Part shown: piece after piece, positions 1-53,015 of the stretch
Position numbering within the stretch: the first letter of the stretch is position 1
Layout of the letters: every line of letters begins with the position of its first letter
Virus record (IMG/VR): IMGVR_UViG_3300006641_004726
Location: 1 to 53,015 of that record
Strand: one strand, 5' to 3'
DNA from: a virus
Taxonomy: Duplodnaviria; Caudoviricetes
Length of the DNA: 53,015 bases
Program-made: the position numbers and the translations under genes
Notes under the pieces: generated by a model
What the model saw: the letters and a program-made list of their open reading frames with translations, nothing else
Databases searched by the model: none
What the model was told of the DNA's origin: nothing

Positions 1-648
1 CTTCCTGTTCGAGGAGATGATGACCTGACCAGCTTTGCCGGCCTGCTCGATGTGGGAGTCGATCAGGGCGTTGGCGTCCTGGATCGCCATCCAGAGCTTG
101 GCGTTGTTGACGTTGATCGCCGCGCCGTCGTCGATGTTCGTGAGTTGGATGGCCTCCTTCAGGCCATAGGCCATGATGAAGTCGTCCGGTGTCGCATTCC
201 GAGGATCAGGGTTGCGATTCTGGTACGGGAAGCCGTAGCCACCGATTGTGTGGCCGAGGTTCGACTGCTGGACCCAGCCGTTAGCGTTCTCGTCGTACGC
301 CACCTTGTTGGTGGCGGGCACACGATGAAAGGCGCGTACGGCCGCCCGTTTGAGGGTGGTCGCAGTCGCGCCAGCGGGCGTCGGCCCTCTCAGGCAGACA
401 TTCAGGTTGGTAGGAGGCTCATAGCTGACGAACACCTCATCGAGCTGGCTCAGGTTCTCAGCCAGTCCCAGAGCGACTACCGTGTCGCTCGAATAGAGCA
501 TCGTCGAGATGACGACTTGGCCGTAGTTCACGGTCCACGCCGTGATAGGCACTACGACATTGGTGTCGAGAGGCTCGGTGAAATAGATGAGCAGAGTTCG
601 TTGGTTCGTGACCTCGATCTGACTGACTTGTGGAGTGAGCACGGACAC
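1..648 (-). CDS. Head-tail adaptor (Mu gp36/DUF1320-like) with N-terminal Ig/SwmB-like extension; runs off the window
   Basis: Absent from the ORF track. My translation from GTG 648 is open to base 1: MSVLTPQVSQIEV...TLLIYFTEPLD...NATPDDFIMAYGLKEAIQLTNIDD...AIQDANALIDSHI, a gp36-like pattern. A GGGTAAAAC motif lies upstream. Confidence 0.7.
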   Translation of the reverse strand, partial: MSVLTPQVSQIEVTNQRTLLIYFTEPLDTNVVVPITAWTVNYGQVVISTMLYSSDTVVALGLAENLSQLDEVFVSYEPPTNLNVCLRGPTPAGATATTLKRAAVRAFHRVPATNKVAYDENANGWVQQSNLGHTIGGYGFPYQNRNPDPRNATPDDFIMAYGLKEAIQLTNIDDGAAINVNNAKLWMAIQDANALIDSHIEQAGKAGQVIISSNRK

Positions 649-668
649 ACTTCTTCTGTGAGTGTGTT

Positions 669-1211
669 TTACCCCTCTCCGGGGACCCACTGTGGGGTCT
701 TGACCAGGTACGGATCGTAGTGTCCACCGAGAGGGAGGAACCGCTCAGACTGCCAGAATGCGATCGGATCTTTCACCACACGGAAGACGATCCCACGCCC
801 GGGCCGATACAGGCAGTTGGTGAGGTAGTTGAGACCGAGGCGGATCGGCCAGTCGTCCCTCCAGTTATAGTTCTGCCATGCCACGATGGTGATGAGCTTG
901 TCCTGAACCTCATACTCGATCGAGGCCACCTCGTTGTTGAACAGCTCGTGCTTGTTGCCCGGTGGCTCGTCGAAGAGCTTGATCTTGAGAGAACGGAACT
1001 GAGTGGGCACGGCCGTGTCAGCGGGCTTGCTGTAGTAGCCGGCGAGGATCCCCTCGGTGACGAGAGGGAAGTCCTCCACGTAGGTGTAGGCCGGGTAGTA
1101 CTCGTCAGGGTCGTACACGGCGAAGCCCGTGGCGAACTCTGTCACCTCGTACTCGAGGACGTCCTCGTAGTACCACTGCTGAGTGTAGCGGCTGGGCTTG
1201 CGAATGGCCAT
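669..1211 (-). CDS. Hypothetical protein in virion module (180 aa)
   Basis: ATG 1211 (MAIRKPSRY) lies 2 nt after the upstream stop. The longer ORF-track start overlaps the spike gene. Confidence 0.7.
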   Translation of the reverse strand: MAIRKPSRYTQQWYYEDVLEYEVTEFATGFAVYDPDEYYPAYTYVEDFPLVTEGILAGYYSKPADTAVPTQFRSLKIKLFDEPPGNKHELFNNEVASIEYEVQDKLITIVAWQNYNWRDDWPIRLGLNYLTNCLYRPGRGIVFRVVKDPIAFWQSERFLPLGGHYDPYLVKTPQWVPGEG

Positions 1212-1213
1212 AG

Positions 1214-1891
1214 TTAGGTCGTAGCGTGAGTATCGTCGTGCACCGTGTATTCGGCGTCTCCATCGGAGTCCGGATCCTGGGAGTCGTGAATGTGAAGGCG
1301 ATCCATGAGGTTCACCCACTTGTAGCCGCCAGATCTCTTCAAGCAGACCGTACACCAGTCCATCCCATCGAAACCATTCAGCTCCACAATGGCAAGACCA
1401 GCGTTCTCCTCGTTGCACGGCGGCATCTCACCGCTGCCGTAGCATGGGAGACGCACCATGGTTCCGGTGTTTGGCTGCTTGGTCTTCTCGGTGAGTACGC
1501 CCTCGTCCCAGAGGACGTCGTCGAGGACCGCGTACTGATACTGGCCGTCAGTGGCGTTGATGTTCACGCGCAGCCCTATCAGACGCTTCGGCTGCTTGCC
1601 CTTGAAAGCTGGCTTGCAGTCGACCCAGTGGCTGATGGTCTGCTTCCCCTCACGTTTCCCGTAGGAGTTGGAACCCTCGATCTGGGGCTTCTTCGGGTTC
1701 ATGTCGTCGAACACGACCTTGACCCGACCGCGCTCCTCAGGGTCGTCCACATCGACGATTGTGCCGCGAATGGTTCCTTTTGGGCCTGCGGCTGTGCTGT
1801 TGATTGCGTCCTGGTTTGCGTGGTAGCTAGCCAGGGCCTGAACCAGGGGGTTCGTCTCGAGTTTCGGCCTAGACGCATTGCCTGAGAACAT
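1214..1891 (-). CDS. Baseplate central spike (gp5/gpV/VgrG OB-fold)
   Basis: RGTIVDVDDPEERGRVKVVF OB-fold signature and a C-terminal HxH (LHIHD) apex metal motif. Confidence 0.75.
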   Translation of the reverse strand: MFSGNASRPKLETNPLVQALASYHANQDAINSTAAGPKGTIRGTIVDVDDPEERGRVKVVFDDMNPKKPQIEGSNSYGKREGKQTISHWVDCKPAFKGKQPKRLIGLRVNINATDGQYQYAVLDDVLWDEGVLTEKTKQPNTGTMVRLPCYGSGEMPPCNEENAGLAIVELNGFDGMDWCTVCLKRSGGYKWVNLMDRLHIHDSQDPDSDGDAEYTVHDDTHATT

Positions 1892-1893
1892 AA

Positions 1894-2265
1894 TCAGCCT
1901 CGACGATCGGATCCACGGCGGCCTCGTGCGACACGAGCCACCTTATGCTGGGGTTTGGGAGCAGCCGCGGTGTGGACGGTTGGAGGAATGTAGCCCGTCT
2001 CCTTAGCAGGGTGGCGAACCTCCTGCTTGTAGAAGCCCGGGTCGAAGAAGTCCGCGACACCCTTCTCTTCCTCAGCCTTCTGCAAAGCCTCAAATGTGTC
2101 AGCAGCAGCCATGGCCAGGAAGACCTCGATGGCTTTCTCCTCCTCTTCAGGAGTCTCCTCAGCTTGGACCTCAGCCTCGCGTTCGGCTGCCACTTCGAGC
2201 ATCTCCTCGTGGGTTGGCTCGGGGTTGGATTGGGTTGTCGATGGGCGACGGCGACGTGTAGCCAT
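1894..2265 (-). CDS. Small acidic protein with Arg-rich termini
   Basis: MATRRRR start, Glu-rich middle, RGRRGSDRRG end. Fits exactly between its neighbours. Confidence 0.65.
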   Translation of the reverse strand: MATRRRRPSTTQSNPEPTHEEMLEVAAEREAEVQAEETPEEEEKAIEVFLAMAAADTFEALQKAEEEKGVADFFDPGFYKQEVRHPAKETGYIPPTVHTAAAPKPQHKVARVARGRRGSDRRG

Positions 2266-2266
2266 G

Positions 2267-5200
2267 TCAGTTCAGTACGTATAGTGTTTGGTTCTCGACC
2301 AGTGGTTCGCGCCAGGCGACGTCCTGGCTCTGGTCGAAGAAACCGTCCTCGGCGGCGGCGAGGTCGGCGGCGAAATAGGCGTAGCCCACTTTGCAGTTGT
2401 TGGGGTTTTCATCGTAGCTCACATCGCTCTCGGGACAGAGAGGAGGGAACTTGTAGATGCTGGCGTCCCACACCGGAGCAGCGACCGGTATGACAGATTT
2501 TATCCTAAGATCGCGCTCGAGGAAGCCGGAAAGATACCCAGTGCCTGTAGGTTCAACGTAGACGCCTCTCCAGTCTCCAGAAGGAAACACCTGTCGGTAA
2601 TGTAGTGGCTCGTACTCGGCTATGTCGGCTTGGGCCCACTGGTCTCCCTGGATCTGAGGAGTATAGTCGAAATCAGCGTCTGAGTATTCCCCGACATTTG
2701 GCGTTGCTGAGAAGAAGTTGGAGAGGACAGAGATTCCCTCCACATCTGAGTAGATGAAAGGTTCGCTGTAGAGCACTGTTCCAACCGATGGGTCTTGCCG
2801 TTTGAAGATGACTTCTTCAAAGATCTGCGGAGTCTGTAGATTTGATGGGCATTCCATCTCTTTGAGGGCTCCAGACGTCCCGGCATAGGTGAAGTCCTGG
2901 ACTGAGGCCTGGGACTGCGACCACTTGACCCCGTCTCTCCCGTACTCCGAGGGAAGTCGGATGAAAGATCTGGTCCAGTCCTCGTCACCAGGGCCATTAT
3001 TGGAGTCGGCTCTGAGAGGATTGGCGTAGGCTTTTGTCGCTATGGTTTTCTCATCGCAAACCTCGAGAGACTCAGTGCGCCAAGGCCTCAGCACGCTCCC
3101 CGCATTTTGCACTGCGGGAGCAATGAAGAACCTCGTATTAGAGAACACCCTGTCGGTGATGGACACTGGAGGGTAAACAATCGCACTTGGGCCTACCCAG
3201 AGGGATGGCTGACTCTGGACCCCAGCTGGAGATAGAGCCTCGTAGTGGAAGATGTACGCGCATTCGAAGACGTCGATCTCGTACCAGATTGTGTAGTCTT
3301 CCGTTGAGTAGTGGACACTGGGCTCAAGTGCCACAAACTCGTCCGTGACATAGACGGTGAGCACTGTGAAGTCGGGTATTGGATTGGGATACTCTGAGAA
3401 CGGCCACCCGGTGTCGTACACAAGCGAAGAGTCCCAGTTGACCTCCACCCACGCCGGGTTGAAAGTGAGACCTTCATAGTACATCGCTATGCCCGGGGTT
3501 ACCGGATCTTGCCACAGATCACCATTGTCTAGATTACACGAACCAGTGGTTAGGACGGGCTTGAGGGGGAAATAGTCGCAGTCCGGAGTCCCTAGCTGAC
3601 AGGGAGAGATCGGAGCATCGATCTCGATCCACACTTTGTTGCGGTCACCGTCGAGGTAGAGCACTGAGAGCGCACCGACTTCGTTGTTCCAATAATAGTC
3701 CCCGACCTTTGCCAATGCAGGCGGTGAGTCACCAACGTAGATCTGCTTACCAGTCACCTGGTGGAGCATCCAATCGAAGTTGATTGGCTCTCTTACCGGC
3801 TCAAGGAACAGTGCCTCCTGCTCGTTGAAACCGTGGATGTCCAACGAGTCAAAGCACAGGTCCAGGGGTCTTGCTCCGCCCTTCGCCCCCCATGCTCCCC
3901 TGAAGTTGTTGAGGACTCCGAGCTCGTCGTAGGGGATTGATGTGACCTCCTCAGGGCGAGCCTTGAAGTCGTTACTGATGTCTATGGTGCTCTGAGTCGT
4001 GCCATTCACCGACAGGACCGTGATCCTGGGCACGAAATACTCACCCTCATCCGTGAGCGCCGTGTAAGTGACGTACAGATACCCGCCATCCACACTCCAG
4101 TTGATTGCGTAGCTCGGGGTTTGGTAGACTTGCGGGATGACTCGGCCGTCAACCAGAACCTCAAGGTTGGAGTTGTATGCTGGTGTGAAGATGGACTGGA
4201 AGAGAGACTGGTTGAAGAACTCGACCTCGTACCATTCCGGGTCGGTGACAAACGGGTCATTGTAGTAGAACCCATCGTCTTCTAGCGTGCCGTTGTAGAT
4301 CCAGAACCCGTCTTCGAGGTAGCTCGGGTAGTGGATGTGGAAGTTGTCTGGGTCGAACAGGTACAGACCTTGAACGTTCTGGGACGAGGGGTCAATGTAG
4401 AAGAACCCATCGATGATCCCGTTCGGGAAGAAGTAGTAAAAGTCTTGGAGACGGTAGCCTGCGTCCCAGACGTACGTGCGTCCAGTGGGGTCCTGCCAGA
4501 TGTTTCCTGGGGTGTAGTCGTAAACAACAGGAGGCGGAGCCGCGCTCCCTTTGAGTGCGATGGCAGTTCCTGCGGTGCCAACACTGACCCACTGGCCGCC
4601 GTTTAAGGCGTAGACGGTCTGAGAACCAGCGTCGAACCAAAGCGGGTTGTCTCCTAGTGGGGTGTTGTCGCCCACATGGAGGCGTGTGCCCAAGGAGTAG
4701 TTGAGACCTGCGGTGTCATAAGATTTGCTGATCTTGTAGACGTCTAGGATTGGGTTGAAGCCCTGCCCAGCCTGACCCCAGTCTGAGGGGTCTGTCCACT
4801 GAATAACCTGAATCTCCGCAGTCGCAATCGACTTCTTGGACTGTGACGCGTAGGCCCAGACGAGAAACAGACTGTTTCCAATCGCTTCAGGTGGAACATA
4901 CAGCTGCCACAGTCCCTTCGATTCGATCCACTCACACTCGACCCACGGTACGAACGAGACATTGTCAATCGAAAGGTAAACCGCACGGTCGAAGTAGTAG
5001 TAGGAACCGCCGTAGAACTGGAGGTTCTTGTACGGGACCAGAATGTTGTTCTGCGAGAATGGCGACAGAACCAGGTCGTAGTAGTCGTAGAACTGGGTGG
5101 TTCGAGTCAGGTTGCCAGTCGAGCACCGGAAGTCGGCGTCACCACTAGCGTAGGCCTCAGCGCGGTAGAAGGGGAATGGCCTATTCTGTGGGCAGTCCAC

Positions 5201-5653
5201 CTTGACGGCCGCGCCTCCCTCGAGGAGGGAGAGAATCTCCGCGCTGAGGGTTCCGACGTTGACTGCGAGGCGTGTGCCGTCTGCTTCCTCAGTGACTTCA
5301 TAGATGTAGGCTTGACGGTCGCCGATGATGACTCGCTGCCCCACCTCGATGTTCGGCTTGAACTCGGTGACGAGAACATTCTCCCAGCTGCGAATCTCAA
5401 GCAGCCTGAGGAGCGTGTAGCCGTTGTAGACGCCGAAGGTCCCACCGAGGATGGCTCGCTTCTGGTGGACAGTCTGTGGGAGGTTCGTCCAGTAGTTCTG
5501 CCCAGACCAGCCCAGAGCTTGGGCGACCCAGTCCAACTGCTGGTTGACGCGATCGGTCGCCTGGACGATGGCAGTCTGCTGCTCGTCAGAGACGAAAGTC
5601 GGAAGCTCATCCCGGAGCTCGAACTGTTCTGGGCTGAAAACTGGCTTTGCCAT
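2267..5653 (-). CDS. Large virion structural protein (tail fibre/baseplate-associated, 1128 aa)
   Basis: Recurrent G(D/N)-x-W-x-D...W modules (GNIWQDP, GDYYWNN, GDLWQDP) typical of phage fibres; baseplate context. Confidence 0.6.
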   Translation of the reverse strand: MAKPVFSPEQFELRDELPTFVSDEQQTAIVQATDRVNQQLDWVAQALGWSGQNYWTNLPQTVHQKRAILGGTFGVYNGYTLLRLLEIRSWENVLVTEFKPNIEVGQRVIIGDRQAYIYEVTEEADGTRLAVNVGTLSAEILSLLEGGAAVKVDCPQNRPFPFYRAEAYASGDADFRCSTGNLTRTTQFYDYYDLVLSPFSQNNILVPYKNLQFYGGSYYYFDRAVYLSIDNVSFVPWVECEWIESKGLWQLYVPPEAIGNSLFLVWAYASQSKKSIATAEIQVIQWTDPSDWGQAGQGFNPILDVYKISKSYDTAGLNYSLGTRLHVGDNTPLGDNPLWFDAGSQTVYALNGGQWVSVGTAGTAIALKGSAAPPPVVYDYTPGNIWQDPTGRTYVWDAGYRLQDFYYFFPNGIIDGFFYIDPSSQNVQGLYLFDPDNFHIHYPSYLEDGFWIYNGTLEDDGFYYNDPFVTDPEWYEVEFFNQSLFQSIFTPAYNSNLEVLVDGRVIPQVYQTPSYAINWSVDGGYLYVTYTALTDEGEYFVPRITVLSVNGTTQSTIDISNDFKARPEEVTSIPYDELGVLNNFRGAWGAKGGARPLDLCFDSLDIHGFNEQEALFLEPVREPINFDWMLHQVTGKQIYVGDSPPALAKVGDYYWNNEVGALSVLYLDGDRNKVWIEIDAPISPCQLGTPDCDYFPLKPVLTTGSCNLDNGDLWQDPVTPGIAMYYEGLTFNPAWVEVNWDSSLVYDTGWPFSEYPNPIPDFTVLTVYVTDEFVALEPSVHYSTEDYTIWYEIDVFECAYIFHYEALSPAGVQSQPSLWVGPSAIVYPPVSITDRVFSNTRFFIAPAVQNAGSVLRPWRTESLEVCDEKTIATKAYANPLRADSNNGPGDEDWTRSFIRLPSEYGRDGVKWSQSQASVQDFTYAGTSGALKEMECPSNLQTPQIFEEVIFKRQDPSVGTVLYSEPFIYSDVEGISVLSNFFSATPNVGEYSDADFDYTPQIQGDQWAQADIAEYEPLHYRQVFPSGDWRGVYVEPTGTGYLSGFLERDLRIKSVIPVAAPVWDASIYKFPPLCPESDVSYDENPNNCKVGYAYFAADLAAAEDGFFDQSQDVAWREPLVENQTLYVLN

Positions 5654-6594
5654 CAGGGGTTGGGTGCGTTATAGGTGAACGGAAGCTCTTTGTAGATTTG
5701 CAGCTGGGCGTCAGCAGGGAAGCCGAACTGGGCTTCAGGAGAGAGATTACCGGTCGGGCTGGCCACGCCTGGGAACTGCCAGGGCACGACACCGTCGGCA
5801 AAGACGTTGTTGCCGAAGACCCACAGTTGGACTTTACCTCTCCAGCGTGGGTAGAGGTCAATCCAACCCCCGCAGGTGTCCCAACCTGTTTGTGTGCCTG
5901 CAGAGATGACATTGTTTAGGATGGAGACCTCGGGGAACGGGTACGGAGGGAAGTCGGGAGTCTTGGTCTGAGTCAGAGGGATGCCAAACTGACTGAAGGA
6001 GTAGTAGAAGGGAGGCTCCCAAACGAAAGGAATGCCCTGAGCCTCCTGGTCTGGCTTCCAGGTGAAGTTGAGCCACATATAGAAGTTGCCACCGGACCAC
6101 ATGTCGTCGGGGATAGCCATGCTGTTGAGCCAAGGCCCGATGTTCAGTCCAATCTGAGGGGCCACGTTGTCTGGGCAGATGGCTGACTGCGGAATGACAC
6201 CTTGCGACCAGCCGTTGACACGAAGTGTGGGCGTATTGCCGAAGTAGGGGAGCAGGGTGGCGTTGTAGATGTCGAAGTCTTCGCCGATCTTGAGGTCCAC
6301 CTCATTGCCGAAGATGTCTTGAATGTTGCCGATCTTTGCGTAGACTCCCAGAGCCCCGTCAGCAAAGGGACTGACTTGGACCGTGTAGCTCAGCTGGTCA
6401 GGCACGTACTGGATTGGAGCCACAGCCATCTGGCCGAAGATCTCATTCGGGCGAGTCGGGCTCTTGCCGTAGAAGACCAGTTTGAAGTCCTCGGTCACGA
6501 CGACGGGGTGATCAAACTGCTGCACGATCGTCATGACCTGTGGCCACGACCCGACCTGTGCTTCAGTTACGGTGGTTGAGAGAAGGGTGGCCAT
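5653..6594 (-). CDS. Putative baseplate/tail structural protein (313 aa)
   Basis: Stop/start overlaps with both neighbours; Pro- and aromatic-rich beta-type composition. Confidence 0.55.
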   Translation of the reverse strand: MATLLSTTVTEAQVGSWPQVMTIVQQFDHPVVVTEDFKLVFYGKSPTRPNEIFGQMAVAPIQYVPDQLSYTVQVSPFADGALGVYAKIGNIQDIFGNEVDLKIGEDFDIYNATLLPYFGNTPTLRVNGWSQGVIPQSAICPDNVAPQIGLNIGPWLNSMAIPDDMWSGGNFYMWLNFTWKPDQEAQGIPFVWEPPFYYSFSQFGIPLTQTKTPDFPPYPFPEVSILNNVISAGTQTGWDTCGGWIDLYPRWRGKVQLWVFGNNVFADGVVPWQFPGVASPTGNLSPEAQFGFPADAQLQIYKELPFTYNAPNP

Positions 6595-7751
6595 TAGGGA
6601 ACAGGTGCGGCGGACGTATAGAGGTAGTTGAGTTGGTAATAGACTTGGATGAGCATTGGAACAGGGTCAGTGGGTTTTGCCAACCGCCACGGAGCCAAGC
6701 AATTATTGTTCACAGAGGAAGCCACTTGGTTGGTCCAGGTTGCGGGCATGTCTTTTAGGGGGTCACCGTTGTAAGGGTTCGCCATAATCCAGCTCTCAAA
6801 GCGACCGATGGCTGAGTTCCTGCCTGAACCCTGGGTCGAGGAGCCGGTCCCGTAGTAAGGGCATGGCCAATAACCATGGTCGAGATTAGCATTCCCACCT
6901 CGAGTGTTGGAGGCCAGTTTGCTCCCGTAGCTGTTTGTTATTGTAGTGTAGTTAAACTCAGCTGTATAGGCAGGGAGCTGAGTAGAAGTAACGTCCTGTC
7001 CACCAAGGCCACAGAAAGTGTATCCGGGTGGTCCGGAGCAGGTTCGAGTGTCGTTCGTACTGTAATAGGGTCCGTAAGGGTAGCTCAAAGGGATAGGACC
7101 ATAACGGCAACCTGCTGCCTGCCAGTACCAAAAGTTACCCCCTTCCCAAGGTAGGAGAGGCTCTACAGGGAAGTCGTTGGTATGGCCAATGATAATGCTT
7201 GCTCCGGTCCATTTATTGCTCTGGGCCACTCCGGTGCAAGTCCACGGGTTGCGAATCCTGGGCAGACCGCGTAGGGGCTGGTTGTAGTCGATGCTTGTGG
7301 TGTCCGTTGGCTTCATCGCGCTGTAGTAGGCAGTGCAGCGGACGCTGTTGAAGATGCCAGGAGCGAGGAGCGCAGACCAGTCTCCCAGGGTCCCGTCAGC
7401 GGCGGTGGCGACCAGAACGAGCGGCTTGTTCCACGACTGGTTCGAGATGCGCAGAGTCCCGTTCATGAAGGGAGACACCTGAAACGACATCTGCATCGTT
7501 GTCGGGCTGAGCATCAGCACGTCTTTTCGCTGGACGAGAGTCTGACCGAGGAAGACTTGTGTAGGGGTGTTCCCATTGTCGACCGGATCGTAGCCCGTAA
7601 TCGTGATGCCCGGAACATCCTCGGTCTCGAAGATGAGATTCGTGATCTCAAAAGACTGAATGGGCTTGCTCCACTCGATGGTGATGACAATCCTCTGGGG
7701 GTAGATGGCGTAAGTGGCGTTGACGGTGACGTTAACGATCCTCATGGTCAC
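6594..7751 (-). CDS. Putative structural/receptor-binding protein (385 aa)
   Basis: Coupled to neighbours; Ig-like N-terminus and a Cys/Tyr/Gly-rich C-terminal domain. Confidence 0.55.
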   Translation of the reverse strand: MTMRIVNVTVNATYAIYPQRIVITIEWSKPIQSFEITNLIFETEDVPGITITGYDPVDNGNTPTQVFLGQTLVQRKDVLMLSPTTMQMSFQVSPFMNGTLRISNQSWNKPLVLVATAADGTLGDWSALLAPGIFNSVRCTAYYSAMKPTDTTSIDYNQPLRGLPRIRNPWTCTGVAQSNKWTGASIIIGHTNDFPVEPLLPWEGGNFWYWQAAGCRYGPIPLSYPYGPYYSTNDTRTCSGPPGYTFCGLGGQDVTSTQLPAYTAEFNYTTITNSYGSKLASNTRGGNANLDHGYWPCPYYGTGSSTQGSGRNSAIGRFESWIMANPYNGDPLKDMPATWTNQVASSVNNNCLAPWRLAKPTDPVPMLIQVYYQLNYLYTSAAPVP

Positions 7752-9247
7752 TCCACTCCAATCGTGATGGCCGTGATCTCAGGATTACCTGGAACACTGA
7801 AGAACGAGACAGACGCATCGGACAGAGAAGTGTCCTCTGGCAGTGGCGGCGTGAATGAGACTGAGGCGCCAATGAAGAGTGTCTGGGTAGGCCGTGGTGG
7901 CTGGGGCGGATAGATCGGCCCCTCGTCGCTAACGTCTATGCCAACAGCCTCGAGGTCAAAGTAGGACGTCCTAAGGAGAGTGGGGGGAGCCATGAATCCC
8001 GGCGCGTACGTGTCCACCTTCGACTTCATCTCAGTCAGCTGTTTGTCCCAGTACTGAGTCAGCCAGTTGGCGACAGGCTCGTAGTCACGCGTGATGATGC
8101 TGCGTATGTCATCCTTCCACAGCTCACCTCCGGGCTTCCTTGCGATCTTGAAATTGTCGACGCTGATGATTGCGAGACGACAGAGAGTCTCATCGTCCGG
8201 AATGCGATTAGTGGGATAAATGCACACTTGAGCCCGAGCACGCGCCGTAGATGGGCGCGTCTCGATGAAGAGAACCCCAGAGACAGTCAGATCGTACGCA
8301 TTGACCTTTGTCCCGTCTGGCCACTCAAGCTTCCACGCTTTTTGAGGCACCATGTCAGTACCGAACTCCCAGTAGTATCCTGTGGTGTCTTTCTGCGCGG
8401 CGTTGGTCTGGACAAGAGCCCAGGGATTTTCAGGATTGTCGACGCCCACGTAGAGGGAGCAAGGCGGGACATCATTGAGGAGTTTGGTCCGGAGCTTAAT
8501 GGTGTTTAGTTTCCACGGGAATTTGGACGCCCACTCCACTGATGCGAGAATCGGCTGTTCATACTCAGGGATCCCCGGTTCCACACCGTTGTTCGGCCCT
8601 GGGACGCGGTTGATAAAATCAGTGTAGTTCTTCCACTCCAACCCGCGGCTTCCCGGCACAAAGAGATTCTGCCCTGGGAAGGGCCACGGGTTAGCCTCGT
8701 CCTCGCTTTGGTTGAAAGCACGAGAAGCGCTATCTGTGACGGTAAAGTCCTGGCCGGCGAGTGAGAAGTCGGCTACCTGGAAAGGCAGGGGCTCAGGCAA
8801 GTCGTCATACAGGAGCTGATACCCTACGAGATAGCGGCCGTCCTGAACGCCAAGCTGGCGCATGTCGATGAACATTTTGTAGACCGAGGTCGTTCCCTGC
8901 TCCCAGACAATAGCGCCATTCTCAATGAGCAGGACCTCGAGGTTTTCCGACTGGTTGACGTACAGTGAGCCTGGGCCAAACTGATCCCCACCAGGCGGAA
9001 TGAGCACGTAGCCGACACCTCCATCAGCGAAGAACTCCAATTGGTACTGCGCTGAGGCAGCAGGAAGCCTCCCATAGACTGGACGCCCACCAGGAACCCA
9101 CTGCGTAGGCTGAAGCTCCAGGTTTTTCACCGCCTTGTAGGGCGCTGAGAGGTACTGGGGCTTGTTGACTTGGGTCGTCGTCGTAATCTGAGGCGTCAAG
9201 CCAATTGTACCAGACGATGTTGGAATCGGTGTGAGTTCCTGGCTCAT
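7748..9247 (-). CDS. Putative baseplate wedge/tail protein (499 aa)
   Basis: ATGA overlap with the baseplate J gene; assigned by position only. Confidence 0.55.
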   Translation of the reverse strand: MSQELTPIPTSSGTIGLTPQITTTTQVNKPQYLSAPYKAVKNLELQPTQWVPGGRPVYGRLPAASAQYQLEFFADGGVGYVLIPPGGDQFGPGSLYVNQSENLEVLLIENGAIVWEQGTTSVYKMFIDMRQLGVQDGRYLVGYQLLYDDLPEPLPFQVADFSLAGQDFTVTDSASRAFNQSEDEANPWPFPGQNLFVPGSRGLEWKNYTDFINRVPGPNNGVEPGIPEYEQPILASVEWASKFPWKLNTIKLRTKLLNDVPPCSLYVGVDNPENPWALVQTNAAQKDTTGYYWEFGTDMVPQKAWKLEWPDGTKVNAYDLTVSGVLFIETRPSTARARAQVCIYPTNRIPDDETLCRLAIISVDNFKIARKPGGELWKDDIRSIITRDYEPVANWLTQYWDKQLTEMKSKVDTYAPGFMAPPTLLRTSYFDLEAVGIDVSDEGPIYPPQPPRPTQTLFIGASVSFTPPLPEDTSLSDASVSFFSVPGNPEITAITIGVE

Positions 9248-12087
9248 AGCGCTAGGGTTCCCTGACCATAGGAGACGGGCTGGAGAGCCTCCTTAGATGC
9301 GGTGGCGAAGGAGAGTTGGGGGACTTGAGTGGTGTAGTCGGTGTTCTCCCACACGAACGTGGAAGTGTTTCCTCTAAGATTGGCCTGAGTGAGGGAGATT
9401 TGGGCGATGCCAAGTTTGATTCCGCTCGTGTCCGGCCCATTGGGCGCTTTGATCTGCTCCTCGCAGGAGTATTTGTTCACCACGCGCAGAAGGTTCCCAC
9501 TCAGTTCCTCTAGACGGGCTGTAGCCGTCACTTTCTCACCGTCCCAGTTGTACACGGGACTGGACGCGGTGAAGTATCGCATGGTCCGATAGACATTCTT
9601 GCCATCTTCCGAGATGACGATGTCTTCAACCGGTCTTTCTCCAGTAGCGCTGAAGAACGGGATGGACTGTCGCCCACTTAGTTCTGAGGGAACAAGGACG
9701 CCAGCGCGAATGTACACTCCGGGCGTGAACACAGGAGAGAAGTGACGCGTAGTAAGGTACGAAACCACCGAGCCACTCTCGCGGAAGAGAGTCGTGTCAC
9801 CTGGGGAGAAGACGAACATCTTTTCAGGACCACACACGGTGGACCTTCCGGTCTCCGGATTCTGTGACGTCTGCTCGTAGAAAGCCTGGGACAGCGCGGC
9901 GTTGGTGTCCACACGGGAGATAACTCCAGCGGCTACCATCTCATCTGGATCAGCCGTCCAAGGGGTGAAGCCTGTGAGGGTGAAGTAGATCTCAGCGTTT
10001 GAACCCGAAGTCTCGTAGTAAGTCAGGTAGGTGCGAGGGGCAAATCGTGGCGAATACTGGAATAGAGGCAGCGGCCTCAAGCCATTAGACGCAGAGACAC
10101 TGGAGATGGTGCCATTATCAATGAGCTGGGAGAAGCTCTCAGCGAGAGATCTGCCCGCAGACGGCAAGAAGGTGAAATCGTCATTGACGTAGGCGTACCT
10201 GACAATGACGCCAAGAGATGTGTCGATGTAGTAGTAGTAAGGATCCACCTCTTCGTTGGTGCCACCCCCGAGAGTCGGCGTGCGGATCCAAGACCCCGCG
10301 GCGTAAGAGCCACCCGCCTTGAGGTAAGGCACACTCACACTCACATCTGAGATGATGTCCTGGTTCTGACCGCCAGACACTGTGTCGGAGGACGGTTGGA
10401 GAGTGAAGTCGGCATTCACAACGAAGCAATACCAGTTCTCTCGGTAGTAGAGGTTGTCCACTCCCGGGGGCTCAAAGAATAGCCGGTCACAGGGAGCACC
10501 GTCAGGAGCCAGTTCCTGGTCCATCAAGATCACGTCAGGATCGTAGAACCCTGTGTTCTGGTTGTTGGCATAGTAGTCGTTGCCGACCTGCCAGGGAACG
10601 AAGTCTTTTGGTGCCGAAATGTCACCGTTGAGGATGAAGACGGCTGGGGACAAAGCAGCGTCAGAGAACGAGAAATTCCTGAGAACGACCAGGAGCGAGT
10701 TCTCAACGTCGGGATTCCTGAAGACTTGGCCCATGGTGTAAGTCCCAGGTGCCCACGGGAGGATTTTCTCCAGACGCAGATTCCCGTAGAGGAGCTGCGC
10801 TGTCTTTTCAGAGCTGTAGGGAGTGAAAGCCTTCACCACCGGCCACGCGAGGTCAGTCGTGGAGAGGGAAGGATCACCCACGGTCAGGAGATCGTGGATC
10901 GAGAATACGTTCTGTTGGGTCGTAAAGTTTGCCACTCTGGCGTTGAGAACGGACGTCTGGTTGACGCCCAATGGTGTGTTGTATGCACGCGCGGCGATGA
11001 TGTCAGGTTCCGAGTAGCGGACGTCGGCTGGGAAAGTCTCCGTGAGGGCTGAGTCTACATCTGCAACAGTCGGATCGTAACCGGACGGAAACTTGGCCCC
11101 CGGTGTCAGGATACTGAAGAGGCGGTCGCGTATGTTCAACGAGAACGCCTTCAGATTGGCCGCGTAGTCAGCACTCGGCTGGTATGAGAGGTCGATCTCA
11201 TACTGGACTTGGCTGAGGTTGATCGGGTAGACGTGGCCCTGCATCTCCAGTGGCATGGAGAAGTCTACCACATTCTGAGCGCGTTGCACCTGCTCAGAGG
11301 TTGGCTCCGTGCCGTCAGGATTGAGGAAGAAGAACGAGATGTGGCCGTCAGCGCGAACGTAGTCATTGAGCCAAATGTATGACTCCTGCGCCGACCGGTT
11401 GGGGAGAACGGCTGTGAATGTGCCGGCGCCAAACAGATCATCGAAGAGATCCTGCCAGTCCTGGGCAGAGACCGGGTTGCGACGGCGGATGAGTGTGAAG
11501 AAACGCTCCTTGACGACGTCAAGGGTCTCCACATCGGAACCGCCGACGGCCGCGATCTCGTTGGTGACCGCTGTGACCTGGATGTCAAGCCCAGAACTCT
11601 GGGTGATCGTGTTGGGTGCGACGTTGTTGAACGTGCCAATCAACACAGACGAGGCAGGGACCATTCCCACCGACTCGCCCGGTGGGTAGACCAAATCCTG
11701 TGTTGTCACAAAGGTGACCGACTCGCCGCCTGTCAGGTTGGGATCTGTCGTGAACTCAGTGCCAGCAAGGATGGACGTCTGGAACTGCTGGGGTGCGATC
11801 GCAATGGTGAGGCGGGTTGTCGCTGGTGTGCCCAGACGACGCATGGCGCCAAGGAATGGGCCGATCCACTCGATGAGAATCGACTCGGGAAGCTGGTTGG
11901 CCCAGAAGAGAAACTCACTCTGAGCAAATGCCTGACCCTCAATCAGGGCCATCATGGGGTTGCCAGCACTGAAGTCATTCAGTTTGGCATTTGAAGCATC
12001 GTAGACCCTCTTCGCAGCCTCGTTAACAAGCTGCGACTCATTCCGAGGGTCAATGTTTACCGCCGGTAGCGGAGCGTAGCGAGGCAT
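9244..12087 (-). CDS. Baseplate J/gp47-like wedge protein with long C-terminal extension (947 aa)
   Basis: LNDFSAGNPMMALIE, GTFNNVAPNTI, VTNEIAAVGGSDVET and RRNPVSAQDW are baseplate-J motifs. Confidence 0.85.
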   Translation of the reverse strand: MPRYAPLPAVNIDPRNESQLVNEAAKRVYDASNAKLNDFSAGNPMMALIEGQAFAQSEFLFWANQLPESILIEWIGPFLGAMRRLGTPATTRLTIAIAPQQFQTSILAGTEFTTDPNLTGGESVTFVTTQDLVYPPGESVGMVPASSVLIGTFNNVAPNTITQSSGLDIQVTAVTNEIAAVGGSDVETLDVVKERFFTLIRRRNPVSAQDWQDLFDDLFGAGTFTAVLPNRSAQESYIWLNDYVRADGHISFFFLNPDGTEPTSEQVQRAQNVVDFSMPLEMQGHVYPINLSQVQYEIDLSYQPSADYAANLKAFSLNIRDRLFSILTPGAKFPSGYDPTVADVDSALTETFPADVRYSEPDIIAARAYNTPLGVNQTSVLNARVANFTTQQNVFSIHDLLTVGDPSLSTTDLAWPVVKAFTPYSSEKTAQLLYGNLRLEKILPWAPGTYTMGQVFRNPDVENSLLVVLRNFSFSDAALSPAVFILNGDISAPKDFVPWQVGNDYYANNQNTGFYDPDVILMDQELAPDGAPCDRLFFEPPGVDNLYYRENWYCFVVNADFTLQPSSDTVSGGQNQDIISDVSVSVPYLKAGGSYAAGSWIRTPTLGGGTNEEVDPYYYYIDTSLGVIVRYAYVNDDFTFLPSAGRSLAESFSQLIDNGTISSVSASNGLRPLPLFQYSPRFAPRTYLTYYETSGSNAEIYFTLTGFTPWTADPDEMVAAGVISRVDTNAALSQAFYEQTSQNPETGRSTVCGPEKMFVFSPGDTTLFRESGSVVSYLTTRHFSPVFTPGVYIRAGVLVPSELSGRQSIPFFSATGERPVEDIVISEDGKNVYRTMRYFTASSPVYNWDGEKVTATARLEELSGNLLRVVNKYSCEEQIKAPNGPDTSGIKLGIAQISLTQANLRGNTSTFVWENTDYTTQVPQLSFATASKEALQPVSYGQGTLAL

Positions 12088-12093
12088 GGCTTA

Positions 12094-12636
12094 TCAACCA
12101 ACAGGGCACTGGTCGCTGGCGGGAGTTCCAGCGTAGTTATTGCACGCGGAATCGGCACGGGCGTAGTAGCCGTTATCGATAAACAACGTGGCGAAGCGCT
12201 GGACGAGGATCTCTTTCGTAATTAGGTCAGCATCACTCAGAGCGCTGAACTTTTGGTCGAAAGACGGGTTCGGCACGCCGCCCGCAAAGTTGAACTTGCT
12301 GTTGGTCGTGAAGGAGAGCGGGGCGTTGTACGGGTTATTGGCCGGGATGCCAAGATCGAAACAGCTAGCCCCAGTAGTTTGCTCGAAACCAAAGTTCCAA
12401 GGGCCAGTAACAGTTTTCCCGCCGGAAATGGTGGGGGTGTTATAGCAGCCTGACTGCTCACCAGCCAGAGTCACATAGCGGGCGTCAAGGCCGTTGGGAC
12501 CGCTGAACTGCATCGAGTCCAGTCCCAACTGCGGGTAGTGCCAGTCTAGATCGGCACCATCGAAATATATTTGCTTCGCTCCGTTCAGCCACTGAGAGGT
12601 GACAATTACACCACTTGAAAAGGTCGTCTTAGCGAT
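12094..12636 (-). CDS. Tail fibre-like structural protein, apparently starting at non-canonical ATC
   Basis: The frame is open 36 codons above the ORF-track TTG: (I)AKTTFSSGVIVTSQWLNGAKQIYFDG. No ATG/GTG/TTG occurs before the upstream in-frame TGA. Confidence 0.6.
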   Translation of the reverse strand: MAKTTFSSGVIVTSQWLNGAKQIYFDGADLDWHYPQLGLDSMQFSGPNGLDARYVTLAGEQSGCYNTPTISGGKTVTGPWNFGFEQTTGASCFDLGIPANNPYNAPLSFTTNSKFNFAGGVPNPSFDQKFSALSDADLITKEILVQRFATLFIDNGYYARADSACNNYAGTPASDQCPVG

Positions 12637-12640
12637 GGTA

Positions 12641-13213
12641 CTACCCCGCTTTACGGGTCAACTCTGAAAAGGTTTTACCCTGTATGATGTGCTTGAGCAT
12701 GTTTTCTATGGTTCTGACCGGGACTCCAAACTCTTTTGCCAGCCTCCCCTTGCCCCAATGATAGGATGATCGAGACTCGTATCTCAATTTCACTTCATTG
12801 AAAAGTTCTTCTGACCAGTGTTTTCTTTTATGTGGATGCCCCGTAATAGCCGCAGCAGCCCGCCCGGGGGCGTTGTTTCGCTTATGGCCGCTCTTCCCCA
12901 ATGACTGGATTTGGGATTTGTCCCGAGTTTTCCAAAGCTCCACCATTCGCTCAGAGTTATTGTCTTTCCATTGCTGTGTATGCTGTTTTCCAGTAAATCG
13001 ACGTGCTCTACTAGATAGTTCAGCCCAAATCTCTTCCTTTCCTTTGATTCCTAACAGCCCTTGCGCGGCCAGTAAATCTCTCTGATCACCCTTTTCCAAG
13101 TATCGCAAATTGTGCAAAAACGCGTGCATAGCAACGTTCACACGCACACGGTTATTAGGGGAGTCATCTCCACCGTCGTACTTAGGGGTTAAGTGGTGAG
13201 TGTGAAAGATCAT
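12641..13213 (-). CDS. Free-standing HNH homing endonuclease
   Basis: HHLTPKYDGGDDSPNN...HAFLH motif, basic NUMOD-like linker and C-terminal HTH (LAKEFGVPVRTIENM). Visibly AT-richer than its flanks. Confidence 0.85.
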   Translation of the reverse strand: MIFHTHHLTPKYDGGDDSPNNRVRVNVAMHAFLHNLRYLEKGDQRDLLAAQGLLGIKGKEEIWAELSSRARRFTGKQHTQQWKDNNSERMVELWKTRDKSQIQSLGKSGHKRNNAPGRAAAAITGHPHKRKHWSEELFNEVKLRYESRSSYHWGKGRLAKEFGVPVRTIENMLKHIIQGKTFSELTRKAG

Positions 13214-13214
13214 G

Positions 13215-13247
13215 AAAAAAGGCCCCGAAGAGCGGACTCTTGGGGCC
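13215..13247 (-). terminator. Intrinsic terminator downstream of tail tube gene
   Basis: GGCCCCAAGAG-TCCG-CTCTTCGGGGCC followed by TTTTTT. Confidence 0.85.
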
Positions 13248-13287
13248 AGTGTAGAAAACGGGATCTGAAAGAAACCTCCCAGAAGTC

Positions 13288-13731
13288 TTAGTTTCTTTCC
13301 CAGTAGTTAACTGTCATCGAGACTTCTATGGTCTGAACATCTCCGGAGTCGCGAGCGACTTCGCCGGTGGTGATGCTGGTCAGCAGGCATTCGTAGAGAA
13401 TGTACTGACCGCCGCCAGGACCAGACTGGAGACCGTCACAGCTGCGAGGAGTCACCGTTACGGTGATCTTCTGACAGTTGTAGTCGATCCAGAACTGCTC
13501 GAGAGGTTTGAAGATCGCTGGGTCGTACGGCGCGCCGAGAGTGATCTCGTCAGCAGTACGGGGACCAACAACGTGGTAGATCCGGTTTCCTGTGCCGTTG
13601 GCGTAGGTGGACGAGTCGCTGGAGTCCTGAACTCCGGAGAACTCGGTGAAGACCGCAGTGAAGGTCGGACCGCCAGCAGCGGTGAAAGACACTTCGTATT
13701 GGGCCTTTGTTAGTGGGCGCAGAATAGCCAT
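13288..13731 (-). CDS. Tail tube protein
   Basis: 147 aa with a FTEFSGV...ITLGAPYD...YILYECLLTSITTGEVARDSGDVQTIEVSMTV tube-like pattern; follows the capsid gene. Confidence 0.7.
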   Translation of the reverse strand: MAILRPLTKAQYEVSFTAAGGPTFTAVFTEFSGVQDSSDSSTYANGTGNRIYHVVGPRTADEITLGAPYDPAIFKPLEQFWIDYNCQKITVTVTPRSCDGLQSGPGGGQYILYECLLTSITTGEVARDSGDVQTIEVSMTVNYWERN

Positions 13732-13759
13732 GGGATCACCTCCTTAGTTACTAGCCTTA

Positions 13760-14815
13760 TCAGGCCAGAATGTCGGTGATCATCGCGCCAGAACCGATCA
13801 GGCCGGTGGTGCCAAGGCCCACAGGATGCACAGCACGCTCGACGGTGATCTCAGCGCGGACCACACGACGCTCGCGGATGTAGTACTCAGGACGAACGGC
13901 AGGGGTGCCGGTCAGCTGGTAGGTGTAAGCGAAGGCCGGGGTAGCAGCGTTGGCGCCGCCAGCAGGCATCACAGCGTCAGAAGGACCGTTCGGGCTGTAG
14001 AACAGCAGGATGCCATTCTCAGGGAACACAGGCAGCAGCTGACCGTTCTCGGCCAGGTAGCGACCCTCGGCCACGCGGATACCGCGCTCGAGACCGAAGT
14101 AGCGAGCAAGCATGTCCACGTCGATCGAATCGGCGGTGGTGTACTTGATACGCTCAAGGATGCTCTGGTTGGTCAGCAGCTGGTCGAAGATAGCGGTACC
14201 AACGATCATCGAGTTGGGACGGATGCCGATCTGGTAGGACACGCTACGCTTCAGGGTCAGCACAGCCTCGATCGGGTTCGAGGTGGGGTCGCCCCAAGGA
14301 GCAGCACCAGCGGCAGAACCGTAGGCGGTCTGGAACTGAGTGAAGGTCTCGAAGCCGAGTCCGGTCTGGCTGCCAGGCACGCCGTTGTAAGGCTCGTAAG
14401 GGTTGAAGGAACCGGTCACGGTCACCACTTCAGCCACGGTCTTCTCGTAGGCGTTCATCAGGCGGGACATTGCGTTGCGAGTTTCAATCGCACGCAGGTC
14501 CACCTGGGCCGGACCTTCGCCAGCGTTCTCGATGACTTCTTCGGGCAGTTCCCAAGCCACCACTTCCTGTTCCAGGGCGTAGGGCTCGCTGTCGTAACGT
14601 GTCTGCACGTACGGAATGTTGGTGCCATATGCACGACGGAAGTCGTTGATGGCGAATTGCTCCTTGCCGAAGCGCAGAATGCGGCCAGCACGAGTCGGGG
14701 TGTCCACCACGGGCGCGATGAAGTTCGCGATGTTGGTGGAGGGGAGCATGAAACCTTGTGCAAGCGTCGTCAGAATTGGATCGACGCCCGCATAGGTTTG
14801 GGCTAGGTTCATCAT
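13760..14815 (-). CDS. Major capsid protein (gpE-like, HK97 fold)
   Basis: VDPILTTLAQGF...IAPVV...FGKEQF N-terminus and GIRPNSMIVG motif; 351 aa; strong codon bias; follows protease and decoration genes. Confidence 0.85.
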   Translation of the reverse strand: MMNLAQTYAGVDPILTTLAQGFMLPSTNIANFIAPVVDTPTRAGRILRFGKEQFAINDFRRAYGTNIPYVQTRYDSEPYALEQEVVAWELPEEVIENAGEGPAQVDLRAIETRNAMSRLMNAYEKTVAEVVTVTGSFNPYEPYNGVPGSQTGLGFETFTQFQTAYGSAAGAAPWGDPTSNPIEAVLTLKRSVSYQIGIRPNSMIVGTAIFDQLLTNQSILERIKYTTADSIDVDMLARYFGLERGIRVAEGRYLAENGQLLPVFPENGILLFYSPNGPSDAVMPAGGANAATPAFAYTYQLTGTPAVRPEYYIRERRVVRAEITVERAVHPVGLGTTGLIGSGAMITDILA

Positions 14816-14920
14816 GGGAGGGAGTACTCCGTAAGTCTATGAAGATGATTTCAACGGGTTGCAACCGCTTGGGCTTACGATCCTGAGAAGGAAATGCCAA
14901 GCGGAGAGCAACCAGATTAC

Positions 14921-15599
14921 TCAGCTGAAGGAAACGGTCACCATGCGACGGCCACCGATGTCGATGACTTCGCGGATGGTGGGGACAGTACCGTCGGCGG
15001 TCACGGCGGTGCCGGAAGCCGAAGCCTGACCGATGGCGTTCACCAGCAGAGGGCTGTTGTAGGTGATAGGAGCAGAAGCGGGATCCACTTCCACGAGCAG
15101 CAGACCGGAGGTAGCCACGGTAGCCAGACGAGGGGAAGCAGGAGCGTCAGCGAACAGGGGGATGAAGGCTTGGTTCACACCCAGGATGGTTGTGGGGGTA
15201 GCGCCAGGCAGGGTGCAGGTTCCCTGAGTGGTGCCAGCGCTCACGCAGCGGAACTCGCCGATAGCCACGGCAGGATCGCCAGTGAAGGTTTCCGCAAACC
15301 TGATGTCAAAATTGTTATCGTGGTGGCTCTTTATCCTCCACTTCTCCATGTTGCCATGGAGTTCAGACTATATCTTCACCCGCGTGGGGTGCCGGGCACT
15401 CGTGTCAGCCTCATCACTGGTCTAGTGGTACGCTGTTAGTCGTTGAACCTTCCGCCCATCCCTGGACGGCTTGGCTGCTGATTGTCCCAGAGGGAGATCC
15501 CAGCAATTCACCCGGTTTTTCACTCCACATTGCTGTGGAAGGCAGCTCTCAGGTCGACTGCTTGCCGTAGGCAGGTGCGGCGTTAGTCGAAGTAAACAT
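14921..15599 (-). CDS. Capsid decoration/cement protein split by group I intron (exon 1 15599-15557, exon 2 15306-14921; 142 aa spliced)
   Basis: Splicing gives MFTSTNAAPAYGKQ-Y-IRFAETFTGDPAVAIGEFRCV... in frame. Small Ala/Gly/Thr-rich protein directly upstream of the capsid gene. Confidence 0.75.
15307..15556 (-). ncRNA. Group I self-splicing intron (250 nt, no ORF, probably subgroup IA)
   Basis: P GAAUUGCUGGGA, Q AAUCAGCAGC, R GUUCAACGACUA, S AAGAUAUAGUC. P1 GCAGU/GCUGC gives the U.G pair at the 5' splice site. P2 UCCACA-GCAA-UGUGGA; P3 CCGGGU/GCCCGG; P9 CUCCAUG-GCAA-CAUGGAG; terminal G. Confidence 0.93.
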
Positions 15600-15608
15600 G
15601 TCTCAATG

Positions 15609-16043
15609 TCAATGGGACTTTAAGGGGTGGAAGGTGGCCGTTCGTCTTCCTCGAACCCATCCTTCGCCGGGGCAAGTGTGGGATCGGGTTGACTTGATGC
15701 CATTTGTCCACCAAGGCATTTTGCCCAAAGTTCGGGCGGTTTCTGCAGCAACAGCCTTTGAATGGTCAGTTGCTGGCGCGCGTCCACCTCTCTTACCCGC
15801 ATTGCTGTGGTGTTGAGGGTGTCTCGCGATCCAATCTCGTCGTGCTTCAGCGATAGCTTCGGCTTGGGTGATTTGTCCTGAGAGCGCAAAGGCTGCCAGC
15901 CAATCTCCCAGTTCTCCGTATTCGAGGTATCGTGCGAAGTGAAGTTCTGCATGTTCCTCGACCGTGACTTCGATGAGGTTGGAAGGATCGTCAGTTCCGC
16001 CAGCGTGCTTTGGCAGAATGTGGTGGGTGTGGGTGACGGCCAT
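15609..16043 (-). CDS. Free-standing HNH homing endonuclease
   Basis: HHILPKHAGGTDDPSNL...EEHAELH plus a C-terminal WWTNG...CPGEGWVRGR DNA-binding module. Confidence 0.85.
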   Translation of the reverse strand: MAVTHTHHILPKHAGGTDDPSNLIEVTVEEHAELHFARYLEYGELGDWLAAFALSGQITQAEAIAEARRDWIARHPQHHSNAGKRGGRAPATDHSKAVAAETARTLGKMPWWTNGIKSTRSHTCPGEGWVRGRRTATFHPLKSH

Positions 16044-16072
16044 GTTGTTTGTTTGGTTGAGCTGGTTTTACC

Positions 16073-16900
16073 CTAACGGTACTCAATGTGGCATCGACAA
16101 CGATCCCAGCATCGGCAGCCACGCCCAGGCATCGGTAGCGACCCGATGGGTTGCCAGCCAGCCTCGTCGTAACTCGCACAGTCCGGGCAGACGCGTTTGT
16201 CGTGGTGTGCGACGCGCCTCATCTGTCGGTAGCCCTTCTGTTGGCGGTCCATGAAGACCCCAAGGTTGAAGAAGCTGTACGCAGGGGAGGCGATGTAGCG
16301 GAGGACGCGACCGAAGAGTGAGCCCCACGTCTTTCCGACGGCTCTCTTCTGTGCGGTCTTTATCGCCGCTTGTTCGGCGGGTGTGGTGTCAAGCCACTCT
16401 TCCGGGTATTCCGGGTCGAACTCTGAGTCCACGTCAAGCACGGTGTTTAGGTCGATGGAGTCCAGGGAATTTGAGTCCCCAGCGTACACCAACTTGCGGT
16501 CATCGTCACCTTCCTCGAAGTCGACGGAGTCGTCCCCGTATTTCAGGGTCCCGTCATCGAGGTAGTCTTTGGTCTCTTTGAGGAAGACGTTCAGAGGGGG
16601 AAGCATCCCGCCCACGATGGACGGCCACGCTTTCTCCATTTTGTCTTTGGGCTGACTTTCCCCAGCGCCGAGGTAGACAGCTGCGAGGGCGGAGGTGAGG
16701 GTCTTGTCCACGAGAGCACGTTCGTACTCGTCGAACTTCATCTGCCGGTCACGAAGACCTTTGACGATGACCCGACCCTCAGCCTCCATCCTCTTCTCCA
16801 GCTCACTGAGGTCTGGGAATTTCTTCGCCAGACGCTCAGCTTGCTTGAAGTAGGTCTCCCTCTGACGGGTGGCTAGGCCAACCATCGAGAGAAGATCCAT
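16073..16900 (-). CDS. Head morphogenesis/minor head protein (Mu gpF-like)
   Basis: C-terminal DKRVCPDC...PGRGCRCWDRCRC Cys motif; lies in the head gene cluster. Confidence 0.7.
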   Translation of the reverse strand: MDLLSMVGLATRQRETYFKQAERLAKKFPDLSELEKRMEAEGRVIVKGLRDRQMKFDEYERALVDKTLTSALAAVYLGAGESQPKDKMEKAWPSIVGGMLPPLNVFLKETKDYLDDGTLKYGDDSVDFEEGDDDRKLVYAGDSNSLDSIDLNTVLDVDSEFDPEYPEEWLDTTPAEQAAIKTAQKRAVGKTWGSLFGRVLRYIASPAYSFFNLGVFMDRQQKGYRQMRRVAHHDKRVCPDCASYDEAGWQPIGSLPMPGRGCRCWDRCRCHIEYR

Positions 16901-16901
16901 C

Positions 16902-19436
16902 TCAGCTGTACATTGCCTTCTTCAGGGCTTCCACGTAGTCCATCTCGCCACCAGACTTTTCGACCATGGCGAGAGCCCTTTGGTGAGGGTCCAGGTCGGC
17001 CTCATCCACGAACTTCATGGAACCACCAGCGTACTCGCTGAAGTCCACGAGGTTGGGCAGGCGATCGAGGATGCTGAAGAGCAGGCCAGTGGCGGTCTCA
17101 CCTTCGGAGAACTCCATGGTGCCAAACTCGAGACCCTCGGCGAACTCCATGAGTTTCCGCTCGGGGATGATGGAGTCGACCATCTTGCCGGACTCGTAGA
17201 GACCTTCCACGAAGCTGTGGATCTGCTCCTTGCGATGAGCGATCTGGGCTTCACGGTACTCGTGCTTGATGCGAGCGTTCTCGGCCTTCAGGGCTTCCAG
17301 CTCAGCACGGAACTCAGAGAACTCGTCGGCTTCCTTGTAGTTCCGGCCCATGGGCTTGTTCTTGCCCATGTCACAGAACTCCTCGTCCATCTCCTCGTCC
17401 TCACCCTCTTTGTAGGTGGAGCCGAAGCCGGTCTTGGAGTAGGGGTTCTGGTCCTTCTTGTGCTCGGCGTAGCCAGTGCTCACGCCGGAAGGCCCGGTCT
17501 CTTCAGCCACACCGCCGTCGTACTCACCGCTCAGCATGTCCTTCTTGGACTTCTGAACGCCAGCCTGAGCCTCGAGGCCCTCAGCGTGCTCGTCGGAGAG
17601 CATCTCGTCCTCTTCCTTACCGAAGCGCTTGGCCATTTCGGCTTCGCCCGGCTTGCCTTCCTTCTTGAGACGCTTGGCCTCGAAAGCGCGGTCGGCAGCA
17701 GCTTTGCGCTCAGCTTTGGGCTCAGCGTGGTCAGCGCCACCAGTCACACCGGAAGGACCTGTGCGCTCAGCGGGCTCGTCATCCTCATCGGAGTCGAATG
17801 CGCCAGGAGTCAGGGCTTTCTTGCTGGACTTGGGCTCACCACGGTAGGACTCAGCGTACACACCGCCAGTCTTCAGGGTCATCTCATCGGGACCACCCTC
17901 GAACTCACCGGAGAGCTGCTTCTTCTTGCCGCCCTCGGCGTACACGCCATCCTTACCTGTCACCTCAGCGGGCTCGGGCTCGGCGTAGTCAGCCATCACG
18001 GAACCAGGAATGCCACCACCATGGGAGTGAGGCATCTTCTGGCCGCTCTTGATCTGCATCACGCGGGCGTTCTTGGCGCGAGTGGAGTTCTCCACCTTGC
18101 TTGCGAACACCTCGTCGTCAGGCATCTCCTCGGTCTCGGTGGGCATCTTGGTCTCAGAGTCCACACGACCGGCAGGGTTGGTGCCAGAAGCGGTCTCGGC
18201 GTCGTTCACGCCGTAGTCAACGTCATCATCGTAGACGTCGTTGTTGTACATCTGTTCACGACTCATTTCGTCGTACCGTCCTTCATCGTCAGGGTCTACG
18301 AAACGACCGGTCTTGCGACGGTCCTCTTCGATGTCATTGTTTTTGGCTGCGGGACGACCTGCGTCGTGCTGCTCCTTGCCTGTGGAGATCTTGTCGCGAC
18401 CGAAGGTCGCTTTCTCGGGAGTGGTCTTGCCGGTCTTGTAGCGATCGGCCTGCTGCTCGCCGCTCTTGGCGGTCTCGTAGCGATCTTCGCCGAGGTCATT
18501 CTTCGGACCGCCTTCTGCGAAGTTGGTCTTGCCGGGCTCCATGCGGGGGTTCCGCATCTTGGGGGCGTTGGCGCCCATGTCCTCCTCTTCGCCCTCCTCG
18601 TACACGTTCTCCACCACCTGGGAGACAGAACCATGCGGAGTGCTCTTCTTTTTGCGGCTGATGCCTGCTTTTTCCATGAAATCGTCCTGGGGGAACTGGT
18701 CTTCAAGATCTGCAACAGATCGGGCATTGTCCCCCTTGCGAGGACGCTCCGAAAAGTTGGAGGGGTTGCTCGGATTCTCCACCTCTGACGCCTGATCCTC
18801 AGCTTCCGCCACATCAGCGGAAGTGTCCTCCTCCTCCTGTTCCTCGGGCGTGCCCACGGCTTCGGCCACGGCAGCCTGCATCTCGCTTCGAGCCAGGTCG
18901 AGCTTCTCCTTGAGCATCTCCAGCGGAGACTGGTCACGGATCAGTGTCGGGCCGAGGTCCTCATCGAAGACGTCGGCTGGGTTCAGCTTCACGGCGAAGT
19001 CGTAGACTCCGACGCGAGTGTCCCACTCAGCGAAGTTGAAGGGCTCCAGACCTTTCACAGCCGGAGGAGCGGCACCGAGCAGCGCCAGATGGCGTGCGGT
19101 CCACTTTCCGGGGTGGGGATTGATCTGGGAGTCAGGTGAGTAGAAAGAGATCGACACCTTGCGGTAGTGACCGTCTTTCACGAGGTCTTTGGCTACATCC
19201 GTGAATGCGACGTCTGCGTAGAGGTTGTCGCCCTGACGGGTGAAACCCTTGATCCATCCGTAGGATGGCAGACTGTCCGAGTCGCCCTGGTGACCAAGCA
19301 CCAGCGGAGCCTCGTGGATCGACGGATTGTAAGAGTCGACCACCTGTTGGAGGTCTTTCTCGGAGAAGGTTCGAGCCACGCCCTGGGCTGACGTTTGATC
19401 GCCAGCTTTGAACACGTGGATGCGCTTTTGAAACAT
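16902..19436 (-). CDS. Prohead protease-scaffold fusion (Mu gpI-like), 844 aa
   Basis: APLVLGH...YGWI...YRKVSISFY...RHLALLGAAPPAVKGL protease motifs, a long acidic linker and a C-terminal coiled coil ending MDYVEALKK. Confidence 0.85.
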   Translation of the reverse strand: MFQKRIHVFKAGDQTSAQGVARTFSEKDLQQVVDSYNPSIHEAPLVLGHQGDSDSLPSYGWIKGFTRQGDNLYADVAFTDVAKDLVKDGHYRKVSISFYSPDSQINPHPGKWTARHLALLGAAPPAVKGLEPFNFAEWDTRVGVYDFAVKLNPADVFDEDLGPTLIRDQSPLEMLKEKLDLARSEMQAAVAEAVGTPEEQEEEDTSADVAEAEDQASEVENPSNPSNFSERPRKGDNARSVADLEDQFPQDDFMEKAGISRKKKSTPHGSVSQVVENVYEEGEEEDMGANAPKMRNPRMEPGKTNFAEGGPKNDLGEDRYETAKSGEQQADRYKTGKTTPEKATFGRDKISTGKEQHDAGRPAAKNNDIEEDRRKTGRFVDPDDEGRYDEMSREQMYNNDVYDDDVDYGVNDAETASGTNPAGRVDSETKMPTETEEMPDDEVFASKVENSTRAKNARVMQIKSGQKMPHSHGGGIPGSVMADYAEPEPAEVTGKDGVYAEGGKKKQLSGEFEGGPDEMTLKTGGVYAESYRGEPKSSKKALTPGAFDSDEDDEPAERTGPSGVTGGADHAEPKAERKAAADRAFEAKRLKKEGKPGEAEMAKRFGKEEDEMLSDEHAEGLEAQAGVQKSKKDMLSGEYDGGVAEETGPSGVSTGYAEHKKDQNPYSKTGFGSTYKEGEDEEMDEEFCDMGKNKPMGRNYKEADEFSEFRAELEALKAENARIKHEYREAQIAHRKEQIHSFVEGLYESGKMVDSIIPERKLMEFAEGLEFGTMEFSEGETATGLLFSILDRLPNLVDFSEYAGGSMKFVDEADLDPHQRALAMVEKSGGEMDYVEALKKAMYS

Positions 19437-19521
19437 TGTCTCAAACCTAGTAGCAACGGGGTTATTGGGGGTGAGAAGCTTTGACTCCCCAGGTGGTTTC
19501 CCGTCGCCGGTAACTGGTCAG

Positions 19522-19530
19522 GTTTTACCC
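19522..19530 (-). promoter_or_regulatory. GGGTAAAAC putative late-promoter motif (one of at least 8 copies)
   Basis: Other copies at 666-674, 12672-12680, 16065-16073, 29012-29020, 36682-36690, 38437-38445 and 49924-49932. All are on the minus strand, upstream of gene starts. Confidence 0.7.
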
Positions 19531-20970
19531 TCAGGTGGGCTTCACCTTCGCCTCCTCCTCGTCCTCATCGTTGGCCATCGATGTGGCCTCGTCCTCAGTT
19601 ATTTGATCGTCGCCAAACGGCTTCTCTCCACCTTCTTCCTCTTCACCACCACCACCGAAGATCTTGTCATAGAGGTCGCCGTCCGCCTCAGGGTCGTATT
19701 CCTCAGGGGCGCCTTCCACTTCGGTGCCTGGAGCGGCAGCCTGGAAGTCCTCCTCCTCAGCGAGATCCACTTTGAAGTGGTTCTGGATCCACTCCTTCTT
19801 CGGCTTGTAGCCCGATTGGATCATGAGGCTCACATCTGCCATGGTCAGAGTGGACTCTTCCAGGTTAAACTGGCGGCTGATTTTCGGTGCCTCAACGTCG
19901 ACACCGAAGTTGAGGTCAACGATCCAACGAATGAGGGTGTCACTCAGCGTCTGAGAGATGAGCTGGGAAAGCTCCGAAGCGCGGATCACTCGCACCAGGT
20001 TTGCCACCTGAGATGAAGCTCGGCTGCCGGCTTCCGCTTGTCCCGCCTCGTCCTCACCGCAGATGAGCAGAGAGATCTCCTTGTCGATGTACTCGATGAG
20101 GTTCATGAAGATGTCCGCTGAACCCGATGGATTCAGGAACTCCAGCTCATAACCCTCGGGGAGGATCATTGCTGTCTCTTGAGACAGGTTGGAAAGGTGG
20201 TCGTACAGTGTGTCAATCTCAATGTTTGAGGCCGAGAGAGGAGCCTTCGCGATTGCGGTTGGCGTTGCGTAACGGTCGCCATACAGCACGTAAGACTCGA
20301 TAGCACGACGACGAAACTTAACGATCGGATACAGGATGCGACCCAGGCCCGTTCCATAAGGATCTCCTGTGTGAGAGAGCCAGTAGCGTTGGATGATGAA
20401 CTTGCGTGCCGGCAGTTCAATACCTTCAAACATCCGGTTGAAGGTCAGCACACGCATTGTGAAGCCAGTGTCTGCCTCCTCACTCTCCTGGAAGACAAAG
20501 CGGCGCTGGTCGCGGATGCGAACGTCAAACGGAATGATGCCTTGAGCTGTTTTCTTCCACATCACCTCGCCCACGCTGAACCCGCAGATGAGTGCCTCAC
20601 CGAGGCCTTTGTAGAGGTCGTCGACGTCCAGATACTGGAGTGCCTGTTCGACGTAGTCCTTCACTGCAAGGTCACCGGGCTTCTCGGAAGCTGGGGTCAG
20701 CAGCCAGTCACGGGAAGTGATCTCCTGGCAGAGTTTCATGAACGACGCCTGGACTGACGAGTCCCAGAACAGTCGTTTGTAGATGATGAGGGCGCGGTTG
20801 CCACCCTTCTGGATGATTAAGTCGTCGTCAGGGCGGACGATCGTGTTGCCCTGGCCAGTGAACGGGCTCGAAGACCCGAACATGTAGATGGACGACAGAT
20901 TGTACGGGTCCGTCGTATACTTCGCGACCTCTCCCGACGGAACCGGTGGGATGTTGAATCTTTTCGCCAT
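19531..20970 (-). CDS. Portal protein (Mu gp29/DUF935-like)
   Basis: ALICGFSVGEVMW, PYGTGLGRILY, YIDKEISLLICG, GSRASSQV and LIRWIVDLNFG. Confidence 0.88.
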   Translation of the reverse strand: MAKRFNIPPVPSGEVAKYTTDPYNLSSIYMFGSSSPFTGQGNTIVRPDDDLIIQKGGNRALIIYKRLFWDSSVQASFMKLCQEITSRDWLLTPASEKPGDLAVKDYVEQALQYLDVDDLYKGLGEALICGFSVGEVMWKKTAQGIIPFDVRIRDQRRFVFQESEEADTGFTMRVLTFNRMFEGIELPARKFIIQRYWLSHTGDPYGTGLGRILYPIVKFRRRAIESYVLYGDRYATPTAIAKAPLSASNIEIDTLYDHLSNLSQETAMILPEGYELEFLNPSGSADIFMNLIEYIDKEISLLICGEDEAGQAEAGSRASSQVANLVRVIRASELSQLISQTLSDTLIRWIVDLNFGVDVEAPKISRQFNLEESTLTMADVSLMIQSGYKPKKEWIQNHFKVDLAEEEDFQAAAPGTEVEGAPEEYDPEADGDLYDKIFGGGGEEEEGGEKPFGDDQITEDEATSMANDEDEEEAKVKPT

Positions 20971-21341
20971 CAGAAGCTCAGAGTGAAGGAGAGTGGAGGC
21001 TGCGGTGCCCCGTCGATGTAGTATGTGATGATGAGGCGGTAGAATCCGGCGTCGCCGGCAACCCAGTCCCCATTGACCACCACCGCGTCCAGTTCGGGCA
21101 CATTCTCCTGTACCGCCTTCTGGATCTGGGCGTTGATGAGAGGGGGATTGAGGACCTCGAAGATGTAGTCGTCTGTGCCGTAGTTCGCTCTCATCACTCG
21201 CTCGTACCAGCGAGTCTGCACCACTGAAATCACGTGCTCGGTAACTAGATCTAGGTCACGCGATGTGGCGAGTGTTCCGTTTTTGATTTGGAGGGGATAG
21301 CTAATCCCCTGGATGCGAGGGCTGAGAGGATTGACACTCAT
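20970..21341 (-). CDS. Baseplate gp25/GpW-like sheath initiator
   Basis: GISYPL...VVQTRWYERVMRANYG motif. Confidence 0.85.
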   Translation of the reverse strand: MSVNPLSPRIQGISYPLQIKNGTLATSRDLDLVTEHVISVVQTRWYERVMRANYGTDDYIFEVLNPPLINAQIQKAVQENVPELDAVVVNGDWVAGDAGFYRLIITYYIDGAPQPPLSFTLSF

Positions 21342-21661
21342 CTACGATACCTTTTGGCCATCTCGAAGTTGATCTTCAACAGACGGGAGCGCTTTTCCTG
21401 GCTCTCCATCTTCGTATTTGCCACTCTCTGCAGCTCCTCTCGGAGGAGATTCAGGGGGAGTGTAGCGTAAAGCATTGGTTCGAACAGCTCGTTGGCTGGT
21501 TCGATTTGAGTCGCAGGTTCCCTTTCTTCGGACTCTTCAAGGAGGCGAGCGCAGAGGGCGTTCATAGAAACACCCTCCAGCGCTGCCCGTTGTTTGAGTT
21601 TCGAATGGAGGGAATCCTCGACGTCGACCAGTAGGCGTTTCGTCATGGATTCCCGTCTCAT
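21338..21661 (-). CDS. Ribbon-helix-helix (Arc-like) DNA-binding protein
   Basis: KRLLVDVEDSLHSKLKQRAALEGVSMNALCARLL. Confidence 0.75.
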   Translation of the reverse strand: MRRESMTKRLLVDVEDSLHSKLKQRAALEGVSMNALCARLLEESEEREPATQIEPANELFEPMLYATLPLNLLREELQRVANTKMESQEKRSRLLKINFEMAKRYRR

Positions 21662-24600
21662 CAGATGGAGTTGTCTTGGCCCACGCCCAGTGCGTCGAGC
21701 TCGTTCTGCATGTTGCCGATGGCCACACGGATGAGGTCGACTTCGATGCGCTCCAGTGTTGGCACCGGAACCACGAACACCTTGGCGTGAACGATGCCAT
21801 TCTCCAGCGCTGCCGGAGTCTGGATGCGCTCGTCGCAGATCACCTGGAAGGCTTGACCCGGCTTAGCACCGAACAGCGCTCCGCGGACATACAGCTCGTT
21901 GAGGATGCTGTTGCCGATGGAGATGATCTTGTTGTAAACGAGGCCGAAACCGTCGATCACGTTGAAGATCTGGCTGTCGAAGGCGCGGCGGAGCGAACCG
22001 TACACCACGTTCATGATCACGCGAGTGTTCACGAACTGGAACAGGCGCTGCTCGGCGTCGTCCTGGTTGATGCGAGTACGACCACCCCAGATGAACACGG
22101 TAGCACCGTATCCAGGCAGTGTGCGGCAGACGTTGCAACCACGTGGGTTGAGAATGTCTTGCTGGGTGCTGTTGATCGGAATCTGAACAGCGGACACACC
22201 GTTGAGGGGGAACTTGACACCAGCAGGTGGATACTGGAAGCCCTCGCTGCGGTAGCGGCGGATGGCCACACCGGTGACGTAGGGGCTCGGAGGAATCCAA
22301 GCGCCGGAGGCGTTCTTGAGGTACGAACCGTAGTAGGCGATGAAGCCACGGGGGTTGTAGTACTGCTGGCTGTCCTCGAGCAGCTTCTGGGCATCGTCGA
22401 TGCCAGTCGCGAGCAGAACGGCAGCAGGCACGCCTTCGTTGAAGGTACCACGCAGAGCGTAGTCCACCAGCTCCTCGGAAGTAACTGCGTTGAAGCGCCA
22501 CAGGTTGGACGGAGCCTCCTTGTAGGCAGTGTAGCGCAGAGTCAGAGAAGCACCCCACAGCACGACCTTTGTGCCAGTGCCGTCTGTGTAGGTCGGGGTG
22601 ATGTAAGCCTCGGTAGCACGCTCCTGGGCGACCAGGGGCACGCAGAAGAAGCTCACAGTGTCCTGGGAAGCCAGGACGAGGTCTCCGAGGAATCCAGCGT
22701 TGTCCGGGTTCGGATAGCCAGCGTCGAACTCACCGTAGGCGGAGTAGTACTTCGCGTCGGGCTGGCTCTCCACACGGTAGAAACCGAGTGTGTGGGTGTC
22801 GCCTTGGCCGGCAGGACCGGACAGGGGATCCAGGTTCGCTGGATAGAAGGTCGGCATCACGTTGTACGTGTTGAAGCCGTACTTCCGACCGCGGATCAGG
22901 TTCACCAGACCCTCGTTGTTGTAGAGGCTGGTGTTCTCGGGAGCGATCAGCAGGGTGCTGTACGAGAGCGTGGTCTGACCAGCTGTGAGACCGCCATTCG
23001 GATAAGGAATGAAGATCCGGCTGTTGAGGTTGGTCAGTGTGGTCGCCAGCATGAACTGGTTACCGTTGATCACGTTCACGTAGTACTTCACAGAAGCCTG
23101 CGAAGTGGAGGCGTTCACCAGTGTGCCACCGCCGATCTTGGTCAGAGGGGCAGTGAAGTAGACGATGCCGCCGTTGTTCAGACCGTGATTGAGACAGTTG
23201 AACACAGCCGGGCTCGAAGACACGGAGGGATCGAGCTTGGTGATGTTTGTCTCGGCGAAGGTCCGAGTGAACTGTGCCAGCTGGAAGTTCTCTGTGCTGT
23301 CCTGGAGCGATCCGGGCAGGTGCAGAGTGTTCAGATCCAGCACTTGGTTGGTGCCGTTCAGGATAAGGTCAGAGGTCTGACCGTCGATCTCGACGTAAAT
23401 GTCCCAGGCGGGTGTCTCGTAGGACAGGATGCCGGTTCCCTTCGACTGCAGCGAGGCGTAGCCAGCAGCAGGAACGATGGGCGTACCACCGCTGAAGGTC
23501 AGGGTCAGAGGCATGTCAGCCGCCGAGTAGCCGGAACCAGCGTTGGTGATCTCCACATCCACCACACCGAAGCCGAGCTCAGCATGACCTGTAGCAGCGA
23601 CAATGGTGTTGCCCGAATCCAGAGGGGAGGGGACGAACTGCAGGAGAGGGGTGGCCAGATAGCCAGCACCACGATCCACGATGCTCACGCTCGACACAGG
23701 GAAGCCCTTGGTCGCGGTGGCAGCAGCAGCAACAGCGGGGTTGCCGTCGGAGAATGTGACGGTCACGGCATCGCTTGTAGCGTAGCCGGAGCCTTGTGTG
23801 GTCAGGGCCACGGAGGCCACAGCGCGACCGATCACGTAGGACAGGGCAGCGCCAGAACCGTAGGTGTCGCCAGGGGCGTTCACCAGGTTCACCAGGGTGG
23901 CTTCGTCGTAGCCAGTACCGCTGTTTGTCAGGTTGACAGAAGCGAGAGGGAAGCCGTAGAGCACGACGCCCGCAGCACCGTCACCAGTGGTGTCACCGGC
24001 AGCAGGTGTGATCTGCAGCACGTTGGCATCGCTGGAGGTGTAGCCAGAACCTGGAGTCACCACGTTGATGGCGGCCAGGGCACGACCCAGAACACCGGAA
24101 GCAGCAGCAGCGCCGCCAGTGCTGTCACCCACAGCGTTGGTGAAACCAATGCCGAAGGAAGTGTAGCCCGAACCGTTGGCAGTCACGCTGACCGAAGCCA
24201 CAGGGAAGCCCAGGGTGATGGTCAGGACCGGAGGTGTGAACCAAGTGCCAGGGGCCGAGTCGGTCACGGTTCCGTAGGAACCAGCCAGAGCGGCAGTCAG
24301 GTTGGCTTGAGTCCAACCAGAGCCGGCAGCACCGATGGAGAACCCAGCGGTAAAGTCCACTGCGGTCGAGTAGTCGATGACGATGTCGGTCTCAGAGCCA
24401 GCACCAGCGATGGTGATGGTTCCAACCAGACCAGGGCCAACAGCGACTTCGCCAGCGGCAGTCACGTTCACAGCCTTGCCTTCGGCGCCGAGAACGGCAG
24501 TCGCAGCAGCGAGGGTGCCGTCACCGCTCACATTCACGACAGGAGGCAGAGTGTAACCAGCGCCACCGTTGGTCACGTTCACAGCGGCCAGTCCGCCAGT

Positions 24601-26820
24601 CACTGCCAGAGTGGCAGAGAAGGTAGCGCCCACACCGGTTGTACCGGAGGGGAGGGCCACAGTCGGAACGGCCTGATAAAGGGACCCACCGCCGAAAGTG
24701 CCGATGCCCACAGCCGCACCACCAGTGGTGGCCAGAGTTGCGGTCGCACTTGCCAGAGTTCCGGAGCCAGAGAAGCTGACGGAAGGAGCGGCGATGTAGT
24801 TCTGACCAGGGTTGCCCAGGGTCAGGGTCTTGATGGTGCCAGCGGGAGCCAGAGTTGCGGTTGCAGTTGCAGCCACGCCACCAGCGCCGGCAGGAGCCGA
24901 GATGGCCACAGACGGAGCGCTCTCGTAGCCGGAACCGCCATCAGTCAGGGTCAGCTTGGCGATGTTGCCACCCACAGTTGCGAGGGAAGCTGTCACCACG
25001 CCGCCGGAACCGGGGTCGCCAGCGAGAGGCACCACGTTCACTGTCGGAACGTTGGTGTAGCCAGAACCGGCGGTGTCGACCACTGCTTCGTCGATGTTGC
25101 CGGTGTCACCCAAAATAGCGATACCGGTGGCTGTCACACCCCCTGCAGCAGCAGGAGCGGGGAAAGTCACGATCGGCTCGTCACCAGCGTTGTAGCCGGT
25201 ACCAGGGTTGGTGATCACCACGCCGGTCACAGCGTCGCCGATGTTGCCGTTGCCGCTGGAGGCATCCACGGGGATGCAGCCTGGGGGCAGGGTGTGAACA
25301 CCGGGGTACTCAGGAGTACCGTCGCCGTCCAGTCCACCTTGGCTGATGATCCAGTTGTAGGCGGTGATCGCCTGAGGATAGGTCTCAGCGAAGTAGATGT
25401 AGCCGGTGAAGGTCTTGTTCTCAGGTGTCAGGTAGGTGGGAACCACATACACTGTCAGGCCCTCGAACTCGGCCAGTGCGCCGCGGCAGTCACTCAGGGT
25501 CACGGGGGTGCCGGCTTCCTTGGTGGAAGGCCAGCTCTCACCCACCAGGTCCAGAAGACCGGGACGGTCGTAGGAAGGTGTGGTGCTTGTGGCGAAGGTG
25601 ATTTGGCCGTTGTCACGCAGGGACAGGAAACGGTCGAAAGGAACGTTCAGGTTCTGCGAGCCGTTGACGGCGTAGGAGGGGTCAGACTCAGAAGCGCTCA
25701 GCGGGGTGTAGCGCAGCTGCAGGTAGTCGGTGTCATCAGCCACCCACTCGTACACGCTGTTGCCAACCAGGAACTCCTGGCCATTCACCAGAGGAGCAGC
25801 AGCCTGATGCTGCAGGAAGTCCTCATACTCGAGGATGCTGGTCACCAGGTACGGACCTGCGTCAGCAATGGCCATCCACTTGTGGCTGTTGAGTTCGGCT
25901 TGGAAAGCCATCTCTTGGCCGATGAGGCGACGACCTTCGGGGCCGAACTTGGCGAAGGCGCAAGGAGCGGTCAGGTAACCCTGGGACTCCTCATCCACGA
26001 ATGCGGTGCGGAGGCACTGGATGTAGTCAGCAACCAGCTCGTTGGTGTTGGTGCTGTCAGGGATGACAGGGCCCACGGTGTAGGTGTTCAGAGTGAACAC
26101 GTAGTAAGCACCGTCGCTGGGAGGCTCGCTCTCAGGCACCACGCTCACAGGAGCGTTGAACTCACGACCGGCCAGGTACTCGAAAGCACACTCGCTGTTG
26201 GCAGTCTGACACACGCCGATGTCACGGACGATGGTGCCAGCCGACACGTTGGGGTCGGTGGTGATGGCGGCGGCAACAGCATCACGGATCGCGATGGCGA
26301 TCTTCTTGTTGTTGTCGTAGTTGCCCTCGACGTAGTCCACGGGAATCACCACGGGCACACCTTTCCAGGTGCCGCTGTTGGTGAAGGTGCCGAGACGGGC
26401 GCCGTTGATGAGCAGTTGGGCGTGAACAGTGTCACCAGCCTGCAGAGGGGTGGAGACACCCAGACCGTTGGTCTTGAAGCCGGAGGGGTTCAGCTGCACT
26501 TCCACCACGTTGGAGGGAGTGCCCACGCGGATCACGCGCAGGTCGCCCACGTAGCACTGAGCGAAGAATGCGTCCACACACTGGTAGGACAGCAGCTCGA
26601 TCTTGGTGGAGGGGATCACACCGCCGATCAGTCGCACATACTCGCGAGTATTGGTGACTTGGATGGGGGTGTTGAAGGGGAACAGTGTGGTGGGCACATC
26701 GGGCTCCACCTCAACCAGCATGTAGTTGGTCGAGAAGGGAGCAATAGCGGGGGTAGCCGACTGTCCGGCTACCTCGTTGATGTAGACGCCAGGAGCGCCT
26801 CCAAAGGAGATAGTTGCCAT
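21661..26820 (-). CDS. Giant contractile tail sheath protein with internal repeat insertion (1719 aa)
   Basis: APGVYINE N-terminus; C-terminal WIPPSPYVTG, PPAG, IWGGRT, FVNTRV and PVPTLERI sheath motifs. Confidence 0.92.
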   Translation of the reverse strand: MATISFGGAPGVYINEVAGQSATPAIAPFSTNYMLVEVEPDVPTTLFPFNTPIQVTNTREYVRLIGGVIPSTKIELLSYQCVDAFFAQCYVGDLRVIRVGTPSNVVEVQLNPSGFKTNGLGVSTPLQAGDTVHAQLLINGARLGTFTNSGTWKGVPVVIPVDYVEGNYDNNKKIAIAIRDAVAAAITTDPNVSAGTIVRDIGVCQTANSECAFEYLAGREFNAPVSVVPESEPPSDGAYYVFTLNTYTVGPVIPDSTNTNELVADYIQCLRTAFVDEESQGYLTAPCAFAKFGPEGRRLIGQEMAFQAELNSHKWMAIADAGPYLVTSILEYEDFLQHQAAAPLVNGQEFLVGNSVYEWVADDTDYLQLRYTPLSASESDPSYAVNGSQNLNVPFDRFLSLRDNGQITFATSTTPSYDRPGLLDLVGESWPSTKEAGTPVTLSDCRGALAEFEGLTVYVVPTYLTPENKTFTGYIYFAETYPQAITAYNWIISQGGLDGDGTPEYPGVHTLPPGCIPVDASSGNGNIGDAVTGVVITNPGTGYNAGDEPIVTFPAPAAAGGVTATGIAILGDTGNIDEAVVDTAGSGYTNVPTVNVVPLAGDPGSGGVVTASLATVGGNIAKLTLTDGGSGYESAPSVAISAPAGAGGVAATATATLAPAGTIKTLTLGNPGQNYIAAPSVSFSGSGTLASATATLATTGGAAVGIGTFGGGSLYQAVPTVALPSGTTGVGATFSATLAVTGGLAAVNVTNGGAGYTLPPVVNVSGDGTLAAATAVLGAEGKAVNVTAAGEVAVGPGLVGTITIAGAGSETDIVIDYSTAVDFTAGFSIGAAGSGWTQANLTAALAGSYGTVTDSAPGTWFTPPVLTITLGFPVASVSVTANGSGYTSFGIGFTNAVGDSTGGAAAASGVLGRALAAINVVTPGSGYTSSDANVLQITPAAGDTTGDGAAGVVLYGFPLASVNLTNSGTGYDEATLVNLVNAPGDTYGSGAALSYVIGRAVASVALTTQGSGYATSDAVTVTFSDGNPAVAAAATATKGFPVSSVSIVDRGAGYLATPLLQFVPSPLDSGNTIVAATGHAELGFGVVDVEITNAGSGYSAADMPLTLTFSGGTPIVPAAGYASLQSKGTGILSYETPAWDIYVEIDGQTSDLILNGTNQVLDLNTLHLPGSLQDSTENFQLAQFTRTFAETNITKLDPSVSSSPAVFNCLNHGLNNGGIVYFTAPLTKIGGGTLVNASTSQASVKYYVNVINGNQFMLATTLTNLNSRIFIPYPNGGLTAGQTTLSYSTLLIAPENTSLYNNEGLVNLIRGRKYGFNTYNVMPTFYPANLDPLSGPAGQGDTHTLGFYRVESQPDAKYYSAYGEFDAGYPNPDNAGFLGDLVLASQDTVSFFCVPLVAQERATEAYITPTYTDGTGTKVVLWGASLTLRYTAYKEAPSNLWRFNAVTSEELVDYALRGTFNEGVPAAVLLATGIDDAQKLLEDSQQYYNPRGFIAYYGSYLKNASGAWIPPSPYVTGVAIRRYRSEGFQYPPAGVKFPLNGVSAVQIPINSTQQDILNPRGCNVCRTLPGYGATVFIWGGRTRINQDDAEQRLFQFVNTRVIMNVVYGSLRRAFDSQIFNVIDGFGLVYNKIISIGNSILNELYVRGALFGAKPGQAFQVICDERIQTPAALENGIVHAKVFVVPVPTLERIEVDLIRVAIGNMQNELDALGVGQDNSI
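23446..25236 (-). repeat. Twelve ~40-45-aa beta repeats flanking a ~93-aa central unit, inside the sheath gene
   Basis: Consensus V-x-V-T-N-x-G-S-G-Y...V-x-F...G-x-x-A-x-A-x-x-x-L-G. Six copies precede and six follow 24208-24486. Confidence 0.85.
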
Positions 26821-26962
26821 TTCAATATGGTCAGAAGTCCCTTCTTTGCCTGGGCGGCGATGACGGCTTCGGGGAAGTTCCGCCTACGGTCTCCGCAGAG
26901 TCGCTGCCAGGGGTCTGTCTCTGAGTGACGGCCCGCTTTGTCCTCCGTTTCCGGCGCGGTCG

Positions 26963-27331
26963 TTAACGGTTGCCCGTCAGGGCTTCCGGTGTGTCCATGG
27001 TGTAGCCATTCAACTCATTGTAGTTCACAATGGAGTAGAGGCTGTATTTTGCCGCCTGGGCGTAGTACTGTTCGGGATACTCGAACGGGAACACCATCTC
27101 CTGCATGTTCACGTCCGGCGTGTCCACGAAGAAGCCCGGGTTTCCTGTTGCGGAAAGCTGCCGGGCCTCGTTGACGTCGAGCAGAAGGGAAGCCCCGATT
27201 GGGGGCTCCGTCATCACCGACCACTGTGGATTCTGTTCCAGAACTGCGCGGTACTGCAGCGAGTCCGTGTAGTAGAGGTAGCCAAGCTTCCTCCAAGTGT
27301 CTCCAGGATTCCAGGTGATCGTGACGTTCAT
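26963..27331 (-). CDS. Tail protein X/LysM-like baseplate protein
   Basis: WNPGDTWRKLGYLYYTDSLQYRAVLEQNP. Confidence 0.75.
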   Translation of the reverse strand: MNVTITWNPGDTWRKLGYLYYTDSLQYRAVLEQNPQWSVMTEPPIGASLLLDVNEARQLSATGNPGFFVDTPDVNMQEMVFPFEYPEQYYAQAAKYSLYSIVNYNELNGYTMDTPEALTGNR

Positions 27332-27822
27332 CAGATGAAACCGCCGTTGCGACGAGCGTTGAACATGAGGCGAGCAGCGATCTCACGACCGCGGGTTTTC
27401 TCCACGCCGGCTTCGGCAATGATCTGGTCCACACCAGCCTTCTCCACGGAGGCGGGGGTGATGGCGCTGGCACGAATCTCAGCCAGGCGCTCCTCAGTCA
27501 TCGGCTTCAGACCTTCGTCCTTCTGTTGAGCCGTGTTCTCAGGGTCCTTGCGCTTGTCCGCCAGCATCTCAGCAAGTGCAGTTGTGTCCACCGGAGCGGC
27601 AGCTTCAGGTGTCTCAACCGCCACAGGAGCCTCTGGTTCCACGGCAGGTTTTTCACCAGCGGGAGCTTCTTCAGGTGCCGGTGCTTCTTCGACAGCGGCT
27701 TCAGGGGCTGCTTCCTCAGCAGCCGGTGCGTCTTCCCATGCTTCGTTCACATCAGGAGTTGCGGGATTGTCACCCTTGAGGGTGCCGTCTTCGTTGCGCG
27801 CGCGGCGTTTGCGAGTTGCCAT
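27331..27822 (-). CDS. Acidic Ala/Glu/Pro-rich hypothetical protein (163 aa)
   Basis: ATG 27822 (MATRKRRARNEDG) lies 2 nt after the upstream stop. Confidence 0.7.
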   Translation of the reverse strand: MATRKRRARNEDGTLKGDNPATPDVNEAWEDAPAAEEAAPEAAVEEAPAPEEAPAGEKPAVEPEAPVAVETPEAAAPVDTTALAEMLADKRKDPENTAQQKDEGLKPMTEERLAEIRASAITPASVEKAGVDQIIAEAGVEKTRGREIAARLMFNARRNGGFI

Positions 27823-27824
27823 GG

Positions 27825-28235
27825 TTACTTCCGTTTGGAGAAAAAGATGTTCTTGAAGGCGATGGCACCGAGTGCGGCCAACGCTTTTGGTGGGATGCCG
27901 ACCCACGGGCGGGCGGGCATTTTGGAGGTTCCGAACTGGTGGTACGGGCCGTAGAACGTGGTGTCCACGGCGAAACCTCTCTGGTAGGGCACGATCTTGG
28001 CCGTGTCCTCCATCTTGCCGGTCGCCCTGAGGATGGGCTGCCCGGGGTATCGCTTATCCTTCCAGGCTGCGTAGCCGGGAGATAGCTTCTGCCAGGGACG
28101 ACCGCTTGTGGGATTCTTCTCATCCTTCCAGAATGGCTTCTGAGCCTCCAAGAGGACTGGAGCCCACTCTTTCTGTGTGGGAGCCCACCAGTTGAAGTTG
28201 ATCGTCGGTAGGTTTTTGACCTTGAACTCGATCAT
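27825..28235 (-). CDS. Virion morphogenesis/tail completion protein (Mu gpG/P2 gpS-like)
   Basis: GRPWQKLSPGY...ILRATGKM...YHQFGTSKMPARPWVG; ATGA overlap at 28232-28235. Confidence 0.85.
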   Translation of the reverse strand: MIEFKVKNLPTINFNWWAPTQKEWAPVLLEAQKPFWKDEKNPTSGRPWQKLSPGYAAWKDKRYPGQPILRATGKMEDTAKIVPYQRGFAVDTTFYGPYHQFGTSKMPARPWVGIPPKALAALGAIAFKNIFFSKRK

Positions 28236-28657
28236 TTCTTCTTCTTCATCTCGGCTTCCTGTTTCTTCACGAAATCGTTCACGATGTCGATCATGAGAAG
28301 GATCTTTGGGACCGGTTGCCTTTCCAGCCAGTCGACCGACTCGCCCCACCGTTCCTTCGAGAGGTGGAATGCGTTGGTCAGCCAGTTCTCGACCGGCATG
28401 ATCTTGCCTTCGAGGAGGTTGGTGATGCCCCAGTTGAAGATCGACTGGGTCTCGCTGACGGTGAAATGCTCAAGGCCGGCTTCGTCAAGGAGGAGGCGAC
28501 GCAGGGTGGAGAATGCCATTTCCTGGTCAGATGCCCCCTCGTTCTTGAGGATCTGGATGTAGTAGTAGTCCTTCGGTGTCAGATCTCTGAACTCCGCCGG
28601 TCCCCTCTCACCGACCCAGACCTCGTAGGTGAAGTCCTCTCGGTCCCTAACCGTCAG
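28232..28657 (-). CDS. Frameshift extension (T part) of tail assembly chaperone
   Basis: The -1 frame is open from the slippery site through LTVRDREDFTYEVWVG...EMAFSTLRR...KKKK to 28232. An in-frame TGA lies just 5' of the slip site. Confidence 0.75.
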   Translation of the reverse strand: MTVRDREDFTYEVWVGERGPAEFRDLTPKDYYYIQILKNEGASDQEMAFSTLRRLLLDEAGLEHFTVSETQSIFNWGITNLLEGKIMPVENWLTNAFHLSKERWGESVDWLERQPVPKILLMIDIVNDFVKKQEAEMKKKK

Positions 28658-28980
28658 TTTGGGTCTTCATCCCCGTCAGTGCCGCTGGCCTGGGCGACGA
28701 GGTCACTCAGCTTCCGGAAGTCACGCACGCCGAGATCGAGGACCTCGTCATAGGTGATCTTGTCGGTGCCGACAACTAGGCGCTCGATAATCTTCATGCC
28801 CTTCTCGATGTCGCCGGACTTACCGAGTTCCTTCTCCATGTAGAGGAGGTCACGACCGGTCATCTCGCGGATGAAGATCTCTCGCCCGTCGCTGAGCTTG
28901 GTCGAGTAGGTGTTGACCTTGGGCTGAGGCTTGGGCTTCTGAACGATTTCAGTGCCTTCCTGTTCCGAAACGATTTTCAT
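28654..28980 (-). CDS. Tail assembly chaperone (G part, 108 aa)
   Basis: KLSDGREIFIREMTGRDL...ITYDEVLDLGVRDFRKL, a Mu gp41-like pattern; ends GAC CCA AAC TGA. Confidence 0.8.
   Translation of the reverse strand: MKIVSEQEGTEIVQKPKPQPKVNTYSTKLSDGREIFIREMTGRDLLYMEKELGKSGDIEKGMKIIERLVVGTDKITYDEVLDLGVRDFRKLSDLVAQASGTDGDEDPN
28657..28663 (-). other. -1 programmed ribosomal frameshift heptamer C CCA AAC
   Basis: X XXY YYZ pattern immediately before the chaperone stop codon. Confidence 0.8.
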
Positions 28981-29231
28981 GCTGGTGAGTTTTGTTCGGG
29001 TGTGTGATGAACTTTTACCCCAACACATGCAAGAAATGCCTCCAAGTCCTCGTAGGAGGAGCCTGGAGGCAGCTTCATGATGTTCATGCTGGCGTAGGAG
29101 AACGATGTTTTCGCTCCCCTGATGTCCCCACTGAGTAGGCGATCTAAAGCATCGATCGCCCATTCCTCAGCATAGAGAACCTCAAGACAAGGCAAACCTT
29201 GGTCGTTGCATGGAGTGGATTGATTGCACAT
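28977..29231 (-). CDS. Hypothetical protein (~84 aa)
   Basis: Fills the gap between kinase and chaperone with an ATGA overlap; start uncertain. Confidence 0.45.
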   Translation of the reverse strand: MCNQSTPCNDQGLPCLEVLYAEEWAIDALDRLLSGDIRGAKTSFSYASMNIMKLPPGSSYEDLEAFLACVGVKVHHTPEQNSPA

Positions 29232-29742
29232 TTGCCCAGACCTCTTCGGCTCCCCATTCAGGGTCTACCATGAATGAGGGGAACATGGTCACGTAGCGGT
29301 AGAAGTTCTCCATCTCGTCGATGTAGAAGTGGTGTTCATTCTGCCGCGACATGAACGCATCGCGCCTTGCCCAGTGGGCTGGCAGGTGATGCCTCTTGTT
29401 CAGTTCCTCCCAGTGAAGTGGTGCGCACCAATGCCAGGGCTTGGTCACACCGACGTGAATAACCTCGTGCCTCTTGCTCAGCTCGAATTCGAGATCCATG
29501 ATCTCCACGAGATGATCGTGGTTTCGCTTCCGGTAGCGCTCGAGAATGAACGCACAGAGATAGCTGCGGTCCCAGATCTGGTCGCCACCCTCCTCCAGAT
29601 TCCGACGGTAGATGTCAAAGATGTCGGGATCGAAGACGTCGGGGGCGTTGTGATGCTTGACCTTGAAGCCAGTGAGATCGGCGAGGTTGGCGGCTAGTGT
29701 TGATTTCCCGACTCGGTCGGGGCCACCTAACAGGATGAGCAT
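29182..29742 (-). CDS. P-loop nucleotide monophosphate kinase-like protein (paralog 1)
   Basis: GGPDRVGKST Walker A and WDRSY thymidylate-kinase-like DR motif. Confidence 0.8.
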   Translation of the reverse strand: MLILLGGPDRVGKSTLAANLADLTGFKVKHHNAPDVFDPDIFDIYRRNLEEGGDQIWDRSYLCAFILERYRKRNHDHLVEIMDLEFELSKRHEVIHVGVTKPWHWCAPLHWEELNKRHHLPAHWARRDAFMSRQNEHHFYIDEMENFYRYVTMFPSFMVDPEWGAEEVWANVQSIHSMQRPRFALS

Positions 29743-29745
29743 GCG

Positions 29746-30117
29746 TCAGACTCGGCTGTAGCAGACGGAAGCGACGCCTTGGGAAGGCGAAGCGATTTGG
29801 GAAAAGGCACCGTAGGAAAGGTCCAGGGAACGCCCGTAGACGTGTGGACCGTCATCGTTGATGCGCACGATGACTGATTTGCCGTTGGCTTGGTTGGTCA
29901 CTCGAACGCGAGTCCCGAAGGGGAGACTCTTGTGGGCGGCCGTCAGGCCATAAGCATTGAACCTCTCGCCGTTGGCGGTTGTTCGCCCGTGGTACCCGTC
30001 ACCCACACCGTAGTGCGAAGCTTGAGTACATGACGCCGCCTGAGCTGCATTGGGCGCTAAACCCGCAATGCCCAGGACGGTGGCTGTGAGGCTCGTGAAG
30101 ATGGAACGTAGCATCAA
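29746..30117 (-). CDS. rlpA: RlpA-family lytic transglycosylase (DPBB) with signal peptide
   Basis: ASHYG...[10 protein letters not shown]...[17 protein letters not shown]...VRINDDGP...LDLS. Confidence 0.92.
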
Positions 30118-30146
30118 TTTGGATAGAATTCGACCTCCCCTATCCG

Positions 30147-30341
30147 TCAGAGGGAGAAGGCCATGCGCTCGGCCTCCTCTATTGAGTAGTAGTCTAGATT
30201 GACGGATACCCGGACCGACGAGGGAATTTCCCTCCCCCGCTTGTCAAGAGGAATGACCTCAACATGCGGGTAGAGACGACGCAACGGGGAGAGAAGCGAC
30301 GCGTGGACTCGGGATTTCTTCTTGTTTGATTTGCGTGCCAT
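30147..30341 (-). CDS. Small basic hypothetical protein (64 aa)
   Basis: [12 protein letters not shown]..., downstream of the polymerase stop. It overlaps a structured region, so it may be non-coding. Confidence 0.45.
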
Positions 30342-30369
30342 TGGCTTGACCAGTTTAGGAAGAGGAAAG

Positions 30370-33168
30370 TTAGAGTAAACCGCGCTGGACAAGCCCGTGG
30401 CGGGTCTTGAGCCGGTCGATGGCACCCAGCTCAGCCAGCTCGCGCATGCTGAACTCCTGGCCGTCAGGCTCATCCTTGCCCTGAGGGTTGGACGGACTGA
30501 CGGTGCACTCGTGAGGTGTCTTCCGAATGCGGTTGTCGATGGCCACAGACGAGAAGAATGCTCGACTGAGAGGCACATCGGGAAGTCCCACAGAGGACTG
30601 GAAGCGAGCCCAGGTGTAGAGGTGGGCGATCTGGTAGGCGACAGCCCACAGCTCAGCGTGCTTCTCTGGAGCCATCCACCAGATCTCGTCGTGGATCGAG
30701 ATGATGAAGCGTACCTGAAGCTTGTACTCACGCATCAGCCAGTGGGCTGCGGTGAGGATTGTGGCCAGGATTTCTGCGCCCGACGCCTGAATCGTCCAGT
30801 TGATGCGACCAGTCAGGAAGTCGTCTCCCACGGCCGCGGGACGCAGTGCGGTCGAGATCTTGGTGCCGAGGCACGGAAGCTGAGGCACCTTGGTCTTGAG
30901 AGCGAGACGTTCCATGTAGTTGAAGCAACCGGAGTCGCTACCGCCTTGGAATGGCTCACTCTTGTACTGACGGTAGCCCTTCTTCGCCTCCAGCATCTTC
31001 ATCGCCAGGTTGTTGAGCTCCCTGGCGTTTCGGTCTGGGAACTTGCGGCGGATTGTGTTGGCCACAGTCCGCATGCCGGCGCCGTAGAGAACTGCGAAGC
31101 CCACACCCTTGGCAGTGTCACGGTCCACGCCGGCCGCTTTTGCCAGTGCGGAGTGAGGATCAGTTCCCTGCTCTTTCGAGCCGGAGAGCACACTGAAACC
31201 CATGGGAGAGCCGCCCACGACCCCTGTGTCCCACGCGTCACAGTAGGCGGACGCGATCTGAAGCTCCTGACCGTCAAAGTCAGCACCCACAATCTTCCAG
31301 CCGTCAGGCGCAGACACGCGGGTCTTGAGCTCTGTGCCGATGCGCCAGTTCTTGGTCGAGCACATGGTCACCATGAGCGGTTCCACAGTGCGTCGCGTCA
31401 CAGTGCCGTGAGCCAGGATCTCTGGCAGGGTGATGTAGGCGTCCTCACCGTGTGGATTGTGAGCCTTGACGAAGATGCGATCCATCACACGCTTGCGCAC
31501 GGATGTCCAGTAGGAGGTCGCGTTGGCGATCTCGAGAGCTCGCTTGGCCTCAGGCAGGTCGCTGTCGAGACGACCGACCTTCATGTCATCGACGAAATCC
31601 TTGGACAGCAGCACACCCACATTGTCCTTCTGGTTCTTGGGGTGGGGGATCTTGGTGAGCTCACCTTCTTCGTTGGTGTAGCACCAGCCCTGTTTCTTGG
31701 TGGCTACGATCGGGCTGCCTTCCCACTTCAGCTTGAGCAGCAGGTGGGCGAGCTGGTTCTTCGGCGTGATGCGTCGGTCGGGATCCTTGATGAAGTCCCG
31801 ATACCAGTTGGGGATGTGGGCGTACTTGCCTTTCACAGTCTTGACATCCCAGTCCAGCTGGTGGAGCCACGGGTCACGGTCTGCCCACGCCTGGGCTTTC
31901 TCAGGATTCTGGTCGTAGATCTCACGCCACGCCGCGTAGTGGGTCTCAGCCAGCTCACGGCAGACGTCGCCCATCTCACGGATGTAGCTGTGGTAGGTGT
32001 CCTCACAACGCTGGATCCACTTGGTCCAGTCCTCAGGCAGAGGAATCACCGAGCCGTTGAGGTGGTACATGCCACACAGACCCACCATGCTCGGAGTCGA
32101 GTCGAGGTACTTTGGCCAGATGGCTTGGAACAGCTCAGCGGTGTAGAACGCGTCCTTGACGGCATAGTCGAGAGCCTCGAAGATGGCGTGGCGGATGACA
32201 GCGAGGTCAGGTGCGGTCACGAACAGGTCTCGCACCTCCTTGTCCTCGTAGCCCAGCTTCTTGGCTTCACCACCGAAGAACTTGCGCACCTCGTAGACGT
32301 GGAAGTTGTAGCACTCGACCAGGGAGTTGGTGGAACCAGCCTCGAGCCACTTGGGGGCGAAGCGGAGCTTCCGTTTCTCCTCCTCGGTCATCTCCTCAGG
32401 TTCCTTTCCCGCAAGAACGTACAGCCAACGCTGACCAGAAGCAAGACCAGAAACCCCGATGTGAGCGGAAAGAGTGTCGAAGTAGAAGTTCTCGGGCTCG
32501 GAACGGTCGAGGGAATAGGCTTCGCGAGAACGAACGCGGTCATAAGAGATGTTGTGGCCTGCTACGAACTTGTTCTCCCCGATGGGGATCATGTCGTACT
32601 GCGTCCACTCCGACTGCGGGATCGAAGGATCGATAAGTTCCGCCGCAAGCCAGATGTAAGCCGCTTCAGAGGAGAGCGCCGTTCCGATGATAGGGAATGC
32701 GCCTCCAACCACGAAGGTCTCAGTGTCAAAGGTGAACGCTTGCTCGAGAGGGTGCGGGACTGTTTCCGTAGTCCACTTGCCATCCTTTCCAAGCGTGTAG
32801 CGAGTCCATCCAGGGTTGAGGACAAGGTCGTCAATGCCTGGGATCGGCGGGAGCGTGGCTTGAGCGAAATCATCTGCTGCTTTCTTGTGGTGGCCGATCT
32901 GCTCTTCTGCGATCTTCTCGAAGTGTTCCTCGATCGTCACTCCCTTCAGATCGGGAAGGGGGAGTGGCCCGTCGTACATGCCTTCGGCGTGAGAGACAGG
33001 GACGGGGACCTTGAACTTCTCCAAAAGAGAAACCGCCCGGTCCAACTGTTTCTGAGTCGGTTCCGGGCGGGGAACTGTGCCGAATAGCTTCCGGTGAACC
33101 TCGTCAGAGACCACCGGATAGCCGAGTTCGTTCTTGCGCATGTGCGGCACGTTGAGTTTTGTCATCAA
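30370..33168 (-). CDS. Family A DNA polymerase, mitochondrial Pol-gamma-like
   Basis: Exo motifs FDTET, GHNISYDR and YAVKDA. Pol motifs VGADFDGQEL, RDTAKGVGFAVLYGAG and ISIHDEI. Gamma-specific blocks DPWLHQLDW, GTVTRRTVEP and AFFSSVAID. Confidence 0.92.
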   Translation of the reverse strand: MMTKLNVPHMRKNELGYPVVSDEVHRKLFGTVPRPEPTQKQLDRAVSLLEKFKVPVPVSHAEGMYDGPLPLPDLKGVTIEEHFEKIAEEQIGHHKKAADDFAQATLPPIPGIDDLVLNPGWTRYTLGKDGKWTTETVPHPLEQAFTFDTETFVVGGAFPIIGTALSSEAAYIWLAAELIDPSIPQSEWTQYDMIPIGENKFVAGHNISYDRVRSREAYSLDRSEPENFYFDTLSAHIGVSGLASGQRWLYVLAGKEPEEMTEEEKRKLRFAPKWLEAGSTNSLVECYNFHVYEVRKFFGGEAKKLGYEDKEVRDLFVTAPDLAVIRHAIFEALDYAVKDAFYTAELFQAIWPKYLDSTPSMVGLCGMYHLNGSVIPLPEDWTKWIQRCEDTYHSYIREMGDVCRELAETHYAAWREIYDQNPEKAQAWADRDPWLHQLDWDVKTVKGKYAHIPNWYRDFIKDPDRRITPKNQLAHLLLKLKWEGSPIVATKKQGWCYTNEEGELTKIPHPKNQKDNVGVLLSKDFVDDMKVGRLDSDLPEAKRALEIANATSYWTSVRKRVMDRIFVKAHNPHGEDAYITLPEILAHGTVTRRTVEPLMVTMCSTKNWRIGTELKTRVSAPDGWKIVGADFDGQELQIASAYCDAWDTGVVGGSPMGFSVLSGSKEQGTDPHSALAKAAGVDRDTAKGVGFAVLYGAGMRTVANTIRRKFPDRNARELNNLAMKMLEAKKGYRQYKSEPFQGGSDSGCFNYMERLALKTKVPQLPCLGTKISTALRPAAVGDDFLTGRINWTIQASGAEILATILTAAHWLMREYKLQVRFIISIHDEIWWMAPEKHAELWAVAYQIAHLYTWARFQSSVGLPDVPLSRAFFSSVAIDNRIRKTPHECTVSPSNPQGKDEPDGQEFSMRELAELGAIDRLKTRHGLVQRGLL

Positions 33169-33204
33169 GGGTAGTGTAGCGTGGTTTGGCTTGAGGAAAC
33201 CCTC

Positions 33205-35886
33205 TTAGGAGATAGTAACGTTGAACGGTCCGAATCTGCCTTGAGGGCCGGTGACGTAGTAGATGCCGAAGAGACCCAGAGTGTACAACTCACTCTCAGT
33301 CGCAGTAAAGGTTGTGACTCCAGTATACTTCCTTGAAGGAGTAAAAGGAGAGATGGCGCTAACCCAGATCTCAAGAGAGCTAACCTGAACTGCTCCACCG
33401 TTGTTGAAAGTCGGGAGAGTTAGAGTGCAGTTGTACGTGGTGCCTGTGCCCTTCGTGGCCGTGAAAGCCCAGGGAGTGGTGCCACCGTAAGGAATCGTGG
33501 GGTCATTCAAAGGACCGACGATGTTGCTCAGGGCTGTTGCTGAAGAGCCTGTCTTTGGGTTGACAGCGGTCCACTTAATAGCTGTGTAGTTGCCGGACCC
33601 GGGGAATGGGGTGTCACTAGGGTCGCCTGGAGGGTCAGATAGGAACTGCTTAGAGTTTGGAACGGCGGAGTTCCGCAGCAGGTAACTTCCCACGCTCGGG
33701 TAATTGTTCTGTGTCTGAATTCCTGAAGGGAGCGCACTACCAAGAGAGTTACAGAGAATGTACTCTTTTGTGATCGTGATGGGGTCTGCGCTTCCATCAG
33801 TTGCGGTTGAAGCAGAGTACGTCGCTTGAATAGAGTTGTCGTATAGGCCAACTTTCGCGAAGTTCGTGCTTCCAACTGTCAGCTGACCAACTGACGTGAA
33901 GTACACCGACGGTGCTGGGACTGGAACGGAGGAAGTGTAAGTGCCTGAGTCTGAACCGGCAGCGTTAGTTACGGTGTAGTCCACCTCGATGAGGAGTCCT
34001 ACGAAAACGTCCGAGAGGTTGAGAGTGAGACCGCCATTCTGAATCGCAGTCTTTGTTCCACCGGCTTTCACAGTGTACCAAGTCCACGCCTCGGTGTAAG
34101 CGGCAGGAATGCCGGCCTGAACGGTTGGCTTGGTGAATGTCGCCACAGTTCCGGGCTGGAACGGGATAGAAGCTGTCGAAGTGACGGTTCCGGGTGCCGT
34201 GATTATCGGGCGAGTGCCGCCGATTTTCCAGGTGGGGCTATTTTGAGTGTAGGTGTTCCCCTCGAACGTCACGCTGTAGGTAGCGTAGGCGTCTCTCCCG
34301 AACCACGAGGCGAGGATAGTGTAAGGATCGCTCGCAGATGCGCCACCTTGGAGTGTTCTCAGCTGCCCTTGGATCGGAACCGTTCCACCATACGCAGTGT
34401 TCTGAGGCTGACTTTGTGGGTACACCAACTGAACACGATCACCCACTTTAGGGGGCGCACCGGGAACAGTAAGGTTGGTGTAGCTACCTTGAGAGGTGAA
34501 GGTGAAGAAGTGGCCCGGACGAATTGGGTTGCTCAGACTCAATACACCAAGGGGGTACAGTGGGCTGAAAGCTGTGGTTCCGTAAGCGACGTCTTTCCCA
34601 ACTTCGGCTTCAGTGAGGGTGTAAGTCGTGTCTCCGATTGTACCTATGCCCACCCAGTTCGGCACGCCAGCCGTTCCGTCATTGCGGTAGAAACGGTTTA
34701 TGGTCGACGTGATGGCGGGAACAGCATCAAAAACTGCGGGTGTGCCTGTGACGATTGTGCCAGGATAAGCGGTGTCGCCAGTGTAGGAAATCACCGGTTT
34801 AGTGACCACATTGAGGTAACCCTCAGCTGGGCCAACTATCTCTGACAGACTTGTTGCGGTGAGGATGCCAATAGTGCCAATGGTCCTGAACGCGAAGCTC
34901 TTACCAAAATCAGCAGCCGTTACGGAGAAAGTCGTAGAGTCGGCATAACCCACTGGGATGGGGTTGTTCGGATCAGTGACGTCAACAAAGCCGAATGAGA
35001 CACTAGGAGGACCATACGACTGAAAGACCGCTGGTGTTCCAGTTAAACCATCTCCGACATAAAGCGGATCCTTGATGCTGATTTTTGAAGGAGACTGAAT
35101 CACAATCTCACCGCACACAGCAATGGTGTTAGTGAGAGCAAACGATGAGCCGCCCGCGCCGAACACAGTCGTACGCACAGCCACTTCGTCGCCTACAGCG
35201 GTAGGTGGAATGACAAAAGTATCGCCACCTAGTTGCCAAACCTCGTCCGAGTTGTTGGCGTTCACCCAAGTAGTGAAGGTGCTGTAATTGGGTTGTTGTG
35301 AGAAGATAGTAGCACCGGAGAATGACAAAACATCTCCGGGAACTGGACAGTAGCTTGGGTCCGAGTTAGGAATTGCAATCTCAATGGTTCCGGGATCAGT
35401 GATGATCGGAGCCGGAGCGAGACATGGCCCGTAAGGAACGGTTTGTGTGCCAACAGTGCCGACGCTGTTGGAGGCGACGGTTTGAACAACGAGGTTGTAA
35501 GCAGCGTCAGCGATCTGAACGGTATAGTTCAGTCCAGTGCCAACGATTAAGGAGGTTCCACCCGGATTGTAACGAATCCAGTTGTATTGAACGGTGATTG
35601 GGGCGGTTCCGGTTACAGTGCCGGGAACGAAAGTCAGGGCGGTCCCAACTTCTGGACTGCCGGAGATAGTGCCCGCCGACTCAATCTTCGGATCCGGAGC
35701 GTAGACGCCATCCGGATAAGTGGGGCCTTCAACTGTACTGCCTTCGCAGACGTAAGCCGCACCGAATCCCGTGTCGACGTAGGCGACGGGGAGGCGATAC
35801 AGCGGTTGACCGCCAACAATGGTCCAGCCGATGACTTCTGTTCCGGCTGCCGAGTTGGCATAATTTGGGAATTGAGGGTTTAACAT
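33205..35886 (-). CDS. Ig-like repeat virion protein (head/tail fibre candidate, 893 aa)
   Basis: Repeated P-x-I...G-x-x-L-T...W modules (e.g. ISGSPEVGTALTFVPGTVTGTAPITVQYNW); Thr/Pro/Gly-rich. Confidence 0.65.
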   Translation of the reverse strand: MLNPQFPNYANSAAGTEVIGWTIVGGQPLYRLPVAYVDTGFGAAYVCEGSTVEGPTYPDGVYAPDPKIESAGTISGSPEVGTALTFVPGTVTGTAPITVQYNWIRYNPGGTSLIVGTGLNYTVQIADAAYNLVVQTVASNSVGTVGTQTVPYGPCLAPAPIITDPGTIEIAIPNSDPSYCPVPGDVLSFSGATIFSQQPNYSTFTTWVNANNSDEVWQLGGDTFVIPPTAVGDEVAVRTTVFGAGGSSFALTNTIAVCGEIVIQSPSKISIKDPLYVGDGLTGTPAVFQSYGPPSVSFGFVDVTDPNNPIPVGYADSTTFSVTAADFGKSFAFRTIGTIGILTATSLSEIVGPAEGYLNVVTKPVISYTGDTAYPGTIVTGTPAVFDAVPAITSTINRFYRNDGTAGVPNWVGIGTIGDTTYTLTEAEVGKDVAYGTTAFSPLYPLGVLSLSNPIRPGHFFTFTSQGSYTNLTVPGAPPKVGDRVQLVYPQSQPQNTAYGGTVPIQGQLRTLQGGASASDPYTILASWFGRDAYATYSVTFEGNTYTQNSPTWKIGGTRPIITAPGTVTSTASIPFQPGTVATFTKPTVQAGIPAAYTEAWTWYTVKAGGTKTAIQNGGLTLNLSDVFVGLLIEVDYTVTNAAGSDSGTYTSSVPVPAPSVYFTSVGQLTVGSTNFAKVGLYDNSIQATYSASTATDGSADPITITKEYILCNSLGSALPSGIQTQNNYPSVGSYLLRNSAVPNSKQFLSDPPGDPSDTPFPGSGNYTAIKWTAVNPKTGSSATALSNIVGPLNDPTIPYGGTTPWAFTATKGTGTTYNCTLTLPTFNNGGAVQVSSLEIWVSAISPFTPSRKYTGVTTFTATESELYTLGLFGIYYVTGPQGRFGPFNVTIS

Positions 35887-36461
35887 TGATCTAAGGGTTT
35901 CCGGTGCGAGGAGTCAATCCCAAGACGCTTCTGGTGCCGGGCAACGTTTCCCGCATTACCGATAAATCCTGTCTTGGTGCATACAAACTGTTTGTTCTGG
36001 GCTTTCCTAAGGAGGCCAGACTCAACATTGATTTTCCCTTGCCGTTTTCCTAGGGACTGAATGTGTCCTGACTCAATGTTATTCTTTCCTTGAGACTTCC
36101 CGCCTTTGGGAGCCCCAAGTTGTTGGACTCGGAGCATGTGCCCCGTTTTCACGTTGACCAGACCCTGAGTGTGGCCCCCTAGGGCGCACGTGTCGATTCT
36201 GCCGAAGTCGGGGGAGGGCTGATTAGCTTTGTTGGCGAAGTGGGGGTTGTCGGCAACTTCAAAGTAGCGGTGAAGGATAACCTCCGCCGCCACTGCTTGC
36301 TCCCTTGTAGGGAACTCAGCGATGATGATCTTGTCAGTGGGTTGGAAGGTTGGATCAACGTAACTTCCGAAGTACCCGTCAGTGACGGGATCCTCAGACG
36401 ACTTGACGCCGATGTACCCACGTCCCCACTCTTCGTAGGAGTAGTAGACGTAATGTTTCAT
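35880..36461 (-). CDS. GIY-YIG (Seg-like) homing endonuclease
   Basis: HYVYYSYEEWGRGYIG...YFGS...AEVILH...HFAN, then GKxNxESG repeats. Confidence 0.82.
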   Translation of the reverse strand: MKHYVYYSYEEWGRGYIGVKSSEDPVTDGYFGSYVDPTFQPTDKIIIAEFPTREQAVAAEVILHRYFEVADNPHFANKANQPSPDFGRIDTCALGGHTQGLVNVKTGHMLRVQQLGAPKGGKSQGKNNIESGHIQSLGKRQGKINVESGLLRKAQNKQFVCTKTGFIGNAGNVARHQKRLGIDSSHRKPLDQC

Positions 36462-36655
36462 CAATATGCGGGAGGCACGGAGGTGCTACCGGTCGGGATG
36501 ATCGCTGCGCAACGCAGGTTCGGAGGCATCACCTGAGGAAGCCGGTAGAGAGGATAGCCGTTGGCGTCGTAATTGACGATGCTGGTCCAGGCAGCTGCGT
36601 AGTTGGGGTAGTGTGAGTTCAGATTGCTGCCACCCACCTGAGGAGTATCTGGCAT
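36461..36655 (-). CDS. Small protein paralogous to the N-terminus of the 893-aa Ig-repeat protein
   Basis: LNSHYPNYA...GYPLYRLP versus LNPQFPNYA...GQPLYRLP; a GGGTAAAAC motif lies upstream. Confidence 0.65.
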   Translation of the reverse strand: MPDTPQVGGSNLNSHYPNYAAAWTSIVNYDANGYPLYRLPQVMPPNLRCAAIIPTGSTSVPPAY

Positions 36656-36684
36656 TGGGAGGAGCTAGGAGTGCTGGGAGGGTT

Positions 36685-36942
36685 TTACCCCGGCTCGATG
36701 TCCCAGAATGTTTCACCAGGATCTCGGTCGTTCAGGCCCAGATTGAAGTGGTCATTCACCACCTCGAGCTCCGCACGCATGAACTGATTGCACCGCAGGT
36801 GGATGCGCAGGCGCCACGTCATGTAGGCCTTCCGGTTGGCTTGTGTGGGATTCTCGACGTACTTCTCGTAAGTTGAGGCGACCTTGTTCACCAGGTCAGG
36901 ACCGATCTTGGTGTGGGACGCCTTGGGGCTGATGACTCTCAT
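36685..36942 (-). CDS. Hypothetical protein (85 aa)
   Basis: ATG 36942 (MRVISPK) in an ATGA overlap with the upstream gene. Confidence 0.6.
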   Translation of the reverse strand: MRVISPKASHTKIGPDLVNKVASTYEKYVENPTQANRKAYMTWRLRIHLRCNQFMRAELEVVNDHFNLGLNDRDPGETFWDIEPG

Positions 36943-37835
36943 GAGAGGCGTGTCTGTGCTGTGTGTTGGTTGAACTCGCGGATGCGAGTCGAGTCGTAGA
37001 TCTCGCTGCGATGCTTCTGCAGCAGATCCATCGCGTCGTGGATCTTGGGGAACGCCATCATCCGGTCTGCCGGATTGTTGCGCCACACGTCGATCTCCTC
37101 CAGGGAGAACGGCCGGTCGTCTTCCCAGTCGGGGTCTGCCTCGCCGTAGATGAGGGGCAGGGCGTCACGGACCCACCACTCCTGGACTTTTGGTGCGAAC
37201 TGCTCCCACGCGCCTGGGGTGGTGATGTGGGTCTCGCACTCGCTGCGGATCCACTTGACGAACTCACGACCACGCTGCACCACGATCTCGGCGGTCACTG
37301 GGACGTCATCGAGGAGGTAGGCAGGGTCGTCACCGCTCATGACACGGTTGTAGACGGAGGGGAACACCACGCTCTGAGATGCCGCTTCGACGTCTGAAGC
37401 CTGGTCGCCGTGTGTGGACCACGAGGTGATGGCGGACAGAATCGCATCGAAGATGGCAATTGTGCGTGCTTTGCCAAGGACGACCTCATTGACAGACGCC
37501 TCGGCCTTGGAAGGCTGGTCCTTTTGGAGCTTCTCTATTTCCTTCTCAAGCTTAGCAATCCGCTTCTCATAGTCCTCACGCAACGACTTCTCATACGCGT
37601 CAAACTTGGAGATGAACTTGTCGATTCTGCCACTTGAAGAGCCGATCTCTTTGTCCATCGTGTCAATGATGGCATCCAAGGCATTAAGCTTGGATGAGAC
37701 CTGTTCTACGACGCGGCTCAGGGTGCTTCTGGTCTCATTGACCTTCTGTCGCGTGTTGGCAGTTTTCGTTGCGAGTCGCAGTTGCTCATTCTTCAGAGCC
37801 CCTGCAGCGTAGTTTAGATAGTCACGTGAGAGCAT
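36939..37835 (-). CDS. Hypothetical protein with N-terminal coiled coil (298 aa)
   Basis: Heptad pattern YEKRIAKLEKEIEKLQ; packed operon context. Confidence 0.7.
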   Translation of the reverse strand: MLSRDYLNYAAGALKNEQLRLATKTANTRQKVNETRSTLSRVVEQVSSKLNALDAIIDTMDKEIGSSSGRIDKFISKFDAYEKSLREDYEKRIAKLEKEIEKLQKDQPSKAEASVNEVVLGKARTIAIFDAILSAITSWSTHGDQASDVEAASQSVVFPSVYNRVMSGDDPAYLLDDVPVTAEIVVQRGREFVKWIRSECETHITTPGAWEQFAPKVQEWWVRDALPLIYGEADPDWEDDRPFSLEEIDVWRNNPADRMMAFPKIHDAMDLLQKHRSEIYDSTRIREFNQHTAQTRLS

Positions 37836-37836
37836 C

Positions 37837-38379
37837 TCAGTCGTTGAACACGGTTGCTTTGAGTTGGTCGGTTGCGATGTCGATCACCTCGATCTTGAAC
37901 CCAAACATTCTATCAGGGTCTGAGAGCAGGTGGAACGACCCACTGAAGAAGTCTCCGTCATCGGAGCGGAGGTACTGGTTCGAGGGCATTGGTGGGTCGC
38001 AGAGCACGATGTCTCCTGCGAACTCCGGCTTGCTCTCCTCGATGGCAGTCACGAGGCGGCGGTACATCGTGGATGTGATCGCCATCTCGTCTTCGTTGGA
38101 GATGCCAGCCACGTACTCGCCCTGAGGCCGGAGCTCTGCAGCTGTGCCTGTATCGAGGATCACTTGGATCACGCCAGGTTCGTCGGGCGACTCGCGGAAG
38201 CAGGCCTCGGTGGCGTGGAATTCTATCTCGTCTGGTTCTGAGTCGTTGATGTCAGCCTCGATCAGCTCGTAAAAGAGATCCTTGATCGTGGGTGCGTCGG
38301 GTCCGCCGATGTGTGCTGCGATCGCGAAGAAGATCTTCGGATTGGCTAGCAAACGATCGACCGGATAGATGATTTCCAT
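37837..38379 (-). CDS. Acidic hypothetical protein (180 aa)
   Basis: ATG 38379 (MEIIYPVDRLL); a TACACT and a GGGTAAAAC motif lie upstream. Confidence 0.7.
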   Translation of the reverse strand: MEIIYPVDRLLANPKIFFAIAAHIGGPDAPTIKDLFYELIEADINDSEPDEIEFHATEACFRESPDEPGVIQVILDTGTAAELRPQGEYVAGISNEDEMAITSTMYRRLVTAIEESKPEFAGDIVLCDPPMPSNQYLRSDDGDFFSGSFHLLSDPDRMFGFKIEVIDIATDQLKATVFND

Positions 38380-38513
38380 GAGTCTCAGTCTCCAGGTCCA
38401 GTGTAGTGGGCTGGGGGCCCAGTGAACCACATCGTGGTTTTACCCGCCCCCGAAAAGTGCTTCTCAGCTCTGCGGTTCTCTGAGTTTCCTCGGAGAAGTG
38501 GGACACTGAGATC

Positions 38514-40520
38514 TCACGCGAGCTCATCCAGACTGGCGACCTTGTTGCCCTTTGCACCTGGTCGACCCGCCTTGGCGGTGGCCAGTGTGATCTGCATCGG
38601 CTTCTTCCGCTTCGATTTGAACTCCACGGTGTAGCCATCCTCTCCGAAATGCACGAGCTCTGCTCCCTCAGGGAGAGCGCTCTTGCCCTTGCTCGTGGTC
38701 TTGCACAGATCCTCACCGCTGAGGGTCAGAGCCTTGAGCTGCCCTTCGAGCTTGAACACCATCAGGTACTTCCTGAGGGAAACCTCCGCCTCCCTCTTGG
38801 CCAGCACCACACCCGTGTAGGAGTCGGCGATGGGTCCCTTGAACGTGGCAGGCACCTTCTTGAGGAGACCGTCCTGCGTGAGGAACACCACCTTGTCCTT
38901 CTGGTCCAGCACCAGAGCACCGCGTGGTCCCTTGGCTTGGGTCACTGTGCCTTTGCGTTGGTCCACCACCATGAACCGCGGGCGAGCCGTCCTGGGTCCC
39001 TGGTCGCGCTTTGCCGCGGTGGATGAGGTTGCCTTCACAAACCCTGCCGGAGGCCCAACCAGGGGCGACCTCCTGCGCTCTCCGTGGCGCTTCGCAAGCT
39101 CCTCCATCTGAGCGAGTGCCCACGTCTTCCGTGCGTCCTTGCTCTTCACCAGGTTCTCCAGCTCTGCCACAGTGGAGATGAGTTCCTGCTCCTCAGCGAG
39201 GAGTTCCTCACGGTCCAGGCCGGTGAGTTGCCGCAGCTTCATCTCGAGGATGGCTCTGGCTTGGTCCGGTGTGAACTTCAGCGTGCGGGTCGTCACCAGT
39301 GTGGTGAGAGCATCCTTCGGTGTGGCCGAAGCGCGGATGATCTTGATGACGGCATCGATCTTGTCGATCGCCTTGAGGAAGCCACGAACGATCTCGAGGC
39401 GTGCCTCCTTCAGGTCAAGCTCGTGCTTGAACTTGACTTCCAGGCGACCCAGTCTCCACTCGAACCATCTCTGACAAATGTCAACTGGCGAGAGCTCGAC
39501 CGGTCGCGTACCGTCAATAACCAGCGTCTTTGCCGAATAGCGAGTGTCAAGATCGGTGGTTGCGAAGAGTTGCTGAGCCAGCTGTTCAGCGTCCACACCG
39601 GGCTTCGCAACAACACTGACACGGTCTCCGGAGAGATCAGACTCATCGATGACTTCTGCGATTCCGTCGATTCGCCCCTTCTCGAGGGCTTCCTTGATCT
39701 GTTCACCCAGTTTTTCAGGGTTGATCCGAGGCGGTAGGTTTGTAAACGTGACCACTCCTCGATCCTTCGCCCGACCCTCACGCTTCTGCGTAGAGACCTC
39801 GTAGCGTGCTCGACAGCGAATGCTGCCGCTACCAGTCTGAGTGTAAGTAAGTAGATTCTCATCCTGAACGATCTCGCATCCTGTGGGGAAGTCAGGGAGC
39901 AGGAGTTCCCGCGCTTTCTTGATGTTTCCAGTCGCAGCGAGCGTGGTTGCCTTCACGACGTCACGCAGGTTGTGCGGTGCGAGCGTTGTGGCGAAGCCCA
40001 CTGCGATGCCAGCGTCTCCGTTGAGGAGGATCGAAGGCACTGCAGTGTTGAAGCGCGCAGCCTCCTGACGAGAACCGTCGTAGTTCGGTCGTGTGTCCCA
40101 CGTGGCACGGTCCTGAAGCAGCAGTTCCACTGCTGAGGGACGGAGCTTCGCCTCCGTGTAGCGCTCAGCTGCAGGTCCATCGACGGAGGAACCGAAGTTG
40201 CCATGGCCGTTCACCCACGGAACGTTGTTGTTCCACTCGGTGGCCATGTTGACCAGAGTGCCGTAGCAACTGCCTTGTGGGTGGTAGTAGGCGAGTGTGA
40301 GGCCGGTGACGCGAGCGCACTTGACGAACTTCTTCTCAGGGGTGAGACCCTCCTCGATCATCGTCTGGAGGATTCTCCTCGCCGCAGGCTTCAGGCCGTC
40401 GTAGAGGTCAGGGATCGCTCGGCCGAGGAGCACGGCCATCGCGTAGTCGCCGTAGTCCTCCTTCATCTGGTTGGCCAGATTGACTGGCACCACGTTCTCT
40501 TTCACGCTTCGTTTCGGCAT
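38514..40520 (-). CDS. gyrA: Type IIA topoisomerase subunit A (GyrA/ParC-like) with short CTD
   Basis: RAIPDLYDGLKP..RRIL, GHGNFGS, AAERYTEAKL (catalytic Tyr), GIAVGFAT and PDFPTG. Confidence 0.93.
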   Translation of the reverse strand: MPKRSVKENVVPVNLANQMKEDYGDYAMAVLLGRAIPDLYDGLKPAARRILQTMIEEGLTPEKKFVKCARVTGLTLAYYHPQGSCYGTLVNMATEWNNNVPWVNGHGNFGSSVDGPAAERYTEAKLRPSAVELLLQDRATWDTRPNYDGSRQEAARFNTAVPSILLNGDAGIAVGFATTLAPHNLRDVVKATTLAATGNIKKARELLLPDFPTGCEIVQDENLLTYTQTGSGSIRCRARYEVSTQKREGRAKDRGVVTFTNLPPRINPEKLGEQIKEALEKGRIDGIAEVIDESDLSGDRVSVVAKPGVDAEQLAQQLFATTDLDTRYSAKTLVIDGTRPVELSPVDICQRWFEWRLGRLEVKFKHELDLKEARLEIVRGFLKAIDKIDAVIKIIRASATPKDALTTLVTTRTLKFTPDQARAILEMKLRQLTGLDREELLAEEQELISTVAELENLVKSKDARKTWALAQMEELAKRHGERRRSPLVGPPAGFVKATSSTAAKRDQGPRTARPRFMVVDQRKGTVTQAKGPRGALVLDQKDKVVFLTQDGLLKKVPATFKGPIADSYTGVVLAKREAEVSLRKYLMVFKLEGQLKALTLSGEDLCKTTSKGKSALPEGAELVHFGEDGYTVEFKSKRKKPMQITLATAKAGRPGAKGNKVASLDELA

Positions 40521-40561
40521 GTGTGTGTTTGGAGTGTAGTGGTCACTCGGTGACGGTCACC

Positions 40562-40894
40562 TCAGTCTTTCACACCAGAGGCGATCATGTGGCGAGCCGC
40601 GACGGTGACTCCGAGGAGAGCCAGACCGAGAGGAGCGGTGCAAGCTGCTCCACAGTACAGAGCGAGGGCACCGAGGCCGACTTGTGCGCCGATCAAGTCG
40701 TCCGCTTCCTTGAGCTGCTTGCCGGTGCGAACGGCCTCAGCCATCTGACGTTGAGTCAGAGGCCGACCCACGGCGGGGGCGGCAGCGGTGCGGTTGAACT
40801 GGATCTGCTGTGTGGTCTCGACTTTCTCGACCTTTGGAGCGCGTCCTGCGTTCCAGTGGGCTTCGAACTCAGCGAAAGCGGCGTTGGTGTCCAT
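40562..40894 (-). CDS. Small membrane protein
   Basis: Hydrophobic Gly/Ala-rich C-terminal helices. Confidence 0.65.
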   Translation of the reverse strand: MDTNAAFAEFEAHWNAGRAPKVEKVETTQQIQFNRTAAAPAVGRPLTQRQMAEAVRTGKQLKEADDLIGAQVGLGALALYCGAACTAPLGLALLGVTVAARHMIASGVKD

Positions 40895-40900
40895 TGTGGT

Positions 40901-41107
40901 TTAGTGGAGGATGACTTTGGAGACAGTGACTTGATCGTAGACAGGATCGCCGGCGAAGCAGGCGTCATCATCATCTTCGACCATGGCCCTCAGCGTTGCA
41001 GCCTTGAGCTCAGCATCCGCCTCGTTGGCGTAGGCGGAGTGGAACACGAGGTCGTCGTAGTAGTCAGAACCACGAGCCTCGACGATGTAGATGTGAGTCA
41101 TGATCAA
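40901..41107 (-). CDS. Small acidic hypothetical (early) protein
   Basis: Packed small ORF with typical codon usage; start may be a codon or two downstream. Confidence 0.65.
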   Translation of the reverse strand: MIMTHIYIVEARGSDYYDDLVFHSAYANEADAELKAATLRAMVEDDDDACFAGDPVYDQVTVSKVILH

Positions 41108-41298
41108 GCGAGGGTCCAGAGTTGTTCGCCTTTGGCAGTGAGAGCCCAGAACTCGCTCTGCTTCATGCCCCAGACGGCACCCCAGCGGCGAGCGATGTGG
41201 CCACGCTCCTGCAGGGAGCGGAGTTGTTTCTCGGTCATCTCGTCAAGGTTGAGGATGCCGAGAGTAGCGTTGGTTTGCATGGTGGGTGTTTTGCTCAT
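41104..41298 (-). CDS. Small hypothetical early protein, probably leaderless
   Basis: ATG 41298 lies 6 nt after a TATGAT -10; winged-helix-like end (FWALTAKG). Confidence 0.6.
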   Translation of the reverse strand: MSKTPTMQTNATLGILNLDEMTEKQLRSLQERGHIARRWGAVWGMKQSEFWALTAKGEQLWTLA

Positions 41299-41304
41299 GT
41301 AGTA

Positions 41305-41363
41305 ATCATACAGCAGAAAAGGGCCCCTTTCGGAGCCCTTGTGCCACTTCTTCAACTGTCACA
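41305..41363 (-). promoter_or_regulatory. Early promoter element (two boxes, hairpin, -10), copy E
   Basis: TGTGACAGTTGAAGAAGTGGCACA, then AGGGCTCC-GAAA-GGGGCCCTTTT, then TG-TATGAT. Confidence 0.8.
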
Positions 41364-41858
41364 TCATGATCTGCCCAGAATGTTGCGTTCTATCTCCTCC
41401 ATGAATGCAGGCACAGGCAGGAGGTTGGTTTCGCACGGAATTGCGAATTTCCAGTGGCGGTTGCCGTCCCTGCGCAGCAGATCCATGTCCGCGTGCTCGT
41501 AGAGGCGTGAGGTGAGCACGTCATCGAAGCGACGGCTGAGGAAGTTGTTCTCCTCCTTCGAGACGCGAACGGTCTTGCACAGCTCGGTGTAGATCGCGGG
41601 GAAGAGCTCGTCGTCGACCAGCTCAGGACGCTCCACGAAGACCTTGAAGAAGGCCTCGGGGCGGTAGAAGTGGTCACGTGTCTTCGGCTTCACGAGCGAA
41701 TCCGCAGTGCAGAGTCCTGTATCGATCTTGATCTCGTGGAAGTGCAGGTAGAAGTCCCGCTTGGCCCCGCCGTAGTCCAAGATCGAGTGATTCAGGTTCA
41801 CACGCAGCACGTCACGGAAGCGCTCCATGCGAGCGGTCAGATCGGGCGTTTTCTTCAT
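41364..41858 (-). CDS. Hypothetical protein, possible degenerate His-Me finger nuclease
   Basis: TRDHFYRP...KTVRVSKEENNFL resembles the DH...N arrangement. Confidence 0.55.
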   Translation of the reverse strand: MKKTPDLTARMERFRDVLRVNLNHSILDYGGAKRDFYLHFHEIKIDTGLCTADSLVKPKTRDHFYRPEAFFKVFVERPELVDDELFPAIYTELCKTVRVSKEENNFLSRRFDDVLTSRLYEHADMDLLRRDGNRHWKFAIPCETNLLPVPAFMEEIERNILGRS

Positions 41859-41861
41859 GCG

Positions 41862-41882
41862 AAAAAGCCCCCTTGCGGGGGC
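41862..41882 (-). terminator. Intrinsic terminator
   Basis: GCCCCC-GCAA-GGGGGC followed by TTTTT. Confidence 0.85.
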
Positions 41883-41902
41883 GGTATGGATTGCGGAGAG
41901 GA

Positions 41903-42112
41903 TCAGAGGCCGGCGAGGCGGTCCAGAGCGGCTTGACGGCGGTCAGCCTTGACCTGCTCCTTGTAGTTCTTGACGACTTCCTCGAGGTTCCGAACCATCT
42001 GCTTGCCGAGGCCGGCAGCGGGAGTCATGGAACCGGTGCGGCCCTTGCCGCAGGCAACCTCACCAGCGCCATGCTTGGGGGCGCGGTTGGGGAGCTTGGT
42101 GATGACGGTCAT
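41903..42112 (-). CDS. Small basic hypothetical early protein (69 aa)
   Basis: Lies between promoter copy D and a terminator; A/C-rich leader. Confidence 0.7.
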   Translation of the reverse strand: MTVITKLPNRAPKHGAGEVACGKGRTGSMTPAAGLGKQMVRNLEEVVKNYKEQVKADRRQAALDRLAGL

Positions 42113-42162
42113 GGTTTGAAGTGTGGTTTGTGAAAGGTGAGGGTCTCATCCCTCATGTACCT

Positions 42163-42222
42163 AATATACGACCTCAGCGAGGCCAGTGACACAGGCCTTG
42201 TGCTACTTCTCCAACCGTCACA
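42163..42222 (-). promoter_or_regulatory. Early promoter element, copy D
   Basis: TGTGACGGTTGGAGAAGTAGCACA, then AGGCC...GGCCT, then TATATT. Confidence 0.75.
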
Positions 42223-43098
42223 CTAGTTGACCGCCACCTTGATGGCGTCGTGAGGCTGGTAGTTGGAGATGCCGAGGTCATCCAGCTGCACGTCATCCCA
42301 GCTCGTGTACTCACGCTGGTTCAGGAGGAGACGACACTCTGGGCGGGACTCACGAGCGATCAGCTCCTCAGCGATGTCGTAGCAGTTCTTGTAGATGTGG
42401 GAGTTGGAGGATGGCATGTAGACGTAGCGTGGCTCGAAGCCAGTCATCTTGGCCATCACCGTCAGGATGATCGCGTAGCGTGCGATGTCCAGAGGGAAGC
42501 CCACGATCATGTCGTTGGACCGTGCCGGAACCATGAGGTCGAGCTCATCACCGCTTGGTGTGAACTGCATCGCCAGATGGCACGGCGGACACCCCACATT
42601 CATCGCAGTGGGATTGGTCGTGATGACGGTGCCGTGACGTGAGTTTGGAGTGTCAGCGAGGAGAGCACGGACACGCTCAAGCTGGTCAACGGCACCCACG
42701 GTCACAAGAGTCTCATTTGGAACCTCAGAGCCTGCCCGTGAGGCAGGCCACTTGCGCCATTGACGATTGTAGGCGGAAGCACCGAGCTCGCCGTCATCAT
42801 CAGCAAGGAAGTCCCAGAAGTGGCGAGCAGGGCCGAGGGCTTCGACGTTCTGTGAGAGACCGATGTCAAACAGGAACTCACGAACGAGATTCTTGAACGG
42901 CATCTTGCGAAGCCGAGTCAGAGGGAAGCCGCACTGGAGGTCGACACGGACAGACGCACCGAACGTGGACTTGGTCTCACCATTCCGACCGACGAAGCCC
43001 TCACCGTAGTCCATCAGTTTCGTGATGTAGGCGCGGTAGATGTCATCCCAGTTGTTGCTGGTGATGATGGTGTCGTTGAAGACGAAGTTGTGACTCAA
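42223..43098 (-). CDS. Thymidylate synthase homolog with Asn->Asp specificity change (predicted dCMP methylase/hydroxymethylase)
   Basis: Collinear with ThyA (GFPL, YNRQWRKW, DQL, PPCH, HIY), but reads RSNDMIVGFPLDIARY where ThyA has RSxDxxLGxPFNIASY. Confidence 0.85.
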   Translation of the reverse strand: MSHNFVFNDTIITSNNWDDIYRAYITKLMDYGEGFVGRNGETKSTFGASVRVDLQCGFPLTRLRKMPFKNLVREFLFDIGLSQNVEALGPARHFWDFLADDDGELGASAYNRQWRKWPASRAGSEVPNETLVTVGAVDQLERVRALLADTPNSRHGTVITTNPTAMNVGCPPCHLAMQFTPSGDELDLMVPARSNDMIVGFPLDIARYAIILTVMAKMTGFEPRYVYMPSSNSHIYKNCYDIAEELIARESRPECRLLLNQREYTSWDDVQLDDLGISNYQPHDAIKVAVN

Positions 43099-43679
43099 TT
43101 GATTTCCTCCAGATAGAACATGATCTCTTCTACGGCATCGGACGTGAACTCACCAGCATCAACCCAGATGGTGGGGAATGCAGTGATATTCTCAGTGAAG
43201 TCACGAATCCGCTGGTAGTATAGCTCGTGCTCTCTCATTCGTGCGATGTAGAGATCACGCTTGGCCCAGTCGGCTGCGTTGGGGTGGAGCAGGTCGATCT
43301 CAGCGAGGTGGTGCTTCGCCGACCAGTGCCAAGGGCGGTGGTAGACGACGTGGACCGTCTTGAAGGTGTCGGAGCAGCGCATGAGCTCGATCTCGAGATC
43401 CACGATGTGGCTCAGGTGACCGGCGTTTCCACGGCGGTGCGTCTCAAACACCATCGAGCACGGGTAGGAACGGTCAAAGAGGCAGAGCTCCTTCCCACCA
43501 CGAACCCACTCTTGAATCTTGTCGCGATTGATGTCGTAAGGGTCATCTTGGTCTAGAGGTGGTTCGGCGAGGTGGATCACGTCCACTCGCTTATCCCCAC
43601 GCATCTTGAGGATGGTGTCGCAGAGTGTGGACTTCCCCACACGGTCAGGACCGGAAATGATGACGAGCTTGCGTGTCAT
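43095..43679 (-). CDS. P-loop nucleotide monophosphate kinase-like protein (paralog 2)
   Basis: SGPDRVGKST and LFDRSY; ATG 43679 follows promoter copy C. Confidence 0.8.
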   Translation of the reverse strand: MTRKLVIISGPDRVGKSTLCDTILKMRGDKRVDVIHLAEPPLDQDDPYDINRDKIQEWVRGGKELCLFDRSYPCSMVFETHRRGNAGHLSHIVDLEIELMRCSDTFKTVHVVYHRPWHWSAKHHLAEIDLLHPNAADWAKRDLYIARMREHELYYQRIRDFTENITAFPTIWVDAGEFTSDAVEEIMFYLEEIN

Positions 43680-43701
43680 GTGGTGAGGGGCGTCTGTGGA
43701 T

Positions 43702-43757
43702 AGTATAACGGCCGCCCCCAAGTGGAAGCGGCCGATGTGCCAGTTTTTCAACCGGCA
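43702..43757 (-). promoter_or_regulatory. Early promoter element, copy C
   Basis: TGCCGGTTGAAAAACTGGCACA, then CGGCCGC...GCGGCCG, then TATACT. Confidence 0.7.
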
Positions 43758-43778
43758 TGGATTTTCATCCTGAGTGAA

Positions 43779-44747
43779 CTACGGAGAATCGTGAAAAAGC
43801 CAGTTGGGGTCATGGCGTCTGTAGAACTCAGGTGAGAGGTGGACCGACTGAGGCTTCTCCATCCTTTCGGCGGCGTAGGTCTCAGGGTCCATAAGCAACC
43901 AGTCTTTCGGGTAGCTTATCCTCATCATATCATGATCCCTCATGAACTGGCGGATCTCCAGGACGAGATCGGCGCGCTCCTGAGGAGAACCCCAGAACGG
44001 TTGGCCCTTGTACCAGCCACTCTTCGGCAGTTTTCTTGCGGCCCACTCCACAGGCCACGGCGAGGCGTACTCGACCGTGATGCCGAGACTGTCGCCGAAC
44101 TCCTTCCACGCCAGGTAGAGTGCCTTCCAGTCTGTGGGAACACGGCAGAGGTGGTGACGCACGTCGATGTTGCCGAACACCATCGTGATGCCGATGATTT
44201 GTGGGCACTTCTCGAGGTGCTCCCTCACGTAGGCGAAATCGTCCTTGACCTGACCGAACAGAGTCTTGCCATTCTCCTTCACCACCATGCTGCCGTAGGA
44301 CGCCCACGCCGCCGTGTGACTATCGCCGATGGTCAACCACGGTAGTTCCAGATCGGTGGACCTAACCGTCTTGGCCTTGGCCTGCCACTCAGCCAGGGGC
44401 TCCAGGATGTCACGAGGCACATCCTTCCTTGACGCCAGCATCTTGGCGTAGTCTGGCATGTCGATGTCGAGGGACCACACCTTCTCGGCGAGCAGCGCAT
44501 TCCTGATCCTGAGGTCGAGCTTCTCGTCGTAGCCTCCAAACAGGTTCAAGCCGCCCCCGAAGTTCACGCCGTGATCGACGTAGATTTCCTTGAGCGGCTC
44601 GTTGTCGTGGTTGATGTCGAGGTTGAGGTTCTCAGCCCACGTTCTCGACCACCCGTACGTGTGGGAGGACTTCTTCTTTGTGAGCTTTTGGAAGACGCCT
44701 GTAATCTGAGGTGTCTCCCCAGTCTCGGAAGCTGCTGACTCGGTCAT
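43779..44747 (-). CDS. SGNH/GDSL-fold hydrolase/acyltransferase-like protein; start uncertain
   Basis: Block I LTIGDSH, block III FGNIDVRHH and block V-like QSVHL. The nearest ATG lies inside the PLP gene. Confidence 0.6.
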   Translation of the reverse strand: MTESAASETGETPQITGVFQKLTKKKSSHTYGWSRTWAENLNLDINHDNEPLKEIYVDHGVNFGGGLNLFGGYDEKLDLRIRNALLAEKVWSLDIDMPDYAKMLASRKDVPRDILEPLAEWQAKAKTVRSTDLELPWLTIGDSHTAAWASYGSMVVKENGKTLFGQVKDDFAYVREHLEKCPQIIGITMVFGNIDVRHHLCRVPTDWKALYLAWKEFGDSLGITVEYASPWPVEWAARKLPKSGWYKGQPFWGSPQERADLVLEIRQFMRDHDMMRISYPKDWLLMDPETYAAERMEKPQSVHLSPEFYRRHDPNWLFHDSP

Positions 44748-45570
44748 AGATGGTCTCGTCGTTGAGTGTGGGACTCTGGCCGACGTTCCAGAACAGGATG
44801 TCACGACCAGTGTTCTTAGGGATGTAGCGCCAAGCTTTCGCGTCGTAGGTGAGAACTGAGGGGAACGGCGGGTGGTCTTCAACCTTGACCGCCTTCGTGA
44901 AGGGCTCGGGAGCGGAGATGATGTCGGCACGACCGATCTCTCCGGATTTCATGTTGCGAGCGACCGCCACAGCGTGGAACTTGGCGTTGGGCCAAGCGAT
45001 CTGGAGTGCCCTGGTGAGAACCCCGGTCGAAACCACGGTCCAAACCTCCTCTGGCTCCGGGATCTTGAGCGCGGCATTGATGAGACCTGCGGTCACAAGC
45101 TCGTGCTTCAGACCGAGAGGAACGAAGTAGTGGCCGAACTCCTCAGCCCACTTCTTGGCGTAGCTGTTGAGTACAGGCATCGCTGCGATCCGGAAGAACC
45201 GAGCGTCGGCTCCACGCTCGATGCAACACGCTTGGTGGTGGGAGATCCGCTTTGAGGACGGCATGAAGAGGGTCAGGTCCTTGCCTCGACGTTTGCACAC
45301 ATCGAGCAGGCTCACACCGGCCAGACCGGTGCGTGGCTGGACGTACACAAGACGCTTCTCAGGGATGCGGGAAGCGAGTAGATCGCCCCCTCGAATCTTG
45401 GTGCCCACACTGAGATCGTCCCTCACCACTCTGACGCCGTCGTGAACGGTGATGACCGGGTCCGGGTATGGGCTGACGTAGTCACCGATCAGGTCGAGGT
45501 AGTAGTTGAGGGACTTCCCGTTCAGGAGATCGTTGTTGACGTTGTCAATGACGTGGTTGTCGTGAGACAT
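44632..45570 (-). CDS. PLP-dependent fold-type II enzyme
   Basis: VVRDDLSVGTKIRG (Schiff-base Lys), VVSTGVL phosphate loop, YDAKAW and LFWNVG. Confidence 0.8.
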   Translation of the reverse strand: MSHDNHVIDNVNNDLLNGKSLNYYLDLIGDYVSPYPDPVITVHDGVRVVRDDLSVGTKIRGGDLLASRIPEKRLVYVQPRTGLAGVSLLDVCKRRGKDLTLFMPSSKRISHHQACCIERGADARFFRIAAMPVLNSYAKKWAEEFGHYFVPLGLKHELVTAGLINAALKIPEPEEVWTVVSTGVLTRALQIAWPNAKFHAVAVARNMKSGEIGRADIISAPEPFTKAVKVEDHPPFPSVLTYDAKAWRYIPKNTGRDILFWNVGQSPTLNDETIYDRVSSFRDWGDTSDYRRLPKAHKEEVLPHVRVVENVG

Positions 45571-46706
45571 CTGGCTTTCTCCTGGTACTCTTCGACGGTG
45601 AGATTGGCTTGCTTGAGGATAGCGTCGTCGGATGGATGGTAAGCCAGCTCGTTGAATGAACTCACCAGTCCCAGGTCCAACATCGCCTTCTGACGACCGA
45701 AAGGGTGGTCCGTGATGGAGGATGAGTTCCAGATCACGTCGCGATCGAGGTGGTCGTAGTGGCTGCCGGGCTTGATGTAGTTCTCGACGTAGCGGATGTA
45801 GTCGCAGCAGACATCTTCCGCGTTGTAGGGCAGTGAGCCGGTCTCACGGTAGATCTCAAACATCACCTCGTCGAGGAAGGCCTCCTTAGGCATCTTCGTC
45901 TTGGGCTTGGCAAGATAGGAGATACACTCGATGGCGTTGGTCCCGTAGTAGAACGGGCTCTCACGGTCGACGTACTCTGGGAACCAGTCGGCGATGTCTG
46001 CGATGAAGGCCGCGTACTGGAACTTGTACTTCCTCAGTCCTTGCCTGACATTCCAGTCGAAAAGCCAGTCGCCCATCTCACGGAACTTCTTCGGCTTGCC
46101 TGTCCGAACCCAGTTGCAGAACTCACGGGCGATACACGGTGCGAAGTCACAGAGGTAGTAGTCACCGCCTCGTTTGTAGCCCTCAGGTGGCTTGGGGAAC
46201 GCCGGAAACTGGTAGCCCACACTGGTGTAGAACGGCTTGTTGTGAGTCTTCACGACTTCCGTCATCTCCTCGATGTTGTCGCACTCGTGGAGGTGGAAGA
46301 GCAGAGTGTTGTGGTAGCCGGAAGGAATCTTGGCGTAGTTGATCGCGGAGCCAGTCACACGGTGGAGAAGCAGGAGGTAGAACCAGTCCTCCTCCTCAAG
46401 CTCCTTGTTCGTCCAGTTTGTGGCGACTTCACGGCGCTGGTCAGTGACGAAGCCGGCCTCCATCTTCTCGCAGTATGGGTGGGAGTCCGTCCAACCGTAG
46501 AAGATGTCGTTGACGATCTGACTGAAGCCAGCGTACTTCCGCTCGACCACGTCGTAGAGCTCAACATTCTCCATGAGGGAATCCCCCACACCCGACTGGG
46601 CGTGAGGGACCGTTCCGAGATTGCATAGCTCCTGCTGCTTCTCGGCCTTCTTGTAGTACTCGAGGAAGTCCTCGAAGTACCGTGTGCGTTCGATGGTGGC
46701 GCTCAT
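45522..46706 (-). CDS. Helical DNA-base hypermodification protein (aGPT-Pplase/HhH-glycosylase-like)
   Basis: FQYAAFIADI...GTNAIECI...EDVCCDYIRY resembles the F..Y...D...GPG...E..LCE..KY pattern of aGPT-Pplase1 proteins. Remote similarity judged by eye plus context. Confidence 0.55.
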   Translation of the reverse strand: MSATIERTRYFEDFLEYYKKAEKQQELCNLGTVPHAQSGVGDSLMENVELYDVVERKYAGFSQIVNDIFYGWTDSHPYCEKMEAGFVTDQRREVATNWTNKELEEEDWFYLLLLHRVTGSAINYAKIPSGYHNTLLFHLHECDNIEEMTEVVKTHNKPFYTSVGYQFPAFPKPPEGYKRGGDYYLCDFAPCIAREFCNWVRTGKPKKFREMGDWLFDWNVRQGLRKYKFQYAAFIADIADWFPEYVDRESPFYYGTNAIECISYLAKPKTKMPKEAFLDEVMFEIYRETGSLPYNAEDVCCDYIRYVENYIKPGSHYDHLDRDVIWNSSSITDHPFGRQKAMLDLGLVSSFNELAYHPSDDAILKQANLTVEEYQEKARCLTTTTSLTTSTTIS

Positions 46707-47158
46707 TCGCGGTCGTAGTGTGCAGACTTGCAGTTGCCAGAGAGTTCGGCTGCGGGGTCTTGAGGCGCGGCCTCAGTGCCGTTCGTGATATGATCCTTGC
46801 GCTTGGAGTTGTAGGCCAGCTTCTGTGCGGCTGCCTCAGCGAACTCCTCACCGCTCACGCCGGCGTAGGCAAGAACCGCGCGGTGGAAGAGCAGGATATC
46901 AAAAAGTTCGGCGATGAACTCCTTGCGAAGCTTCTCGTTGTCCAGGAACGAGGGTTCGCCGATCTTCCAAGTGCGGCGAGGCACGTACACTCGTGCTTCG
47001 ATTGTCTCCTCGATGAGGTGGCCCAGGTGCTCGATGACCTTGGCGTGAACCTCGTCACGTGTGAGGTCGTCTAGCGGACCAGGAATTCCTGCGGCCTTGG
47101 CGTACTTCTGCTGGGACTCCCAGCCATCGTTGACGAACTTGGCGTAGTCGAAATCCAT
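46703..47158 (-). CDS. All-alpha MazG-superfamily dNTP pyrophosphatase (dCTPase/dUTPase-like)
   Basis: LIEETIEA...RRTWK...AELFDILLF...KLAYNSKR. Confidence 0.8.
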   Translation of the reverse strand: MDFDYAKFVNDGWESQQKYAKAAGIPGPLDDLTRDEVHAKVIEHLGHLIEETIEARVYVPRRTWKIGEPSFLDNEKLRKEFIAELFDILLFHRAVLAYAGVSGEEFAEAAAQKLAYNSKRKDHITNGTEAAPQDPAAELSGNCKSAHYDRE

Positions 47159-47180
47159 GTGGTGGGTGTGTTGTGGTAGT

Positions 47181-47186
47181 AGTATA
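47181..47186 (-). promoter_or_regulatory. -10 element for the modification operon
   Basis: TATACT followed by an A/C-rich leader (ACTACCACAACACACCCACCAC) and ATG 47158. Confidence 0.55.
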
Positions 47187-47192
47187 GCGGAC

Positions 47193-48383
47193 TCAGCGGT
47201 CCGGTGCGTAAGCCTTGAGCAATTTCTGAAGGTAGCCTGGAGGCTGGCCCTCAGCGTCTTTCCTTAGTGCGGAGACGTCAGCTGGCGAGAGCTTTTCGCC
47301 CCAACGCAGCTTTAGAAGGGCTCTCTGGGCTCCAACGGTGGGATAATCACCCCTACCACCTTTGCCAGTCCTTAGTCTGTAACCGCCTCTTGTAGAAGCC
47401 TTGTAGAGCAGCTTAAGCTCTTCACCCTTGGCTGTGGTGAGTAGTGAAGCTCTCTCCTCACGAGGGAGGATGGGCAACTCGGCTTTGTAGGCTTTGACTT
47501 CCCGCTGCTTCCGAGCGGCATTACTCTCGCCTTCGATGTGGAGACGCTTGACTTCGTCGTTGCTCATCCTAGCGTTATCACGAAACGCTTTGGACAGGCT
47601 GGCGTTCAGTACGGCCTCGGTTTGTTTTTGATCGGAGCCTCTCAGAGATGCCGAGATGCTTCTCTCCACGTCTCCCTTCCTCTGGTTGGCAGGGATCGAT
47701 AGCAATTGCCAGTTGGAGGGCTCGTCCTTCCCTCCCATGCTGAGAGGGATCTTATGGTCGAGTTGTAGTTCCCCTTTCCAGTCCCTGTGGACTCCTGTCA
47801 CGTCTCTCGAGTCGTGATCGATGATGAACTTGAGAACGGCCTCACCACGCTCTGCTCTAGATGCCCAACCGTGCTCCTTAAGAGTCCCTTCGCGCGGCTC
47901 ACCCTTGGAAGCAGCTTTTGAGATCGCGCTGGCATCCACCAGTTTGCGAATCGAATCCAGTGGTACATCACGAATAGGCTTGGCCGACTTGCCCGATTCA
48001 AAGAACTCGGCGTATTTGGCCGCTTCATCAGGCGGCATCAGCCCCGCATGCTTAGTCTTCTTTGGCTGTTTGCCTTGACTCTCTCCGATCTTACGCACGA
48101 GACGCACGAGAGACTCATCCCCAAGCTCACGAATCTGAGCCTCCTGGTTAGGGGTCATGACGATCTTTTTCTTGAGTTGGTTGACGATTGAATCACGCGT
48201 GGCCTCCTTTCCTTTACGGCAGGTGCCCGCAGTACCGTAGTATGAGCCGTCGTCACGCTGGCAGAGTCTGAAATCAAATGTATCGACGCACTCGGTGAAG
48301 TCCCAATCACCGAGCCATCTACTCATTTCAGATTGGTAGTCGCGAAGCGAATCGGCGCTGAACCCGCCCAGCATGTCAACCAC
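47193..48383 (-). CDS. HNH-domain protein with distinct N-terminal Cys-containing module
   Basis: LQLDHKIPLSMGGKDEPSNWQLLSIPANQRKG; N-terminal FDFRLCQRDDGSYYGTAGTCRKG. Confidence 0.75.
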   Translation of the reverse strand: MVDMLGGFSADSLRDYQSEMSRWLGDWDFTECVDTFDFRLCQRDDGSYYGTAGTCRKGKEATRDSIVNQLKKKIVMTPNQEAQIRELGDESLVRLVRKIGESQGKQPKKTKHAGLMPPDEAAKYAEFFESGKSAKPIRDVPLDSIRKLVDASAISKAASKGEPREGTLKEHGWASRAERGEAVLKFIIDHDSRDVTGVHRDWKGELQLDHKIPLSMGGKDEPSNWQLLSIPANQRKGDVERSISASLRGSDQKQTEAVLNASLSKAFRDNARMSNDEVKRLHIEGESNAARKQREVKAYKAELPILPREERASLLTTAKGEELKLLYKASTRGGYRLRTGKGGRGDYPTVGAQRALLKLRWGEKLSPADVSALRKDAEGQPPGYLQKLLKAYAPDR

Positions 48384-48400
48384 ATTTAGCGTGACGAGTC

Positions 48401-49096
48401 TTACCCGACCTGGAATAGCTCCATGGTGTTGTGGTTGAAGCCAGTCAGCTTCCCACTGAAGAAAGCGCCGCTGTCAAGGTTGACGCGGTTGTCGGTCACC
48501 TCGATCTTGCCGGGCTCGTCGAAGTCCGGCGTGTGGCCATGAACGACAAGGTCGACGCTTTTCACGCCTTTTGCGCCCTGCATGAGAAACGGCTGGCGGA
48601 TCCAGGTCATGTCACTGGCCGTCTGCTGCTCGAGAGGGACGAATGGCCTCAGGCCGGCATGAACAAAGACTGTGCTGCCCACACGCTTGAAGAGTGGGAG
48701 TTTGCGGATCCACTCCGCGTGGGGGCGCATCTCCTCGAGGGAATCGATCGCCCCGCCATTGTGGACCCACAAGTTGAAACTCCCGGACCAGTCAAATGGA
48801 TTACTGTCCACAGCATCCAGGAACATCTGCTCGTGGTTGCCACGCAGAACGTCGACACTGGCGAGACCGTACTGCAGTGGGTCATCCATCAGGGACTTCA
48901 CCACGTTGAGGACACGCACGTCGTCGCCCTTCTTCTGAGCGCGGTCGATGAGGTCGCCGAGGAACAGGAGGTGGACGCCGGTGCCGCGAAGCTTGCCGAC
49001 AAGCTCCCAGACCAAGTCAACACGACCGTGGACATCGCCAACGGCCACAAGGTCGCCAGGGCTGAAATTGAGTTGGTTGTTAAGTGTAGGTTTCAT
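48401..49096 (-). CDS. Ser/Thr protein phosphatase (metallophosphoesterase, lambda NinI-like)
   Basis: GDVHG, GDLIDR, GNHE, HAG and HGHT motifs. Confidence 0.92.
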   Translation of the reverse strand: MKPTLNNQLNFSPGDLVAVGDVHGRVDLVWELVGKLRGTGVHLLFLGDLIDRAQKKGDDVRVLNVVKSLMDDPLQYGLASVDVLRGNHEQMFLDAVDSNPFDWSGSFNLWVHNGGAIDSLEEMRPHAEWIRKLPLFKRVGSTVFVHAGLRPFVPLEQQTASDMTWIRQPFLMQGAKGVKSVDLVVHGHTPDFDEPGKIEVTDNRVNLDSGAFFSGKLTGFNHNTMELFQVG

Positions 49097-49116
49097 GGAT
49101 CTACTCCAGTAGCTCT

Positions 49117-49174
49117 ATCATACCAAAAATGGGGAGCCGAAGCTCCCCGAGTGGTCAGTTTACGAACTGTCACA
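49117..49174 (-). promoter_or_regulatory. Early promoter element, copy B, whose spacer is a terminator-like hairpin
   Basis: TGTGACAGTTCGTAAACTGACCAC, then GGGGAGC-TTCG-GCTCCCC-ATTTTT, then TATGAT. Confidence 0.78.
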
Positions 49175-49486
49175 CTAGTCAGGTCGCCCCTCATCAGGAC
49201 GACGTTTGAACCAGTTGTACAGGTCTTCGGGGTTTTGAGGTCCAACAAGGTGGTTAGAGGGGTCCGGGTCACCCAAGTCCATGGCGTTCATGAACTCATC
49301 GAGTGACCCGGCCTCACTCTTTCCCTGGATGGCTGTCCTCCTCGCTTTCCGGAGAATTGTGGCGGCCGACTGGTTGTGGTCAGCCCACTTCTGGATGAAC
49401 GTCATTTCCGAGAGGCTGACTTCGCCGCCATTGGCGATGCGATCAGCGATGAATTCGAGACGTAGGCGAACGTCGGTGGACAGCAT
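49175..49486 (-). CDS. Hypothetical protein of cyanobacterial/cyanophage type
   Basis: MLSTDVRLRLEFIADRI...MDLGDPDPSNH; family recalled, not searched. Confidence 0.7.
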   Translation of the reverse strand: MLSTDVRLRLEFIADRIANGGEVSLSEMTFIQKWADHNQSAATILRKARRTAIQGKSEAGSLDEFMNAMDLGDPDPSNHLVGPQNPEDLYNWFKRRPDEGRPD

Positions 49487-49497
49487 GAACCCTCTTA

Positions 49498-49644
49498 TCA
49501 GTAGATTGGGCAATTCTGCTTGGTTACGAGGCGTACCTCACGGATCAACTCAACCTTCTGCTCATGTGTGAGACTGGGATGAATGCGGATCCGAGAGATG
49601 ATGAAGTTGGCCTGCAGACAGGTCAGCAAAAGCGCTTCGATCAC
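49498..49644 (-). CDS. Small hypothetical protein (48 aa), below ORF-track cutoff
   Basis: GTG start: MIEALLLTCLQANFIISRIRIHPSLTHEQKVELIREVRLVTKQNCPIY; fills the gap exactly. Confidence 0.65.
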   Translation of the reverse strand: MIEALLLTCLQANFIISRIRIHPSLTHEQKVELIREVRLVTKQNCPIY

Positions 49645-49655
49645 AGACTTAAACC

Positions 49656-49901
49656 CTACTTATCGTCTTCCTTGGGAAGATGGAGCGATTTCTGAAGCTC
49701 TTCAGCGATGCGCCAGGCTCGGCGGTTGATCGCGTAGCGTGTCCACGGGGCTTCCGGGTGCATGCGGATCATCCAAATTGCCCTTTGAACGTTCAGTCCA
49801 AGACGCTTGGTCTGAAGAACCAGATACGGAGCGACGTTCTCATCTGAGACGAAGACATAAGCCAGGACCGCACTGGTCAGCCATATGTAGGGATTCAACA
49901 T
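49656..49901 (-). CDS. Small membrane-anchored hypothetical protein
   Basis: Hydrophobic N-terminus; GGGTAAAAC motif upstream. Confidence 0.7.
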   Translation of the reverse strand: MLNPYIWLTSAVLAYVFVSDENVAPYLVLQTKRLGLNVQRAIWMIRMHPEAPWTRYAINRRAWRIAEELQKSLHLPKEDDK

Positions 49902-49963
49902 GAGTGTCGCTCCTTGAGGGTGGGTTTTACCCGTTTACTGATTCTCTAAACTTCTTCAGAAGC

Positions 49964-50353
49964 TCAGTGAACTCGGTGGATATAGGCGTAGGTAGAGTCC
50001 CGCTGTCCCGCATCCCAAGCAGTTCCGAAGTCTCGGAACCGTCCGCTAGGATCGAGATCAGGGTCGACCGGATCGACAGGCGTTCCGCCAGGGATAACTC
50101 GCGTCGCATAAAGTTGAGCCTGAGCACGCTTCTTAGCAAGCTCTTCAGCGAGGAACTTCTTGAGCCTGGGATCGGTCGTCTTTTCGTACGCTTCCTGGAG
50201 GCGCGCAACCGCCTCCTCACGCTTCGGGATGCGAAGGTCATCCTTGCTCAGAATCTCTTTTGTGAGGTCGAGGGACCCAGGGCGACCCTGGACTTTGGCT
50301 CGTCCGAAGTTGCCTGTGTGGGTCCCTGTGGTGCGAAGTCCGTGGTTTGACAT
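49964..50353 (-). CDS. Hypothetical protein (129 aa)
   Basis: ATG 50353 (MSNHGLR) after an A/C-rich leader; no overlap with neighbours. Confidence 0.65.
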   Translation of the reverse strand: MSNHGLRTTGTHTGNFGRAKVQGRPGSLDLTKEILSKDDLRIPKREEAVARLQEAYEKTTDPRLKKFLAEELAKKRAQAQLYATRVIPGGTPVDPVDPDLDPSGRFRDFGTAWDAGQRDSTYAYIHRVH

Positions 50354-50375
50354 GGTGGTTTGTGAGGGAGTGGGC

Positions 50376-50570
50376 TCAGTCTTGGGCGATGGGCGCTTCA
50401 GGAGCGTCACCGGCGATAGGAACCGGAGCTTCCACTTCGATGTTGAAGTAGGCACTCAGGGTGTCAAACATCGGAGCATCGTCGCGGATGACCAGACCCA
50501 GACCGTCCAGTACAGTTGCGACAGCTTCAACGGTGGTCAGGGTTTCGGCGTTCAGCTTGTAGGCTTTCAT
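50376..50570 (-). CDS. Small hypothetical protein
   Basis: ATGA-coupled to the upstream gene. Confidence 0.6.
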   Translation of the reverse strand: MKAYKLNAETLTTVEAVATVLDGLGLVIRDDAPMFDTLSAYFNIEVEAPVPIAGDAPEAPIAQD

Positions 50571-50776
50571 TCGAATTCGAGGGTTTTGTTGGACTTGAGA
50601 GGCGGAGTATGGTACTTCGCCGGCTGACAGGTGGTGGTCATAGTGTGGACTGATGAGCGCACCTGCTCAGCCATTATACGATAACCAGTCCCCACGTACA
50701 CCTGGCCGCCGACCACGGCGACGGCCATAGCGCCCCAGAAGTAGTAGTACCACTGGGACTTCACTTGATGTCTCAT
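50567..50776 (-). CDS. Small membrane protein
   Basis: WYYYFWGAMAVAVVGGQVYVG transmembrane segment; ATGA-coupled. Confidence 0.7.
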   Translation of the reverse strand: MRHQVKSQWYYYFWGAMAVAVVGGQVYVGTGYRIMAEQVRSSVHTMTTTCQPAKYHTPPLKSNKTLEFE

Positions 50777-51801
50777 ACGGCGTAAAGCATATTGGATAGC
50801 TGACCGGCATTGAGGTTGCTGCCGGTGTAGACGGCCTCTAGAGCCCCTTTGTTGAAGATGCCCAGACCACCATCCACGGAGCCGACGGTGAAGCCACCAC
50901 GGGTTGCGCCTTGGATGTAGATGCGGTCGCCGCGGTTCAACTCACGAATGATGTCAGCTGTGTCGTCGGACTGCATGTACAGCTGGTCCTTACCAGCACC
51001 ACCATCGAAGGTGTTGAGGCCAGCCCCACCGTACAGCTTGTCGTTGCCAGCGTCACCTTGGAGGGTGTCGCCACCAGCGCCGCCAGTGAGCGCGTCGCTG
51101 CCACCACCACCAGCGAGCAAGTCGTTGGCTGAGGTTCCAGTGAGTCTGTCACGGGAGGCCGTGCCGTTGAAGGTCCGGTTGGTTGTGATGGATGTAGTCG
51201 TGTAGTTGTAGTTGACAGAGTTGTCCGTGTACACGAAGTTCTTGGTGGAATTATCCGTGAAGTTGACGGTGCCGTAGTTGACGAAGTTGTTGTTTCCGCT
51301 GATGACGAGCCCAGGAGTGGTTGGGATAGAGCCGGAGGGAGTCACCACCGAGTCGGTCGGTGTAGTGGGTGATGTGCCACCGTAGGTGACGTCGAAGTCA
51401 ACATCAAGTCCCATCGCCGCAACCTCAGCGGTTTGGTAGTACTTCATGTTGCCCACTTGGTCAACGACCAGCAGAGTCTCCACAGTCCATGTGCCAGCCT
51501 CGCTGTAAGGTGCAATACGAGCTGTGCCAGCGTAAACTCCGTCGGTCGGTGTGCCGTCAATCAGCTGATAGCCTGCCAGCATCACGTCAACGAACTGATT
51601 GCCTGAAGGGCTGCGAAAGCGGATCTGTGTCGGGCTAGATGTGTAGCCTTCTCCAGCGTTTCCTGACAGGTCGTCGGTGATGTGCGCGGTGACTTGGAGG
51701 ACACCGGCGCTGTTGCCGACCAGATTGACCGTCTGCTTGTTGAAAGTCCACGACTGAACCACGGGGACAGTGGTATCGCCGGCGTTAGGTACGAATGCCA
51801 T
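50773..51801 (-). CDS. Protein with RTX/hemolysin-type Ca-binding repeats
   Basis: Tandem GGxGxDxLx nonapeptides (GGGGSDALT, GGAGGDTLQ, GDAGNDKLY, GGAGKDQLY). Confidence 0.85.
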   Translation of the reverse strand: MAFVPNAGDTTVPVVQSWTFNKQTVNLVGNSAGVLQVTAHITDDLSGNAGEGYTSSPTQIRFRSPSGNQFVDVMLAGYQLIDGTPTDGVYAGTARIAPYSEAGTWTVETLLVVDQVGNMKYYQTAEVAAMGLDVDFDVTYGGTSPTTPTDSVVTPSGSIPTTPGLVISGNNNFVNYGTVNFTDNSTKNFVYTDNSVNYNYTTTSITTNRTFNGTASRDRLTGTSANDLLAGGGGSDALTGGAGGDTLQGDAGNDKLYGGAGLNTFDGGAGKDQLYMQSDDTADIIRELNRGDRIYIQGATRGGFTVGSVDGGLGIFNKGALEAVYTGSNLNAGQLSNMLYAV

Positions 51802-51803
51802 GA

Positions 51804-52682
51804 TTAGTTGGTTGCTTTGAGTGCTTTGAGGATTTTCTTGAAACGAGCTTCCTTGAGGAAGGAGCCGAACTCCGACTGCTCGAAGACCGAGCGGACAACG
51901 CCCTCAGTGGGGCGCGAGTTCGCAAACCATTTTACATCGAGATCGTCCACCATGGTCGTCAGACGCAGGTTGGCGAGGAAGTCACCGGCGCGATCCTTGA
52001 CCTTGGGGTGGAGACAGACACAGTCTGCAGTGGAGAGGCCGTCGTGAGGCCTCGACTCGGCGACGATGAGCGCGGCGGTCTTAGCGCCGATGCCCTTCAG
52101 TCCAGAGATGTTGTCGCTGGAGTCACCGGCTAGGGCTTTGAAGACCGGCACATCTTCTGGGTTGACGCCGTAGATCCGGCGCACACCGTCTGGATCAACT
52201 CGTTCAACCTTCTTTGCTGAGTTGAAGAGGATGACAGTGACTCGGTCGTCAACGCAAGCGAGCAGATCGCGATCGCAAGTGAGGATGTCAACGCCAGAAA
52301 AACCAACGGATCTCTTCGCCACGGATGCGATGACGTCGTCTGCTTCGACGCCTTGGATTGAGATTGGGTTGAACCCGAGGTAGAAGAGGATGTCCTCCTT
52401 GAGGAGGGTGATGTCCGACTTGAAGGAATCGTCGGAAGGTCCACGGTTTGCCTTGTAGTCGGCGTCCTCCTTCTTGCGGAAGTTGCCGCCTGCGTCGAAG
52501 ACGGGGAGGACGGCGTCGTAGTCTTCTTTCTCGAGGATCGAGAAGAGCGTATTGAGGACGCCGTAGGTTCCCGTGACAGGCTGGCCCCAGCTTGTGGTGA
52601 GCTCGCCTGCTCCCCGTTTGAGGGCGTTTCGGGACCTGTGGAAGAGGGCATTTCCGTCGATTAGGAGGAGTTTGCGTTGCAT
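51804..52682 (-). CDS. 5'-3' exonuclease/flap endonuclease (Pol I N-terminal domain-like)
   Basis: LLIDGN, YKANR, EADDVIA, DRDL and GDSSDNISGLKGIGAKTA. Confidence 0.92.
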   Translation of the reverse strand: MQRKLLLIDGNALFHRSRNALKRGAGELTTSWGQPVTGTYGVLNTLFSILEKEDYDAVLPVFDAGGNFRKKEDADYKANRGPSDDSFKSDITLLKEDILFYLGFNPISIQGVEADDVIASVAKRSVGFSGVDILTCDRDLLACVDDRVTVILFNSAKKVERVDPDGVRRIYGVNPEDVPVFKALAGDSSDNISGLKGIGAKTAALIVAESRPHDGLSTADCVCLHPKVKDRAGDFLANLRLTTMVDDLDVKWFANSRPTEGVVRSVFEQSEFGSFLKEARFKKILKALKATN

Positions 52683-52807
52683 CACTTGTTGAGGAAGAGC
52701 ACGACCACAGCGCCGATCAGGATGAACGGCATCAAGGCGTGCAGAGGGATGATGGGGAGAATAGGGAGGACAAAGGCCAGGAGGAAGAGTCCGACGATCC
52801 AGTGCAT
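52682..52807 (-). CDS. Small hydrophobic membrane protein (41 aa)
   Basis: MHWIVGLFLLAFVLPILPIIPLHALMPFILIGAVVVLFLNK; TGATG overlaps at both ends. Confidence 0.6.
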   Translation of the reverse strand: MHWIVGLFLLAFVLPILPIIPLHALMPFILIGAVVVLFLNK

Positions 52808-52830
52808 CAGAGTAGTGATCTCATGTGACC

Positions 52831-52888
52831 AATATACAGCGCCACAGGCTCAGGTTTGAAGCCTTGTGCCACTTTTCAGACCGTCACA
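52831..52888 (-). promoter_or_regulatory. Early promoter element, copy A
   Basis: TGTGACGGTCTGAAAAGTGGCACA, then AGGCT...AGCCT, then TG-TATATT. Confidence 0.78.
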
Positions 52889-53015
52889 TCTCATGGTAGC
52901 CGATGATGACTCCTCCAGCCGCTCGGATGGCGTCCAGGTGGGCCTTCCCCCACGGGATGATCCGCCACTCGGTGCGGCCACCCTTCCACAGGACATGGAC
53001 GTTGATGTACCTCAT
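52884..53015 (-). CDS. Small hypothetical protein (43 aa if it starts at the window edge)
   Basis: MRYINVHVLWKGGRTEWRIIPWGKAHLDAIRAAGGVIIGYHEM. Confidence 0.6.
   Translation of the reverse strand: MRYINVHVLWKGGRTEWRIIPWGKAHLDAIRAAGGVIIGYHEM

Follow-up and report, generated by a model that had tools for sequence, protein, structure and literature searches.

The domains of gp18, the tail sheath protein of bacteriophage T4, are themselves nested. Domain I is the outermost domain of that sheath (PMC8570332). Multi-domain sheaths of 'type 3', as set out in the survey by Evseev et al. 2022 (PMC9230969), combine a core made of N- and C-terminal regions with extra domains that face outward, some of them 'formed by two regions', one of which is contributed by the returning chain; the proposed roles of these extra domains are adhesion, appendages or stability, the top class of that survey has five or more domains, and the folds it reports are mostly Ig-like. 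Outside phages, Si3 of the cyanobacterial RNA polymerase (8emb; PMC10895346) is a solved 150 Å insertion of repeated small beta motifs in which the chain folds back and four of the eight motifs borrow elements from distant sequence. Sheath decoration domains in which the chain returns, and nested insertions like Si3, are, in kind, already known. Hair-like appendages along the contractile tail have been seen by electron microscopy in vB_PcaM_CBB and Erwinia phage Y3 (PMC5259590, PMC13282480); those of CBB are 119 nm long, and the gene products behind them were not identified. No description of a sheath-borne stalk was found in the literature searched; supplements, which lay outside that search, may hold sheath models.

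The locus described here belongs to a window of 53,015 nucleotides, the whole stretch of viral DNA that was analyzed, and encodes a tail sheath protein whose sequence occurs on five contigs. Its C-terminal core matches the PHROG tail sheath families phrog_17610 (E 1.6e-42) and phrog_23 (E 2.9e-22) over residues 1485–1703 and nine solved chains of sheaths or contractile injection systems, the best of which is the sheath chain 8kee_A (E 3.6e-41, residues 1474–1706). No Pfam family was found for the 1719-aa protein at E <= 1, curated sheath models included, and the precomputed PF04984 flag is present in only 4 of 120 listed homologues (P0012, P0041, P0055, and P0097); the PHROG and PDB matches indicate that a sheath core is present but divergent, despite the Pfam miss. 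The gene sits in the tail/neck/head structural module of a myovirus, with a neck1/tail-completion gene (phrog_26) on its 5′ side and a gp25-like baseplate wedge (phrog_43), portal, protease, major head protein, and gp6-like wedge on its 3′ side. The window shares the gene order sheath–small ORF–portal–protease with Synechococcus phage S-CBWM1 (MG450654.1; genus Aokuangvirus), whose 1492-aa sheath (P0002) is the closest named relative, with 37% identity over window residues 5–522, 33% over 1132–1340, and 48% over 1396–1714. The alignment stops at residue 522 and restarts at 1132 with a gap of ~6 residues on the S-CBWM1 side, which identifies the intervening segment as a true insertion. GxGY units are missing from the S-CBWM1 sheath at the corresponding position, and ~360 extra residues are found elsewhere in it (753–1172, opposite window residues 1340–1396).

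The insertion comprises 599 residues (527–1125) and consists of six GxGY units of ~42 aa, a divergent center of 89 aa, and six further units. Motifs of the GxGY type occur at residues 540, 585, 629, 672, 712, and 753 in the first group and at residues 883, 924, 968, 1010, 1051, and 1095 in the second, with a GSGW motif at residue 833 between them. An HMM built from the 12 units finds six at 527–778 and six at 870–1125 (per-unit E 6.6e-10 to 4.4e-17), a recovery that is circular because the model was made from these units; PHROG families of unrelated cyanophage structural proteins, which are independent of it, give hits with E 1.7e-25 to 2.2e-8 in the repeat region. The center (781–869) gives only a non-significant match to the 12-unit HMM (score −1.2), and the tip shows a weak match to the repeat at a domain E of 0.04. 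Among window ORFs of at least 80 aa, none besides the sheath carries the repeat at domain E <= 0.05. A preliminary description of the locus had placed a mid-sheath insertion of ~600 aa with a 6+1+6 arrangement at 23446–25236 (residues 529–1125) and had noted that the two sets of repeats differ in style, the second beginning FP/RA/FP/RA/FP/FG. This account holds: the series appears in the unit alignment, and mean unit identity is 0.39 within the first set and 0.36 within the second, compared with 0.32 between sets. The sequence itself shows the repeats, the site of the insertion, and the symmetric variation among relatives described below, whereas the pairing of units and the domain folds are predicted.

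Table 1. Features of the sheath gene and its insertion; conservation is given as identity; column entropy was calculated across the window protein and 13 close homologues.
Feature	Position in window	Strand	Conservation	Basis or remark
Tail sheath gene	21661–26820	−		ORF, 1719 aa counting stop codon
N-terminal sheath part and outer region before insertion, residues 1–526	25243–26820	−		residues 5–522 align to S-CBWM1 sheath, 37% identity
Outbound arm, units R1–R6, residues 527–780	24481–25242	−		GxGY motifs and HMM; type A in held-out relatives
R1	25108–25242	−	0.80	outbound arm
R2	24976–25107	−	0.68	outbound arm
R3	24847–24975	−	0.72	outbound arm
R4	24727–24846	−	0.68	outbound arm
R5	24604–24726	−	0.65	outbound arm
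R6	24481–24603	−	0.61	outbound arm
Tip domain, residues 781–869	24214–24480	−	0.52	least conserved segment; predicted contiguous, mostly beta with one helix; degenerate GSGW unit
Most variable patch of tip, residues 819–832	24325–24366	−		column entropy 1.4–2.7 bits
Inbound arm, units R7–R12, residues 870–1125	23446–24213	−		GxGY motifs and HMM; type B in held-out relatives; predicted pairing with outbound arm
R7	24091–24213	−	0.61	inbound arm
R8	23959–24090	−	0.56	inbound arm
R9	23833–23958	−	0.67	inbound arm
R10	23710–23832	−	0.59	inbound arm
R11	23578–23709	−	0.68	inbound arm
R12	23446–23577	−	0.78	inbound arm
Outer sheath region after insertion, residues 1126–1473	22402–23445	−		residues 1132–1340 align to S-CBWM1 sheath 533–753
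Conserved C-terminal sheath core, residues 1474–1719	21664–22401	−		8kee_A and PHROG matches

An out-and-back course of the chain, in which unit i would pair with unit 13−i as one compact split domain, is supported by structure prediction. Pairing was read from the first and last aligned residues of structural matches and from 25 listed contacts. Residues 515–1140 were folded with AlphaFold2 from a 19-row alignment (pLDDT 89.3, pTM 0.59), and half of the best 50 structural matches to this model are single domains of ~75 residues whose aligned range reaches from unit i to unit 13−i, as the preliminary description had expected. These 25 matches cover the pairs R1/R12, R2/R11, R3/R10, and R4/R9 and align 59–89 residues spread over more than 330; the sum of their start and end positions is 627–644 in 24 cases and 594 in one, where a perfect mirror would give ~624. 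The other 25 lie within model residues 252–361, the tip, which is predicted as one contiguous domain and where the matched stretch is 265–357. A shorter R6–tip–R7 construct (residues 740–910; pLDDT 95.5, pTM 0.84) gives the same picture for the tip, whose matches cover residues 40–132 as one domain: among its best 50 matches, 37 fall within the tip, four run from R6 into it, and nine span R6 to R7 with at most 107 aligned residues. When the two arms were folded as separate chains, the score was 0.69 in three of three runs (best of three controls, 0.00); in the benchmark for this score, 58 of 80 solved complexes attain that mark, as do 2 of 110 mismatched pairs. Contact agreement between runs was at least 95% and partner pLDDT at least 91, and of the 25 best contacts listed 20 lie strictly inside partner units and five at most two residues from a partner-unit border. 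Predicted strands cross unit borders in the AlphaFold2 model (e.g., model residues 51–69, 219–237, 392–408, and 563–579). Both predictors were given the same shallow in-house alignment (19 rows, 41–75% identity) and overlap in training, so that they count as mutually dependent.

Related sheaths vary in the number of units in a way that agrees with this pairing. Fifteen proteins have 6+6 units, three have 5+5, and one has 1+1, and none of the 19 full-length proteins is unequal; two further proteins, P0021 (1127 aa) and P0022 (1017 aa), each of which is missing one sheath end, were excluded from the counts. P0019 was counted as 6+6, although the HMM gives 5+6, since a sixth outbound unit is visible in the alignment in degenerate form. 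The outcomes that would speak for the contrary, pairing of sequential neighbors or unequal counts, were seen neither in the models nor in these 19 proteins. Counting the tip, the natural rod lengths would be one, six (5+5), and seven (6+6) levels. The shortest form, the complete 1229-aa sheath P0020, comes from three records, two viral and one a metagenome contig (L009, L010, and L085); in this protein an orthologue of R1 (score 163; next best 76) is fused straight to an orthologue of R12 (144; next best 90), and the outer pair thus survives in nature without the inner part. In the 5+5 proteins (P0016–P0018), which have a center of 93–98 aa, the absent outbound unit is R6 and the absent inbound unit is one of R7–R9, with near-tied scores (76 versus 74; 105 versus 101). 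The symmetric loss in these proteins could also have come from a single replacement of the central region. Scans for count variants covered 80 viral loci, six of which have sheath-like ORFs, and 79 metagenome loci, where the only full sheath ORF is the 1+1 form and one further ORF has a weak C-terminal sheath match (E 6.4e-6); neither scan yielded a new unit count.

Conservation drops in parallel on both arms from base to tip, a mirror-symmetric gradient (Table 1) which lends further support to the out-and-back course. Within the tip, the variable patch at 819–832 is immediately followed by invariant GSGWTQ..N columns. A test of whether partner units share a history of duplication gave no significant result (mirror r 0.30, rank 123 of 720 permutations).

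The predicted split domain of R_i and R_(13−i) resembles the outermost domain of T4 gp18 more than any other solved structure, although weakly. The top three matches in both structural searches are T4 gp18 domain I and the sheath of Klebsiella phage KP1 (3fo8, 3foa, and 9ev2), with Z 6.1/5.7/5.2 and rmsd 3.0–3.2 Å over 74–79 residues for the insertion model and Z 5.6/5.4/4.8 and rmsd 2.8–2.9 Å over 71–74 residues for R6–tip–R7; these values are below the confident range, a Z below 8 possibly meaning a common arrangement only, according to the tool. Sequence identity to the T4 and KP1 domain is 8–19%. Moreover, gp18 domain I is a single contiguous stretch (~98–188) present once, while the window domain would consist of two halves and be nested six deep. 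In comparison with the sheath types of Evseev et al. (PMC9230969), the 1719-aa window protein would have seven nested levels built from homologous half-units; searches with the whole protein, the tip, and R6–tip–R7 found no Ig-like Pfam family. Si3 resembles the proposed stalk in its workings, but its motif is the SBHM and its pattern is irregular, in contrast to the strict mirror nesting predicted here, and a Foldseek comparison of the insertion with Si3 was not significant (8emb_B E 0.14, TM 0.06). CBB and Y3 are unrelated jumbo phages, and the window appendage would be shorter (~20 nm) and part of the sheath protein itself.

Foldseek against PDB gave no match at E <= 0.001 for either the insertion or the R6–tip–R7 model; in viral predicted structures, all that it retrieved were further structural proteins of cyanophages that bear the repeat, with uninformative names, 22 of them at E <= 0.001 (best M4QDB5, 4.7e-9). 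A protein atlas search with the insertion returned unnamed clusters only (score 0.92). At E <= 10, neither Pfam nor NCBIfam yields a family for the tip, and R6–tip–R7 gave only unrelated matches far below the cut-off in these libraries (DUF4236 E 0.77, PilX E 2.8). Structural matches of the tip—a tail fibre of phage 7-7-1 (Z 4.3), nodavirus P-domains (Z 3.3–3.4), CBM6 chains (Z 3.3), and the TP901-1 receptor-binding protein (Z 2.8)—are all in the range of common arrangements. A whole-library search with a 95-aa tip sequence retrieved a single protein at E <= 0.001, P0122 (3903 aa, 31 stretches), a bacterial cadherin-like/RTX repeat protein. It was rejected as a homologue, since its E-value is inflated by repetition and the likeness to its Cadherin_5 repeats is limited to a 22-residue motif with 45–52% identity; no convincing sequence relative of the tip beyond the clade emerged from this search.

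It seems probable that the window encodes the sheath of a large cyanophage-type myovirus in which every subunit bears a nested out-and-back rod whose tip makes weak contacts. The conserved N- and C-terminal parts would form the contractile sheath, with the insertion placed in its outer, non-core part. From there, the chain would run out through six three-strand half-units of ~42 residues (R1–R6), form a contiguous tip of ~90 residues, and return via half-units of a second flavor (R7–R12), which would pair with the first set at the same level, from R1/R12 at the base to R6/R7 below the tip, and every such pair would yield a small beta domain. In the resulting series of six nested split domains and a tip, both chain directions would cross each domain junction as near-continuous beta strands, and the rod should consequently be stiff; its length, judged solely from strand lengths, would be roughly 20 nm. 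The rods, one on each subunit, would project radially from the tail, and the variable tip would most likely establish weak, multivalent contacts with host or particle surfaces, adhesion being our leading guess at the function of the rod. A bolder and distinctly tentative version pictures a 'bristled' tail encoded by the sheath itself: repeated insertion of a two-half beta domain into its own central loop may have produced a stiff rod of adjustable length, whose variable tip might serve as a first-contact adhesin in hundreds of copies along the tail. On this view the return-strand (type B) units would be an invention of the sheath, by which a fibre repeat that ran one way became a monomeric hairpin rod.

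The GxGY unit does occur in other phage structural proteins as long one-way tandem arrays of up to 46 units, nearly all of type A, which implies that it does not need a return strand in every case. This, together with the two-unit period in which the second arm alternates (FP/RA/FP/RA/FP/FG), would suit units that fold with their sequential neighbors (R1+R2, R3+R4, etc.) like a string of beads, in an array that loops back loosely and so closes the insertion. Such folding is nevertheless very improbable, since both predictions pair i with 13−i along the whole length, the 1+1 sheath retains R1 and R12 rather than R1 and R2, unit numbers on the two sides are equal in every full-length protein, and the conservation gradient is mirror-symmetric. 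Nor can the nested reading be extended to the other proteins: in 20 selected non-sheath ORFs, no run of type A units is followed by an equal run of type B units, and the units are mostly type A.

Even if nested, the rod might lie along or around the sheath and bind neighboring subunits as a brace for the extended tail. Cementing has been proposed as one role of extra sheath domains (PMC9230969), the sheath of phage G is wrapped by an outer coil (PMC8570332), and the basal units of the rod are the best conserved. The distal end, however, is the most variable and carries a hypervariable patch, which is more in keeping with an exposed tip that faces a ligand than with a conserved protein–protein joint, and close relatives that lack the rod, P0020 with 1+1 and S-CBWM1 with no units, show that it is dispensable for sheath stability; a brace is therefore unlikely. 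A projecting rod with a purely physical action instead of specific binding, which might keep particles from aggregating, shield the sheath, control sinking, or add drag, the last being a role raised in the preliminary description, would agree with the failure to detect a binding-domain family from Pfam or NCBIfam in the tip, but it seems quite unlikely, given that a purely physical role leaves unexplained why a distinct tip fold has invariant residues beside a hypervariable patch.

The roles of extra sheath domains are so far mostly guesses. Natural variants of otherwise similar sheaths, with no insertion, with one basal domain, or with a rod of six or seven levels in which a tip follows five or six split domains, could reveal how tail decoration affects the ecology of aquatic phages, their adsorption, or their stability. 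The predicted architecture would be a clean example of a large insertion that keeps its ends together through mirror-paired half-domains, with rod length set by gain or loss of whole levels, and seven nested levels from one repeat would, if true, be among the deepest regular domain nestings described. Neither Pfam nor NCBIfam contains the ~42-residue GxGY unit, although structural proteins of phages often carry it, so that its description would also improve annotation. At other sites within the sheath family, units occur in mixed patterns (e.g., 2|2, 4, 4|2, and 3).

The tail sheath protein of the window is recognized by its last ~230 residues, which match the sheath families phrog_17610 (E 1.6e-42) and phrog_23 (E 2.9e-22) and nine solved chains of sheaths or contractile injection systems, the best being the 8KEE sheath chain (E 3.6e-41, residues 1474-1706), part of the sheath-tube deposit of Anabaena phage A-1(L) (PMC10966104). 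A search of the whole protein against Pfam and NCBIfam found no family. The preliminary description had placed six repeats, a divergent centre and six more repeats in this protein, and this arrangement is confirmed: GxGY-type motifs lie at residues 540, 585, 629, 672, 712 and 753 and again at 883, 924, 968, 1010, 1051 and 1095, GSGW occurs at residue 833, and a unit HMM detects 6 + 6 units. The 12 aligned units (R1-R12, 12-51% pairwise identity) share a strand, a GxGY turn, a short strand, a glycine-rich loop and an alanine-rich strand, and the second set does open with FP, RA, FP, RA, FP and FG. Tandem Repeats Finder saw no array at the DNA level, and the repeats are therefore old. The sheath of Synechococcus phage S-CBWM1, the closest named phage (annotated sheath, 1492 aa), aligns up to residue 522 and resumes at 1132 with only a few residues of its own in between; the repeat block is thus a clean insertion. 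On the 89-aa centre the unit HMM gives no significant match; the iterated HMM weakly matches its GSGW stretch (domain E 0.04), suggesting that the centre may be the site of a decayed unit.

Features of the sheath gene and other open frames of the window
Feature	Positions	Strand	Residues	Basis or remark
Tail sheath ORF, 1719 aa	21661-26820	-		ORF call; PHROG and PDB matches
Repeat insertion, as first delimited	23446-25236		529-1125	preliminary description
GxGY units	23446-25242	-		~42 residues each
Outbound arm, R1-R6			527-780	
Centre (tip)			781-869	
Region holding the tip motif	24205-24489	-	~844-865	22-residue motif YGT.TD...GTW...P
Inbound arm, R7-R12			870-1125	
Antisense open frame, 1750 aa	21676-26928	+		covers the entire sheath gene
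ORF, 190 aa	12641-13213	-		within structural module; weak homing-endonuclease match (phrog_655, E 5.4e-4)
ORF, 844 aa	16902-19436	-		head maturation protease matches

Structure predictions and relatives both support an out-and-back reading of the insertion, in which repeat i would pair with repeat 13-i. Residues 515-1140, folded with an alignment of 18 homologues, gave a model (pLDDT 89.3, pTM 0.59) that is all beta except for one helix, with disordered flanks. Pairing was judged from the aligned ranges reported by a structural aligner rather than from coordinates. Among the best 50 rows listed against 48,161 PDB chains, 25 each match a single domain over 59-89 aligned residues, the two ends of the alignment being separated by more than 330 model residues; these rows locate to R1/R12, R2/R11, R3/R10 or R4/R9, and their start and end add up to 627-644 (24 of 25) or 594 (one), an exact mirror being ~624. 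The other 25 match the centre (model residues 252-361) as a single unbroken domain, and no listed row corresponds to R5/R8 or R6/R7. When R6, centre and R7 were folded alone (residues 740-910; pLDDT 95.5, pTM 0.84), nine of the 50 listed rows reached from R6 to R7 (at most 107 aligned residues), 37 stayed within the centre and four ran from R6 into it. In a separate test, the two arms were given as two chains to a complex predictor and scored 0.69 in 3/3 runs, the best of three controls scoring 0.00; 58/80 solved complexes and 2/110 mismatched pairs attain this score, a calibration that is only rough since our own alignment served as input. Contact agreement between the runs was at least 95% and partner pLDDT at least 91. 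The ~1,240 predicted contacts span both arms end to end, and 20 of the 25 listed with lowest error lie inside partner units (R3-R10, R4-R9, R5-R8), the remaining five being at most two residues from the border of a partner unit. Template memory is an unlikely source of this predicted pairing, because no similar complex has been solved. The check with an AlphaFold-type predictor thus agrees with the mirror pairing first proposed.

A sequential design, in which units would fold with their neighbours, can be weighed against the nested one by unit counts in relatives. Among the best 120 of 323 homologues (1017-1732 aa; scored with the iterated unit HMM; fragments P0021 and P0022 excluded), the layout at this site is 6 + centre + 6 in 15 proteins (the window protein, P0003-P0015 and P0019), 5 + centre + 5 in three (P0016-P0018) and 1 + 1 in one (P0020). 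P0019 is entered as 6 + 6 since the alignment reveals a degenerate sixth outbound unit where the HMM gives 5 + 6. P0016-P0018 have a centre of 93-98 aa; their outbound units are clearly orthologous to R1-R5 and their final three inbound units to R10-R12, and the two inbound units preceding these are ambiguous among R7-R9. P0020, found in two viral records and one metagenome contig, is a complete sheath of 1229 aa (77% identity over the best local BLASTP alignment, 43% of the query) in which orthologues of R1 (score 163 versus at most 76 for other units) and R12 (144 versus at most 90) are directly joined. This junction is a prediction of the nested design, with R1 and R12 forming a basal domain and the remainder lying in its central loop; the sequential design does not predict it. 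None of these 19 full-length proteins has unequal arms, and scans of viral and metagenome contigs found no further unit counts, so that the symmetric change of counts anticipated in the preliminary description is borne out. A classifier for outbound (type A) and inbound (type B) units, trained on 14 proteins (P0001, P0003-P0015), was applied to five held-out sheaths (P0016-P0020); without exception, it labelled the units preceding the centre A and those following it B. Along both arms, identity to the window protein declines in parallel from base to tip. Within the centre, variability is highest at residues 819-832, directly beside invariant positions of the GSGWTQ..N stretch.

Identity to the window protein along the insertion (13 close homologues)
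Level	Outbound	Inbound
R1 / R12	0.80	0.78
R2 / R11	0.68	0.68
R3 / R10	0.72	0.59
R4 / R9	0.68	0.67
R5 / R8	0.65	0.56
R6 / R7	0.61	0.61
Centre	0.52	

Predicted strands cross unit borders on both arms (e.g., model residues 51-69, 219-237, 392-408 and 563-579), which suggests that the rod would be stiff and measure roughly 3 nm per level, ~20 nm overall. In both searches, the split domain is best matched by domain I of T4 gp18 (3fo8, 3foa) and the corresponding part of the Klebsiella phage KP1 sheath (9ev2), with Z 6.1, 5.7 and 5.2 for the 515-1140 model, 5.6, 5.4 and 4.8 for R6-centre-R7, and rmsd 2.8-3.2 Å over 71-79 residues; the next unrelated rows have Z 4.1-4.3. Since Z below 8 can mean a mere common arrangement, this likeness of the modelled domain is no more than suggestive. 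In the T4 sheath, domain I lies outermost (PMC8570332). The tip weakly matches a tail fibre domain of phage 7-7-1 (Z 4.3), CBM6 modules (Z 3.3), nodavirus P-domains (Z 3.3-3.4) and the TP901-1 receptor-binding head (Z 2.8). Its 22-residue motif is 45-52% identical to Cadherin_5 repeats of a 3903-aa bacterial cadherin-like/RTX protein (P0122); the whole tip does not match the Pfam model.

Extra sheath domains, some built from outgoing and returning chain segments, are already described, with adhesion, appendage formation or stabilisation as proposed roles (PMC9230969). For the predicted rod, weak multivalent adhesion is the favoured candidate role, because its distal end is a separate domain that evolves fast and carries a hypervariable patch, and because that analysis proposes adhesion among its options; alternatively, the rod may lie on the sheath as a brace or act in a purely physical way. 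Close relatives lacking the rod exist, which argues that it would be accessory and dispensable for assembly or contraction. A solved insertion in cyanobacterial RNA polymerase, Si3, consists of eight small beta motifs over 150 Å, 4/8 of which take in distant sequence regions (PMC10895346), and the jumbo phages CBB and Y3 display hair-like tail appendages in EM, those of CBB being 119 nm long and of unknown genetic origin (PMC5259590, PMC13282480). Compared with these systems, what differs here is the regular mirror-nesting predicted for one repeat, six levels plus tip, in a sheath protein, a nesting backed by the natural 1+1, 5+5 and 6+6 forms. A literature search of main texts found no description of such a rod in a sheath.

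The GxGY unit lacks a model in both Pfam and NCBIfam; phage structural proteins commonly contain it (261 viral and 132 metagenome stretches confirmed as relatives). Arrays occur in loci such as L007, L008, L105, L121 and L130, with 20 units in ORFs of ~1200 aa and up to 46 in one of 3360 aa; the units of one-way arrays are almost all type A. Other sites in the sheath family also vary: S-CBWM1 (L001 5980-10455) carries ~360 extra residues at one versus ~55 in the window protein, and many relatives of 1300-1500 aa (e.g., P0052, P0071, P0107) have GxGY-like units downstream of a GQTSDL motif, in patterns such as 2 and 2 around a gap of ~240 aa, 4, or 4 and 2.

The sheath gene is surrounded by genes for the structure and replication of a large myovirus: a neck/tail-completion protein is encoded on its 5′ (upstream) side, DNA polymerase and topoisomerase II farther upstream, and gp25-like wedge, portal, protease, major head protein and gp6-like wedge on the 3′ (downstream) side. 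The 53-kb record (estimated completeness 25%; G+C 54-63%) is classed as a provirus; its annotated genes belong to a large myovirus of virulent type, and neither an integrase nor a host flank was noticed. The antisense frame, whose translation is seemingly of low complexity, is taken for a by-product of the G+C-rich, Gly/Ala-rich coding strand. The 844-aa ORF matches the protease in two stretches, and ~560 residues remain beyond the best-scoring one (residues 3-283 only).

Follow-up and report, generated by a model that had tools for sequence, protein, structure and literature searches.

A compact Pol gamma-family DNA polymerase, the likely replicase of an S-CBWM1-like myovirus that may use a modified dCTP

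Described Pol gamma enzymes and the phage polymerase

The Pol gamma branch of the family A DNA polymerases, taken here as proteins that combine PF18136 with PF00476 and as cluster 2 of Czernecki et al. 2023, comprises human POLG, yeast Mip1 and homologs in cyanophages, the last of which inform the origin of the mitochondrial replicase. Mip1 is a single-subunit enzyme, and phage Pol gamma is so far without an enzymatic assay (PMC10201439). The phage members include gp77 of S-CBWM1 (MG450654; genus Aokuangvirus), annotated as "DNA polymerase gamma", and the homolog encoded by S-TIM5 (JQ245707). The original prediction held that such proteins are known from only a few cyanobacterial phages, which is correct for isolates, with 11 of 50,697 phage records matching at a coverage of at least 80%, and does not extend to metagenomes, where 504 Pol gamma clusters were recovered at E <= 1e-30; phage-like Pol gamma is far more numerous and diverse there than the few isolates suggest.

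We analyzed a 53,015-nucleotide stretch of viral DNA from IMG/VR (the window), a genome fragment that CheckV rates as 25% complete. The window contains an open frame of 932 codons plus a stop, encoding a 932-aa family A polymerase with the following features:

30370-33168, minus strand: Pol gamma-family DNA polymerase gene, 932 codons from the TTG at 33168, stop TAA at 30370-30372
32107-32961, minus strand: 3'-5' exonuclease domain (PF18136, residues 70-354)
32719-32727, minus strand: Exo I, D148/E150, within the exonuclease domain
32539-32541, minus strand: Exo II, D210, within the exonuclease domain
32152-32154 (D339), minus strand: Exo III, Y335/D339, within the exonuclease domain
31642-31848, minus strand: short spacer between W440 and H509, 68 residues
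30649-31335, minus strand: palm and fingers (PF00476, residues 612-840), with motif A D630/E635 and motif C H826/D827/E828
31081-31122, minus strand: motif B / O-helix RDTAKGVGFAVLYG, residues 683-696, with R683, K687, G688, F691 and Y695
31105-31107, minus strand: G688 codon GGT, directly after the motif B lysine K687
31096-31098, minus strand: F691 codon, at the human Tyr951 position
31054-31068, minus strand: T701, A703 and T705, located in the helix that follows the O-helix, which with G688 are the best-separating columns discussed below

The TTG at 33168 is immediately followed by an ATG at 33165, and the latter is the likelier start because the database copy of the protein (P0002) has 931 aa. 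PF18136, the mitochondrial polymerase exonuclease domain, was detected with an E-value of 5.6e-59 (200.1 bits against a cut-off of 26.7), and PF00476 with an E-value of 4.8e-11 (42.7 bits against a cut-off of 34.3). The motif blocks from which Pol gamma identity had originally been proposed are all present, the 12 quoted strings occurring once each in the translation: DTLSAHIGVSGL at residue 231, DPWLHQLDW at 432, IPHPK at 507, NVG at 516, ALEI at 544, SYW at 552, GTVTRRTVEP at 588, KGVGFAVLYG at 687, GGSDSGCFN at 742, RINWTIQAS at 788, AFFSSVAID at 870 and SPSNP at 891. The catalytic set is complete (D148, E150, D210, Y335, D339, D630, E635, R683, K687, Y695, H826, D827 and E828), and across 148 aligned family members the residues of Exo I-III and of polymerase motifs A-C are invariant or nearly so, those of Exo I-III being unchanged save for one D-to-E replacement.

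The ORF belongs fully to the Pol gamma branch of the family A polymerases, an identity on which Pfam, the PDB sequence search, the fold and the tree are concordant, as had been predicted. In the PDB, the protein matched yeast Mip1 (9c51) with an E-value of 9.2e-113 and human POLG (5c51) with 7.2e-111, Klenow reaching only 1.5e-3, and the NCBIfam Pol I models gave 1e-3 at best, well under their cut-offs. With the AlphaFold2 model as query (pLDDT 93.7, pTM 0.91), PDB ranks 1-35 in Foldseek were all Pol gamma chains (TM 0.75-0.87), followed by Klenow and T7 (TM 0.32-0.42); the overall predicted fold, including the spacer between exonuclease and polymerase, matches that of the Pol gamma catalytic subunit. 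The phylogeny that the original prediction had proposed as a check groups the protein with Pol gamma and not with T7-like or bacterial Pol I: in a 56-row tree, a quick search with long outgroup branches, it falls within the Pol gamma family (51 rows), split with 100% SH-aLRT from five outgroups (T7 gp5, an autographivirus PolA, E. coli Pol I and two other phage PolAs). Within the family it shares a clade with S-CBWM1 (98% SH-aLRT), distant from the eukaryote clade. When this same quick, long-branched tree is rooted on the outgroups, the named eukaryotic enzymes sit together as a single clade within the phage-like forms.

The nearest isolate homolog is that of Synechococcus phage S-CBWM1, with 54% identity over 99% of the protein. 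It shares Phe at the human Tyr951 position; its motif B lysine, unlike that of the window, is followed by Ile, and its residues at 703/705 are Lys/Tyr. The S-TIM5 homolog, at 37% identity, has Gly after that lysine, as in the window, and Tyr at the 951-equivalent position. Mip1 (PDB 9c51-9c53) is the best sequence match of solved structure and is colinear along the whole protein, query residues 10-499 aligning to 12-485 and 502-909 to 522-945, with a fold TM of 0.81. Like the phage enzyme, it is without the long animal spacer insertion, and it departs from it in having Tyr at the 951-equivalent position and Ile after the motif B lysine; the motif B contrast drawn in the original prediction, phage RDTAKGVGFAVLYGAG against Mip1 RNEAKIFNYGRIYGAG, is reproduced in the sequence alignment. 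Fungal homologs are nevertheless longer, with 125-136 residues against 68 in the W440-H509 spacer and, in three of them, a C-terminal extension after K883 of 127-297 residues against 49. Human POLG (PDB 8d33, 5c51 and 3ikm) shares the fold (TM 0.85, rmsd 3.8 A) and every exonuclease and polymerase catalytic residue. The aligned animal homologs differ in a spacer of 255-259 residues, which holds the part that interacts with the accessory subunit, and carry some 50 further residues downstream of motif B (99-104 against 47). The window polymerase adds one compact, intact, Mip1-like example from the S-CBWM1 lineage to a type known from few cyanophages.

Probable role in phage replication

The strand that encodes the polymerase also carries portal, protease, major head, tail tube, sheath and baseplate genes in the window. 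The order of GyrA, polymerase and tail genes is the same as in S-CBWM1, where a GyrA-like gene likewise lies upstream and tail genes downstream of the polymerase gene. Two further replication genes are present:

38514-40520, minus strand: GyrA / topoisomerase IV subunit A homolog, syntenic with S-CBWM1 gp73
51804-52685, minus strand: separate 5'-3' exonuclease (FEN) gene, the expected partner of a polymerase that lacks such a domain (a passage of PMC7156551)

After an N-terminal region come a 3'-5' exonuclease for proofreading, which has Exo I, II and III, a spacer that is very short, and a polymerase domain in which motifs A, B and C are intact; templated DNA synthesis with proofreading is the activity expected of this branch. 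The enzyme would act alongside the flap exonuclease and the GyrA-like topoisomerase subunit encoded in the window, with helicase and primase presumably encoded beyond it. Action as a single subunit is most likely, given the absence of the long animal accessory-binding insertion and the Mip1-like colinearity; no accessory subunit gene was found among the scanned ORFs of the window, which represents 25% of the genome. On the evidence as a whole, we consider it very likely that an S-CBWM1-like myovirus replicates its DNA with this Pol gamma-type protein, which probably incorporates a modified dCTP, as treated below.

Two other origins or roles for the gene were weighed. As the closest solved structures are eukaryotic, the gene might be eukaryotic DNA misassembled into a viral contig or recently captured by it. 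We regard this as extremely improbable: phage structural and replication genes flank the polymerase on the same strand, G+C is uniform along the window (0.54-0.63), relatives at 65-87% identity occur with conserved gene order on 42 IMG/VR contigs, and the placement with S-CBWM1 is far from eukaryotes, with no introns, no eukaryotic flanks and no position inside the eukaryote clade seen. It is also improbable, if less extremely so, that the polymerase has a repair or auxiliary function and that replication is carried out by the host or by a polymerase from the missing three quarters of the genome. The incompleteness of the window leaves room for such an arrangement, as does a search of relatives that covered polymerase families A and B only. 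In that search, made in S-CBWM1, S-TIM5, A-HIS1, Mic1 and G011, the Pol gamma gene was nonetheless the sole family A match in all five of these complete or 100%-complete relatives, and family B (PF00136) was found in none of the five; the intact proofreading motifs and the neighbouring replication genes (GyrA-like and FEN) likewise argue for a replicase.

The synthase homolog and residue Gly688

The original prediction also held that the phage probably uses a modified dNTP, and this is plausible, as the window encodes an Asp177-type thymidylate-synthase homolog, two P-loop kinases and a nucleotide pyrophosphohydrolase-like protein:

42223-43098, minus strand: thymidylate-synthase homolog with catalytic Cys (PPCH) and Asp204 (42487-42489) at the E. 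coli Asn177 position
43095-43751, minus strand: second P-loop kinase (phrog_761, E 4.1e-10), its stop overlapping the start of the synthase gene
29182-29742, minus strand: P-loop kinase (phrog_761 "thymidylate kinase", E 4.3e-7)
46703-47158, minus strand: nucleotide pyrophosphohydrolase-like protein, a weak match to phrog_12184 (E 5e-5) with no Pfam match, and a candidate for clearing unmodified dNTP

The synthase homolog matches PF00303 with an E-value of 2e-52, and in an alignment with E. coli ThyA and T4 gp42 it keeps Cys146 and has Asp at position 177, as gp42 does (Asp179). The same Asp is found in 17 of 17 homologs from related phages, that is, in 18 of 18 copies. Residue 177 governs the choice between dUMP and dCMP, mutagenesis of Asn177 to Asp converts a thymidylate synthase to a dCMP methylase, and Asp at 177 marks viral-metagenome contigs with modified cytosine, according to passages of PMC8670742. 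The predicted substrate is dCMP, and the folate-side residues are like those of thymidylate synthase and compatible with either 5-methyl-dCMP or 5-hydroxymethyl-dCMP as product. With such a synthase encoded in the same window, the polymerase probably incorporates 5-methyl- or 5-hydroxymethyl-dCTP. The logic is that of the T4 gp42 and Xanthomonas phage Xp12 routes to 5-hydroxymethyl- or 5-methyl-dCTP, where an Asp177-type enzyme acts on dCMP, a kinase then makes the triphosphate, and this serves as substrate for the phage polymerase. The window differs from T4 in that its polymerase is of the Pol gamma type and not of family B, and in that its synthase, in the alignment with E. coli ThyA and T4 gp42, is much nearer to ThyA than to gp42.

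Among relatives, S-TIM5 encodes a synthase homolog with 37% identity to that of the window and with Asp at 177, about 100 kb from its polymerase gene, unlike the window. The complete genome of S-CBWM1 differs in that no thymidylate-synthase homolog was found in it, and it has no homolog of the kinase at 29182-29742; in the P0122 clade and in L116, the polymerase gene is immediately followed downstream by a homolog of this kinase. Neither PDB nor NCBIfam searches were informative on the two kinases or on the products of 43779-44930 and 45522-46706, and no report on the DNA base composition of S-TIM5 or S-CBWM1 was found in the literature, supplements aside. Two further markers were considered and set aside: dCMP deaminase (PF00383), which occurs in five of five relatives including the synthase-less S-CBWM1 and is absent from the window fragment, and a shared hypermodification module, as the 394-aa and PLP-type genes of the window have no homolog in the five Gly-type relatives searched.

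The residue after the motif B lysine follows the distribution of this gene. All 18 assessable phages with Gly at position 688 have an Asp-type synthase gene, and in 16 of the 17 assessable phages without that Gly the gene was not found; the exception (L073/G018, 93% complete) combines an Asp-type synthase with Asn in place of Gly. Of the 932 polymerase columns, 688 and 705 separate the two groups best (34 of 35 rows), followed by 703 and 701, and all four lie inside one 18-residue stretch of the fingers, the chance of three of four random columns falling so close being 0.004. A first quick tree gave four independent contrasts. A constrained tree that joins S-CBWM1 with the Lys-Ile clade was better by 35.7 log-likelihood units, and in a careful tree, built without the trait columns 683-712, S-CBWM1 lies inside that clade and so is not a separate event, leaving three contrasts (sign-test p 0.25); this lower number was adopted. 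Since there are only three independent contrasts, we treat the apparent association as a testable lead and not as proof. Further contrasts were sought, with no IMG/VR relatives found for P0142 and P0153, a nearest match of 74% in a metagenome scan with P0014, and no close relatives among 185,579 species genomes.

The equivalent residue is Ala759 in E. coli Pol I and Thr523 in T7. By motif alignment and Taq numbering, we take Thr664 of KlenTaq, which follows Lys663, to correspond to Gly688 after Lys687, KlenTaq being of a different family A branch. In PMC10487964, Thr664 is named as one of the contacts made by the C5 substituents of incoming pyrimidine nucleotides. These observations permit a tentative reading in which the fingers of phage Pol gamma co-evolved with nucleotide chemistry, Gly688, Ala703 and Thr705 being kept only with an Asp177-type synthase; on loss of the synthase, 688 would switch to Ile or Val, 703 to Gln, Lys or Gly, and 705 to Tyr or Ser, each time. 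If true, this would be a case in nature of a family A replicase adapted, through its dNTP pocket and the helix that faces the template, to a genome with fully C5-modified cytosine, and the pairing of a pocket residue with a modified-dCMP gene could open work on how family A enzymes handle C5-modified nucleotides.

Both steps of this argument have simpler counterparts. The synthase homolog may be an ordinary source of dTMP, the DNA being unmodified and the polymerase meeting canonical dNTPs only: it scores 131 bits with TIGR03284 (thymidylate synthase; cut-off 108), its best structural matches are bacterial ThyA enzymes (E 4e-34), and it keeps a thymidylate-synthase-like C-terminus and most active-site residues (E58, W80, Y94, C146, H147, R166, D169, H207 and Y209). 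We nevertheless consider this unlikely in view of Asp at 177 in every copy, the very change that yields a dCMP methylase, together with the replacement of Arg127 by His or Gln in the synthase homologs, the alignment of Trp83 with Leu in one alignment and with Trp in another, and the overlap of the synthase gene with a kinase gene. For Gly688, we judge it slightly more probable than improbable that the link reflects shared descent and physical linkage with few losses, and no functional tie. The polymerase and synthase genes are close together, adjoining in one clade, and the contrasts number only three, with S-CBWM1 contributing no event of its own. According to PMC9594043, generic polymerases accept 5-methyl- and 5-hydroxymethyl-dCTP well and the SPO1 polymerase is unspecialised for its own modified base, and part of PMC13697223 describes the C5 groups as facing the open major groove. 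The Asn of L073/G018 and a Gly after the lysine in the fungus Blastocladiella (P0268) point the same way. What speaks for co-evolution instead is that no contrast runs in the opposite direction (0 of 35 rows have Gly without a synthase), that two base changes separate Gly (GGN) from Ile (ATY), a replacement that nonetheless occurred at least twice, that an AU test rejects a single Ile/Val clade (log-likelihood difference 383, p 1e-87, the group having been named after the tree was seen), that the separating columns cluster within the fingers, and that KlenTaq Thr664 touches C5 substituents.

Phe691 at the human Tyr951 position

At the Tyr951 position, Tyr is present in 68 of 69 proteins of at least 1000 aa; the 79 shorter, phage-like proteins have 37 Phe, 38 Tyr, 2 Leu, 1 Trp and 1 gap. 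Tyr at this position is a mark of the eukaryotic subgroup and not of the whole Pol gamma family. Tyr at this position makes human Pol gamma and the T7 polymerase accept dideoxynucleotides, which E. coli Pol I rejects, a Phe/Tyr rule for family A enzymes reportedly set out by Tabor and Richardson in 1995. Because the window polymerase has Phe691, it should, by analogy under this rule, reject ddNTPs. Phe at this position had already been noted for S-CBWM1 and A-HIS1/2 in a passage of PMC7156551. As a mark of modified dNTP use the residue was discarded, as Phe occurs with a synthase (window) and without one (S-CBWM1, A-HIS1), and Tyr likewise with (S-TIM5) and without (Mic1). The earlier suggestion that motif B may affect nucleotide selectivity consequently falls away for Phe691, an ordinary variant, and survives for Gly688, which tracks the synthase.

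Identity and architecture of the polymerase

The polymerase gene of the window is an intact Pol gamma-type replicase gene of an S-CBWM1-like myovirus whose host is probably cyanobacterial; S-CBWM1, a Synechococcus phage and the nearest isolate, is a cyanomyovirus according to the literature.

30370..33168, minus strand: Pol gamma-type DNA polymerase gene, 932 residues; TTG at 33168, then directly ATG at 33165

ATG 33165 is the probable start, since P0002, a database protein of identical sequence, is 931 residues long. Each of the strings from which the original prediction had proposed a mitochondrial-type replicase was found once in the ORF translation. Pfam assigned residues 70-354 to the mitochondrial-polymerase exonuclease domain PF18136 (E 5.6e-59) and residues 612-840 to the family A polymerase domain PF00476 (E 4.8e-11), each above its curated cut-off. 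Among solved structures, the sequence was closest to yeast Mip1 (E 9.2e-113), followed by human POLG (E 7.2e-111 at best); the top non-gamma structure was the Klenow fragment (E 1.5e-3). Mip1 is colinear with the window protein over its full length, whereas the human alignment is interrupted at the long spacer insertion. An AlphaFold2 model built from 57 aligned family members was confident (pLDDT 93.7, pTM 0.91), and in a PDB fold search with this model Pol gamma chains filled ranks 1-35 (TM 0.75-0.87), followed by Klenow, T7 and other Pol I enzymes (TM 0.32-0.42).

Catalytic residues were examined in a family alignment of 148 proteins; besides the query it contained four isolates and the 143 database relatives that reach 780 aa, 14 shorter representatives having been excluded. 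The window protein keeps Exo I (D148, E150), Exo II (D210), Exo III (Y335, D339), motif A (D630, E635), motif B (R683, K687, Y695) and motif C (H826, D827, E828), all of them invariant or nearly so across the alignment. The lengths of the segments flanked by conserved anchors differ between groups:

Table. Segment lengths (residues) in the window protein and in eukaryotic enzymes
Segment: window; fungi; animals
W440 to H509: 68; 125-136; 255-259
Motif B Tyr (Y695) to G743: 47; 53-94; 99-104
C-terminal tail after K883: 49; 127-297; 43-50

Judged by these lengths, the enzyme is compact and looks like a minimal, Mip1-like form that would work as a single subunit; the accessory-interacting part sits in the animal excess between W440 and H509 (PMC10201439).

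In three metagenomic relatives the polymerase match exceeds the gene in length. In L078, a 231-aa ORF with an HNH-like motif (1759-2572) is inserted between query residues 499 and 504, inside the W440-H509 stretch where eukaryotic enzymes run much longer; in L125, a 258-aa ORF (3683-4459) separates the two halves of the polymerase, and L121 (4487-8119) shows only the over-long match. The intron known from the Mic1 polymerase gene lies at a different site.

A replicative role is in keeping with the gene content of S-CBWM1, S-TIM5, A-HIS1, Mic1 and the related viral genome G011, which were searched for other polymerases of families A and B: in all five, each complete or rated 100% complete, family A is matched by the Pol gamma gene alone, and no family B polymerase was found. 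The Mic1 paper describes FEN, helicase and primase as accompanying Pol gamma in such phages (PMC7156551). Family matches in the window include:

51804-52685, minus strand: 5'-3' exonuclease, a separate gene
38514-40520, minus strand: GyrA-like protein

Phylogeny, spread and genomic setting

A quick-search IQ-TREE tree was inferred under a site-heterogeneous model from 56 rows, namely 51 Pol gamma-family rows and five outgroups (T7 gp5, Roseobacter phage CRP-171, E. coli Pol I, Streptomyces phage BRock and Leptolyngbya phage Lbo-JY12). As had been anticipated, the window protein falls within the Pol gamma family, set apart from the T7/Pol I outgroups (SH-aLRT 100%), and forms one clade with S-CBWM1 (98% support). 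The seven eukaryotic enzymes identified by name, from a fish, a tardigrade, yeast and four further fungi, lie in a single 15-row clade (support 100%) nested among shorter phage-like proteins, with Mic1, P0158 (a 1,225-aa metagenome protein) and the database homolog P0150 nearest, in a tree whose rooting is insecure because the outgroup branches are long.

The view that only a few phages carry Pol gamma proved true of isolates only. Among 50,697 deposited phage records, 16 match the window protein and 11 do so with at least 80% coverage, at identities of 54% (S-CBWM1), 37-38% (S-TIM5/54/61/66), 33% (Mic1) and 32% (A-HIS1/2); the remaining five are ordinary phage PolAs that match only in part. 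In metagenome-scale collections the family is large: 7,999 scored candidates gave no fewer than 279 clusters at E <= 1e-10, the best 120 relatives all having at least 63% identity, and a library clustered at 50% identity yielded 1,505 proteins at E <= 1e-3, 931 at <= 1e-10 and 504 at <= 1e-30. In IMG/VR, 42 contigs carry relatives of 65-87% identity with unchanged local gene order, and a search of 185,579 prokaryote species, one genome each, found no close polymerase relative.

The 53,015-base window is labelled 'provirus' in IMG/VR and is 25% complete (CheckV). Despite this label, no host-like genes were seen in it: its family-matching ORFs belong only to phage structural, replication or nucleotide-metabolism families, and all the long ones lie on the minus strand. 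Structural matches (baseplate, tail tube, major head protein, head protease, portal) occupy position 1 to about 29 kb, replication and nucleotide-metabolism matches 29-53 kb; tail-completion and tail-chaperone matches are also present, and the window contains no tRNA genes. Further ORFs of note are:

21661-26820, minus strand: 1,719-aa structural ORF, tail-sheath match in its last 230 residues only (phrog_17610, E 1.6e-42)
12641-13213, 15609-16043 and 47193-48383, minus strand: three endonuclease-like ORFs, phrog_655 homing endonuclease (E 5e-4, 3.7e-11) and HNH (E 2.6e-4)
50773-51801, minus strand: 342-aa protein with RTX calcium-binding repeats (PF00353, E 5.7e-13), adjoining the flap exonuclease gene
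29746-30117, minus strand: small RlpA-like double-psi beta-barrel protein (PF03330, E 7e-24), signal-like N-terminus

The 1,719-aa ORF is much longer than usual sheath proteins and has several baseplate, fiber and virion-structural matches in its middle part. The endonuclease-like ORFs are sited among structural or nucleotide-metabolism genes. The RlpA-like gene lies between the polymerase and a kinase gene; S-CBWM1 gp36, annotated 'rare lipoprotein A-like protein', occupies a different genome place.

A thymidylate-synthase homolog and possible cytosine modification

Nine kb upstream of the polymerase lies a gene for a thymidylate-synthase homolog, and three further matches concern nucleotide metabolism:

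42223-43098, minus strand: thymidylate-synthase homolog (PF00303, E 2e-52)
43095-43751, minus strand: P-loop kinase, its stop overlapping the synthase gene's start
29182-29742, minus strand: second P-loop kinase, just downstream of the polymerase
46703-47158, minus strand: weak NTP-pyrophosphohydrolase family match

Aligned with E. coli ThyA and T4 gp42, the synthase homolog retains the catalytic Cys and most thymidylate-synthase active-site residues, and has Asp at ThyA Asn177, the position of Asp179 in T4 dCMP hydroxymethylase (hereafter, Asp-type synthase). According to one study, this position decides dUMP versus dCMP specificity, and Asp there marks viral contigs with modified cytosine (PMC8670742); another describes homologs in Xp12-like phages that produce 5-methyl-dCMP (bioRxiv 10.1101/2024.12.05.627091). 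The proposal that the phage probably uses a modified dNTP gains from the Asp-type synthase; against it, the homolog also scores above the NCBI cut-off for ordinary thymidylate synthase. We consider a C5-modified cytosine, methylated or hydroxymethylated, somewhat probable in the phage's DNA.

Upstream of the kinase-synthase pair, four more minus-strand genes with overlapping or abutting ends (43779-47158) encode a phrog_13881 protein, a PLP-type 'threonine dehydratase' (phrog_7093, E 4e-43), a 394-aa protein and the NTP-pyrophosphohydrolase match. The 394-aa protein has no Pfam match; some clusters among its language-model neighbours carry PF18723 (5-hmdU DNA kinase helical domain) in 11-36% of members. 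The set resembles thymidine hypermodification clusters and might carry out additional modification of a 5-hydroxymethyl pyrimidine. Neither the PLP gene nor that for the 394-aa protein is present in any of the five Gly-type relatives searched (Gly after the motif B lysine).

Motif B and its association with the Asp-type synthase

Motif B reads RDTAKGVGFAVLYG in the phage and RNEAKIFNYGRIYG in Mip1, a difference that, in the original prediction, might affect nucleotide selectivity. Phe691 aligns with human Tyr951, T7 Tyr526 and E. coli Phe762 (numbering confirmed for E. coli and T7), and work by Tabor and Richardson in 1995 and Lim et al. in 2003 is said to show that the residue here controls dideoxynucleotide acceptance. 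At this position the 79 proteins under 1000 aa divide into 37 with Phe, 38 with Tyr, 2 with Leu, 1 with Trp and 1 with a gap; of the 69 proteins of at least 1000 aa, 68 carry Tyr and one Phe. Phe is also present in S-CBWM1 and in every one of the 42 IMG/VR relatives. That Mic1 and S-TIM5 retain the Tyr and that A-HIS1/2 and S-CBWM1 lack it was already noted in the Mic1 paper (PMC7156551). Phe691 is therefore ordinary among phage forms; it should discriminate against ddNTPs and is unconnected with base modification. A tie between motif B and an unusual nucleotide finds circumstantial support at another residue, Gly688.

Where the window has Gly688, directly behind the motif B lysine, Mip1 has Ile, E. 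coli Pol I has Ala and T7 has Thr; 59 of the 69 proteins with at least 1000 aa carry Val or Ile there. For each reachable related phage, this residue was scored against a thymidylate-synthase homolog anywhere in the record.

Table. Residue after the motif B lysine and synthase homolog (35 rows, related and hence not independent)
Residue: synthase found; not found
Gly: 18; 0
Other: 1; 16

Gly and an Asp-type synthase occur together in the window, in its 85-87% relatives L014 and L015, in L039 (sole Gly-type member of a 65-70% group), L078 and L125, in S-TIM5 and two IMG/VR relatives (86% and 100% complete), and in nine of ten records of the phage clade around the homolog P0122, the tenth being a 15.8-kb fragment. 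Neither was found in three complete genomes, those of S-CBWM1 (Ile), A-HIS1 (Gln) and Mic1 (Thr), or in twelve partial contigs of the Lys-Ile/Val group of at most 118 kb, four of which span the full 10 kb upstream that reaches the synthase site of L039 and the window. Polymerase, P-loop kinase and Asp-type synthase are consecutive in the P0122 clade (L087 9860-14975; L125 2112-7671). L116, a 70% relative of P0122 (2089-6768), keeps polymerase, kinase and the next small gene; the synthase that separates kinase and small gene in L087 and L125 has no counterpart there, and the L116 polymerase carries Ile at the Gly position. The exception is L073/G018 (L085), 93% complete, with Asn after the lysine, a motif B of RTIAKNLNFQMLYL whose usual final Gly is replaced by Leu, and a divergent Asp-type synthase (26% identical, His147 to Met). 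Gly-type fragments ending before the gene's expected place were not assessable (L012/L105, L013, L016, L113, L119, L121, L122, L124, L126), and six S-TIM5-clade fragments were also excluded because polymerase and synthase are some 100 kb apart in that clade.

A careful tree built without columns 683-712 placed S-CBWM1 inside the Lys-Ile clade and left three independent contrasts: L039 versus the Lys-Ile clade, the P0122 clade versus L116, and the S-TIM5 clade versus A-HIS1 or Mic1. An earlier quick tree, which proved suboptimal, had pointed to four contrasts. Of 200 random pairings, 134 gave three concordant pairs, 66 gave two concordant and one tied, and none was discordant; the sign test gave p 0.25, significance being out of reach with three pairs. 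A real link is favoured by an AU test in which one origin of all Ile/Val rows, a group picked post hoc from the tree, was rejected (log-likelihood difference 383, p 1e-87), by the two base changes that separate Gly (GGN) from Ile (ATY), and by a scan of 932 columns in which 688 and 705 were the top separators (34/35 rows), ahead of 703, 701, 803 and 579 (33/35). Within the S-CBWM1-like group (29 rows), residue sets were non-overlapping at only four columns, 46, 688, 703 and 705, and the probability of three of four random columns falling within 18 residues is 0.004. From motif alignment and Taq numbering, we take KlenTaq Thr664 to occupy the position of Gly688, both directly after the lysine. 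This also speaks for the link, Thr664 being described among the few residues touching C5 substituents of incoming pyrimidine nucleotides (PMC10487964).

Against it, ordinary polymerases use 5-methyl- and 5-hydroxymethyl-dCTP well and the SPO1 polymerase shows no tuning to its own base (PMC9594043), and C5 groups point to the open major groove (PMC13697223). Thr705 is common among phage forms other than those scored for the synthase, and one fungal enzyme has Gly at 688. On balance, co-adaptation of the Gly688 fingers with the Asp-type synthase appears possible, if rather doubtful. The Pol gamma kind and the Phe-for-Tyr change were already known; the Gly688-synthase association is a new lead, at a residue other than Phe691.
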